Shown here: in pieces, positions 1 through 48,754 of the stretch
Layout: each line of letters opens with the position of its first letter
Position numbering within the stretch: the stretch's first letter is position 1
NCBI GenBank assembly: GCA_963616385.1
Contig: CAVELH010000002.1
Location: 1 to 48,754, forward strand
Length of the DNA: 48,754 bases
Origin: a bacterium
GTDB taxonomy: Bacteria > Bacillota > Clostridia > Lachnospirales > Lachnospiraceae
Reading direction: 5' to 3'
The notes under the pieces: model-generated
Databases searched by the model: none
Told to the model about the DNA's origin: nothing
Seen by the model: only the letters and a program-made list of their open reading frames with translations
Made by a program: the position numbers and the translations under genes

Positions 1-553
1 CTGTAGGCGGATATATTATCTTTATATTAACTTCTACATCATCTAATGGTATTCCTGCATATAACTGCAATGACATACAATATACTGGCAATGACCAGGT
101 TGCTCCCCAAAAGTCCATATACTCGGTCTTATCATTTATATAATATGTTATATTTCTACAGTCATAGGAAATATCAAAGGTAATCAACCCCTCCTCATCA
201 TATGCCTGTTGTTTCAAATTAATTTCTTTGAGTGTACGATTATATTCATACTTTGCCTGTGCCTGATTCAGCCTTGTAACACAATTCCCTTTACCATTTA
301 CCCATGCATCTTCGCATCTCTCCTGAACTTTGTTTCTTCTTGCACATTCCTCCGCGGTCTCTCCTGCATGTACTATCTGAGGCAATTCTATATCCACTGT
401 CTCATTTCCCTTCAATGACACACATGGTATATAATCCCCCTTGAGTTCCCCATTAGTTTCTCCCTTCTTGTCTCTGTAAACATAAAAAGCATACGCTACT
501 ATCAGTATAAACATAAGGATATATATTACTATTGCCTGTTTTTTCTTTAACAT
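1..553 (-). CDS. Membrane-anchored hypothetical protein, 3'-truncated by the window edge; candidate immunity protein (not in ORF track)
   Basis: Manual translation from ATG at 553 (GGAG RBS upstream) stays open to base 1: MLKKKQAIVIYILMFILIVAYAFYVYRDKK...LQLYAGIPLDDVEVNIKIIYPPT. One N-terminal hydrophobic helix; lies directly downstream of the 372-aa putative effector. Confidence 0.8.
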   Translation of the reverse strand, partial: MLKKKQAIVIYILMFILIVAYAFYVYRDKKGETNGELKGDYIPCVSLKGNETVDIELPQIVHAGETAEECARRNKVQERCEDAWVNGKGNCVTRLNQAQAKYEYNRTLKEINLKQQAYDEEGLITFDISYDCRNITYYINDKTEYMDFWGATWSLPVYCMSLQLYAGIPLDDVEVNIKIIYPPT

Positions 554-584
554 ATTATTCTCCTGCTTCATTATTCAAATTTGT

Positions 585-1703
585 CTAATATGCAAATTCC
601 ATAAATTCCGTACCTGCTGCCAATGCCGGTATTCCTACTTCAGGTTCTAAAACTATTAACGCAATTATAACTGCTGCTCCAACAGCACACACTGCAATAT
701 TAGAAATCTCTGCTAAAAATCCACCTAATGAAAAACCACTCACTGTTTCTTCCTGAGACTCCCATTCCGAGACACTATATATCTCCACCCCACAGGCATT
801 ATCCATAGACACACTATCATATGCCCCATTTACCTCGGCATAATTATATGTGGTTGTTATACCATTCTCAATTATAAAATTCCCAGAATTAGTATTCAAT
901 CCTACTGTACTAAATGCACTCGTGTTCTCATCTATATTATAACTATGTGTTAAAGAAAACTCGTCATTGGCTGCTGCTATATCCAAACTTGTAAAATCAT
1001 ATGTCGCTAACAAATGTACACATGCTTCCTTGTCCCCTGGTGAATAATCAACAGATATATGGTCATTGCCAACAGTAGTATACACCTCATTTCTATAGTA
1101 TATATTCACCCCGGGATATATAGGTAAATCTACCCTGACATTATAAGGAAATTCTTCATCAGTCAAAAGAAAATATTGTTTTGCATATTGAATGCATTTC
1201 CATTGATACAATAACTTTTCTTTATCCGTCATATTATCAAAATCATCATAATCAATGCCATCATTTCCAAGTTGAGCTCGAATATATAGGGTTGCATTAA
1301 GCTCATCCTCCGCAATAATGTCATATATGCTTGCATCATCCTGTGCAAGACCAGCAGCGCTGTTATATGCATCAATCGCAAAATCTTTTAACGCAAACTC
1401 TTTATCTGACATACCATCAATAAGCTCTCTTAGCTTCTGGGCATTTACTGTATCATCCTGCTCTAAATATGCACGATTTTTTCCTAATATAATTTCCTGT
1501 TCTATAAGCTCATCACGTTTCTGACATAAGCTCTCTCTTATGCTGCTGTACTGACTTTGTATGTACGAATCGGAAAATGCATCTGAATTATTATCCGACA
1601 TTGCATTGGTCAGGATTTGAATCATACTGTTTAGCTGGCTTATCTGCTCACCCACACCCTGTATACAGCTTGTAATGGTTTCCGAATATAACCTTCTATA
1701 CAT
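585..1703 (-). CDS. Putative T7SS-type effector: helical N-terminus, C-terminal hydrophobic segment
   Basis: 372-aa ORF with GGAGG RBS, coiled-coil-like first ~110 aa and C-terminal GFLAEISNIAVCAVGAAVIIALIVLEPEVGIPALAAG; preceded by three ~100-aa helical ORFs. Effector role is inferred from context. Confidence 0.5.
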   Translation of the reverse strand: MYRRLYSETITSCIQGVGEQISQLNSMIQILTNAMSDNNSDAFSDSYIQSQYSSIRESLCQKRDELIEQEIILGKNRAYLEQDDTVNAQKLRELIDGMSDKEFALKDFAIDAYNSAAGLAQDDASIYDIIAEDELNATLYIRAQLGNDGIDYDDFDNMTDKEKLLYQWKCIQYAKQYFLLTDEEFPYNVRVDLPIYPGVNIYYRNEVYTTVGNDHISVDYSPGDKEACVHLLATYDFTSLDIAAANDEFSLTHSYNIDENTSAFSTVGLNTNSGNFIIENGITTTYNYAEVNGAYDSVSMDNACGVEIYSVSEWESQEETVSGFSLGGFLAEISNIAVCAVGAAVIIALIVLEPEVGIPALAAGTEFMEFAY

Positions 1704-1714
1704 ACTATACCTCC

Positions 1715-2008
1715 CTAATTTGCCATAAATTCTTCTACCGCTGCTGATAACTGCTGGTCAAGCAGCTCTGATTTTTGAGCAGCCAACAATATAATATCTG
1801 CATAGTTTGTCATAAAAGTACCTATATCACCGACTATACTATTTACCATATTTCTCATTTTTTCAAATTCCTCAGAATACTGTCCCTTATTTTTATTACC
1901 ACCATAATAATAGTAGGACAGACTCTTTTGTATATTAATTACATCTTCTCCCAAATTCTTCATACGCGATGCCTTTAACTCTATATCACTATAATGTAAA
2001 TCAGTCAT
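1715..2008 (-). CDS. Small WXG100-like helical protein
   Basis: 97 aa, helix-turn-helix pattern with central NKG turn in place of WxG, and EsxA-like tail AQKSELLDQQL; RBS present. Confidence 0.55.
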   Translation of the reverse strand: MTDLHYSDIELKASRMKNLGEDVINIQKSLSYYYYGGNKNKGQYSEEFEKMRNMVNSIVGDIGTFMTNYADIILLAAQKSELLDQQLSAAVEEFMAN

Positions 2009-2020
2009 ATTTCTCTCCCC

Positions 2021-2287
2021 CTATGATAATTTATCATCTCTCTCAACATCTGTCAGAAACTCACCTGTCCTGCTTTTCACATTTTCCAACATTTCATTAA
2101 GAACTGATGATATATTAGTATAAAAAGACATATACTTATTAGACAATATCGTCTGTAATTCCTCACCATAATTATTCACTTCAAACAATGAATCACAGTT
2201 TTTCTTAAATACATCCAATTTTAATTCAACATCCGCTATCTTCTCTGCATAAAAATCACATACATTTACATAATATTCTTCATCCAC
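2021..2287 (-). CDS. Small WXG100-like / effector-partner protein
   Basis: 88 aa, GTG start, central NYG turn, acidic tail EFLTDVERDD; tightly spaced with neighbours. Confidence 0.5.
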   Translation of the reverse strand: MDEEYYVNVCDFYAEKIADVELKLDVFKKNCDSLFEVNNYGEELQTILSNKYMSFYTNISSVLNEMLENVKSRTGEFLTDVERDDKLS

Positions 2288-2313
2288 CTGTAACTCAATC
2301 TCGCATCCTCCTG

Positions 2314-2652
2314 TTATTTATCATCATAATCCTTAATTTCACTATTCCAATGATTGATATTCCTTTGCGCTCCCTTTCTGGCAGTCTCTAAATGAGAACT
2401 GATAGCATTAAGCTTATTAATTATTCGCTGCAGCTCATACTCATTGAACATCTCATAGTTTCTTCCGTATAATGTTTCAAGCATTACTGAATCCACTCCA
2501 TACTGTCTGAGCTTATTCATTACATTCCGGCATTGTCCCAGCCCTGTTGTTATGCTCTCTACAACCGAATTGTTCGTAGCAATTTTCTCTCTGTATGAAT
2601 TTCTTTTTCCAACATAATGATTATATTTATTCACCATCTCATATCTTTCCAT
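2314..2652 (-). CDS. Small coiled-coil protein, putative effector partner
   Basis: 112 aa, strong GGAGG RBS, heptad-like pattern; first gene of the cassette. Confidence 0.5.
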   Translation of the reverse strand: MERYEMVNKYNHYVGKRNSYREKIATNNSVVESITTGLGQCRNVMNKLRQYGVDSVMLETLYGRNYEMFNEYELQRIINKLNAISSHLETARKGAQRNINHWNSEIKDYDDK

Positions 2653-2707
2653 CAGCGTCCTCCCCCCTTTTATTAGACATCCTTCTATTGCAATAACATA
2701 TAAGAAT

Positions 2708-2736
2708 AAAATAGACTATTTTATGTATGTTGTCAA
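2708..2736 (-). promoter_or_regulatory. Sigma-A-like promoter of the orphan cassette
   Basis: Minus strand TTGACA (2736-2731), 17-nt spacer, TATTTT (2713-2708); both boxes lie within palindromes. Confidence 0.55.
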
Positions 2737-2754
2737 CATGCAACAACTGCACAT

Positions 2755-2799
2755 AAAAATACCGCACCAGAATCACAATCCATGTGTTCCGGTGCGGTA
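2755..2799 (-). terminator. Intrinsic terminator after the phosphohexomutase gene
   Basis: TACCGCACC (2760-2768) / GGTGCGGTA (2791-2799) stem followed by a T-run on the minus strand. Confidence 0.75.
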
Positions 2800-2832
2800 A
2801 TCTTTATATCTTATTATTCTATTTAATTCAAT

Positions 2833-4560
2833 TTATACCATATAATCAATCATCTGGAGAACAGCCTTGCCAAACTCCTCTGACTTCTGCTCTGCATCCT
2901 CGAAGTTCTTGCCAATTACACCATAGTAGAACTTAATCTTAGGCTCTGTACCAGATGGTCTTGCACATAACCATGCACCACCCTCAAGCTCATAATATAC
3001 AACATTTGACTTAGGCAAGCCGGTTGGAAGTACAGCCATATTGAGCATGTTAGTTGCTGTATCGTTATCGTAGTTACGAGCCCAGAGAACCTTTAAGCCT
3101 GCGATTTCCTTAGGAGTATTCTCCTTGAGCTGGTTCATGATACTCTGTATCTTCTCAAGTCCCTCAATACCCTTCATAGTGAGAGTCTTGATACTGTCAA
3201 TATGATAACCATACTTCTCGTAAATATCTATCATTACATCCCACAAGGTCTTGCCAAGTGACCTGTAATAAGCTGCTGCCTCACAGAGTGCCATAGTTGC
3301 TACTATAGCGTCCTTATCTCTTGCATGAGTACCGATAAGGCAACCGTAGCTCTCCTCAAATCCAAAGAGGTATGTTCCGTTATGCTTTGTCTCAAACTCA
3401 AGCATCTTCTGTCCGATATATTTGAAGCCTGTAAGAACCTCAACAAGCTTAACTCCGTAATGCTTAGCCATTCCATCAACCAGATTAGTTGTAACGATTG
3501 ACTTAACAAGCACACCATCCTCTGGCAAGCCCTTAGTAGCCTTTATCTGTCCTATCTCATAATCAGCAAGCAGACTTCCTGACATATTACCTGTAAGGCA
3601 ATGATACTCGCCTTCCTTATCTCTTACATATACTCCCAATCTGTCTGCATCAGGATCAGTAGCTAAAACTAAGTCCGCGTCATGCTGCTTAGCAAGTGCA
3701 AGTGCAAGTTCAAATGCCTCTGCTGCCTCAGGGTTAGGATAGCTGACTGTAGGGAAATCTCCGTCAGGGAGCTCCTGCTCAGGCACAACATAAACATTCT
3801 CAAATCCAAGCTCTCTTAAGATTCTTCTTGCAGGAATATTACCTGTTCCATGTAAAGGTGTATAGACAATCTTTAACTCACTGCCATACTTGTCAATACA
3901 TTCCTGATGAATAACGAGCTTCTTTAACTCTGCCATATATGCATCATCTATTTCCTTGCCGATAGACTCATATAAGCCCTCGTGTACAGCCTCCTGCTTA
4001 GGCATTGTCTTGGCATCCTGTACAGTGATAGACTTAACCTCTCTCATAATACCTGCATCGTGAGGTGGTGTAATCTGAGCGCCATCCTCCCAATACACTT
4101 TATATCCATTATACTCAGGTGGATTATGACTTGCAGTAACATTGATACCTGCAACACAGCCAAGATATCTTACCGCAAATGACAACTCTGGTGTAGGACG
4201 AAGTGACTCAAATACATACGCCTTAATTCCGTTTGCAGCAAGACAAAGAGCTGCAACATCAGCGAATTCAGGTGAGCATCTTCTTGAATCATATGCAATC
4301 GCAACTCCCTTAGACTGCTTCTTACGCTTAATAATGTAATTAGCAAGTCCCTGAGTTGCCTTGGCAACAACATAATTGTTCATTCTGTTAATGCCGGCAC
4401 CAATGATGCCACGAAGACCAGCCGTTCCAAACTCAAGCTCAGCATAGAAACGTTCCTTAATCTCCTTCTCATCATCTTTAATTGCAATAAGTTCCTGTCT
4501 TGTCTCCTCGCTGAAAAATGGATCTGTCATCCACTCCTCATACACCTTCATGTAATCCAT
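2833..4560 (-). CDS. pgm: Phosphoglucomutase/phosphomannomutase (alpha-D-phosphohexomutase)
   Basis: FGTAGLRG, catalytic TASHNP, metal loop DPDADR, FEESYG, RPSGTEPK. Confidence 0.93.
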   Translation of the reverse strand: MDYMKVYEEWMTDPFFSEETRQELIAIKDDEKEIKERFYAELEFGTAGLRGIIGAGINRMNNYVVAKATQGLANYIIKRKKQSKGVAIAYDSRRCSPEFADVAALCLAANGIKAYVFESLRPTPELSFAVRYLGCVAGINVTASHNPPEYNGYKVYWEDGAQITPPHDAGIMREVKSITVQDAKTMPKQEAVHEGLYESIGKEIDDAYMAELKKLVIHQECIDKYGSELKIVYTPLHGTGNIPARRILRELGFENVYVVPEQELPDGDFPTVSYPNPEAAEAFELALALAKQHDADLVLATDPDADRLGVYVRDKEGEYHCLTGNMSGSLLADYEIGQIKATKGLPEDGVLVKSIVTTNLVDGMAKHYGVKLVEVLTGFKYIGQKMLEFETKHNGTYLFGFEESYGCLIGTHARDKDAIVATMALCEAAAYYRSLGKTLWDVMIDIYEKYGYHIDSIKTLTMKGIEGLEKIQSIMNQLKENTPKEIAGLKVLWARNYDNDTATNMLNMAVLPTGLPKSNVVYYELEGGAWLCARPSGTEPKIKFYYGVIGKNFEDAEQKSEEFGKAVLQMIDYMV

Positions 4561-4574
4561 GATGTTCCTCCTTT

Positions 4575-5918
4575 TTATTCAACCAAATCAAGCAATGACG
4601 TCAATGCAGGATAACTGTATTCATCGTCCTTACCATTATCTGTTGTCTGTATAGTATAGCTTTTTATTAAAAACCCTGTTTTATACAAGGTTATAGTATG
4701 CGTACCTGAAACCTTCGGAAATGACACCGGAGCCACACCGACATAGTCACCGTCAAAATACACTCCTGCTCCGACTGGCGCTTTTACCGTTATCTTATTT
4801 CCTGTTATATCAGCTTCCGTTGTAGTCTGGCTGCTGCTCTCCGTGGTCTGTGAATCGCTTTCAGATGACTGACTGTCACTGCTGCCTGTCTCCTCACTGC
4901 TTGTGTCATCACTACTTTCCGTAGTGTCCTCTGTGTCATCCTCCAACGCAGTTAAATTAATCTTAAATGTCTCAACAGACTCATCTATAGTGAAGCTTCC
5001 CCTGAATGTCTTATATCCGTCTGCCTCGACCTTAATTCCATAGCTTCCGTACAGTCCGGTATATACATTACCCTCAATCTGATTGCCCGACACATATATC
5101 ACTGCCTCCGGCGGTGTAACCTCAAATGCAGCCGAGCCTGATGGAATAGCGATATCCAAAAGATTAACCTCTATCTCCTTGCCACGCGTAACAGTGACCT
5201 CCTTGCTTGCACTATATCCACCCTTATTTATTCTTAAAACATACGAGCCTTCCCTAACTGTGAGAAGCATATCTGTAGTTACGGGAACTATTACATCATA
5301 TCCAATTTCAACCATTCCACCAACATATGTGTCCTGATGATTAAGTCTCACATATCCATGGCCTAACTCTATAACAACCGATACAAGCTTACCTGAATAC
5401 AGGTATAAGGTAACCTGATCCTCGGTATTAATCTCTGATATATCAATCAGCGTATCTCCGTCAAATGCCTTCACATATTCTGACATTGCACAGCTTGTTC
5501 CCTTATATGTTGCCTTTCCGGCATCAACATCTGCCGAAAACTTATTGATAGACTTTCTTACCTCTGCACTCGTGCTTACGGAAATACTTACAAGCTTCGC
5601 TGTATCTGAATAATACACCACATCAACAAGCATACCCGCCTTCATGGACTCTATACTTATATCTGTGCCATACGAATCTGTCACCTTAACTCCACCATGA
5701 TATATGAGGGAATTAGTACCTCCGGTAAGACAATCCATAACTCCAACTATATTATGCTCCATATCAACACTTAAAAGCACAGCAGTCATGCTCTTCTCAT
5801 CATGACTTATCACTGTCTCCTCAGTATCATCATACACCTTGACGTCACCGCTTGAGGAACATCCTGTGCAGATACAAAAAAGCATCATTAAAAATATGAA
5901 TACAATCTTTTTGCGCAT
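4575..5918 (-). CDS. PEGA-domain lipoprotein
   Basis: Start moved to MRKK (5918, AAGGTGG RBS); lipobox ICTGC; PEGA-like repeats such as GVYFDGDYVGVAP...GTHTITLYKTG; Ser/Thr/acidic linker. Confidence 0.75.
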   Translation of the reverse strand: MRKKIVFIFLMMLFCICTGCSSSGDVKVYDDTEETVISHDEKSMTAVLLSVDMEHNIVGVMDCLTGGTNSLIYHGGVKVTDSYGTDISIESMKAGMLVDVVYYSDTAKLVSISVSTSAEVRKSINKFSADVDAGKATYKGTSCAMSEYVKAFDGDTLIDISEINTEDQVTLYLYSGKLVSVVIELGHGYVRLNHQDTYVGGMVEIGYDVIVPVTTDMLLTVREGSYVLRINKGGYSASKEVTVTRGKEIEVNLLDIAIPSGSAAFEVTPPEAVIYVSGNQIEGNVYTGLYGSYGIKVEADGYKTFRGSFTIDESVETFKINLTALEDDTEDTTESSDDTSSEETGSSDSQSSESDSQTTESSSQTTTEADITGNKITVKAPVGAGVYFDGDYVGVAPVSFPKVSGTHTITLYKTGFLIKSYTIQTTDNGKDDEYSYPALTSLLDLVE

Positions 5919-6012
5919 TGAACCACCTTGTTTTCTGATGCAAATCTCAAATATGTCACACATTTATATAAAATGGGACATAACATAGCTATCATATTAT
6001 ACAAGATATTTT

Positions 6013-7023
6013 TTAAAATGTGAAGTGATTATACATATTTTTTAGTTTTTCAAGGATAACTTGCTTTTTATCCTCATCAGCAATGACCTTCTCAAGTTTC
6101 TCAAGCATCTTAGGTGAAAGCCAGTTCTTCGATGAATTGATATATTGATTGCTTATTTTGTAGAATTTTTCAGGATATCTGTATTGTACATATATGTAAT
6201 TTATGTCCTCAGAGGACAACGGACAGATTTCGTTATACTGACCGATAATCTGCTCTGCCACCGCAAAATTATAATTATTCTTCTCTAATGCCTTTCTCAT
6301 AAAATGATACAGGTCATTTAGCTGGTTTCCCACATAGAAACGGTCAAAATTAATCGTTCCCTTCACGACTACACTTCCATCATCTTGACCTACAAGTACA
6401 CTGTGCTGATTATACATTCCATGGCAATATCCAAGATGAGTGGTATTTATCTCAGGCTCCCCCCCATCTGACATAGAATCCATCTCGCACAGCTTAGCCT
6501 GCTCATAAAAGTAATCATATGCCTTTATGTAAACACTCTCAAATTCCCTGCGTTTTTTCTGTCTCGCAATGAAATTCCTTACACGCTTAAGCTCCCTGTT
6601 TCTTCTCCTGAAATCGTTACACACTCTTATATGTACATCCCCCTCTGTGCTGTTCCACACATTTTGGCAAACAAGGTGAAGAGACGCCAGATTTCTTACT
6701 GCGGCTGACACCTCTTCAGGAGAGCCAAGGCTACATTCCTTACCATCAAAAAAGCAACGCATTACATAGGGATTATTATATCTGTCATATGTCACAAGTT
6801 CATCCCTGTTATTCTTCACGCATCTGTCAATATTCCTGAATCCCATATCGTACAGTTTTTCCTTGAACTGGTACTCTGCCATCAGTCTGCTTTCATTTAC
6901 ATCAGGTGTCTTAACCTGATAAAGACCGGCATCCGTCACAAGTAATATTGCCCCTCTGCCACGCATGGTTTGACGGATTTCCATATCATATGCTTCATAT
7001 ACTTCAGACATTTTATCAGACAA
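6013..7023 (-). CDS. CotS-family spore coat protein (kinase-like fold)
   Basis: GRGAILLVTDAG N-terminus, GYCHGMYNQHSV, NFDR, QLNDLYHFMRK, YPEKFYK; TTG at 7023 sits 6 nt after GGAGGGG and is preferred to the track start 7038. Confidence 0.8.
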   Translation of the reverse strand: MSDKMSEVYEAYDMEIRQTMRGRGAILLVTDAGLYQVKTPDVNESRLMAEYQFKEKLYDMGFRNIDRCVKNNRDELVTYDRYNNPYVMRCFFDGKECSLGSPEEVSAAVRNLASLHLVCQNVWNSTEGDVHIRVCNDFRRRNRELKRVRNFIARQKKRREFESVYIKAYDYFYEQAKLCEMDSMSDGGEPEINTTHLGYCHGMYNQHSVLVGQDDGSVVVKGTINFDRFYVGNQLNDLYHFMRKALEKNNYNFAVAEQIIGQYNEICPLSSEDINYIYVQYRYPEKFYKISNQYINSSKNWLSPKMLEKLEKVIADEDKKQVILEKLKNMYNHFTF

Positions 7024-7053
7024 AAAAATCCCCTCCAAACATCAATCTTGTTA

Positions 7054-7082
7054 ATTGTATGTCCAAAAGGGATATTTCATTC
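7054..7082 (-). promoter_or_regulatory. Possible mother-cell sigma (SigE/SigK) promoter
   Basis: CATACAAT at 7061-7054 upstream of the spore coat gene matches the SigE -10 consensus; -35 match is weak. Confidence 0.35.
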
Positions 7083-7088
7083 CTAATA

Positions 7089-8486
7089 TTATTTATTATT
7101 TAGCTTGTCTGACACAATTTTTAATAATTGTTCCTTAGTGTTAAGCGATGGCTCATCAAGAACCAACTCAAGCAGCTCATGTAACATAACTCCAAGCTCC
7201 CGTCCGGGCTTCATTCCACAGGCTATAAGCTGTTTTCCGTCAACTGCAAGCTCCGCTATGCTTATGCACTGTGCCTCACTCTCTACTCTGTCATACATAG
7301 CCTCCATGTCAGCTATTGCTTTCAGCTTCTCCTCGCGCCTGTATTCGCTCTGCCCCGCCATGTCAGCTCTGCGGATTGTCATATAATCATTATAATTATC
7401 CTTCCCAAGCTTACCTAAGAATCTGCGAAATGCTTTTATTCCCACTCCGCCGCCTATGCCGTAGTCGTGGTTTTTCACAAGTCTGCATACAGAATCTATC
7501 GTGTGGTTATCAAGCTTAAGCCTCCTCAGGATAACCCTTGCCATATCAGCACCCTTATCCTGATGTCCATAGAAATGGTCAACTCCCGCTTCATCAGTAG
7601 TCTTGGTTACTGGCTTGCCAACATCATGCAGCAATGCTGCATAGCGCATTATCATATTAGCAGGCACATTCTTCATAACCTCAATGGTATGAAGTCCCAC
7701 GCTATATATATGGTATGGATTGTTCTGCTCGGTCTGCATCATGGCATCAAATTCCGGAAGGAAAACTGCTGTAAGACCAAGCTCATACGCCTTTACAAGT
7801 AATTCAGGATGATTAGAGATAATCAGCTTAGTAAGCTCAACCTGTATTCTCTCCGCACTTATATCCTTCAGGAAACGCGCCTGCTTTTTCATAGCACATT
7901 CCGTCTTATCTTCAATGGAAAAGCCTAACTGTGCCGCAAATCTCACCGCCCTCAGTATGCGGAGCGCATCCTCGTCAAATCTCTCATATGCATTGCCGAC
8001 ACATCTTACAATTCCATTTTCAAGGTCCTCTCTGCCACCAAACAGGTCAACTATCCCCTGACTGTCATTGTATGCCATAGCATTGATGGTGAAGTCACGC
8101 CTCTTTAAGTCCTCAGCAAGACTAGCCGTAAATGTTACTTCCTTCGGTCTCCTGTGATCCTCATACTTTCCATCCACCCTGTATGTCGTTACTTCATATG
8201 CATAGTCGGTATGCATAACCTCCTGTCCGTAAAAAGAGGCATCCATAGCTGAATATTTTTTATCGACCAATACCGTAACTGTTCCATGCTGTATTCCGGT
8301 ATCTATTGTCCTGTGAAATATTCTTTTTACCTCTTCCGGTGTAGCGGAGGTTGTGATATCCCAGTCATTTGGCTTTTTGCCAAGTATGCTGTCTCTCACA
8401 CAGCCGCCAACTATATAAGCTTCATATCCATGAGATGTCAGTTCGTCTATAATATACCCGGCACCTGCTGGCATCCTTATTTCCAT
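7089..8486 (-). CDS. cca: CCA tRNA nucleotidyltransferase (class II) with HD domain
   Basis: VGGCVRD...DWD, EDLKRRDFTINA, EDALRILR template motif, LLHDVGK. Confidence 0.9.
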   Translation of the reverse strand: MEIRMPAGAGYIIDELTSHGYEAYIVGGCVRDSILGKKPNDWDITTSATPEEVKRIFHRTIDTGIQHGTVTVLVDKKYSAMDASFYGQEVMHTDYAYEVTTYRVDGKYEDHRRPKEVTFTASLAEDLKRRDFTINAMAYNDSQGIVDLFGGREDLENGIVRCVGNAYERFDEDALRILRAVRFAAQLGFSIEDKTECAMKKQARFLKDISAERIQVELTKLIISNHPELLVKAYELGLTAVFLPEFDAMMQTEQNNPYHIYSVGLHTIEVMKNVPANMIMRYAALLHDVGKPVTKTTDEAGVDHFYGHQDKGADMARVILRRLKLDNHTIDSVCRLVKNHDYGIGGGVGIKAFRRFLGKLGKDNYNDYMTIRRADMAGQSEYRREEKLKAIADMEAMYDRVESEAQCISIAELAVDGKQLIACGMKPGRELGVMLHELLELVLDEPSLNTKEQLLKIVSDKLNNK

Positions 8487-8500
8487 GTTATTCCTCTATT

Positions 8501-9937
8501 CTAATATGCTCTACCAAAGTAAACCATCTTCTTAGCAGGCTTTCCACAATGTACACATACGTCTGACAATGTCTCCTGCTCAAATGGCATACATCTTGTT
8601 GTAGCACCTGTCTCATCCTTGATTGCTACCTCGCATGCCTCATCTCCACACCACATAGCCTTTATAAAGCCCGGCTTATGCTCAAGTGTATCTGTGAACT
8701 CATCCCATGTTGTAGCGGTGTAAGTATGTGTATCACGATGCTTCTTGGCGCGCTCAAACATATCATTCTGCATTGTCTCTAAGAGCTCGCCAATCTTAGT
8801 CTCAAGCTCTGCAAAAGGTACTACTGTCTTTTCTCTTGTATCTCTTCTTACTATAACTGCCTGTCCAGCCTCTATATCCTTAGGACCTACCTCAACACGA
8901 AGTGGAATTCCTCTCATTTCCTGCTCAGCAAACTTAAATCCAGGATTCTTATCTGTTGTATCAACCTTAACTCTATACTTATCAGCAAGAACACTTCTAA
9001 GCTCCTCTGCCTTCTCAAGCACGCCCTCCTTCTTCTGCATGATAGGTACTATCATAACCTGTGTTGGTGCAACATGAGGTGGAAGTACAAGTCCGCTGTC
9101 GTCACCATGAACCATGATAATAGCTCCGATAAGTCTTGTTGTCATTCCCCATGATGTCTGGTGAACATACTGGAGCTTATTGTCCTTATCTGTGTACTGT
9201 ATTCCAAATGCCTTTGCAAAACCATCACCGAAGTTGTGGCTTGTTCCGGACTGAAGTGCCTTTCCATCATGCATAAGTGCCTCTATTGTATAAGTAGCTT
9301 CTGCACCCGCAAACTTCTCCTTGTCTGTCTTACGTCCCTTTATTACAGGTATTGCAAGAACCTCCTCACAGAACTTTGCATATACATTAAGCATCTGTAT
9401 TGTTCTCTCCTCTGCCTCCTCTGCAGTTGCATGAGCTGTGTGTCCCTCCTGCCATAAGAACTCTCTTGAACGAAGGAAAGGTCTTGTCTCCTTCTCCCAT
9501 CTTACAACTGAACACCACTGATTATATACCTTTGGTAAATCTCTGTATGACTGTATCTCCTTCTGATAGAAATCACAAAACAATGTCTCTGATGTAGGTC
9601 TTACACATAATCTCTCCTGAAGTGGATTAAGCCCTCCATAAGTTACCCATGCTACCTCAGGTGCAAAGCCTTCTACATGATCCTTTTCCTTCTGAAGCAG
9701 GCTCTCAGGTATAAACATTGGAAGATATACATTCTCAACTCCTGTAGCCTTAAAACGTGCGTCAAGCTCCTTCTGAATAAGCTCCCATATAGCGTAGCCT
9801 GTAGGCTTAATTACCATACATCCCTTTACGCTTGTGTAGTCTATAAGCCCTGCCTTTATAACTACATCTGTATACCACTGTGCAAAATCCTCATCCATAG
9901 AGGTAATCTGTTCTACTAATTTCTTATCCTTAGCCAT
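8501..9937 (-). CDS. proS: Proline--tRNA ligase (eukaryote/archaea-like type)
   Basis: [43 protein letters not shown]-terminal FGRAY. Confidence 0.97.
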
Positions 9938-9967
9938 TTTCTTATTCCTTCCTATTAACTATTTTTA

Positions 9968-10681
9968 TTATTCATACTCATCCATTTCTATTACATCAAA
10001 TGCTTTGCCATCAGGCTCATGCTTAAATACTAACTCCTCACCCGTTACGGGGTGTTCAAGCTCTATTCTCGATGAATAAAGTGCTATCTCTGTGTACTTC
10101 TTTTTGGTCTTTGCAAACTTTGGGTTATATTTGGTATCACCCCAGATTCCACATCCACGGCTTGCCATCTGTGCTCTTATCTGATGATGTCTGCCTGTGA
10201 TAAGCTCTATAAGAACATACGACAGCACACCCTCACTCGTCTCAAACACATCTATCACTTCATAATAAAGCTCTGCTCTCTTAGCTCCCTTGTCACCCTT
10301 TTTCACAACCCTTGTCGTGTTGTTCTTCGGATCTCTTGCAAGATAATCAACAAGCTCGCCATCCATATCGGGCAATTCGCCTGTAAGAACAGCCTGATAA
10401 TACTTGGTTATCGCGCCATCCTGCATCATATCAGAGAGCTTTGCCGCTGTGTCCTTATCCTTCGCAAATATCATAACTCCACCGACAGGTCGGTCAAGTC
10501 TGTGAATTACAGCAACATAGGGCTCTTCATCACTATCTGATTTGTCAAATAAATAGTTCTTAACTATCGTGACCATATCCTCGTCATTCGACTTATCCCC
10601 CTGTGAGGGCACGCCACATGGCTTAACACATGCAAGCATATAGTCATCTTCATATAGTACGTTTAATTTCATATTTTTCAT
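9968..10681 (-). CDS. RluA-family RNA pseudouridine synthase
   Basis: KPCG, HRLDRPVGG, TGRHHQIRAQ, GDTKY. Confidence 0.92.
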   Translation of the reverse strand: MKNMKLNVLYEDDYMLACVKPCGVPSQGDKSNDEDMVTIVKNYLFDKSDSDEEPYVAVIHRLDRPVGGVMIFAKDKDTAAKLSDMMQDGAITKYYQAVLTGELPDMDGELVDYLARDPKNNTTRVVKKGDKGAKRAELYYEVIDVFETSEGVLSYVLIELITGRHHQIRAQMASRGCGIWGDTKYNPKFAKTKKKYTEIALYSSRIELEHPVTGEELVFKHEPDGKAFDVIEMDEYE

Positions 10682-10865
10682 CCTGTTTATATAATGTTTG
10701 TGAACAATACACTAACTTTGAGAATATCATTTTTGAGCCGAAAATGCAACCTGTTTGTTGCCGGCAAACATACGAAACTGTTGTCGTAAAGCATATGACA
10801 TGTTACCATCAATAATACAAACTCTATTACTGTTAATTTTATAAATTTGACGTTTATATTATAGC

Positions 10866-11009
10866 ATATCGGGGTTCGGCAATAGTCACAAAGTCGGGAC
10901 CGCTCCCGCTTAATTGCTCCGAGCATCGGCACTAAATTCGTGCTCCGCACTCATTAAGTGCCGGCAGTCGCAAATGTCCCTTTTTGTGACTATTGCTGAA
11001 CCCCGATAT
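10866..11009. repeat. Long intergenic hairpin element with 27-bp terminal inverted repeats (copy A)
   Basis: ATATCGGGGTTCGGCAATAGTCACAAA (10866-10892) vs TTTGTGACTATTGCTGAACCCCGATAT (10983-11009), one mismatch; inner stems GGGAC/GTCCC, CGGCACT/AGTGCCG and GTGC-TCC-GCAC. Confidence 0.85.
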
Positions 11010-11048
11010 ATTACAAAATAAATAACATTTTTATGTGATTTACGATAA

Positions 11049-11627
11049 CTATCGATTTCTTCGGAACAGTCCCCTTGGCTTTGTTGCCGCAACCTCCGCG
11101 TTTGCAAGCTGCATCTGCCTTAGCACCTCGTCTAACTTTCTAAATCTTGCCTCCTCCTTCTCCTCCTTTTCACGCATAACAGCGTCAAATTGCCGCATAA
11201 CGTCCGCTGTTATCTCAGATTTTATTGAGGTTGTTATTATGTCCTTATTCTCTCTTAATGCATTTGCAACTATTTTATTCATGGCAGCCTGTACCTGCAC
11301 AAGCTTAAAGTCAACTACCTTTATATCTTTATCTCTTGAATTATCATCTGACCTGTCAGCAGTCTCATTGACGGGTTTACTCTCCACCTCGCCTTTTGCA
11401 GGCTCGTCCTTTCTTCTTTTATCTATTCCCGCCTTTATATCCTTTAAAGACAATCCATTTTGTTTAAGCTTCTGTATCTCCCTAAACATCCTTATATCCT
11501 GCTCCGTGTAATATCTATGTCCCATATTATTCCTCTTTATTTCAAGTCCAAGCTCATCCTCCCAATACCGAAGCACATGTGGTTCTACCTTAAGCTGTAT
11601 GGCTGCCTCCTTTATGCTCATTTCCAT
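11049..11627 (-). CDS. MerR-type HTH DNA-binding protein with coiled-coil C-terminus
   Basis: SIKEAA...HVLRYWEDEL...RNNMGHRYYTEQDI; strong GGAGG RBS. Confidence 0.85.
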   Translation of the reverse strand: MEMSIKEAAIQLKVEPHVLRYWEDELGLEIKRNNMGHRYYTEQDIRMFREIQKLKQNGLSLKDIKAGIDKRRKDEPAKGEVESKPVNETADRSDDNSRDKDIKVVDFKLVQVQAAMNKIVANALRENKDIITTSIKSEITADVMRQFDAVMREKEEKEEARFRKLDEVLRQMQLANAEVAATKPRGLFRRNR

Positions 11628-11796
11628 ATTTTATTCCTCCTATTTCTATAAATGAATACCTGCTCAATGTTATTTATGTATATGGATTAAAACCGCTCAC
11701 ACATATACTCAGCTATACTTTAACACATATCCACTTTCAGATATTCCTGTTTCGTGCTCTAAATTATCCGCTTTTGTTACATTATCTGACATAGAT

Positions 11797-11825
11797 TTGA
11801 TTTTTTTGTTTGTTCTGTATATAAT
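11797..11825 (+). promoter_or_regulatory. Sigma-A-like promoter of the DUF885 gene
   Basis: TTGATT, 17-nt spacer, TATAAT. Confidence 0.55.
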
Positions 11826-11883
11826 CGTCTATATTGTTGTATATTAATGATGATACATTTTCATCTTATGGCAGGAGGGTTTT

Positions 11884-13758
11884 ATGAGAAAATTTAAAAA
11901 TGCGTTTTTGGCATACACGCTTGCCGTGGCAATGCTTTTGTGTGCCGGATGTGGCAAGAAATCTGACACCACTACTGAGGCTGTAACTGAGACAAATTTA
12001 AGCACCAACAGTGACAGCACATCAGATGTATCCACAGATAATGATGCCAAGGAAGTGATGGCTGATCCGACAACACCTGAGGCTATAGCTGAGCAGGAGA
12101 AATTTGACGAATATCTTAACGATTCATTTGAGGTAAGTGTAGTCAGTGATACCTTAACCTTACATTATAATCTGGCTCATCCGGAGGATTACGGAATTAC
12201 ACCTCCTGAGGTTACTTATGGCGATACCGACATGACCGAGGAAGGACTTCTCGCTGACAAAACCGAGACAGAGAACGAGCTTGAAGAGCTTGAAGGCTTT
12301 GACCGTGAGCTTCTGACATACGACCAGCGTTTCACATATGATATATTGTACAACCAGCTTGAGACTAACCTTGAGTCATATGATAATCCTTATCTTTATG
12401 AGCCATTTGCATATACCAGCGGTCTGCACAGCAATCTTCCTGTAACTCTCGCAGAATACACCTTCTACGACCAGGGAGATGTGGATGATTACCTCAAGCT
12501 TCTTGAGCTTACACCTGACTATATTCAGATTTGCCTTGATTTTGAGCAGGAAAAGATAGAGCGTGGTTTATTTATGAATACTCATTCCGCAAATGAGGTA
12601 ATAAGACAGTGCTCTGAGTTTATCCAGAAGCCGGAAGAAAATCTTCTCATAGAAACCTTTAACGATAATATAGAAGAAGTTCCAGACCTTACCGATGAGC
12701 AGATAGCAGATTATAAGCAGGCTAACCATGATGCTGTAATAAATTACATTATACCTGCTTATCAGAATATAATAACCTTCTTCCAGTCAAATAAGAATGA
12801 AGGTGAAAACGACCTTGGACTTTCTCATTTTGAAGGAGGTAAGGAATATTACGAGTATCTCATAAGGAGTGATGTCGGCTCGGACAAAACTCCTGAGGAA
12901 ATCATTGAGCTGCTTGACAATAAGCTTGACAGCATAATGTCTGAATATTATCAGGTCGCAACAAGTGACTACGATACCTACTCTCAGTATTTTAATGATT
13001 CCGATTCTCTATATGAAGATATCGATCCAAAGGAAACCATTCAATACTTTGAGGATGCAATGGGTGACCGTTTCCCTGAAATTCCTGATATTGATTTCAC
13101 CGTTGAGCCGGTTCATGAATCGTTACAGGATATTGTAAGTCCTGCATTTTACATGACACCTCCACTTGATGATTACGAAAATAATTCCATATATACCAAC
13201 TTAAATAGTGACGGTGCAGGCTCTATCTGGTCTACCTTAGCACATGAGGGTGTTCCAGGACATATGTATCAGTTTGTATATTTCCTGTCACACAATCCTG
13301 AGCCTATACGTGCTCTCCTTAGCTTCAAGGGTTATCAGGAGGGCTGGGCAACATACGTTGAAATGATGTCCTTTGATTATTATACTGATTATCCAAATGA
13401 TATGTATGCAGACCTTGAGAGAATAAATTCTGAATTAAATCTGATTGTAAGTGCCAGAATAGAGATAGGTGTCAACTACGAGGGCTGGACTCTTGAGGAA
13501 ACCAAGGACTACCTTGAAACAAATGGATTTAATGGAGATGCGGCAAGCGACATTATGAACTACGTCATAGCTGAACCTGCCAACTACCAGATGTACGTTC
13601 TCGGCTGGCTTGAATTCGAGGAACTCCGCGATTACGCAGAGACAGAGCTTGGTGATAAGTTTGACGAGTGTGATTTTCATCAGGTTATCCTTGATGCCGG
13701 TCCATGTCAATTTTATCTCCTTCAGGACAGGGTTGAGCAATATGTAAATCAACAATAA
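11884..13758 (+). CDS. DUF885-family lipoprotein (putative zinc metallopeptidase)
   Basis: Lipobox LCAGC, HEGVPGHMYQ, EGWATYVE, FHQVILDAGP. Confidence 0.88.
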   Translation: MRKFKNAFLAYTLAVAMLLCAGCGKKSDTTTEAVTETNLSTNSDSTSDVSTDNDAKEVMADPTTPEAIAEQEKFDEYLNDSFEVSVVSDTLTLHYNLAHPEDYGITPPEVTYGDTDMTEEGLLADKTETENELEELEGFDRELLTYDQRFTYDILYNQLETNLESYDNPYLYEPFAYTSGLHSNLPVTLAEYTFYDQGDVDDYLKLLELTPDYIQICLDFEQEKIERGLFMNTHSANEVIRQCSEFIQKPEENLLIETFNDNIEEVPDLTDEQIADYKQANHDAVINYIIPAYQNIITFFQSNKNEGENDLGLSHFEGGKEYYEYLIRSDVGSDKTPEEIIELLDNKLDSIMSEYYQVATSDYDTYSQYFNDSDSLYEDIDPKETIQYFEDAMGDRFPEIPDIDFTVEPVHESLQDIVSPAFYMTPPLDDYENNSIYTNLNSDGAGSIWSTLAHEGVPGHMYQFVYFLSHNPEPIRALLSFKGYQEGWATYVEMMSFDYYTDYPNDMYADLERINSELNLIVSARIEIGVNYEGWTLEETKDYLETNGFNGDAASDIMNYVIAEPANYQMYVLGWLEFEELRDYAETELGDKFDECDFHQVILDAGPCQFYLLQDRVEQYVNQQ

Positions 13759-13796
13759 ATACGCTGATATCAATTACATTTGCAGCTGATATATAA

Positions 13797-13850
13797 TTAA
13801 AATAAGTCGCAATGCAGATTTTATATTATCTGTGTTGCGGCTTATTTTAA
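13797..13850 (+). terminator. Intrinsic terminator after the DUF885 gene
   Basis: TTAAAATAAGTCGCAATGCAGAT / ATCTGTGTTGCGGCTTATTTTAA inverted repeat with G-U pairs. Confidence 0.75.
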
Positions 13851-14048
13851 ATATAAGGTTTTTTTAACCGTAAGTTGCGTGATTTTATATATTAATGTGT
13901 TGCTTTTTGCACGATATTTCAGTTGTTATTTATTGCTTTATATATTATAATTATTATGTTCTGTGCAACTATAAGGTTACAGAACATACACTATATATAA
14001 GTACATATAATAAGTATTATCATAGTGTTACTTAAAGGAGGATGAGTT

Positions 14049-15104
14049 ATGAAATGTTCAAAGTGTGGTACAGAGCTTGAAGCGGGAGTTTCTTTCTGTA
14101 CTGTATGTGGTACCCCTGTAGCAAAGCCACAGGCGGACGAAGAAAAAACAGTATTAGTTAATCAGGACATGATGGGACAGCCTCAGGGATTCCCAACACC
14201 TGCACAGCCTGGATTCCAGCAGCAGGGTAACACAGGCTTCGGTCAGCCTATGGGACAGCCTCAGGGCAACACAGGTTTTGGTCAGCCTATGGGACAGCCT
14301 CAGGGCAATACAGGTTTTGGTCAGCCTATGGGACAGCCTCAGGGCAATACAGGCTTCGGTCAGCCTATGGGTCAACCTATGGGACAACAGCCAGGCATGA
14401 ACCCTTATGGTCAGCCTATGTATAATCAGGCACCAAGAGCTCCTAAGCAGCCTCGTAAGCCACTTTCTAAGAAGGCTAAGATTGGCATAATCTCAGGTGC
14501 TATTGCAGTTGTTGTTTTGATTGTGTTCTTTGTTGTATTACTTCCTATACTTACAAGAGCTAAGTTAAAGGGTGAGTATATATACACAGATTCATGGGAT
14601 GATGATTACACATTTATCTTTGATAATGGTACATATCTCTGTTATGACTATTATGGTGATTTGACCGATGCAGGAACATATACCATAAAAGATAATAAAG
14701 TTACTCTTACAGATATAGAGGGCAATACAGACACAGCAAAGTTTGATGCTGATAACAATGTATTTAAGTACTCAGGTGATAAGTATAAGTCAACAAACAA
14801 GAAAGAAACAATAGACTTCACATTGCCAGAGAACTACCTCGAAACAATCAAAGAGCCTGTAGAGACAGCTATCAATAAGATACTTGAAGATGAAGATATC
14901 TATGATGATGTATATTGGAGCGATGCATACATTGATGATGATTCCCTTAAGAATCCTTCAACAGACTTTGAGAAGCAGCTTGCTATAGAACTTAATTATA
15001 CAAGCGACAAAGCACTTCAGACATTGATGGAAGAAGGATATCTTGAGATATATGTATATATTTCATATGATGGGGATATAGAAATATCATTTGATACATA
15101 TTAA
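14049..15104 (+). CDS. Zinc-ribbon membrane protein with Gln/Pro/Gly-rich repeats
   Basis: CSKC...FCTVCG N-terminus, QP-rich linker, one TM helix (IGIISGAIAVVVLIVFFVVLLPIL), acidic C-terminal domain; AAGGAGG RBS. Confidence 0.85.
   Translation: MKCSKCGTELEAGVSFCTVCGTPVAKPQADEEKTVLVNQDMMGQPQGFPTPAQPGFQQQGNTGFGQPMGQPQGNTGFGQPMGQPQGNTGFGQPMGQPQGNTGFGQPMGQPMGQQPGMNPYGQPMYNQAPRAPKQPRKPLSKKAKIGIISGAIAVVVLIVFFVVLLPILTRAKLKGEYIYTDSWDDDYTFIFDNGTYLCYDYYGDLTDAGTYTIKDNKVTLTDIEGNTDTAKFDADNNVFKYSGDKYKSTNKKETIDFTLPENYLETIKEPVETAINKILEDEDIYDDVYWSDAYIDDDSLKNPSTDFEKQLAIELNYTSDKALQTLMEEGYLEIYVYISYDGDIEISFDTY
14223..14378 (+). repeat. Coding tandem repeat, 4 x 39 bp (QGNTGFGQPMGQP)
   Basis: Units start at 14223, 14262, 14301 and 14340 and differ only at synonymous positions. 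Confidence 0.92.
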
Positions 15105-15170
15105 TATATAACATATAATGTCATATATGTATGATAGAAGTTGCAGATGCTACACAATATCATACAACAT

Positions 15171-15209
15171 AAATAAATCACACCAGAGCATTTCTGGTGT
15201 GATTTATTT
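15171..15209. terminator. Likely bidirectional terminator between convergent genes
   Basis: AAATAAATCACACCAGA / TCTGGTGTGATTTATTT perfect 17-bp stem. Confidence 0.85.
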
Positions 15210-15287
15210 TATGTCTATGTAATTGTTTTAATTATATAACAACATATCACTAACATTTTTAAATATGCAAATATAATATATGTATAT

Positions 15288-15433
15288 GTTATGGGAGTAT
15301 ACTATAGATACCTAAGCAGACCGTTATGAACACATCGGCACTTAGCGAATGCTCCGCATGAGCTTAGTACCGCTATGTGTTCATATGAGCGCAAGCGCGT
15401 CTGCGAGGTATCTTATAGTATACCCAATATAAC
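15288..15433. repeat. Long intergenic hairpin element (copy B) sharing its core with copy A
   Basis: Nested stems GTATACTATA/TATAGTATAC, GATACCT/AGGTATC, GCAGAC/GTCTGC, TATGAACACAT/ATGTGTTCATA, CGGCACT/AGTACCG, ATGC-TCC-GCAT. Confidence 0.85.
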
Positions 15434-15440
15434 GCATATC

Positions 15441-17222
15441 TTAATCTTCCTTCTTATCGATATACTTATTAAGTGTCTCAACAACAGTATTGAGATTATA
15501 AGGCTTAGCTATGTAATCATCTAACTTATTCTCTAAGATACGTTCCTTATCTCCGAACATTGCTCTTGCAGTAACAGCGATTATCGGAAGTCTCTTTCTG
15601 TGTTCCTTCTGCTCTATCTCACGAATTTCCTGAGTAGCAGCTATACCATCCATAACTGGCATCTGAACATCAAATAACGCTGCATCGTATGTCTTTTGCT
15701 TGAATAACTCTATGGCCTTCTCACCATTCTCAGCTATATCATATGAGAAGCCTGCCATACCAAGGAGCTTACCGATAACCTGCTGGTTTACAGGCTCATC
15801 CTCTGCTACAAGAATACGAGCCTTGCTGTGTGCATTGATAGAGAACAATGCTGCATCATCCTGCTTCTTATCTGCATCCTTCTGTGAATCAACCTCAGCA
15901 GCCTTTACAACCTTAAGAGGTATCTCAGCTATAAATGTAGAACCAATTCCCTCTTTACTCTGAACAGTAATTGTACCGCCCATAAGCTCTGCAATCTGCT
16001 TAGAAATAACAAGTCCAAGACCTGTTCCACCATACTTTCTTGTATCTGATGAATCTACCTGAGAGAATCTGATAAAGAGCTTATCCATATTCTTCTCAGA
16101 GATACCGATACCTGAATCAGCTACAGCAATTCTTATATTAATCTTCTCCTTGTCCGCATCTATGGCAGCTATCTTAACTCTTACACTACCCTCAGATGTG
16201 AACTTAAGTGCGTTAGATAACAGACAGTTAAGTATCTGCTGAATTCTCTGTCCATCACCCTTGACAAGCTTAGGAATGTTATTACCAAAGTTACAATCAA
16301 GTGCAAGTCCCTTGTTGGTTGCAAGTGGAACCTGTGCAGCAACAGTTTCTTCTATAGCACTCTTAATATCAAATATCTCTTCCTTAAGGTTATACTTACC
16401 AGCCTCAAGCTTACTTATATCAAGAATATCATTAATCAATCTAAGGAGTGTATCAGCACAATTCTTTGCAGTGTAAAGGTTATCTCTGTAATCTGCCTGC
16501 AAATCATCTGCCATAAGTGTAAGCTGAAGCATACCGAGAATACCATTAATAGGAGTTCTAATCTCATGGCTCATGTTAGCAAGGAACTCAGCCTGAGTCT
16601 TATATGCAGCATTAGCATCCTCAATAGCCTTAGAGAGCTTATTCTCTGTCTCCTTCTGGTCTGTGATATCTATAACTACCATGTTGATGTAGTCTGACTC
16701 TGATTTATACATTACTGTATTAAATACCTTGCCAAGCTTCTCCATGGTAATCTCAACATCCATCAGGTCTCCCTCTTTTGTACCTGATGTGTTATATGCT
16801 GTAAACCATGCATTGATATCCTGAAGAACCTCTATCTTGCTCTCTCCAAGAATCTTGCCCTCGTAATCAGAAGCATCAAGATTAAAGTAGCTTCCAAACT
16901 TCTCATTTGCCTCCACTATACAATAACCATTGCTGTTACCCATAGAATCCGTTATAATCTTTGCCTGTGCAAAGCCTATCGGGAGGTTCATGAACAATTT
17001 CTTGTACTTGTCAATCTTTGAATGTCCTGATAATTCATTTCCACATAGGGCAAACAACACAAATCCTGTTATTGCCGCTGACAGAATACCTGTAATAATT
17101 CCCGCAGGCACCGCCTTAAATACAGCACCAAACACTATACCGAGAACAATCTCTAAGACGACTGCAATTATAAGAACCTTCTGCCACCCCAATTCCTTTA
17201 GTTTTTCCATAATCTGAAACAC
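15441..17222 (-). CDS. Hybrid sensor histidine kinase / receiver protein
   Basis: Two N-terminal TM helices, PAS-like region, MSHEIRTPING H-box, NALKFT, DSGIG, GGTGLGL, receiver AEDE...DVQMP...KP. Confidence 0.93.
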   Translation of the reverse strand: MFQIMEKLKELGWQKVLIIAVVLEIVLGIVFGAVFKAVPAGIITGILSAAITGFVLFALCGNELSGHSKIDKYKKLFMNLPIGFAQAKIITDSMGNSNGYCIVEANEKFGSYFNLDASDYEGKILGESKIEVLQDINAWFTAYNTSGTKEGDLMDVEITMEKLGKVFNTVMYKSESDYINMVVIDITDQKETENKLSKAIEDANAAYKTQAEFLANMSHEIRTPINGILGMLQLTLMADDLQADYRDNLYTAKNCADTLLRLINDILDISKLEAGKYNLKEEIFDIKSAIEETVAAQVPLATNKGLALDCNFGNNIPKLVKGDGQRIQQILNCLLSNALKFTSEGSVRVKIAAIDADKEKINIRIAVADSGIGISEKNMDKLFIRFSQVDSSDTRKYGGTGLGLVISKQIAELMGGTITVQSKEGIGSTFIAEIPLKVVKAAEVDSQKDADKKQDDAALFSINAHSKARILVAEDEPVNQQVIGKLLGMAGFSYDIAENGEKAIELFKQKTYDAALFDVQMPVMDGIAATQEIREIEQKEHRKRLPIIAVTARAMFGDKERILENKLDDYIAKPYNLNTVVETLNKYIDKKED

Positions 17223-17256
17223 CCCTATCTTGCCTTATTGTTTTTATAATATATTA

Positions 17257-20200
17257 CTATACATTTGAATTTCGGTCAATCTCATTATTGTTATTTTTTA
17301 CTAGTTTTTCACTAGCATTTTTATTACTATTGTGCATTAATCCTAAGATAAATACCAACATTGACACCAATGTAACCACTATTCCTATGTATAATCCCTC
17401 AGGAGTATAAATAAACTCAAGCTCATGCTCACCCGCATCAATGTCAGCACCTATAAATGCACCACAAGCCTTGTAATAATCAGCCTTTTTGCCATCAACC
17501 TTAAGTGTCCAGCCCTTATCATATGGAATAGAAGTAAACAAAGTCTGTCCTTCATCTATATTAATAATTCCATGCACATATCCATCAGCGTAATCATCAA
17601 CATCAAGCATATTTTTGCATAAATCCTCATATACACTTCTGTATGCCACCTCATCAAAGGTTGCCATATACAACGATGCCGTTGCCTGACTAGCACTTAT
17701 ATTCTTATAGCAATACTCAATAGATACATAGTCACCCTCTGAGAGCTTACCGAGATGGAATATCTGTATCTGATATCTGTCATACGCATATTCCTCACCA
17801 TTAATATAGATGTGAATCTTATTTATGCTGTTGCCGCGACAGTTAATATAATAATCTCCATCTCTAGGTACAGAGAATGCAACCATAAATGAAGCATCTC
17901 CGGCTTTATCAGGTGTATAAGTTATTGTCTGGTTGTTCACGGTTGCTGTACATGTATCACTTGTAACCATCAAGCCCGGCAGCACCGTATTCATAAATGG
18001 AACTCCGCCCGTCATTGCGTATGCAAGCGAATTCTGACCGTTAAGAGGTAAGTTGTCATCCCTGTTCCAATCCTTCACTGACTCTGACACCGCAAATCCA
18101 AGAGAAAGCGGGTATGGATTCTTATATATTCCAACGCCCTGCTCCTCTGTCATATAGTCAAATGCATAGTTGTTTAAATCTCCATCTCTGTAGAACAGAT
18201 ATTTCACGTTAAATATAGAGTTCGTAAATGGAGTTGAACCCATGTATAAAAATTCATTTGCGCCTGTATAAAATCCAAGCCTGCCCATTGTATGGACTGC
18301 CTCGCCCAAAACTGTAGAGCAAAATGTACCAACACTCGGCATACTATACCAGGTTGCCTCATCAAGAACCTTTGAATCCATAAGCTCAGCACGATAAAAT
18401 CCGTTATTATTAACAGCCTCAATCGCTCTCACCTTATCATATGCCGCAGTCACAGCAGGTGAAGTGCTGTAATTGCCATGATAATCTGCATATCCGTTGT
18501 CGCCAAAGCCATATGCCGCATTTGCTATAATTTCAAGTGAGCATACCACCGTAAAGGCTATCACAAATACCTTTTTCTTAAGCATCTTAGATGAGTAAAA
18601 TGCACAAACGGCTGCATATATGAGAAGCATAACGGCTGACCATATAAGCACTCTGTCAGGAATACCGCCATCCGACTCCAATGAGCACAGTGCAATAAAT
18701 ACCATGGAGAGCATTGCCGAAGCTATTATGTATGGTGTTTTTATTTTTCTCATATGCCTTAGCACATCATAAGCCATCACAAGCAGGATAAATATATACA
18801 GGAATGAAAATCTGTTTGGTATTCCATACTGGTCATGCATTCCATGCCATATAAAGTTAGGGGTTGTCGCATTAAAGCTTATCATCAATATGGCAAGCAG
18901 CAAAACCTTGCTTATTTTCTCCCTTAGACATATTTTCCTGTCAAATATATAGAGAAACATTGCAAATACCGCAAACATACCACAGTAAAGATTGGCATTC
19001 CCATCAAATGTCTGGTTCGTTATCGGCTCAGTGAGGAATAGCTGTTGTCTGAACATATTGAATATGTTGCCATACCACTCCCATTTTGGTATATCTGCCT
19101 TGGCTGAGGAGGTTGCCATAATTCCGTAATATGCAGGTATCAGCAAAAATGCCGACAAGCCGCCTGCCACCAATGAATATATCGCAAATCTTATTCCATG
19201 TATGAAAAATGCTTTGATTCTTCTGTGGTTGTACGCAAAGAACCATAGCACAAGAAACAGGCATACGATAAAGCCTATATAATAATTACAGTACAGGCAA
19301 TAAAAGAGCGAAAGCACATACATCTTAGGATTGCCATCCTCCATAAGACGTTTAAAACCAAGTATTACTAGCGGGAATATCATAATGCAGTCAAGCCACA
19401 TTATGTTCCAGTTATATCCTATTACATAGTTGGAAAGGGCATATGCAAGCGCTATACCTATTATCACAGGATTTCTGCTCTTGCCATTCTCGTAGCTTCC
19501 ATCTACCAGCTTCGCATTCTTGTATGACAGAAAATAAGCCATGCTTGAGGCACTTAAAGAAAGCTTTAATGCTATGATTAACGTAAATGCCGTCGGCAGA
19601 TTCTCCTTGCTGAACAACAAAAACAGATAATTAAACGGGCTTGAGAGGTAATATGCCGACAGCGACATAAAATTAGAGCCCAAGGCTATATTCCATGTAT
19701 AGAACAGGCTTCCCTCGTTGACAAGCTTATTTCTGTACTCTGCAAAGAATGGCAGATACTGGTGCAGGCTGTCAATCAGACTTAACGAGTTAGGTCCAAA
19801 GGGCATAACCTTTTCTGCTATCGCAATTATCATAACAAGAACAAGCACTATCAAAAAAGGACAATATATACAATAATTATCCTTCACCTTGTCAGCAATG
19901 CTTCTTCTCTTCTCACGAAATACAAATACCTTGCTAAAGAAATAATTCAAAACTATAACTATGAACTGCACTACAAGCTTAGATACAAGCTCATTTAATC
20001 TGAAGCTGTCACATAGTATGGCAAAACCCAACACCTCAACTGCCATAGATACAACTCTTGCACCGACAAAGCTTAATGCCTCGACAACCGCCTGACCTAT
20101 CCCCTCTGTCTTACTCCTGAATACAAAGAATTTGTTTGCAAAATATGCAAATGTTATAGCCATACAAATGGCTATAACATTACATACATTCCTATCTATA

Positions 20201-20316
20201 GTTGTAAGGGTTCTCAGTAAATAAAATGCAATTAAATTAACAAAGGTTGTACATCCGCCTGCAATTAGATAACGTATCTTATCATTATTCAGGAATCTAT
20301 TTATGAGTCCCAACAT
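17257..20316 (-). CDS. GtrA-like domain fused to YfhO-family membrane glycosyltransferase
   Basis: N-terminal RYLIAGGCTTFVNL...AYFANKFFVF...NYFFSKVFVF (GtrA pattern) in frame with DSLHQYLPF, YYLSSPFN, PNRFSF, TSIPYDKGW, YTPEGL (YfhO pattern). Confidence 0.85.
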   Translation of the reverse strand: MLGLINRFLNNDKIRYLIAGGCTTFVNLIAFYLLRTLTTIDRNVCNVIAICMAITFAYFANKFFVFRSKTEGIGQAVVEALSFVGARVVSMAVEVLGFAILCDSFRLNELVSKLVVQFIVIVLNYFFSKVFVFREKRRSIADKVKDNYCIYCPFLIVLVLVMIIAIAEKVMPFGPNSLSLIDSLHQYLPFFAEYRNKLVNEGSLFYTWNIALGSNFMSLSAYYLSSPFNYLFLLFSKENLPTAFTLIIALKLSLSASSMAYFLSYKNAKLVDGSYENGKSRNPVIIGIALAYALSNYVIGYNWNIMWLDCIMIFPLVILGFKRLMEDGNPKMYVLSLFYCLYCNYYIGFIVCLFLVLWFFAYNHRRIKAFFIHGIRFAIYSLVAGGLSAFLLIPAYYGIMATSSAKADIPKWEWYGNIFNMFRQQLFLTEPITNQTFDGNANLYCGMFAVFAMFLYIFDRKICLREKISKVLLLAILMISFNATTPNFIWHGMHDQYGIPNRFSFLYIFILLVMAYDVLRHMRKIKTPYIIASAMLSMVFIALCSLESDGGIPDRVLIWSAVMLLIYAAVCAFYSSKMLKKKVFVIAFTVVCSLEIIANAAYGFGDNGYADYHGNYSTSPAVTAAYDKVRAIEAVNNNGFYRAELMDSKVLDEATWYSMPSVGTFCSTVLGEAVHTMGRLGFYTGANEFLYMGSTPFTNSIFNVKYLFYRDGDLNNYAFDYMTEEQGVGIYKNPYPLSLGFAVSESVKDWNRDDNLPLNGQNSLAYAMTGGVPFMNTVLPGLMVTSDTCTATVNNQTITYTPDKAGDASFMVAFSVPRDGDYYINCRGNSINKIHIYINGEEYAYDRYQIQIFHLGKLSEGDYVSIEYCYKNISASQATASLYMATFDEVAYRSVYEDLCKNMLDVDDYADGYVHGIINIDEGQTLFTSIPYDKGWTLKVDGKKADYYKACGAFIGADIDAGEHELEFIYTPEGLYIGIVVTLVSMLVFILGLMHNSNKNASEKLVKNNNNEIDRNSNV

Positions 20317-20329
20317 ATCCTACTCCTGT

Positions 20330-22621
20330 CTACTGTAATCCTGTCAAAAGATATATAAGTGGTGAATTCCAGTATATAGTAACCTCATTACATGAGAAGC
20401 TCTGTGAGTTATCAACATAGCAAAGTGCAGGTGATACTCCGTATAAAACTGCATTTGCGTATGGATCCTCAAGACCGCTGTCTGCACCACCAACTAACAT
20501 ACCAGGCATTGTCTCTCCGAGAACCTGTGATGGTCTGTGATGTGTGCTTACAGGTGACAACTGACCATATCCTGTAACATAACAGTAGCCTGTACCATTT
20601 ACACCGAAGATATAATCTCTCTGTCTCTGAGCATACTCAAGATATTTGTCATTAGCCTCAAGGTTGTTAGCCATGAGGAACAACATTCCATCATTGGCAA
20701 TGGTCATATTACTTCCCCAAGGGAAATTCTTAATACTTACAAATATGTTTGACTTCTCACAGCTCTTAAGAAGTGTTTCTGCCTGATAAAGTACCTCGTC
20801 CTTGGCAGCGCTCTTAAGACTTTCATCTATTCCATCTGCCTTGGCAAGGTCATACAAAGGATATGTTCCGATTGCAGCCCATCCAAGTCCCTTGTTGTAG
20901 TTACCGCCAAGCACCTCATTTATGGCATCAACATAGCTGTTGTCTCCTGTAGCTATGTAAAGCTCAGCAGCAGCCCACAAATACTCATCTGTCTTACCAC
21001 TGTCAGGATATTCTCCTGTAACAATCTCCTCCGGATTGGTGTAACCCTTCATATCAGGATTAGCCTCAAGATAGCTGTACGCCTTCTTGGCAGCCTCAAG
21101 ACAGGTATCTGCGAAATCACTGTCAATATCCTTATATAAAACAGATGCCTTCGCCATAATTGCCGCAAAATCACCTGTTGCGGTATATGATATAGGTGCA
21201 AGCACCATCTCTGCTGTCTCATCTACAGCAAGTACTGTCTCTGGGAACACAAGTGCAGTTACCTTATGATATACTCCACCGCTTGTCTCATCCTGCATCT
21301 TAAGCATCCAGTCAAGCTCATATTTTGCCTCATCCAAAAGGTCAGGAACACCGTTTCCACTCTCAGGTATGCCTATATCATCTGCATCGTATCCGTAATC
21401 CTCATATGCAAGGAATAAATCCTGAACTGTTTTAGCACCTGATACTACATAACGTCCATAATCACCTGCATCATGCCATCCACCTGAGACATCAACCTTC
21501 TTGCCTGAATCATCTCCGTAGATTATAGCCTCCTGCATATGACATGCCTCATGTGCAAAATCACCTGATATTGCACTGTCAAGGGCTGTTCCGCATCTCT
21601 GGTTGTAGAGCATTAATATTACATCCTTATATATGTCATCATATAAACCGTCACCGATTTCAAACTCATATGAGGCACCGGAAGGACTTGATATAATCTT
21701 GTATTTACCCGGTGACTTAAAATCTGAGAAATCTCCCTGCTTAACGTCAGAGCCAAGTGCAGCGTCAAATGCCAACGCACCATACTCTCCTATATATACA
21801 GTCTCCTCTGTATCTGCCTTAACAATCTTAAACTTAGTGTCATCACCTGATGTAACAACTACAGTCTTGGCATCATCCGGCTTATAACCTATCTGATTAA
21901 CCTTTACCTGAATAGGTGTAGGTGCTCCGACTATCTTCTCAGCATTAGAGCTGTCTGTTACAAAAAGTGAAATATTGTCAAAATATATCTTATGTGGCTC
22001 AAGACCTGATATTCCATCTACAGCTCCCATATTTACAACAAATCTAGGTGCCGGATCAGAATCCTCCTCCATAGTAAACTCCATAGTGATTGTCTGCGTC
22101 TCAGGTCCTATTGTTATCTTATCACTTGCATATGGATGGTAATCCCCACCATTAATCTGAACTCTCCACTCTACAATACGCTCGATTGTAGAACGTACAT
22201 CAAAGCTTACTGTGTAAACACAGCCCTTAGCCATAGTGAATCCATCATAGTACAACTGACATGCATGCTCAACTGAACCATTGCTCTCTATGTCTGCAAC
22301 CATCTCACCGTTCTCGGCATACAGAGAGAACTTCCCACCATTCTCATAGCTTACAAAGCCATCTAAGGCATCATCATCAAAATTGATACCCATCGCATCG
22401 GCTCCCTCTACTGTGGTAAATCTGTTATCCTCTACTACCTCTGCCTCCGTGGTTGTCCAATCGCCATCATCCTCAATAACCACGGCATCGGAAGCTGTAG
22501 CGGCATCTGTATCGGTTGCCTTACTGTCCTTATCCTTACTCTGGTTTCCGCACCCTGCCATTGCCAGAGTCATCGCAGCAACAAGCATAACAGCTGCTGT
22601 TTTCTTGAATCGTTTCATCAT
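20330..22621 (-). CDS. GH9 endoglucanase lipoprotein with CBM4 and Ig-like module
   Basis: True start 22621 or 22618 (GGAGG RBS), lipobox LAMAGC; VKVNQIGY, GGWHDAGDYGRY, HHRPS, CNEVTIYWN. Confidence 0.92.
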   Translation of the reverse strand: MMKRFKKTAAVMLVAAMTLAMAGCGNQSKDKDSKATDTDAATASDAVVIEDDGDWTTTEAEVVEDNRFTTVEGADAMGINFDDDALDGFVSYENGGKFSLYAENGEMVADIESNGSVEHACQLYYDGFTMAKGCVYTVSFDVRSTIERIVEWRVQINGGDYHPYASDKITIGPETQTITMEFTMEEDSDPAPRFVVNMGAVDGISGLEPHKIYFDNISLFVTDSSNAEKIVGAPTPIQVKVNQIGYKPDDAKTVVVTSGDDTKFKIVKADTEETVYIGEYGALAFDAALGSDVKQGDFSDFKSPGKYKIISSPSGASYEFEIGDGLYDDIYKDVILMLYNQRCGTALDSAISGDFAHEACHMQEAIIYGDDSGKKVDVSGGWHDAGDYGRYVVSGAKTVQDLFLAYEDYGYDADDIGIPESGNGVPDLLDEAKYELDWMLKMQDETSGGVYHKVTALVFPETVLAVDETAEMVLAPISYTATGDFAAIMAKASVLYKDIDSDFADTCLEAAKKAYSYLEANPDMKGYTNPEEIVTGEYPDSGKTDEYLWAAAELYIATGDNSYVDAINEVLGGNYNKGLGWAAIGTYPLYDLAKADGIDESLKSAAKDEVLYQAETLLKSCEKSNIFVSIKNFPWGSNMTIANDGMLFLMANNLEANDKYLEYAQRQRDYIFGVNGTGYCYVTGYGQLSPVSTHHRPSQVLGETMPGMLVGGADSGLEDPYANAVLYGVSPALCYVDNSQSFSCNEVTIYWNSPLIYLLTGLQ

Positions 22622-22664
22622 TAAACCTCCCTTATTAATGTATATATTGCTAGACAAAACATTC

Positions 22665-23438
22665 CTAATCACAGAAGGACACGACCTTGTCATAAGGCAT
22701 ATCCCCTCCAAATATATCGAGTGCACTTCCGACAGTGACATCTATGTTATTCCTGCCAAGAAGCCTTAGCTTCTCCAAATCCGAAAATGAACCAACTCCA
22801 CCTGCATATGTCATCGGTATACCGTTCCACTCTGCAAGAAGCTCCACAAGCTCTATCTCTATTCCATGTGCCTTTCCCTCAACATCAACAGCATGTATCA
22901 GGTATTCGTCGCAAAATTCCGACAATAATGAAAGCGTATCTGCACACACCCTGACCTCTGTAAATTTCTGCCAGCGGTCAGTCACTATATAATAACCATC
23001 ATCCTTTTTTCTACAGCTTAAATCAAGTACAAGGTGCTCCTTACCTACTCTCTCAGACAGAAACCTGAGTCGTTCAAAATCAATTCTTCCCTCACGGAAC
23101 ACATAGGATGTGACTATAACATGGGATGCTCCCATATCAAGAAAAGACTTCGCATTATCTGCATTTATGCCGCCACCTATCTGTAGTCCCTTCGGATATG
23201 CCTCAAGTGCAAGCTTTGCCTGCCTAAGGTCTGCCTCATAATACTCACTTCCGACAGGGTTAAGGATAATTATATGTCCTCCCTTTATGCCGCTCTTCTT
23301 ATACATATTTGCATAAAAATCACCACTAAGCTCTGACACAAAATTGTCGGTAGCCGCATTTGCCTCATCTCTAAGGCTTCCTCCCACAATCTGTTTAACT
23401 GAACCATTATGTATATCAATACATGGACGAAAATGCAT
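22665..23438 (-). CDS. hisA: ProFAR isomerase, eukaryote-like (His6) type
   Basis: FRPCIDIHNGSVKQIVGG, QIGGGI, LDLSCR, HAVDVEG, TVGSALDIFGG; start moved to 23438. Confidence 0.9.
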   Translation of the reverse strand: MHFRPCIDIHNGSVKQIVGGSLRDEANAATDNFVSELSGDFYANMYKKSGIKGGHIIILNPVGSEYYEADLRQAKLALEAYPKGLQIGGGINADNAKSFLDMGASHVIVTSYVFREGRIDFERLRFLSERVGKEHLVLDLSCRKKDDGYYIVTDRWQKFTEVRVCADTLSLLSEFCDEYLIHAVDVEGKAHGIEIELVELLAEWNGIPMTYAGGVGSFSDLEKLRLLGRNNIDVTVGSALDIFGGDMPYDKVVSFCD

Positions 23439-23515
23439 ATTTTCACCCCTCATCATCGTATAATAATCTAAATTATTTTATCATACAAAATTAGGTTATT
23501 CAACTTATTTCCCAC

Positions 23516-23544
23516 TTTACGCGAAACCCTATACAATGTATACT
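23516..23544 (+). promoter_or_regulatory. Sigma-A-like promoter of the AAA+ ATPase gene
   Basis: TTTACG, 17-nt spacer, TATACT; consistent with a start at 23594. Confidence 0.45.
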
Positions 23545-23593
23545 TATGTATGTAGTTTGGCATAAAATATATGTATTTAAGCGGAGGCAGCTA

Positions 23594-25009
23594 ATGAACA
23601 TAAATTTAAAACAAGAGTTAAACAATTGTTATATATACGGAGATATCATAACACAGCAGGGCTTCGGACCTAAGACAGGAATATCCATGAAGGAAATGAT
23701 ACAATTCGACCTTCTTCAGTTCCTCGCCTATCTACTTGATACAGAGCATGGAACTATGTACCCTGAGATATCATTTATACATGATTATCTGGGCAAATAC
23801 TTCACATTGGATAAGCTTCTTTCCTTTAAGAGGGAGCGTACCGCGGACGCCGCATTTATACAGACCGTTCCACGCTCAATCACATATTTTGCAGAGGCAG
23901 ACCTATCCGGCAAATCAGCATGTACGACAAGCGGCTTTTCCAAATCAAGAAGCATGCTAAACCTGTATATCGCACTCGGACAGGAATTCATAGCATGTAA
24001 TAACATAGTAGATGACGGAGAGGTAGACAGACTCACAACCTACACCACAATGATTGAGAATTATCTTAGAAAGCATAAGCTCTACGAGGCAGGCAAACCT
24101 ACCATTTCCTCTGACACAGACAAGGTACAGGCATCCATCAATGCCATGAAGGGAAATATCAATCCTAATGAGATACCTGAGGAGGATGTTAAGCTTGAGG
24201 ATTTAATGGAAGAGTTAAATGAACTTACAGGTCTTGATGCAGTAAAGAAGGACATCAAATCTCTAATCAATATCCTGAAGGTTAATAAAATGCGTGAAGA
24301 GAGAGGTATGAAGCAGCCATCCATGTCATTACACATGGTATTCTCCGGCAATCCCGGAACAGGTAAAACGACTGTCGCAAGACTTCTTGCCAAGATATAC
24401 AAATGCCTTGGTGTAGTATCAGGCGGACAACTCATAGAGGCTGACCGTTCAACACTTGTAGAGGGTTACGTAGGACAGACAGCAATCAAAACCAAGGGTG
24501 TTATAGAAAGTGCATTGGGCGGCATTTTATTCATAGATGAGGCTTACACCTTAACAGCGGGAAAGGACGGAAAAGATTTCGGACAGGAGGCTGTTGACAC
24601 TCTCCTTAAGATGATGGAGGATAACCGTGACAATCTCATAGTGATTGTTGCTGGCTACACAGACCTTATGGAAGAATTCGTAGCGTCAAATCCGGGACTT
24701 CGCTCAAGATTCAATAAATACATTGTATTTGAAGATTACACAGGCGAGCAGCTATATGATATCTTCATGTCCATGTGTAAAAAACAGGATTATATACCAA
24801 ATGAGCCCGGCCGCAAATACGCCAAGGAATACCTGTCATCTCTGGCAGAAGCCCATGACGATAACTTTGCTAACGCCAGAGAGGTAAGAAACTATATTGA
24901 GCGTTCAATAGCAAAACAGGCATCACGAATAGTCGAGCTTGATGACGTGAGCGATAAGCAGCTTAAGACACTTACAAAAAGTGATTTGACAGATATCGAT
25001 CCCCAGTAG
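23594..25009 (+). CDS. SpoVK/CbbX-family AAA+ ATPase with ~200-aa N-terminal domain
   Basis: LTGLDAVK, HMVFSGNPGTGKTTVAR, GYVGQTA, ILFIDEAY, NPGLRSRF, NAREVRN; GGAGG RBS before ATG 23594. Confidence 0.9.
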   Translation: MNINLKQELNNCYIYGDIITQQGFGPKTGISMKEMIQFDLLQFLAYLLDTEHGTMYPEISFIHDYLGKYFTLDKLLSFKRERTADAAFIQTVPRSITYFAEADLSGKSACTTSGFSKSRSMLNLYIALGQEFIACNNIVDDGEVDRLTTYTTMIENYLRKHKLYEAGKPTISSDTDKVQASINAMKGNINPNEIPEEDVKLEDLMEELNELTGLDAVKKDIKSLINILKVNKMREERGMKQPSMSLHMVFSGNPGTGKTTVARLLAKIYKCLGVVSGGQLIEADRSTLVEGYVGQTAIKTKGVIESALGGILFIDEAYTLTAGKDGKDFGQEAVDTLLKMMEDNRDNLIVIVAGYTDLMEEFVASNPGLRSRFNKYIVFEDYTGEQLYDIFMSMCKKQDYIPNEPGRKYAKEYLSSLAEAHDDNFANAREVRNYIERSIAKQASRIVELDDVSDKQLKTLTKSDLTDIDPQ

Positions 25010-26750
25010 CAATATACTGTCCCCACAATATATCAAACAAATCCATCTCCTCGGAGGATGGCTTTACTGTCTCAAGAGAATATATATTATGTATATACCA
25101 TCCGGCATCGGCAGCCATAACTACAGCTAAGCCATGCTGGATAACTCTGAGACAAAAATCTATATCTGCAAGCTCAGAATCAAACTTCTCAGAGAATCCA
25201 CCTACTCTGTGGAACAATTCTCGTTTAACCATCATACAGGACGCAGATACAGCACTACACTCACTGTTTATACGATTTCTCATCATGTAGCTCTTGTCAC
25301 CACGCTTTAAACCCCTGTACACATCAAGCAACTGTCCGTCCTTGCCAACTGCGTAGCAGCTCTTGTATGTTGAGTCGTTATCACCATATAAGATTCCGCC
25401 AACAGCTCCAACCTCATTTCTCATACATATTCCAAGCATTTCCCCTATAGCTGTGGCATCCATTACCTCTGTCTCAGCATCAATGAAAAGGAGATAATCA
25501 CCCATCGCAACAGCAGCTCCCTTTCCCCTTAACCTGGGTACCGAAAGCTCGTCACTCTCCGATATGATATGTATGTTCCTTCTTGTGCTCTCCATACTTC
25601 TGTAGAACTTATTCAATGTCTCATTTCCCTCGTACCTGTCAACAATAATTATCTCAAAATTACTGTATCTCGCTCTCTCATACAAAGGTAAAATGCATTT
25701 TTTCATGGTGTCAGGATTGTCAGCCCCTACAATAATTATAGATAAAAATGGATTGCCCGGTGTGTCATATGTAACCTTATATATTCCCGGCATCTCTGAA
25801 TGTGCAACAGTAGCTAACACACCCATGCGGTTAAGATGCTCCTCGACAGCCTTTCTTCCAATCTCGCAACGATTTTTCCTCTTCTTCTCACGCTCGGCTG
25901 TCTCGCCATGCTTTCTCATATGATATAATACCCGCGGTATATGCTTGATTCTTGAGCTTCTCTCACCCCACACATGCTCACAGCATCTTAGTATGTAATC
26001 ATAATATGATATTCCCTCATACTCCCTGCGAAATCCACCGACAGCCTGAACAAGGCTTCTCTTCACAAGTGTAAAATAACCTATATAGTTATATGCCCTG
26101 AGCAAATCAATATCAAAATCAGGCTTAAATGCAGGCTCAGAGTATCTGGACTGCTCCTCAGACATCTTATCCTCATCCGAATATATAATGTCAGCTCTGT
26201 CCTCCTGCAAAGCACTTACCATTGTATACAGAGCATCCTGCGTTATTATGTCATCATGTGACAAAAGTGCCACATAATCCCCCGATGACATTTCAACAGC
26301 GAGATTAAGGCACTCTGATATACCTATATCCTCATCAAGCAGAATATAGTTTATTCTCTCATCTTTTTCCATATAGCCCTGCACTATATTCTTAGTCTCA
26401 GGAACATTTATATCTGAGGTACGGCTTCCGTCTACTATAACCAGCTCCCAGTTAGCATACGTCTGTCCTATAACAGACTCAAGCATGGCACTAAGGAAAT
26501 TAACCGGAGTCCTGTAAACAGACACAATTATACTAACCTTAGGTGAATATGCAAGCTCCTCTCCACGCTGTCTTTCAAGCTCCTGCTCATCCGCCATATG
26601 CTTTTTCTTATACCAGCCATCATAAGAAAATCCGGGGCCACGCATTTTATAGCGCAGCTCGGACATAATCCCGTCTATACCGGCATTCTTTATATAGTTT
26701 ATACCACGCCTTATACTCTGTGGCGTAACGGATGAGAGGTCAATCTTCAT
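24972..26750 (-). CDS. Two-domain family 2 glycosyltransferase
   Basis: KVSIIVSVY, LVIVDGS, HDD, YSDEDK, FKPDF; second GT2 domain with divergent motifs. Confidence 0.85.
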   Translation of the reverse strand: MKIDLSSVTPQSIRRGINYIKNAGIDGIMSELRYKMRGPGFSYDGWYKKKHMADEQELERQRGEELAYSPKVSIIVSVYRTPVNFLSAMLESVIGQTYANWELVIVDGSRTSDINVPETKNIVQGYMEKDERINYILLDEDIGISECLNLAVEMSSGDYVALLSHDDIITQDALYTMVSALQEDRADIIYSDEDKMSEEQSRYSEPAFKPDFDIDLLRAYNYIGYFTLVKRSLVQAVGGFRREYEGISYYDYILRCCEHVWGERSSRIKHIPRVLYHMRKHGETAEREKKRKNRCEIGRKAVEEHLNRMGVLATVAHSEMPGIYKVTYDTPGNPFLSIIIVGADNPDTMKKCILPLYERARYSNFEIIIVDRYEGNETLNKFYRSMESTRRNIHIISESDELSVPRLRGKGAAVAMGDYLLFIDAETEVMDATAIGEMLGICMRNEVGAVGGILYGDNDSTYKSCYAVGKDGQLLDVYRGLKRGDKSYMMRNRINSECSAVSASCMMVKRELFHRVGGFSEKFDSELADIDFCLRVIQHGLAVVMAADAGWYIHNIYSLETVKPSSEEMDLFDILWGQYIATGDRYLSNHFL

Positions 26751-26762
26751 ATACTATCTCTC

Positions 26763-28745
26763 CTATAATATATTCTTAAACACCGCAGTAACTACAAATA
26801 AATGAAGTAAAACTGTCCACATTATCACATTATAATCAGCATTATCAGAAACGCTGTTCTTCTTCGTTCTAAGTGCAAGCAGTCCCGGAACAAGTGCCGG
26901 CAGGAAATACCTTCCCTGTACACCCTCAACCACAAACAGCGAATTAGGCGTCCAGTATAACAGCATACCAGCTATAGCAAGCACAACAACTCCAACAGAC
27001 ATAATAATTATATAGATTCGTTCTCCTGTTCTTATAAGCTGTGACTCACTCTCCTTACGCATAGCTGCATAGATGAGCAACACCAAAAATCCAAGGATGA
27101 ATACCCAAGGTATCTCTATCTCAAGCCATCCAAGCGAACCTCCGAGCATCTGGTTAAGATAAATATCGGTCTTAAACCATACTGTATTAATCATTATCTC
27201 CAGAAGCCTTACAGGATGCTTTATGAAAAATCCTATAGTATAGCCATTCTGGTCTGCCCAGGCAATGTAATTACTGTTAATGTTCTCTGGCAGGATTGCT
27301 ATTTTAATTATTCTTATAGCAACTATTCCCGCTCCACACAAAAACAGCACACAGCAGACAATAAGCACTATCTTCATCCAAGGTCTTATTCCCGCGCGAA
27401 TATCCTCTATCTTATCCCTGTGTGTTTTTATATACCTAGGTATCAGCATAAGGACAAGCATCGCAAGTGGAATAAGCGCATGTCCCTTACATGGTATGAG
27501 CAAAAGAGCACTCAAAGCCCATACAATATAGTTGATAATTTTCTTCCTTTTACTCTGCTCCTCACCATAGATTGCAGACAAAGCTGTCGCAACCACAAGT
27601 ATGCTTAAGGTTAAGATAGGTGAGTCATACGAAAATGAGCCTGTCTGCTGTAATGTAATCGGCAGCAACGCCCATACAAACACTATTCCCTTTCCGAAAG
27701 GCATCCTCTTTATTGAGTAATACACAGCAAACACAAATGCCAGCATATTAAATATTCTTCCAAGCAGATATGTCAGCGTTGTGCTAAATCCGAACAATCT
27801 TCCAATCGTTATTCCAAAACCGGACAGCCAATACAGATATCTTGGAGAACCTGTAGCTGCCACGCCACTGTCCACCATATCCGCATTATTCACACCATTA
27901 AATATGCCTTCATACTCATACAGATAATCATTTCTCGTGAGATTTTGGGAGTTGTAATCAGCCATCGCATCATCAGCCCTCATCATAACTGTATTACCAT
28001 GCGTTCCCATTATCCTGTCTGACACATCATACGAGGTATACACATGTGTAATCTCATCCGGTACCGCAGTCATAGGAATTATAAGCACAAATATAAGTCC
28101 AAGCCCAAGCCCCGCTATAAGATATAGCTGCTCAGGCTTTATCTTGTGGTCTGTATCAAGTATTACTATGGCAAATGTGGACACGATAACTAATATAAGT
28201 ATCGGATACACTATGTTCTGTAGCTTAAAGTATGAATCCTTTCCCGATACTATCACACCAAAGGCAGGTGCATAGCTTCCATCCTCAAGAACCAGATCCG
28301 AGTCAAGGAGAGAGACCTTATCTGACTCCGACTCACATTCAACCTTAAGTGTAAGCTTTCTTCCGGCTGTATTCTGTACAGGACTTGCAAATGCATATCC
28401 GGTATCTGACTCTATAAGGCTGTTCTTCTCACATGAAGCAAGTACCTCGCCCTGCTCAGATAACACACTCACACGAATCATTCCATTCTGTAAATCACCG
28501 TTAGTGCTTATAGGGAGATATATACCATATATCTCCTGATTATCCGTGGTAAACGGAATATCTATATCAACACCATCCTTTATATATGTCACATTACCCT
28601 TGCCCGAAACCTCATATACAGTACTTATAGCGCCATTATTATATGAGATATATGCCATATACGCATACACAAGAAGTGCCAAAAATGCCACAATAACAAC
28701 GATTGCAATTCCTAATTTTTTGTTGTTCTTCTTTTCTTCCTTCAT
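26763..28745 (-). CDS. DUF2142-like polytopic membrane protein (putative GT-C glycosyltransferase)
   Basis: VPDEITH, FSYD, GSLGWL, GVQGRYFLP, many TM helices; start probably MKEEKK at 28745. Confidence 0.8.
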   Translation of the reverse strand: MKEEKKNNKKLGIAIVVIVAFLALLVYAYMAYISYNNGAISTVYEVSGKGNVTYIKDGVDIDIPFTTDNQEIYGIYLPISTNGDLQNGMIRVSVLSEQGEVLASCEKNSLIESDTGYAFASPVQNTAGRKLTLKVECESESDKVSLLDSDLVLEDGSYAPAFGVIVSGKDSYFKLQNIVYPILILVIVSTFAIVILDTDHKIKPEQLYLIAGLGLGLIFVLIIPMTAVPDEITHVYTSYDVSDRIMGTHGNTVMMRADDAMADYNSQNLTRNDYLYEYEGIFNGVNNADMVDSGVAATGSPRYLYWLSGFGITIGRLFGFSTTLTYLLGRIFNMLAFVFAVYYSIKRMPFGKGIVFVWALLPITLQQTGSFSYDSPILTLSILVVATALSAIYGEEQSKRKKIINYIVWALSALLLIPCKGHALIPLAMLVLMLIPRYIKTHRDKIEDIRAGIRPWMKIVLIVCCVLFLCGAGIVAIRIIKIAILPENINSNYIAWADQNGYTIGFFIKHPVRLLEIMINTVWFKTDIYLNQMLGGSLGWLEIEIPWVFILGFLVLLIYAAMRKESESQLIRTGERIYIIIMSVGVVVLAIAGMLLYWTPNSLFVVEGVQGRYFLPALVPGLLALRTKKNSVSDNADYNVIMWTVLLHLFVVTAVFKNIL

Positions 28746-28764
28746 TCCCAGTCTCTCCTGTAAT

Positions 28765-31218
28765 CTATGCACGACACGAAAAATCTGCCTTATCCAGAGT
28801 GAGGTTTACATTGTAGTATGGATCTCCCTCATCTAATATCTCTGGCCATCTGTTCTGGAATCTCCGCATTTCACTATTGAATCTCTCTATCTTCTCAGGA
28901 GTGTCCTCAAGTCCTCTTGATTTCGACTCATAATGATAGAGCTTTGCATTAGGATTATACACAATAAGCTTTCCTGTTTTTCTTATCTTCATGCAGAAAT
29001 CTATATCATTAAATGCGACCTTGAAGCTCTCCTCAAGTCCACCAACTTCCTCAAATACAGACTTCTTTGTCATAAGACACGCTGCTGTGACAGCACTGTA
29101 ATCACAGGCAACCTTGGTTCTTGACTGATATAAACCTGCTTCCTCTCTTAGTCCCACAAATGCATGACCTGCTATGCCGCCAAATCCGATAACGACACCT
29201 GCATGCTGTATGCTTCCGTCCTCATAATAAAGTCTTGCACCTACTGCCCCGACCTCCTCACGCTGACAATATCCTATCATCTGAGAAAGACAGTCTGAAT
29301 TAATAATCTCTGTGTCGTTATTCAAGAGCAATACATACTCGCCCTTAGCATTTGCAACTCCATAATTGTTAATGGCAGAATAATTAAACTCGTCCTTCCA
29401 ATATAAAACATTGACATTTTTTCTCTTGGAAATCTCGTCATAAAACTTAAATGTCTCGTCCTGCTCACTGTTATTCTCAACAATTACATATTCATAATTT
29501 CTGTAATCCGATTTCTCATCTATCGCATCCATGCATTTCTTAAGGTCCGCAACATGATCCTTGTTAGGGATAACTATAGAAAGCAACGGGCTGCCCTCTA
29601 TCTCATAGGTTGTCTTATAAAATCCCCAGTCGTCACCATGCTCCACTATAGCCTTTATTCCCATTCTCTTATAGTGAGCCTCGATAGCACGCTTTCCTGC
29701 CTCAAATGCATAGAGCTTAGCCTCAGGTGCCTCGGCAGTAGAGCCCGCATGTGAACGCCATCTGTATAAAATCTTAGGAATATGATGTATTCCATCTGCC
29801 TTTTCTATACAGCGGAATATAAAGTCATAATCCTGAGCACCGTTGTACTCACTATTAAAATTACCGATGCTGTCAACCAGCTTCTTTGATGCCACAAACA
29901 TATGACATATATAGTTATTGCTTCTCAGCAAATCAATGTTAAAATCAGGCTTAAAGTTAGGCTCAAAGAATGTTGTTCCCTGAGAATCCACCTTGTCCTC
30001 ATCCGTATAGATTACATCAACCTTCTTCTCATTTAATGCCTTTACACACTCATACAACGCATCCAGAGTGAACAAATCATCATGGTCTCCGAGCACAATA
30101 TAATCACCTGTTGCCTCAGCCAATGCCTGATTTGTGTTCTCTGATATGCCAAGCGGCTCATTTGCCTTTGCGATATATCTTATTCTGTCATCCTTCTTCG
30201 CAAGCTGCTCTACTATCTTCCTGAGCCTGTCATGTGACTTGCTTCCGTCCGAAAGGCACAGCTCCCAGTCAGAGTAGGTCTGCTCACAAACTGATGCAAC
30301 AAGCTCCTTAAGATAATTCTCATCAGTCTCGTACATCGGAACTAAAATACTGAACTTAGGTCTGTAAGAAAATTCCTCTTTTCTCTGCTCGGCAAGCTCA
30401 TGAGGGGTTGGCATTTTCTTCTTTATCCATTTCTCATAGCTCTTTACCTCACGCCTTGTCTTTCTCTCTATGAGGTGCTTCGCACGCTCAAGTGTTGCCT
30501 TAAAACCATAATCCCTAAGACTGTCTACTGTCTTTTTGGCATATTTAACAGCACTTCCTATCGGTGATGTACTTCCATATCCGGACATGCCGCCTATAGG
30601 ATAACTGTTTACCTTATCGCCGGCAGTAAGCTTAAGTGTAGCCTTTCCTATATCATGCGGAAATCTTAACACAAAACCTGCCATAACAGGCTCGCTAAGC
30701 TCCGCAAACTCCTCAGCCACATCAGACCTCATATACCAATCAACAGCGAGCTTGTCTTTCTTAGACTCGCCCTCTGAGTCAACAACATCTATGTCTATAT
30801 CATCCTTATCAACACACCAGCCCTTTATGATAAGGTGCGTTCCATCACTGGATATATTCTCAATACAGGTATTGATTTCTCCTGCTGCCTTCTTAAGCTT
30901 CTCGCCCGAGCATTTGTATAGAAGCTTACCATCAGTGATAAGTCTTAAGCTCGCTTTATCCGCTATATTCTCAGGTATATCAACCGAAAATGTAATCTTG
31001 TACTTTATATTCTCATCCTTTATATAACTGTCCTGTGTGACAGGTATCTGATTCATGCTATATGAAACATTAAGCCTGCAATCATCCTTACCATCCATAT
31101 ACATGGCATCAAGTGTAACACCATCCATGAAGTCTTTGGTACACATACCCTGTATCATTATCTGATTTGATTTTGTGACACTGCTTCTAATCTTGCTAAA
31201 GTAGAATTTACTATCCAT
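28765..31218 (-). CDS. Two-domain family 2 glycosyltransferase with N-terminal extension
   Basis: FSILVPMY, LGDHDD, YTDEDK, AQDYDF, LLLNNDTE, QHAGVV, AVTAAC, FNDIDFC, HYESKSRG. Confidence 0.92.
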   Translation of the reverse strand: MDSKFYFSKIRSSVTKSNQIMIQGMCTKDFMDGVTLDAMYMDGKDDCRLNVSYSMNQIPVTQDSYIKDENIKYKITFSVDIPENIADKASLRLITDGKLLYKCSGEKLKKAAGEINTCIENISSDGTHLIIKGWCVDKDDIDIDVVDSEGESKKDKLAVDWYMRSDVAEEFAELSEPVMAGFVLRFPHDIGKATLKLTAGDKVNSYPIGGMSGYGSTSPIGSAVKYAKKTVDSLRDYGFKATLERAKHLIERKTRREVKSYEKWIKKKMPTPHELAEQRKEEFSYRPKFSILVPMYETDENYLKELVASVCEQTYSDWELCLSDGSKSHDRLRKIVEQLAKKDDRIRYIAKANEPLGISENTNQALAEATGDYIVLGDHDDLFTLDALYECVKALNEKKVDVIYTDEDKVDSQGTTFFEPNFKPDFNIDLLRSNNYICHMFVASKKLVDSIGNFNSEYNGAQDYDFIFRCIEKADGIHHIPKILYRWRSHAGSTAEAPEAKLYAFEAGKRAIEAHYKRMGIKAIVEHGDDWGFYKTTYEIEGSPLLSIVIPNKDHVADLKKCMDAIDEKSDYRNYEYVIVENNSEQDETFKFYDEISKRKNVNVLYWKDEFNYSAINNYGVANAKGEYVLLLNNDTEIINSDCLSQMIGYCQREEVGAVGARLYYEDGSIQHAGVVIGFGGIAGHAFVGLREEAGLYQSRTKVACDYSAVTAACLMTKKSVFEEVGGLEESFKVAFNDIDFCMKIRKTGKLIVYNPNAKLYHYESKSRGLEDTPEKIERFNSEMRRFQNRWPEILDEGDPYYNVNLTLDKADFSCRA

Positions 31219-31512
31219 AATTTAACTTCGCTTTCTATATATTTGCATAGTTATAATAAAGTTTATCATATACCCAGACGATATACAAGCAGTTGTCGAT
31301 TCGTAAGTAATATACACAAATAATAGGTAATTACACAGATATTTTATAATGCAAATACACGAATAATTTGTAGTTATTTGACGAGCGTTTTTGTTTGCCA
31401 TACATATTAGATTATTTTATAATACATTCATCATATGAATTTAGTTTGATTTACATCTTCCATTTATCAATCTTCCAACCATACTGAATTTAACAATAGT
31501 GATTCATATGAT

Positions 31513-31549
31513 ATAAAAAGAGAAGCCACCCATCGACTTCTCTTTTTAT
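31513..31549 (-). terminator. Intrinsic terminator after the Rad50-like gene
   Basis: ATAAAAAGAGAAG / CTTCTCTTTTTAT perfect 13-bp stem right after the stop at 31553. Confidence 0.8.
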
Positions 31550-31552
31550 GAT

Positions 31553-33955
31553 TTATACCTCTATTACATTGCCTCCAAGCATATCCGCCATGGCAGGCTC
31601 ACAGGTCATAAATATAACCTGATTATGCTTGGCAAATTCACAGAGCAGCTTGGCAGAATTCTTTCTTCTTGCAGGATCCATATCAAGCAGAATGTCATCA
31701 AGCACGATAACTCCGCCCTCATCCTCAAAGAAGAAATCAAGCACAGCAAGCTTAAATGCCAGAAGAATTGTACTCTTAGTTCCCTCAGATAAGAGCTTAT
31801 AGGAATTCACAGGTATTCCCCTGCTCGTAAGCTCTAGTGAAAGATTCTCTCCCATATTCTCTATATGAACTCCATCTAAGGTTATAGCACTTAGATATTC
31901 GCTCATCCTTGACATAAGCTTATCCGTTGGCTTCTCCCCCATGCTATCCTTAATATCAAGAAAATCCCTCTCTATTCTGGAATATATTCTATACTCGTTA
32001 AGCCTCTTCCTGTGTTCATCTAAACACAGTGAAGCCTCATCCTTAAGCTCATCTATGTCCAGCTCGTCTATCTCTGCGGCAAGCCTACTCTTTAACTGAA
32101 AGCCTGTCTTGTATCTCTCACCAAGCTCAATAATAGCTTCCCTGAGCCTTTCCTCCTGCTCCTCAAAATCGTCGTTCTCCGCAAGCAGTGGAAGCTCACT
32201 AAGGCGTTTTTCGTACACAGCCTCATCCTTTTTCTTCTTGTCTATGGCAAGCTTAAGACCTTCCTCGTCCCCGAAGCTTTCCTCATATTCCTTAAGCCTT
32301 TTTTCAACCAAAGCCTTTACAGCATCAAGACTTCCAGCTCTATATTTATCCCTATACTCATTTACCTTATCATCAAGAGAAGGGGAGATATCAAGCTCGG
32401 ACATAATCTCATACGAAGTAAGCTCCTTTTCCATTTCCTTTATGGTCTTTCCCTCAAGCTTTGCATTTATACTCTCAGAAAGTCTCTGCTGTAGCAAATG
32501 CTTATCACTGCATTGTTTTCTATATTCTGCAAGCTTCTTTGTCGTCTTAACATTATACTCTGATAATAGGGCATAAAGCTTTGCCTTAAGCTCATCTATC
32601 TCATTTCTAAGCATCTCTGAGTTAATGCCATCTGTATCGACAACTATCTCCGCAACCTCCGGAATATCAAGCTTTACATAACCATTTAGGCTTAATGTCT
32701 CGTCAGACTTAATTGCCCTTGTTCCGTCAGCACTCTCAACATTAATTATGGTGTTATTTAAAGGCTTAACCTGTGCCTTAAACTTAACACCCATAAGAGA
32801 CCTCTCCATCGCAGAAAGCTCAGCCTCAATTCTTCCAGCCTCGTCATATGCCTTATCAAGTTTTTTAATGCTACGCTCGTTAATATCTATATCATCAAGC
32901 CTTGCCTTAAGCTCCTTTATCTCTGACAGCTTAGCTTCAAGCTTATCACGCTTCTGTCTCCTCTCACGCTCTGCAAGCTGCGCCATAAGGCTCTCTATCT
33001 CCAAATGCTCCTCTTTACGTTTCGGCCAGTCAAGCAAGGTCTGCTTCATAGAAGAAAGCTCACTTCGTATACGCTGCAAAAGCTCTGTATTAGCCTTTCT
33101 GTTGTGAAGATTAACCTTATTGTCAACGATATAATCAAGCCTCTGCTGTGTCTTTTTCTGCTCCTGCTCGCACAAAGCAAGGTCATCATCCAATCTCTGT
33201 ATCTCAGCAACCTTCCCCCTTACCTCATCTAATTTATGCTCAGCTCTCTTCCAGGTATAATATGTCTCCAATATCTTACCAACACTGTTTTTCCACGGAT
33301 CATTCAAATCCTTTATGCGTCCCCTGTCCTTCATCGGTGCGTTCATCTCGAAATCCCAGCGTCCGTCAAGCTCTGACATTCTCTCCCTTAAGGTTGCCTG
33401 AAGCTTATTTATATCTATTCCACCTATCACAGATGCATACTCAGACATTTTCTTCTTAATTACAGCCTTGCCATCCGTGTCCGACGCATCAAATATCCAT
33501 TTTAACACAAGCTCCTCATTGCTCTGCATGCCAAATACAACATTACTGTAAAATGCCGCTCCATACTTAAGCAGCTCAGCAAGCTTCTCCTCCGCACCTT
33601 TAGACTTATAACCCGTCTTATCAACAGCCACCTTAGTCGAAGGCTCAGAAAGCCATGTCTTTGAAACCTGAACCTCACTTCCTGCCATATCAAGAACAAC
33701 GTCACCATCTATATATATTCCGTCAGAGATATCCTTTCCCGATGGTTTATAGAGCTCAACGAAATTCTTATATCCCGATGAGCTTTTTTTCGTGTCAGCC
33801 GGCTGAAAGAGCGTGCTGTAAATACCGGCAATCATTGTACTTTTTCCAGCCTCATTATCACCCACTATAACATTCATGCCATCTGAGAATTCTATATCCC
33901 TGTCAATTATTCCCGCGAATTGTCCTGTTTTATATTTTTTAATCTTCATGGTCAA
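31553..33955 (-). CDS. Rad50/SbcC-like (YhaN-type) coiled-coil ABC ATPase
   Basis: Walker A GDNEAGKST, Q-loop FGMQ, long coiled coil, signature LSEGT, Walker B IVLDDILLDMD. Confidence 0.88.
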   Translation of the reverse strand: MTMKIKKYKTGQFAGIIDRDIEFSDGMNVIVGDNEAGKSTMIAGIYSTLFQPADTKKSSSGYKNFVELYKPSGKDISDGIYIDGDVVLDMAGSEVQVSKTWLSEPSTKVAVDKTGYKSKGAEEKLAELLKYGAAFYSNVVFGMQSNEELVLKWIFDASDTDGKAVIKKKMSEYASVIGGIDINKLQATLRERMSELDGRWDFEMNAPMKDRGRIKDLNDPWKNSVGKILETYYTWKRAEHKLDEVRGKVAEIQRLDDDLALCEQEQKKTQQRLDYIVDNKVNLHNRKANTELLQRIRSELSSMKQTLLDWPKRKEEHLEIESLMAQLAERERRQKRDKLEAKLSEIKELKARLDDIDINERSIKKLDKAYDEAGRIEAELSAMERSLMGVKFKAQVKPLNNTIINVESADGTRAIKSDETLSLNGYVKLDIPEVAEIVVDTDGINSEMLRNEIDELKAKLYALLSEYNVKTTKKLAEYRKQCSDKHLLQQRLSESINAKLEGKTIKEMEKELTSYEIMSELDISPSLDDKVNEYRDKYRAGSLDAVKALVEKRLKEYEESFGDEEGLKLAIDKKKKDEAVYEKRLSELPLLAENDDFEEQEERLREAIIELGERYKTGFQLKSRLAAEIDELDIDELKDEASLCLDEHRKRLNEYRIYSRIERDFLDIKDSMGEKPTDKLMSRMSEYLSAITLDGVHIENMGENLSLELTSRGIPVNSYKLLSEGTKSTILLAFKLAVLDFFFEDEGGVIVLDDILLDMDPARRKNSAKLLCEFAKHNQVIFMTCEPAMADMLGGNVIEV

Positions 33956-35076
33956 TTCTCCTTACATGACATAACTAATTCATATGCTGCTGCCAGAATA
34001 TCCGGCTCATCAACATATTTCTTAAGAAGCTTATTCTCAATGCTTCCCGTCATGGTTTCCTCATCTATCATCTGTGTGGTTATTTCCTTAGTTATATTAA
34101 GATATATTTTATCCAGATATAAAACCTTCTCCGCAACCAGCTTTTCTATCATCTGTCGCTTTTCATACTCATCTGAATTAGCTGTGCCATTCACAGTAAG
34201 GCGAAGAACCGTATTTTTCACATCAATACCAGACAGCTTTTCCGATATGAGCTTCTCTATCTTATCATCAGGTGTCACATTTATCACAAGCTCCAAAAAT
34301 CTTATTATTCCGGTCTTTACACGCTTAGCCCTTATATATTTCTGATTACCTATATCAATGACAAATACAGAGCCCTCCACGTTATTGTGTATGTTGGTCT
34401 GCTGATGCGTTCCCGCATTATATATTCTTGTATGTCCGATAACCTTATCATACTCACAGTAAGGCTCAGGTACATGTGCATGACCGAGCAGCCACACATC
34501 AACCGGAATATCATTTAACTCCTCCGGGCTCATGCTGTAATAATCGCCCTCCCTGTCAAATGACAAGCCTGAAAGTGAGCCATGCGCTATACCGATATTG
34601 GTAAATGAACCATCAAGCTCCTCTTCCTTAACCCATCCAAGTGCATTTTCGGAAGCATGCTTGTCATGACATATACATGGATAAAATCTTACCTTCTCAC
34701 CATTTATCACAGCTTCAAGCATCTTATTCTCAGTAAACAGGTATATATTATCACCGCAGACCTCGCTGAAATAATTCCACAATGTAGGCTCATCATCGTT
34801 GTAATAGTCATGGTTTCCCGGCAAGACATACACAGTTCCATTGTTAAATTCGTTCAGTATCGCACACACACTCTTGATTAGCTTCTGTGTGACATTGTGA
34901 TTCTCGAACAAATCTCCCGCAATTATAAATGCATCGCATTTTTCACTGTTGGCTATATCAACAGCATTTTGAAGTGCCTTAAGTCTTGCCTCTGTAATTG
35001 TATTTCTCGTCTCAACGGACTTAATCGTTGCATACTGTAGTCCGAAATGGCAGTCACTTATGTGTAAGATTTTCAC
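33952..35076 (-). CDS. Mre11/SbcD-like (YhaO-type) metallophosphoesterase nuclease
   Basis: HISDCH, AGDLFE, PGNHD, AHG, LGHAH; GTG start; abuts or overlaps the start of the ATPase gene. Confidence 0.9.
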   Translation of the reverse strand: MKILHISDCHFGLQYATIKSVETRNTITEARLKALQNAVDIANSEKCDAFIIAGDLFENHNVTQKLIKSVCAILNEFNNGTVYVLPGNHDYYNDDEPTLWNYFSEVCGDNIYLFTENKMLEAVINGEKVRFYPCICHDKHASENALGWVKEEELDGSFTNIGIAHGSLSGLSFDREGDYYSMSPEELNDIPVDVWLLGHAHVPEPYCEYDKVIGHTRIYNAGTHQQTNIHNNVEGSVFVIDIGNQKYIRAKRVKTGIIRFLELVINVTPDDKIEKLISEKLSGIDVKNTVLRLTVNGTANSDEYEKRQMIEKLVAEKVLYLDKIYLNITKEITTQMIDEETMTGSIENKLLKKYVDEPDILAAAYELVMSCKEN

Positions 35077-35101
35077 TGGAGTTATCCTTTCTGTTTTATA
35101 T

Positions 35102-35320
35102 CTAATGATTCTTCTTATACTCCACTATAATAGTAATAACACCTAATATCAACAACAAAATACCACACACTAATATAATTGTTCCGCCCACAGATGTTCG
35201 CTCCAGTTCATGCTGTGTAACCGGGTTACCCTTGTTTAAAAATTCTCTTACACCCTGTGGATTCTGTCTTGCCATTACACCAAATACTATACACAAAATA
35301 CCAATTATTAAAAATTTCAT
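35102..35320 (-). CDS. Small two-TM membrane protein
   Basis: 72 aa with hydrophobic N- and C-terminal segments; GAGGGG RBS. Confidence 0.7.
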   Translation of the reverse strand: MKFLIIGILCIVFGVMARQNPQGVREFLNKGNPVTQHELERTSVGGTIILVCGILLLILGVITIIVEYKKNH

Positions 35321-35450
35321 TATAATACCCCCTCACATTTATAATACCGAAATCATCTGTCGTTGATGTCAACATACTCAGCTGAATGAACTTTATTGTA
35401 ATCATCCATTGACAAACAATATAATATCAGATTTTTCATTACCTTGTCCT

Positions 35451-36197
35451 TTATTTTATCACATTTAATGCATGTATCAGTTTATTTATCTCTAATATAT
35501 TTTCATCCCATTCAATATTCGTATGTGTCCGTTTAACATAATAATTAAAATAACGTTCCACATTATCTTTGTCAGGATATTCACTTACAAACGGATAATT
35601 CAAAAAATATTCCATGGCATCTACCACGGCAATAAGCTTATTATTTCTTCTTTTTATCGAATATACCTTATCAATTATATACATACGGTTAAAAGGCACT
35701 TCTGTTATATTGTTGCTATCCATCACATATTTGATACGCATTTGACTTCCTGTATATCTAACAGCATCATAAACAGCAATATTACCATTTAATAACACAC
35801 TCGTTTTATGCCTTTTAATATTAACATTTGTTTTGTCCTTTGAAGCACTATGACTCTCCATATATGCCCCCACGCCGCCGAGAACCAATGCTGATATTAA
35901 AAAAAATGGTATTGCCAACATACTAAATAAAGCTACATTTCTTAAAGTCATATTACTGCTTCTTTTACTGTATATAATAAACACAACACACGCAATTACA
36001 AATGATACAGCAGTAAGGACAAGACACAATTTCATTAACGCAAACACTGTCCTATATGTTTTTTTCTTATCTAAGCTTTCACGATTATTACAAGCAAGTC
36101 CACTTGCTGCAATTTCATTATCTATTGTGTAGTCCACCTGTTGAAGCATGCGCTGAAAGTCATCCATAGGAGAGTGATCTGATATAAAATGTGCCAT
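35451..36197 (-). CDS. Hypothetical two-TM membrane protein
   Basis: 248 aa, two hydrophobic helices then a soluble C-terminal domain; AAGGA RBS. Confidence 0.75.
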   Translation of the reverse strand: MAHFISDHSPMDDFQRMLQQVDYTIDNEIAASGLACNNRESLDKKKTYRTVFALMKLCLVLTAVSFVIACVVFIIYSKRSSNMTLRNVALFSMLAIPFFLISALVLGGVGAYMESHSASKDKTNVNIKRHKTSVLLNGNIAVYDAVRYTGSQMRIKYVMDSNNITEVPFNRMYIIDKVYSIKRRNNKLIAVVDAMEYFLNYPFVSEYPDKDNVERYFNYYVKRTHTNIEWDENILEINKLIHALNVIK

Positions 36198-36214
36198 AAA
36201 TACATCCTTCCCAT

Positions 36215-37543
36215 TTATACCATAAGACTTAATATTGGTTTATTTGACGCCTCAACGATACGTTTATCCGCTGCTGCCTTCTCTGTCTCGTGCATATCCT
36301 CATATATCATTGAGCGAAGAAGATAACCCTCTATAAATTCTCCATTTGTCAATGTTATGATGTAATTGGCTGCATCTAATGCCTTCCCATAATCCTTAAG
36401 TGCCTTATATGCTACACAACGATACACATACAGATTAACATTTCTTGGCTGCTTAACACATTCAGAACGAAACTCAACAACAGCTGCATTAAATAGTGCA
36501 TTTGCCTTTTCTATATCATTTTTCTTGTAAAATGCTAATGCTTCATAATATACCGCTGCATAATATGGAACTAAATCCTCCGCCTTATCCTTGTGTTTTT
36601 TTATTTCCCTTGCATAATATATTGCGCTGTCGTAGTCTGCTTCTGTGAGTTTCTTAAACATTACATAATATGCCATACGATCATCATGCTCAGAATTAAG
36701 CACTGATAGAGCCACCTGCTCAACCTCATCAAACCTTTTTGCCTTAAACAAAAGATTTGCCTTATCTTTTATAAGATTGTCCCATCTTCCATCATCGTTA
36801 TTCGCCATAAAATAATTATCTATAACTTCTATTGCCTCATTGTACATTTGCTCATGATCATAATACATCATTAAATCATATTTAAATCCAAGGTCATCGG
36901 AGAACATATCTATTGCCTTATCAAGCGTCTGCTTTGCTTCCTCTGCGTTATTCATTGCAAGCAATGCCATAAATCTGTAGTGATATCCTTCAAACGCCTC
37001 TGGCTTAATCTCTATCAAATGCTTTGCATTATACAATGCCTTAGAATAATCTCCAGCCTGTATACACAGCTGTATCTTCTTGACCGTTGCCTTACCTTCA
37101 TATGGTGCCTGCTGTTCAGCCTTTCCATAATAATATAATGCAGCATCCACTTCGCCCTGCTCAGCGAGACAGTTAGCCAGATGAAAATATACGTTATTTG
37201 TATCAAATCCCAGCTCTATTGCCTTTGAATATGACGCCTTTGCTTTGGCTATATCATTATTCAGATATGCAACATTTCCCTCCTGATAGTAAATAACACC
37301 CTGCGAATCATCTATCAGCTTAGCTTTAGCAAGCTCCTTTTCAGCAAGCTCAAGCTTAGAAATCATTATGTACATTACCGCCCTATCTAGATATATCTTA
37401 ATAACCTTTTTATCTATTTTCTCTGCTGCATCAAGCTTTTCAATTGCAAGCTCTATCTTGCCAGTAGCAGCAATCGCTTCCGCCTGCCTTATTAACTCCT
37501 GGACCTCTATTGAAATATTACTCTGTGTCATCGTCTGTTCCAT
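36215..37543 (-). CDS. Tetratricopeptide-repeat protein
   Basis: Repeated TPR patterns (YYQEGNVAY...AKASYSKAIEL; YFHLANCL...ALYYYGKA); AGGAGG RBS. Confidence 0.88.
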   Translation of the reverse strand: MEQTMTQSNISIEVQELIRQAEAIAATGKIELAIEKLDAAEKIDKKVIKIYLDRAVMYIMISKLELAEKELAKAKLIDDSQGVIYYQEGNVAYLNNDIAKAKASYSKAIELGFDTNNVYFHLANCLAEQGEVDAALYYYGKAEQQAPYEGKATVKKIQLCIQAGDYSKALYNAKHLIEIKPEAFEGYHYRFMALLAMNNAEEAKQTLDKAIDMFSDDLGFKYDLMMYYDHEQMYNEAIEVIDNYFMANNDDGRWDNLIKDKANLLFKAKRFDEVEQVALSVLNSEHDDRMAYYVMFKKLTEADYDSAIYYAREIKKHKDKAEDLVPYYAAVYYEALAFYKKNDIEKANALFNAAVVEFRSECVKQPRNVNLYVYRCVAYKALKDYGKALDAANYIITLTNGEFIEGYLLRSMIYEDMHETEKAAADKRIVEASNKPILSLMV

Positions 37544-37579
37544 AATAACCTCCTATAAATATAGTTATATATTTTGAAT

Positions 37580-38821
37580 CTAAGCAATTAATATCTTTGG
37601 AGATATTTCTCTATTTTTTTCTCTATACATTTCAAAATACTCTTCCATCTTATCTTCATTATTCATTTTATTATATATTTCACTAATGACGTAATATACA
37701 GTATGGATGTCATTCACAAATACTGTTTCCATATATTCCGCACATTTTAATGCCTCATCATAATTTCCCAACGAAATTAATGATAATGTTCTATATAAAT
37801 ACAAATCAAAAATCATTGGATATTTTAAGCACTTTTCCATATATTTTTTTAATGCTTCTTTAAATATTTCTTCAGATTTATCAGTATTTTCCAATATTTT
37901 ATATATGTAGCCTTCATAATATATTGCACTTAAATACCATATTTCATAATCTGAATCGTTTTTATTATCCTTAATAAGATTTATACATTGTAGCGCTTTA
38001 TGATAATTTTCCAAATGAATTAAACTGATTATCATAATCAAGGCTATTTCATCAAGATACAGTGTCTTAAATAAATCCGTTCCAAGCTTATCAACCTCAT
38101 CATACTCTCTCAAATTATATAATATTTTTATTTTCATTTGTTTAACATATATATTATCAGCAAATTCAGAATCATTTTCTGAATATATCTCTAAGCATCT
38201 TAACGCTTCCTCATAATTACCAATAGTACTGTAATAATTAATCAAGTCATATTTTATGTTGATATCATCAGGGAATTTATCCAGACAATAATTAATAATC
38301 TCCGTAGCTCTTTCTATGTTATTGTACCTGAGATTAACAAGAAAATTAAAATGATAGCCACTGCTTATATCAGGAAATTCCTTCATAAGCTTTTGTGCAT
38401 TTATCAGACATTTTCTATAATCTTTTGCAGAAAAATAAATTGCAGCCTTTGCTTCCACAGCTCTACTCTTATCTGGATCCAGACCTTCCGCACGAGACAG
38501 CATTTCCACAGCTGCATTGTGCCTTCCAAGATATTGATATACATTACCAAGATGAAATGTCGAGCTTTCCGTAACGTATCCACCATTTATAGCATCCTCA
38601 TATGCCTTCATAGCTAATTGCATATTTCCATCCGAAAACTCTATTATCCCCTTATAAAATGACATAACTGCAGCCTCTGGTGCAAGCATACTTGCCCTCT
38701 CCAGATACTCCCGCGCTGCTTCTATGTTCATATCATCTATGCACCTTACAATATTTTCAAAACATAATCGGATTTCTTTTTCATTATCAGCTAACTGTTG
38801 TACTGTCTGTGCACTATCCAT
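37580..38821 (-). CDS. Tetratricopeptide-repeat protein, paralogue of 36215-37543
   Basis: TPR patterns (FHLGNVYQYLG...AVEMLSRA); colinear shared motifs GYH..F, F.DD...KYDL..YY, A.YYE, LY.YR. Confidence 0.88.
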   Translation of the reverse strand: MDSAQTVQQLADNEKEIRLCFENIVRCIDDMNIEAAREYLERASMLAPEAAVMSFYKGIIEFSDGNMQLAMKAYEDAINGGYVTESSTFHLGNVYQYLGRHNAAVEMLSRAEGLDPDKSRAVEAKAAIYFSAKDYRKCLINAQKLMKEFPDISSGYHFNFLVNLRYNNIERATEIINYCLDKFPDDINIKYDLINYYSTIGNYEEALRCLEIYSENDSEFADNIYVKQMKIKILYNLREYDEVDKLGTDLFKTLYLDEIALIMIISLIHLENYHKALQCINLIKDNKNDSDYEIWYLSAIYYEGYIYKILENTDKSEEIFKEALKKYMEKCLKYPMIFDLYLYRTLSLISLGNYDEALKCAEYMETVFVNDIHTVYYVISEIYNKMNNEDKMEEYFEMYREKNREISPKILIA

Positions 38822-38970
38822 TATTATTTTCTATCCTCCCTAGATTAAACATTCTTTTAATTCAATAATACGCATACAAATATATTTATTCAAACAAAAT
38901 CCTTGTTAAAGAAAACCGAAAAAGTTAAACATACAAAAAATTAATGTAAACATTTAGGCATAACGATTCA

Positions 38971-39034
38971 ATAACAGCAAAAATACCACAACAACGGGAA
39001 TCAAACCTCATCATTATGGCATTGTTGCTATAAC
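38971..39034 (-). terminator. G-U-rich hairpin downstream of the esxA-like gene (terminator or mRNA stabiliser)
   Basis: Minus strand TAGCAACAATGCCATAATGA pairs with TTGTTGTGGTATTTTTGCTG using several G-U pairs. Confidence 0.5.
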
Positions 39035-39067
39035 TTATTCTGTTTTGAGTAATTACAATTTCTTGTT

Positions 39068-39364
39068 TTATGCTCCTGCGAGTGACTGGCTTAACTGCTC
39101 GTCAGTATCCTCAAGAGTATCTGCAACACTTGTAAGCTGTGTGCTGATTCCTTCAAGAATTTCTGGGAACTGCTCAAGAGTTGTCTGCATCTCCTCATAG
39201 CTCTGGAAGAATGCATCCTGTGCTGCACCATCCCATGTTGACTCAAGGCTGTCAACCTCTGAACGAAGATCTGCTAAAATCTGTGTAATCTCATCTGCCT
39301 TATTCTGGAACATTGTTGAGGAATCTCTTAACTCCTCTGGAGTGATAGTAATTCTATCTGCCAT
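39068..39364 (-). CDS. esxA: WXG100-family T7SS protein, EsxA-like
   Basis: RITITPEELR, central WDG, tail ADTLEDTDEQL; AAGGAGG RBS. Confidence 0.9.
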   Translation of the reverse strand: MADRITITPEELRDSSTMFQNKADEITQILADLRSEVDSLESTWDGAAQDAFFQSYEEMQTTLEQFPEILEGISTQLTSVADTLEDTDEQLSQSLAGA

Positions 39365-39445
39365 TTTTTTGTCCTCCTTTTACCTTTTCTTTTTTCTATC
39401 AAAATACAGCAGTGCTGTAATTTGTAGCATCATAAAATACATAAT

Positions 39446-39742
39446 CTAAACTGCTATGTTAGATATCTCATTTTCAATATCAGCATATGTATCTACTGCA
39501 TCCTTAAGTAAATCCCGTATTTCTTCTACTATCTCAACCTGTCTTTTCATATCAGGAATCCATGAGCTGTCATAGTTTGAAAAATACTGTGTACTGGCTG
39601 CTGATTTCCAATCTGTATTTCTAAGATTGTCTATAGCACTTTTCAAATTAGTAAAGGCTGTATTAAGCTCGGTGTATTTATCGCAGTACAACTGGTATGT
39701 ACGACTTAAAGTATCCAAATCAATTTCTAATTTGTTTGCCAT
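39446..39742 (-). CDS. WXG100-like protein
   Basis: 98 aa, central WKS variant of WxG, C-terminal YADIE (YxxxD/E). Confidence 0.8.
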   Translation of the reverse strand: MANKLEIDLDTLSRTYQLYCDKYTELNTAFTNLKSAIDNLRNTDWKSAASTQYFSNYDSSWIPDMKRQVEIVEEIRDLLKDAVDTYADIENEISNIAV

Positions 39743-39753
39743 AACTATTCTCC

Positions 39754-41229
39754 TTATCTAAATACTGTATCTACAATATAATCACCAAGTGTTGGTTTTT
39801 GTACACTTGATCCAGTAACTATATTCCCAATTGATATAGTTGAACCAAATGAAGAACTGCCTGTTGCCGTAAATCCAGTTACTGTAGCTCCAATATTGCC
39901 TAAATTACCAGCATTAAATATAAATCCTGTATCTCCTAATGCACTGTATCCGGTAGTAATTGCAGCTTTGCTCACATCTCTGACATTCTTCACCGTCTTG
40001 TATGTATTCTTAATTCCACTGCTTGTATCGTTATTAATTACTCCATTTTCATTTAATCCATCCAGTGTTATAGATAATGGATCATCTATAAACGATACCA
40101 TCTTGTCAAAATTCTTAAAGCCCTGCGGAACTCCTTTATCATCTACCAGATTTAGTAACGCTGCTGCACCCTTATCTGGGAAATCAACAATTGTTTTACC
40201 AATCTTCTTAAGCTTCTTAATATCCCCATAATCTATACTTGGCAAATGATATTTGACGACCTCACCTAACTCGCTGACATATTCCACGCCTATTACCTTA
40301 CCTTTTTTATTGACGATATTCCTTGCATATGACCATGCATCACCATTTTTTGCAAGATTATCAAGCTCATATTTAGCTGGATTTATTCCTTTAGTATTTA
40401 AGCTTGTGCTATTATTTAATCTTGACTTCCAATTTTTTCCAAATTCTGTAATTCCAGTTACAAATTCTATCGTATCTAATCCTATAAATAACACATCGCC
40501 TATTTCGTCAAAAAATTCTACGCCAAATTGTTCGTTCAGGAATTCTCCTGTATCATCAAACAGGGTTTTCATATCATAATCTGCCCATTCTTTTGCTGCC
40601 TCTTCATCTCCACTTGTATAGCTGATAACCCGGCGTGTGCTACCATACACATCAACCAACGCCTTCGCTGCACCCCAGCCTAAGCCTATTGCAGTAAGCA
40701 CACCCCATACTCCGGAAACAGGGAAACACAATACAAATGCTGCAACCGCTGCAACCGCTATAATAATTTCTCCAACTAACTGTATGACACCACTATCCCA
40801 AAGCCATACAGCAATATCTTTTATTACCTCTATTCTGTCTGTATAATACTTAACAATTCCCTCACACAGCTTCTGGAAAGCACTCTTTTCATACTCAGGC
40901 TGTATGCCATTTGCGTGCATGAAATCATTTGAATCTGCATATAATCTCTGTGCAAGATTTTCTTCCTCATCCTTAACATAATCATATGTATTTCTTAATG
41001 AATCCCGAAATCTTATGAGGTCATTTTTCTTATTTTCAATATCATTTCTTGAATTACCCACATTACCATGTGCCGGCCATTTATGACCATAGTCTCCAGG
41101 AAGTGCCGATATTGAGTTCTGTACACCATTAAGGAAATTAATTCTATCATCATATATATTCAAAATATGACTGCTGATATCATCTATCGCATCATCCCAT
41201 TTGTCGAAATTAATTTTTATCTCGCTCAT
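39754..41229 (-). CDS. Putative T7SS effector: LXG-like N-terminus, central TM hairpin, Gly/Thr-rich C-terminus
   Basis: Helical first ~110 aa with LPG turn; IIIAVAAVAAFVLCFPVSGVWGVLTAIGLGWGAAKAL; flanked by WXG100 genes. Confidence 0.65.
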   Translation of the reverse strand: MSEIKINFDKWDDAIDDISSHILNIYDDRINFLNGVQNSISALPGDYGHKWPAHGNVGNSRNDIENKKNDLIRFRDSLRNTYDYVKDEEENLAQRLYADSNDFMHANGIQPEYEKSAFQKLCEGIVKYYTDRIEVIKDIAVWLWDSGVIQLVGEIIIAVAAVAAFVLCFPVSGVWGVLTAIGLGWGAAKALVDVYGSTRRVISYTSGDEEAAKEWADYDMKTLFDDTGEFLNEQFGVEFFDEIGDVLFIGLDTIEFVTGITEFGKNWKSRLNNSTSLNTKGINPAKYELDNLAKNGDAWSYARNIVNKKGKVIGVEYVSELGEVVKYHLPSIDYGDIKKLKKIGKTIVDFPDKGAAALLNLVDDKGVPQGFKNFDKMVSFIDDPLSITLDGLNENGVINNDTSSGIKNTYKTVKNVRDVSKAAITTGYSALGDTGFIFNAGNLGNIGATVTGFTATGSSSFGSTISIGNIVTGSSVQKPTLGDYIVDTVFR

Positions 41230-41239
41230 GACGTCCTCC

Positions 41240-41536
41240 CTAAATATCTATAAGCTCCTGTAAACGTTCCATCTCTTCTTCTATAATTGCTGCCTGCAAT
41301 TCATCAAGCTCGCTATACAGATTATCATCTGCACTACTCAAATCGTTATCACATTCCGGTGTTCTTGGCACAAGCCCATCTAAATCCCCAGAGGTAAATT
41401 TCATTGTATCAGCCTTTACAGCATTTATAATGTCATCCTCCAAATCACTAAGCTTATTCTTTATTCTGGTAACATCATGCCCACCATCATCAAGCTTTCC
41501 TCTTATACGATTTATCTGCCAGCTATAATCATTCAT
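41240..41536 (-). CDS. Small acidic helical protein, putative effector partner
   Basis: 98 aa, GGAGG RBS, between a WXG100 gene and the effector. Confidence 0.6.
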   Translation of the reverse strand: MNDYSWQINRIRGKLDDGGHDVTRIKNKLSDLEDDIINAVKADTMKFTSGDLDGLVPRTPECDNDLSSADDNLYSELDELQAAIIEEEMERLQELIDI

Positions 41537-41555
41537 CTCTAATACCTCCGTATCA

Positions 41556-41858
41556 TCAGCTCTGACCTGTAAGTCCGTTGCCTATCTCAGCATCCCAGTC
41601 AACATAGCTCTGCTTTATATCCTTAAGGTCATCTCTCATAACCTCCAGCAAATCATACTCATGCGACATATATAATTTAAGTGTATCAAAAGCTTTCTCA
41701 AACTCGTCCTTGGATTTTCCAACCCAATTCCCAAGCAGGTCCTCGGTCTGAGTTTCAAGACTTTCTCTTATATCAGCAAATTCCGTAACCGCTGTATCAA
41801 GAGCACTTATGGCATCATCCATGCCCGAAGTATCTATTCTTTGCACTGTACCGCTCAT
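41556..41858 (-). CDS. WXG100-family T7SS protein
   Basis: 100 aa, central WVG, C-terminal YVDWD (YxxxD). Confidence 0.88.
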   Translation of the reverse strand: MSGTVQRIDTSGMDDAISALDTAVTEFADIRESLETQTEDLLGNWVGKSKDEFEKAFDTLKLYMSHEYDLLEVMRDDLKDIKQSYVDWDAEIGNGLTGQS

Positions 41859-42078
41859 CCTTTTACCCTTCCCTTTCGACTATATTTTGTTGCCGTTCTG
41901 TTTTCTACACCTAAAATGTTACCCTCAAATATGCACAAAAACAAGCCAAGTTATTGTAAAATAGTACGGTTTATGCAGTTATTTCTTAACCTTTATTTGT
42001 CATTTACATTACACACATTTTACATTTGTATATTTGTCTTTTTCTCTTCACACAGTCTTAACATCTTTAACATTTATC

Positions 42079-45000
42079 TTACATTTCATCCGTAAGGAAT
42101 GTCTTAATTTTAACAATCTTGCTTCCTGCAAAATAATATGCATCTCCAGGAACCAGTGCTTTAGAATAAGATCTTGCTATCTTTGGTGTGATATCTACAA
42201 TCTTGATATTAGCCATATCCTCAAATATATAGTACTTTTTCTGTTCCTTAATATACTTAATTGCATCATAAGTATTAAATGCAATAGCAGCATTTTCAAA
42301 GCTGGCGAAAAGTACCATAAATTTATATTTCTTGTACTCCTTTATAAATTTATTCATAAATGCCTGAAGCTCTTTTTTCTTTGCTATTTCGTTAAGCACC
42401 TGTTTGTCATTAATTACAAATAATATATATGGTGCCTCAGCAAAGTTATAGTTGCTTCTTCCCGCTACATCTATATCCTCCTGACGCTTAATCATAATCT
42501 CATCTATCTTTTCCATGAAGCTCTGGGTGTCCGCAGCCTTAACAGAATATGCCTTAACTGTTGTATTATTCTCATATTCCTTAAGCTCTCCCTCGTCATT
42601 ATCAAGAATATATATGTTAGATGGATATTCAAAAATATTCTTTTCAAAATGATTAAGTATAAGCTTAGTAAGATTTGTTTTTCCTTTACCCTCTCCTCCA
42701 GTAATAACCATATAATTTTCTGCCATAAGGTCGATATACTGATAATCAACATTTGCATAATCAATAGCGTATGGCAGCTTGGACAAATCTGAATACAACT
42801 CAGGATTGTTTTTCATAACCACACTTTCGACTACCATCTTAGGTACAACAGGTATAATTCTGGCTCTGCCTCCAGTAAACCTGGCAGAATTATTTGTTAT
42901 GAACTTCTTCATATTCTCTACTCGTTCAATCTCTTTATTACCCTCAAAAGCAAGAGCTGTCTGAAATTCCTTAACCTGCTTATCTATCATGCATAAGCCT
43001 CTACCCGCAGTTTCCTTAGGCTCTATCCTGCATCTTCCAAATAAATTTGCATACTCTGCTTTCTCAGTGCAGAAAAGCACGAGCCTTGTGCCATAATTTG
43101 CAAGAGCTTTAAATCCAAATGAGTTAGCCTGCGTACCCGTAACTATAAGATTTATACCTACACTAATACCATTTCGCGATAAACTGAGTAAAATATCAAA
43201 GTAATCTGCATACTGCTCTCTGAAAACAGCAACATTATCGAGTATAACCAGTATCTGAGGGACATCCTTAAAGCCCGCTTCAATATATGCACTGAATGTA
43301 CCCAGCCCCTTTTTAGAGAAAATTTCTTTACGTTCCTCAATAAATCCCTGTAGCATTTTAAACAGATTTACAAGCTTTTCTTCCTCAGAGCCTAAAACAA
43401 CTCCACCAACCTGCTTTGCCTCCTCAAATATTTTTAATGCCATATTTCCACAGTCAATAATATAAATGTTAATATCCTCAGGTGAATATTTATCTAACAG
43501 ATTATAAAGTATTGTCTGAACCATGGTTGTCTTACCCATCTGTGAGGCTCCTGCAATATACACATTGCTATCTGACAGATTAATAGTAAGCTCCTTCTGT
43601 AACTGCTGCTCAGGATCATCATATATACCTATATTCACGCATATTGACTGACTTGTTGTCTTATCAAAGCTTGATATTTCCTTCATGTACAACACATCCT
43701 TAAGAGGCGGCTGGCATATTCCCGGTAATCTCTTTATATTCTCTGCTTCACAATAGTCATGTGTGTATTTAACTATAGCCTCAAGCTGTGTAAGTGCCTT
43801 ATCATCATCATCCTTTTTCTTATTAGAAAATACAACACTTCTCTTTCCCCATAAATTAAGCTCTTTTAATTCAAATGTTTTTTCATCACCCACGGCATTA
43901 GATGCCTTGGCTCCACTATATGCAGATTGAAATAATTCAAAAATCTCATTATTACCAACTTGAAAATATGCACGTCCAGGTTCCTTTATTTCAGCTGCAA
44001 GCGGGGACTTAATAACCTCATTACTATCTTCCTTAGTCTGTACCTTAAGACACAGCTTAAACTTGGAATTAGACCAAATCTGATTATCTACAACGCCAGC
44101 CGGCTTCTGTGTGGCAAGAATAAGGTGCACACCAAGTGTTCTTCCTATTCGGGCAGCACTTACAATTTCCTTCATAAAGTCTGGATATTCTGCCTTTAAC
44201 TCGGCAAATTCATCACAAACCATAATCAGATGTGGCATAGGAATTGTAACCTCGCCCTTTTTATATTTTTTTATATAATCACTAATATTATTAACACCAG
44301 CTTCTGCAAATATCTCCTGTCTCTTTATAAGCTCTGCCTTAATAGAAAGCAGCGAACGATTTATTTCCCTACCATCTATATTTGTTATTGTTCCTATCAG
44401 ATGAGGCAAATCCTTAAACTGATTCGCCATTCCTCCTCCCTTGAAATCAATTATCATAAATCCAACATCATAAGGATGGAAAAGAGTTGCCATTGATAAT
44501 ATATAGCTTTGAATTATCTCTGACTTACCAGAACCAGTTGTACCGGCAACCAAGCCATGAGGTCCATGCTTTTTATCACTTAAATCGAGATAAACCAATG
44601 TCTCATTGCCTCGTATTCCCAATGGTGCTGCCATCGATTTATATACCTGAGAGGCTGCCCAACGAGACTTCAAATCCAAGTCATCTACCTTCATGATATC
44701 TAACATTTCAAATAAAGTTATATTGTGCAATGTACTTTCAACACTCACCTGATTAACATACACTGAGCCAAGCTTAAGCATAGCCTTATTGAATGCGTCC
44801 ATATTTACATTATTGTATATAAATGATGCTTTCATATCACCATCATGTGCATTTACAAGCAACCCCTTAGAATTATCTGTAAGTGTTATTACCCTGTCAG
44901 CCTCCATAGGAATACATTCTCTATGCTCCTCTAAAAATATAAATATACATTTAAGCTCCCTTCCTCTTCCATAGTATCTGGAAATCGGATGATTATTTAT

Positions 45001-46647
45001 ACTTTCTGACTTCACTATGAATATGACAAAATATGGTACATCTATATCGCCTGCGGTAGACTCCGCAATACTCTCACGACGCAATAACTCTTTATATATA
45101 TTCTCAAATATATACTTCACGGATTCCTCATCATATATAAAATTCCTTATTCCACCCTGACCACATGTGATGTTTTTCAACCATCTCATTCCATAGAAAA
45201 ATTTCTTATCCTTCTCGTCAAATACATAGAACAATTTAATATCATCGTAAAAATGAGTTACTGACAAATCTGTGGTAATAATTGATACCATATTAAGAAG
45301 CGCCTCATGTGTACCAACGAATCCAACTGTATTACATTCTCTTAATGCAATAACAATCGGTGCATTGTCGATATATTCATATGAATCAGCAAGCTTTTCA
45401 GGATAATCTATTATCTTATCCTCTGTATCCTTAAATTCCTGCTTCGTATATTCTACCTGCTGTAAAGACCTGACCTTTCCTGTTCCAAGACGAACAGTAA
45501 GAAAATCGTCATCTGTTCTTGTTCTTTCAAACAGCCTTGTATCAAAATCAAATACCTCCTGAAGCTCCTCCTCCACTCTGTAATATTTATCATTTAATAT
45601 CTCTAATTCTTTTTCCCTTTTATTCTTAATCTCTGTCTCTTTTTCATTTATGTATTCTGTATATTGCTGTTCTCTGTGCTCTACATCCTTTTTGTATTGA
45701 TTTTTATTTACAAAATATGTGATAAAGGAGGTAGCAATGCCCATCAGCATCATAGCTCCGCTATACATAATAAACATTTTGTTTGATGACATTCTTCCTC
45801 TTATTGAAATCATAAGAACAAGCGTAATAATACTTGGTATGATACTCATCAGAAAATTCTTTTTATCCTTCTGTGGTGCAGGCTTTGGCATCAATACCTC
45901 TATAGCTTCCTCCTTTATATTTCTCCGTATGCGTACATTTCTCATAAATTGTGGAAATGAATGGAAGCTTTTTGAGTCCAAAACATCAACATATGACAAA
46001 CCATTAAGTTTTTTGAAATCCTGCTTTGATGTATAAAGGCAGTCACCACTCAGATAAAAACCTACTCCGTCAAGCATAAAAAAATCAGAATTATGTATAA
46101 TTTGTTCCGTACCTGACATTTTAGAACCATTGATATAAATACCATTTTTACAATCATTATCAATTATCTTATAATTATTTTCACACGCAATAAGAGTTAA
46201 TACATCCCCCTGCACCAACGGATTAGTTATGTAAATATCACAAAATTCACGTCCACCTATACTTATTTGTTGTCTCCCCGAAATATTTATTGCCCTGTCA
46301 TAATTGTAATCCTGATCATCGAAATTAATAAGAAATGAGATATGAAATAAAAGCGACTTGCTCTCTTTATATTTTAATGTTATATCCGTTCCATGTATAA
46401 GCTCCATAGAACGGAGCTTCATAATCCCCTTAGAATCTATGTATATGTTATCTCCACACATCAGCTTCCAGCCATATTCCGTTTTGATAAACTCCAGCAT
46501 TATATCATCAAAAAATCTATCCCTGTCAAAACGAACATTGCAGTGTTTATATGTTCCTACACAAAATATTCCATTTTCTGTTTCTTCAAGCGGAATTTCA
46601 TGGTAAAAACCACTTCCATATATAATAAGCTTATAATTGTAATCCAT
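42079..46647 (-). CDS. essC: T7SS FtsK/SpoIIIE ATPase EssC
   Basis: N-terminal FHA-like region (NGIYING), two TM helices, D1 HGPHGLVAGTTGSGKSE...DEFAELK...RIGRTLGVHLILATQKP, D2 GASQMGKT, D3 GGEGKGKT; start moved to 46647 (GGAGG RBS). Confidence 0.95.
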   Translation of the reverse strand: MDYNYKLIIYGSGFYHEIPLEETENGIFCVGTYKHCNVRFDRDRFFDDIMLEFIKTEYGWKLMCGDNIYIDSKGIMKLRSMELIHGTDITLKYKESKSLLFHISFLINFDDQDYNYDRAINISGRQQISIGGREFCDIYITNPLVQGDVLTLIACENNYKIIDNDCKNGIYINGSKMSGTEQIIHNSDFFMLDGVGFYLSGDCLYTSKQDFKKLNGLSYVDVLDSKSFHSFPQFMRNVRIRRNIKEEAIEVLMPKPAPQKDKKNFLMSIIPSIITLVLMISIRGRMSSNKMFIMYSGAMMLMGIATSFITYFVNKNQYKKDVEHREQQYTEYINEKETEIKNKREKELEILNDKYYRVEEELQEVFDFDTRLFERTRTDDDFLTVRLGTGKVRSLQQVEYTKQEFKDTEDKIIDYPEKLADSYEYIDNAPIVIALRECNTVGFVGTHEALLNMVSIITTDLSVTHFYDDIKLFYVFDEKDKKFFYGMRWLKNITCGQGGIRNFIYDEESVKYIFENIYKELLRRESIAESTAGDIDVPYFVIFIVKSESINNHPISRYYGRGRELKCIFIFLEEHRECIPMEADRVITLTDNSKGLLVNAHDGDMKASFIYNNVNMDAFNKAMLKLGSVYVNQVSVESTLHNITLFEMLDIMKVDDLDLKSRWAASQVYKSMAAPLGIRGNETLVYLDLSDKKHGPHGLVAGTTGSGKSEIIQSYILSMATLFHPYDVGFMIIDFKGGGMANQFKDLPHLIGTITNIDGREINRSLLSIKAELIKRQEIFAEAGVNNISDYIKKYKKGEVTIPMPHLIMVCDEFAELKAEYPDFMKEIVSAARIGRTLGVHLILATQKPAGVVDNQIWSNSKFKLCLKVQTKEDSNEVIKSPLAAEIKEPGRAYFQVGNNEIFELFQSAYSGAKASNAVGDEKTFELKELNLWGKRSVVFSNKKKDDDDKALTQLEAIVKYTHDYCEAENIKRLPGICQPPLKDVLYMKEISSFDKTTSQSICVNIGIYDDPEQQLQKELTINLSDSNVYIAGASQMGKTTMVQTILYNLLDKYSPEDINIYIIDCGNMALKIFEEAKQVGGVVLGSEEEKLVNLFKMLQGFIEERKEIFSKKGLGTFSAYIEAGFKDVPQILVILDNVAVFREQYADYFDILLSLSRNGISVGINLIVTGTQANSFGFKALANYGTRLVLFCTEKAEYANLFGRCRIEPKETAGRGLCMIDKQVKEFQTALAFEGNKEIERVENMKKFITNNSARFTGGRARIIPVVPKMVVESVVMKNNPELYSDLSKLPYAIDYANVDYQYIDLMAENYMVITGGEGKGKTNLTKLILNHFEKNIFEYPSNIYILDNDEGELKEYENNTTVKAYSVKAADTQSFMEKIDEIMIKRQEDIDVAGRSNYNFAEAPYILFVINDKQVLNEIAKKKELQAFMNKFIKEYKKYKFMVLFASFENAAIAFNTYDAIKYIKEQKKYYIFEDMANIKIVDITPKIARSYSKALVPGDAYYFAGSKIVKIKTFLTDEM

Positions 46648-46661
46648 TTTTCCTCCCTCTG

Positions 46662-46907
46662 TTAAACATGAATACATGTTCCATTTTTTAGATTATATTC
46701 TGCCAATAATCTTCCACCCTTAAGTAAAGCAATGGGATTTTCAGCCTTAAGATATCTCTGGTTGATATCATTTGTATCAATATTCAGACCATATGCACTG
46801 TTTAGTGCAAGCACAAGATCGTTGGCGGTTATATCAAGTGGTACCTCTACATCATGCTGCTCATTTCTTTCTACAATATTTAAAACAATTACTACTTTGT
46901 CTGCCAT
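46662..46907 (-). CDS. EsaB/YukD-family ubiquitin-like T7SS protein
   Basis: 81 aa from ATG 46907 (AAGGAGG RBS); DVEVPLDITANDLV...LAEYNLKNGT pattern; immediately upstream of essC. Confidence 0.85.
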   Translation of the reverse strand: MADKVVIVLNIVERNEQHDVEVPLDITANDLVLALNSAYGLNIDTNDINQRYLKAENPIALLKGGRLLAEYNLKNGTCIHV

Positions 46908-46932
46908 ACATATCCTCCTTATTATCATTCCT

Positions 46933-47988
46933 CTAAAGAAGCAGCATTGCTGTATCCTTATACATGTGAGCATGCCGCATAGACGCTATAGTCTGTTCAT
47001 TCAATAATTCTGTTTCTTCTACATATTGAGTTATTGTACAATTAGAAAGATACTCACTTTCAATTATGCAATTCCTGTCTGTCGCATCGTATCTGTTACA
47101 TACAAACATGAATTTTCTTTCATCAGAATAATCAAAATTTTCCAGCATACTTTCGCTTTTCCACACCGATAAAGCGTCCTGTTTTAAAATGGTGAGGATT
47201 TTATCACATATACTCATAATCATAAGATTAAATTCATCTAATACCCCATCCGTATCCACTACTATATAGTCATACTTCTTTTCCTTTATCAGCTCCTGAA
47301 TAAAATATATGTAATCCTTTTTTTCAATACCATATGTTACCAGTGCTCCCTGAATAGGTTTTATATAATCAAATTCCTCATTGCCAGTATAATTTATAAG
47401 ATTTGACATTATATCCTTTGCCTCAACAGATAGCTCCTGACAAAACATGGCATTTACATATTCCCTATTTCTCATATACCATTGGAAAGACTGCACCGAT
47501 TCCACATTCAGATATAAAACCTGCTTATTATAATCAGCTAATTCGCTGCAAATATTTAACGCTACTGTTGTCTTTCCAGAGCCGCCAACTGGTGAATACA
47601 CCAAAATAGTTTTCGTATCTCCTATCTTTTCTTCTGAATATTCTCTTAGCTGCTTATCAAGCTTTCCTGAAATTTTATAAATAATTTCTCTGACACTTGA
47701 ATATTTATATATACTTACAAACCCCTCCCGATTGCTTATATCCTCCGGATCATCCTCCAGTACAAAAACCATACCTATATTCTGCCTGTCAACAGCATCT
47801 ATATATTGATTTTTATCAATTACCAATACATCTATTTTTTGAGGCCGGCTAAAATACCAGTTGAAGTACTCTTTATCTGTTATAAGAGTTATTTCAGCAT
47901 AATCTCCCATTCCTCTAAGCAATCCTATCTCCAGACAGGAAAGATATATTTCGTCAAAAACACAAACAACCATTGAAACCTTATTCAT
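46933..47988 (-). CDS. CpaE/MinD/ParA-like P-loop ATPase with receiver-like N-terminus
   Basis: VYSPVGGSGKTT, VLYLNVE, YDYIVVD, VCNRY; N-terminal DEIYLSCL...IDVLVID...IYKYSS. Confidence 0.8.
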   Translation of the reverse strand: MNKVSMVVCVFDEIYLSCLEIGLLRGMGDYAEITLITDKEYFNWYFSRPQKIDVLVIDKNQYIDAVDRQNIGMVFVLEDDPEDISNREGFVSIYKYSSVREIIYKISGKLDKQLREYSEEKIGDTKTILVYSPVGGSGKTTVALNICSELADYNKQVLYLNVESVQSFQWYMRNREYVNAMFCQELSVEAKDIMSNLINYTGNEEFDYIKPIQGALVTYGIEKKDYIYFIQELIKEKKYDYIVVDTDGVLDEFNLMIMSICDKILTILKQDALSVWKSESMLENFDYSDERKFMFVCNRYDATDRNCIIESEYLSNCTITQYVEETELLNEQTIASMRHAHMYKDTAMLLL

Positions 47989-48000
47989 AAATATCTCTCC

Positions 48001-48754
48001 TTAAATTTTGCTTACAGTATATCGACAATCCGCGATATCTATAACGTCACCTATATTAATCTCTGTATAGCAATCAGGCACAGCCTGTTCACCATTTATG
48101 TATGTTCCATTTGTACTCCCAAGGTCTTTAACAAATATTTTATCCTCGGCTACAACAAACTCACAATGTACACGACTGACTGCTGTTGATGAATGTATTG
48201 TACAATTTACTCCTTCTGTACCCTTACCGACAATATAATTAATGTCATTTACTATAATATCTGTGTTCTTCGCAGGATTATCAGAAACAAGTATAAAGTA
48301 ACCAAATACCATTTCCCTGCCTGCTGCCTGCTTTACAGCTGCATTTTCCTCAATATTTCGTATTCCGTATTTTTTGTTATTAAATGCATTTTGTATATCA
48401 TCCAGAGATAAAGCAGAATCCATACAATCATGAAACAGAACATCTACATATTTATCATTCATACATTCCGACTGATAAAGCATTGTCGTAATAAGCGTTC
48501 TGACATTTTCCTCAAAGGATTTATATGTATCCTTATTGCTTATAATAGCTACTGGCAAACAAACAAGCCTCACATTAAGTTTATCATCTATAAATATTTT
48601 ATTAGGTCTTATATCTACTGTCTCAATCTGTGTAAAGCTGTCAGTCCTTATTTTTATTATTATTGATATAAGATTTTCAATAACTGTCATTATATCCTGT
48701 GGTCTCGCAGATACAGAAAAACGTTCTAAGCTATTTAAACCCTCTGTATCATAC
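48001..48754 (-). CDS. FHA-domain protein with DUF6382-like (kinase-fold-like) N-terminal part, 5'-truncated by the window edge
   Basis: FHA motifs VGK...VSRVH...DLGSTNGTYING; the frame is open upstream of the track start to the window end (YDTEGLNSLERF...), with RPNKIFID...LVCLPV. Confidence 0.8.
   Translation of the reverse strand, partial: YDTEGLNSLERFSVSARPQDIMTVIENLISIIIKIRTDSFTQIETVDIRPNKIFIDDKLNVRLVCLPVAIISNKDTYKSFEENVRTLITTMLYQSECMNDKYVDVLFHDCMDSALSLDDIQNAFNNKKYGIRNIEENAAVKQAAGREMVFGYFILVSDNPAKNTDIIVNDINYIVGKGTEGVNCTIHSSTAVSRVHCEFVVAEDKIFVKDLGSTNGTYINGEQAVPDCYTEINIGDVIDIADCRYTVSKI

Follow-up and report, generated by a model that had tools for sequence, protein, structure and literature searches.

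A T7SSf-type type VII secretion locus with a predicted pseudokinase-like FHA protein and a TadZ-like ATPase encoded beside yukD and essC

The type VII system of protein secretion (T7SS) closest to the locus presented here is T7SSf, which was described in Clostridia from gene neighbourhoods alone (Garrett, Higginson and Palmer, microLife 2024, PMC11217815). Its component set consists of the DUF6382-FHA protein TsfJ, described with two transmembrane helices, the TadZ-like TsfV, the YukD-like TsfB, the EssC protein TsfC, the WXG100 protein TsfA and the PPM phosphatase TsfF. The main text of that paper assigns DUF6382-FHA proteins to T7SSe, T7SSf and T7SSj loci and not to tad loci, already points to TadZ, raises phospho-threonine control for T7SSe/f/j, and mentions that Tad genes occur next to T7SSg and T7SSh. 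[quoted passage not shown] T7SSb (S. aureus Ess, B. subtilis Yuk) relies on EssB/YukC, EsaA/YueB and EssA/YueC in addition to EssC, and in B. subtilis YukD is described as bridging YukB and the pseudokinase YukC (PMC12637312).

The window, i.e. the whole stretch of DNA that was analysed (48,754 nucleotides), is the whole of contig C2 of a draft genome in 229 contigs that is 95.8% complete. On its minus strand, an FHA protein, an ATPase, a YukD-like protein and EssC are encoded in a tight run, with WXG100 genes downstream. The FHA protein gene (J2, 48001..48754, ORF 48753..48001; PF00498, E 4.1e-14) is cut at its 5' end because the window is the whole contig. It is followed by V (46933..47988), encoding a TadZ-like, TsfV-like two-domain ATPase of 351 aa, by B (46662..46907), encoding an 81-aa YukD/EsaB-like ubiquitin-fold protein (PF08817, 28.7 bits, cut-off 27; 37-56% identity across 7 related loci), and by C (42079..46647), encoding EssC, an FtsK/SpoIIIE-type membrane ATPase with an N-terminal FHA region and 1522 aa from its RBS-backed start. 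The four-gene run of the preliminary description, with intergenic gaps of 12, 25 and 14 bp, was reproduced from gene calls and RBS-backed starts. AGGAG/GGAGG motifs precede the start codons of the operon genes; for B, the RBS AAGGAGGA lies ahead of the ATG at 46907.

Assigned by its gene set, the locus is a further member of T7SSf, a kind of system that is in print but uncharacterised at the bench. The preliminary description had taken it as its best candidate for an uncharacterised system, allowing that clostridial T7SS variants may already be catalogued; the component set has been published as T7SSf. The same description had placed DUF6382-FHA proteins in clostridial tad loci, at odds with their published assignment to T7SSe/f/j (PMC11217815). 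Shared with T7SSf are the WXG100 protein, the YukD-like protein, the protein with DUF6382 and FHA domains, the lack of EssB, EsaA and EssA, the N-terminal FHA region of EssC with a phospho-threonine motif that is only partly kept, and an ATPase whose N-domain is an atypical receiver of the TadZ-like kind and whose gene has T7SS genes on both sides. The locus differs in that no PPM phosphatase is encoded in it as assembled, that J lacks transmembrane helices and is duplicated, that a zinc-ribbon/TM protein (DUF5050-like, a lead from the Atlas only) is encoded upstream and two TPR proteins downstream, and that the host is not a Clostridium. None of TsxD, TsxI and TsxK of T7SSe/T7SSj was identified here. 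Our main reading, to which we give a probability of roughly three in four, is that this is the core operon of a T7SSf-type T7SS, with J as a predicted soluble EssB-like pseudokinase adaptor and V likely placing or gating its assembly.

Downstream of essC, also on the minus strand, a WXG100-family protein of 100 aa (41556..41858; PF06013, E 2.8e-12) is encoded at the same position as in the related loci L033 and L034, with 39-45% identity. The next gene (41240..41536) encodes a small protein of 98 aa that Pfam and NCBIfam searches left without a family and that weakly matches the protein encoded at this position in L033; it is a candidate partner of its 491-aa neighbour (39754..41229). The latter, a candidate substrate or membrane part, has a hydrophobic stretch at 139-184, no match in Pfam or NCBIfam searches, and a 24% match to the protein of 410 aa encoded at the corresponding place in L034. 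Two further WXG100 genes follow, one for a 98-aa protein kept in L033 and L034 (39446..39742; PF06013, E 2.1e-10) and one for the EsxA-type protein A, also of 98 aa (39068..39364; PF06013, E 1.4e-22, 80.2 bits; 63-67% identity in L033 and L034). The two TPR proteins, identified by matches to TPR families, are paralogues with 27-29% mutual identity (37580..38821, 413 aa, and 36215..37543, 442 aa); for the second, identity to the L033 and L034 TPR proteins is 31-32%, and TPR proteins are encoded downstream of EssC in L031, L033 and L034 too. A membrane protein of 248 aa with hydrophobic helices at 49-114 (35451..36197), 17 bp past the TPR gene, was without match in the related loci compared, and its membership of the cluster is uncertain.

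At the other end of the locus, the first 38 codons of J2 were found at the end of contig C220, with about 25 codons unassembled between C220 and C2. P0023, a full-length relative of 310 aa that is 90% identical to J2, starts like the last ORF of C220. A second J gene, J1, is located just upstream on C220. No PPM phosphatase (TsfF) gene was found on C2 or C220 as assembled, but as the assembled upstream DNA amounts to only 2.5 kb (C220), further parts may be missing, and a PPM phosphatase gene is possible further upstream. In all same-genus loci, membrane proteins are encoded directly upstream. A Pfam search with the upstream 455-aa and 553-aa proteins returned nothing; the Atlas names for them are zinc-ribbon/DUF5050-like, which is a lead only.

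The FHA protein had been called DUF6382-like in the preliminary description. This held for the paralogue J1 (32.0 bits) and for the J orthologues of L033 and L034 (28.2 and 33.6 bits), all above the cut-off of 26.7 bits, but not for the protein of the window itself, with no Pfam match to DUF6382 on the 250-aa J2 fragment and a sub-threshold 16.2 bits on P0023. The Atlas clusters nearest to J are DUF6382 clusters, as a lead; in one Atlas cluster named EssB/YukC, likewise only a lead, 57% of the members have PF10140 and 22% have PF19909. An AlphaFold2 model of P0023 (pLDDT 85.8) placed a kinase-like fold at residues 7-192 and the FHA domain at 211-310, in agreement with the earlier guess of a kinase-like fold in this protein. 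The modelled N-domain matched pseudokinases and kinases at Z scores of about 12, including the pseudokinase 6cpy_A (Z 12.8, 178 residues aligned), the EssB fragment 4ano_A (Z 12.7, rmsd 4.5, 179/209 residues) and 9qks_C from the T7b core unit of B. subtilis (Z 12.2, 189/221 residues). The EssB match is tied with those to ordinary kinases (Z 11.8-12.8), and "EssB-like" is thus no more specific here than "kinase-like". The fold was clear only in the wide structure search; at the sequence level, the J profile retrieved FHA domains only from among solved structures, and Foldseek with the whole model gave mostly FHA domains, with a single kinase at rank 37.

Hanks kinases carry a conserved catalytic Lys, an HRD Asp and a DFG Asp. 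In the J alignment, the only invariant columns of the N-domain are Y61 and P127, and an invariant Lys or Asp is absent. None of the 17 J proteins matched Pkinase at E<=10 or Pfam YukC (PF10140). According to the model, the N-domain of J is a kinase-like fold without conserved catalytic residues. A Kyte-Doolittle scan detected no transmembrane or hydrophobic helix in the J2 fragment, J1 or the same-genus orthologues, nor in J of the Clostridium loci L031 and L032, while J of L033 has two hydrophobic segments. The locus thus resembles T7SSb in encoding a predicted catalytically dead kinase-like module beside EssC, but here the module is part of a soluble protein that also carries an FHA domain and has no Pfam YukC match, and it lacks the TM helix that EssB has in addition to an extracellular C-domain.

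The phospho-threonine site of the J FHA domain is largely kept, with Ser in 16/17, His in 17/17 and Asn in 17/17 rows. This is consistent with a different, purely regulatory role, in which the J FHA domain would read a phospho-threonine mark set by a Hanks kinase, V would be an ATP-dependent on/off switch, and the scaffold would come from other proteins, such as the zinc-ribbon/TM protein or the FHA-bearing membrane protein, both encoded upstream. The host genome encodes six Hanks kinases, elsewhere than at this locus, and three PP2C genes, on C97 and C3 only; PP2C and kinase genes adjoin J/V in L032 and L120, and both the membrane proteins upstream of the same-genus loci and the phospho-regulation raised for T7SSe/f/j (PMC11217815) fit such a role. 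On the other hand, the phosphate-binding Arg of the FHA "GR" motif is replaced by Lys in 15/17 rows, and kinase and phosphatase genes are absent from the window locus and from L014-L017 (for PP2C, none was seen in the flanks of the latter, where 65 of 75 listed ORFs were scanned). The kinase-like fold of J also resembles the EssB module, which binds EssC without phosphorylation. We consider the purely regulatory role unlikely. A stand-alone FHA protein within a secretion operon is also found in type VI secretion, where Fha/TagH accompanies PpkA/PppA; the likeness is one of analogy only, as the locus has no such kinase/phosphatase pair, the FHA Arg is changed to Lys, and matches of the J FHA domain to the TagH model were sub-threshold.

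V consists of an N-terminal domain of about 120 aa and a MinD/ParA-type P-loop domain (AAA_31 at 126-283). Its profile matched 3fkq_A of E. rectale at E 2.1e-41 over residues 3-314, across both domains, and Foldseek with the AlphaFold2 model (pLDDT 87.4) ranked 3fkq first, followed by ParA/MinD. This agrees with the earlier view of V as a CpaE/TadZ-like ATPase with a receiver-like N-terminus. The database title of 3FKQ is "NtrC-like two-domain protein"; we take it to be the TadZ of Xu et al. 2012. Pfam TadZ-like_ARD (PF21194) did not match the window's V at E<=0.01 and gave a sub-threshold 20.9 bits on the V orthologue of L120. MinD/ParA ATPases have a deviant Walker A, KGGxGK[ST], with a signature lysine. 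The Walker A of V reads xGGxGKT, with G135, G136 and G138 invariant and K139 and T140 near-invariant in two alignments; the signature Lys never occupies position 134 in the 8 rows listed, where this position holds V, I, A or G.

The TadZ-like character of V, a TadE-like gene two genes upstream of the J genes in L034, and the Tad genes noted beside T7SSg/T7SSh (PMC11217815) might suggest that J and V come from a Tad-pilus operon, or from some other unrelated one, and adjoin yukD-essC by chance. The phylogeny and the neighbourhoods indicate otherwise. The tree included 30 V rows labelled "T7SS-linked", 11 of which had their gene context checked; these 11 fell in a 27-row clade (SH-aLRT 99) that held none of the 9 rows labelled TadZ-like, 8 of which have a CpaF neighbour (none was found for L036). 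P0019-P0021, also labelled T7SS-linked, grouped with a CpaF-linked Paenibacillus TadZ. CpaF was next to V in 0 of 16 V loci, but adjoined 7 of the 10 weaker V relatives examined. The host has its own Tad locus elsewhere, with prepilin-peptidase, TadZ-like and CpaF genes on contig C5. V is thus TadZ-like in its two-domain build, matching 3FKQ in sequence and fold across the receiver-like and the MinD/ParA-type nucleotide-binding domains, yet separate from the TadZ-like genes that accompany CpaF, and it lies between J and yukD-essC and not beside cpaF/tadBC.

In 15 of the 16 loci examined with a full-length V relative, YukD and EssC were encoded directly downstream. The J-V-YukD-EssC order was found in 7/7 loci from six same-genus genomes, in 4/4 loci retrieved with a 3-row ATPase alignment (Clostridium cibarium, Clostridium sp. 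KNHs214, one Clostridia MAG and one Acetatifactor MAG), in 2/3 further loci within the order, and in a second copy in the host's own genome. Among 24 sampled species of the genus, 6 had the block, as did 3 of 300 other genomes from the order. Conservation of the order across several genera, with gaps of 12-25 bp here, contradicts a chance adjacency of J and V to yukD-essC, which we regard as very improbable; nor do J and V form the end of some unrelated operon.

Decay of the locus, with secretion lost, was also considered. In the second copy of the host genome the gene for the upstream membrane FHA protein is broken across two frames, and L121 retains the ATPase alone, beside an IS91-type transposase and an integrase; the genes of the window's copy, however, are all open with RBS motifs, and close relatives encode full-length proteins at 81-92% identity, so that a decaying remnant is hardly credible.

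The EssC protein passed the EssC equivalog model (TIGR03928, 1197.5 bits, cut-off 778.4) and matched FtsK_SpoIIIE (E 2.7e-49), with a single FHA match at residues 139-198 (E 1.8e-5) and two hydrophobic helices at 263-309 in a Kyte-Doolittle scan. It has 45% identity to EssC of the Clostridium loci with the same J-V-B-C order. With T7SSb the locus shares this equivalog match, the presence of YukD/EsaB and EsxA, and EssC FHA domains without the phospho-threonine residues. The difference lies in what is missing: essB is absent between yukD and essC, and essA and esaA are absent from the window. HMM searches of the whole 95.8%-complete genome gave no match to YukC/EssB (PF10140), and for EsaA (TIGR03929, 12.2 bits) and EssA (PF10661, <=16 bits) gave noise below the cut-off, in line with the earlier proposal of a variant T7SS without EssB, EsaA and EssA. 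An ordinary T7SSb whose essB, esaA and essA were merely lost from the draft assembly, as an EssC above the NCBIfam T7_EssCb_Firm cut-off and a contig ending within its first gene in a 229-contig genome might imply, has a negligible probability, given also that none of the three was found in relatives with 9-10 kb flanks, that PF10140 was found in 0/200 other genomes sampled from the phylum, and that the upstream continuation C220 encodes other proteins.

The TadZ-like ATPase and the pseudokinase-like FHA proteins are likely candidates to stand in for EssB, EsaA and EssA. In the T7SSf-type assembly proposed here, EssC would be the channel and the motor, and YukD would clamp onto it, by analogy with B. 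subtilis. The pseudokinase-like domain of J may use the degenerate FHA region at the EssC N-terminus as its docking site, in the manner of the EssB pseudokinase of T7SSb. Its FHA domain would link the EssC complex to a phospho-threonine or other partner, possibly the upstream-encoded membrane protein or the target of a Hanks kinase, of which six are encoded elsewhere in the genome. A V dimer, as an ATP-binding scaffold without the MinD signature lysine, might nucleate or position the complex, as suggested by TadZ/CpaE in Tad pili. The cargo would comprise the WXG100 proteins together with the 491-aa protein encoded downstream. Co-folding of EssC residues 1-240 with J gave a score of 0.00 in a run without controls, which counts neither way on binding. 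A bolder version, which we offer tentatively and consider doubtful, is that DUF6382 corresponds, in soluble form, to the EssB pseudokinase, and that the entire EssA/EssB/EsaA membrane complex is replaced in this lineage by a cytoplasmic J-V scaffold made of an FHA-fused pseudokinase and a TadZ paralogue that was captured. EssC would then be the sole polytopic part of a minimal machine whose place and number are set by a Tad-type ATPase.

These results extend the J-V-YukD-EssC block beyond Clostridium and indicate that a T7SSf machine, if it works, can do so with a soluble J and no phosphatase encoded at its locus. The V proteins form a distinct clade, split from the TadZ of pili, and the predicted kinase-like fold of DUF6382 resembles the EssB module. 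This link between DUF6382 and EssB was not found in the main text of PMC11217815, and the term "DUF6382" appeared in no other paper of the literature searched. Taken together, the wider range, the soluble J and the lack of a phosphatase gene in the assembled locus, the V clade and the modelled DUF6382 fold provide a concrete, testable model of how a T7SS without EssB may be assembled around EssC.

The locus at the end of the window is a type VII secretion (T7SS) locus of the T7SSf type, with variant accessory content. It was found in a draft genome of 2.39 Mb (229 contigs, 95.8% complete) and meets a contig end, because the window is the entire contig C2. From that end, on the minus strand, are encoded the FHA protein J2 (3' 250 codons only, 48753..48001; PF00498, E 4.1e-14), the ATPase V (351 aa, 47988..46933), a YukD-like protein (81 aa, 46907..46662; PF08817, 28.7 bits, cut-off 27) and EssC (46647..42079; TIGR03928, 1197.5 bits, cut-off 778.4). 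V has an AAA_31/MinD-ParA-type P-loop domain at residues 126-283, and the approximately 120 residues before it had no Pfam match. These genes and their gaps of 12, 25 and 14 bp were as given in the preliminary description, with AGGAG or GGAGG preceding each start codon on which the gaps depend. The short-gap run continues downstream of essC, beyond the stretch first described, to about 35451. It includes, on the minus strand, three WXG100 genes (the last of EsxA type, 80.2 bits), genes for 98-aa and 491-aa proteins without a family match, two paralogous TPR protein genes and a gene for a 248-aa membrane protein, which is a doubtful cluster member. Past the cluster (28765-35076), inspection by eye indicated an 817-aa large two-domain glycosyltransferase-like ORF, and an 800-aa coiled-coil P-loop ORF with a 374-aa ORF, resembling an SbcC/SbcD-type pair. 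These ORFs appear unrelated to the T7SS.

A 2.5-kb contig, C220, terminates 38 codons into a gene whose product starts almost identically to P0023, a 310-aa database protein with 90% identity to the J2 fragment. C220 therefore adjoins the J2 end of the window, and about 25 codons between them are unassembled. It encodes a second protein of the J2 kind, J1 (333 aa; DUF6382, 32.0 bits, cut-off 26.7, plus an FHA domain), preceded by the 3' part of a larger gene (L027, 2-1369). The orthologue of this gene in a same-genus locus (L017, 11291-12952, 553 aa) has a zinc-ribbon-like N-terminal start and one hydrophobic helix, and its nearest protein clusters in the Atlas resource are zinc-ribbon/DUF5050-named (a lead only). 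The protein had no Pfam match in either locus; a large outer domain accompanies the zinc-ribbon-like start and single TM helix, and its DUF5050-like placement recalls the DUF5050 propeller TsgL of T7SSg. In a second subtype, the gene before J (L014, 7031-8734; L015, 7204-8811; L016, 11422-13065) codes for a protein in which a signal peptide is combined with a trypsin-like domain (in L014, Trypsin_2 at 31 bits), a single TM helix and an FHA domain on the cytoplasmic side; through that FHA domain, a protease-like membrane component would be coupled to the T7SS. Upstream of the core in L015 (3147-5855), a 372-aa protein is followed by four tandem near-identical membrane-anchored proteins of 217-221 aa, a pattern that resembles immunity-gene arrays.

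T7SSf was defined in Clostridia by Garrett, Higginson and Palmer (microLife 2024, PMC11217815). In the available sections of that paper, its parts are TsfA (WXG100), TsfB (YukD-like), TsfC (EssC with FHA domains), TsfF (PPM phosphatase) and TsfJ (DUF6382, two TM helices and FHA), while TsfV, an ATPase whose N-domain is an atypical receiver of TadZ type, was assigned on grounds of flanking T7SS genes. Threonine-phosphorylation control was raised by the authors, who were less certain about the core sets of T7SSf-j. Beyond this paper, the literature searched contained no 'T7SSf', 'TsfV' or 'TsfJ' in the T7SS sense, and no 'DUF6382'. As the component set is published, the system proposed as uncharacterised was already catalogued, and is uncharacterised in the experimental sense; the interpretation offered for it found partial support and had mostly been anticipated by published work. 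For the TsfF phosphatase of the published set, no PP2C gene was present on C2 or C220 (the three PP2C genes of the genome are on C97 and C3), and none was seen flanking four same-genus loci (L014-L017; 65 of the 75 listed ORFs scanned). Unlike TsfJ, J here is soluble, as is TseJ, and duplicated, and the locus has additional membrane proteins upstream and TPR proteins downstream. On C3, matches to the FHA domain (three), PP2C phosphatases (two) and a Hanks kinase (one) cluster at about 5.2 kb, 18.6-22.1 kb and 29.4 kb; this cluster, unlinked to the T7SS contigs, is a possible source of phospho-threonine marks read by FHA proteins.

Among loci with a full-length relative of V, the order FHA protein, ATPase, YukD, EssC was observed in 7/7 loci from six same-genus genomes, and in all four from Clostridium cibarium, Clostridium sp. 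KNHs214, an uncultured Clostridia MAG and an Acetatifactor MAG. The two MAG loci also have the window's downstream WXG100/TPR/EsxA order. Just upstream of two DUF6382-FHA genes in the Acetatifactor locus (L034, 1938-5788) lie genes for a DUF5702 protein and a TadE-like protein with Listeria-Bacteroides repeats; Tad-type genes therefore adjoin this kind of T7SS in at least one locus. The J-V-YukD-EssC order is present in a second, paralogous copy in the genome (C222-C223-C162; L029, L028, L030), whose EssC is 40% identical to that of the window. In nucleotide sequence, these contigs are 93-97% identical to, and collinear with, L015 of a congeneric species, a high value between species for which recent transfer or a binning problem may be responsible. 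The upstream membrane FHA gene of this copy is split over two reading frames. Three further loci from the taxonomic order were checked, and one was J-V-YukD-EssC. Another, from a different genus of the family (L120, 3927-8845), encodes VWA, PP2C (633 aa), kinase (462 aa) and zinc-ribbon/DUF6382 proteins, then V, YukD and EssC; the zinc-ribbon/DUF6382 protein has no FHA domain, and the J module therefore occurs also without one. The third (L121, 6171-10173) has probably been disrupted: its V-like ATPase gene (E 7.4e-30) is an orphan, without YukD or EssC in the vicinity, and lies next to genes for an IS91-type transposase and an integrase of phage type. Overall, YukD and EssC were directly downstream of the ATPase in 15 of 16 loci. 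The distribution was patchy (6/24 sampled species of the genus; 3/300 other genomes of the order at E<=1e-25).

A 30-sequence profile of V matched PDB 3fkq_A over residues 3-314, covering both domains (E 2.1e-41); the next matches were MinD and ParA, from 1e-18 downward and in the C-domain only. The 3fkq entry is titled 'NtrC-like two-domain protein from Eubacterium rectale', and we take it to be the TadZ of Xu et al. 2012. It was also the top Foldseek match of the V AF2 model (pLDDT 87.4, pTM 0.84). In the alignment, the V P-loop is xGGxGKT and lacks the signature lysine characteristic of MinD/ParA. Weaker two-domain relatives had a directly adjacent CpaF homologue in 7 of the 10 examined, and YukD or EssC in none. 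The genome itself has a separate Tad-type locus of this sort on C5 (27526-30988; L109), where genes for a prepilin peptidase of the A24 family, a TadZ-like protein of 317 aa without a Pfam match, a T2SSE ATPase resembling CpaF and a protein of 248 aa lie together. A quick maximum-likelihood tree (39 rows) placed the 11 context-verified V proteins inside one 27-row clade (SH-aLRT 99), the remaining 16 rows of the clade being database proteins of unknown genomic context. All nine rows labelled TadZ-like lay outside it, eight with a CpaF neighbour (none was found for L036). On this evidence, V is a paralogue of TadZ dedicated to the T7SS locus.

Genome-wide HMM searches (95.8% completeness) gave no match to YukC/EssB and sub-threshold noise only for EsaA and EssA. 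YukC was matched in 0/200 other genomes sampled across the GTDB phylum, whereas the B. subtilis control was positive. No hydrophobic helix was found in J, and a scan indicated that TM helices differ between related loci (two in L033, none in both Clostridium loci). The P0023 AF2 model (pLDDT 85.8) has two domains and a disordered linker (193-210). Searched against 48,161 representative chains, its FHA domain reached Z ~16, and residues 7-192 matched protein kinases in fold. The plant pseudokinase 6cpy_A was matched at Z 12.8 (178 residues aligned), the cytoplasmic EssB fragment 4ano_A at Z 12.7 (179/209 residues), 9qks_C of the T7b core unit from B. subtilis at Z 12.2 (189/221 residues), and many kinases at Z 11.8-12.5. 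Since these values are tied, the modelled N-domain fold is kinase-like and not specifically EssB-like. The domain is short, as is that of EssB. Its only invariant columns are Y61 and P127. None of 17 J members matched Pkinase or YukC (Pfam), 10 matched DUF6382, and Atlas placed the N-domain among DUF6382 clusters. An Atlas cluster named EssB/YukC, with PF10140 on 57% of members and PF19909 on 22%, hints, as a lead only, that the EssB/YukC and DUF6382 families touch. At the presumed phospho-threonine site of the J FHA domain, with residues assigned from the FHA literature, Ser was present in 16/17 rows and His and Asn in all 17, while the Arg of 'GR' was Lys in 15/17. The EssC N-terminal FHA region has neither the conserved Arg nor the SxxH motif; the same loss is described for T7SSb EssC in the available text of PMC11217815.

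In the likeliest working model, EssC, YukD, J and V would make contact in one machine; the main rival takes J and V to have regulatory roles alone. In the favoured model, EssC would be the channel and motor, and YukD would clamp it as in B. subtilis, where binding of YukB to the pseudokinase YukC is aided by YukD, according to the available part of PMC12637312. The pseudokinase-like domain of J would stand in for EssB at EssC's degenerate FHA region, and the FHA domain of J would link the complex to another partner or phospho-mark. V would serve as a TadZ-type ATP-binding dimeric scaffold that nucleates or places the machine.
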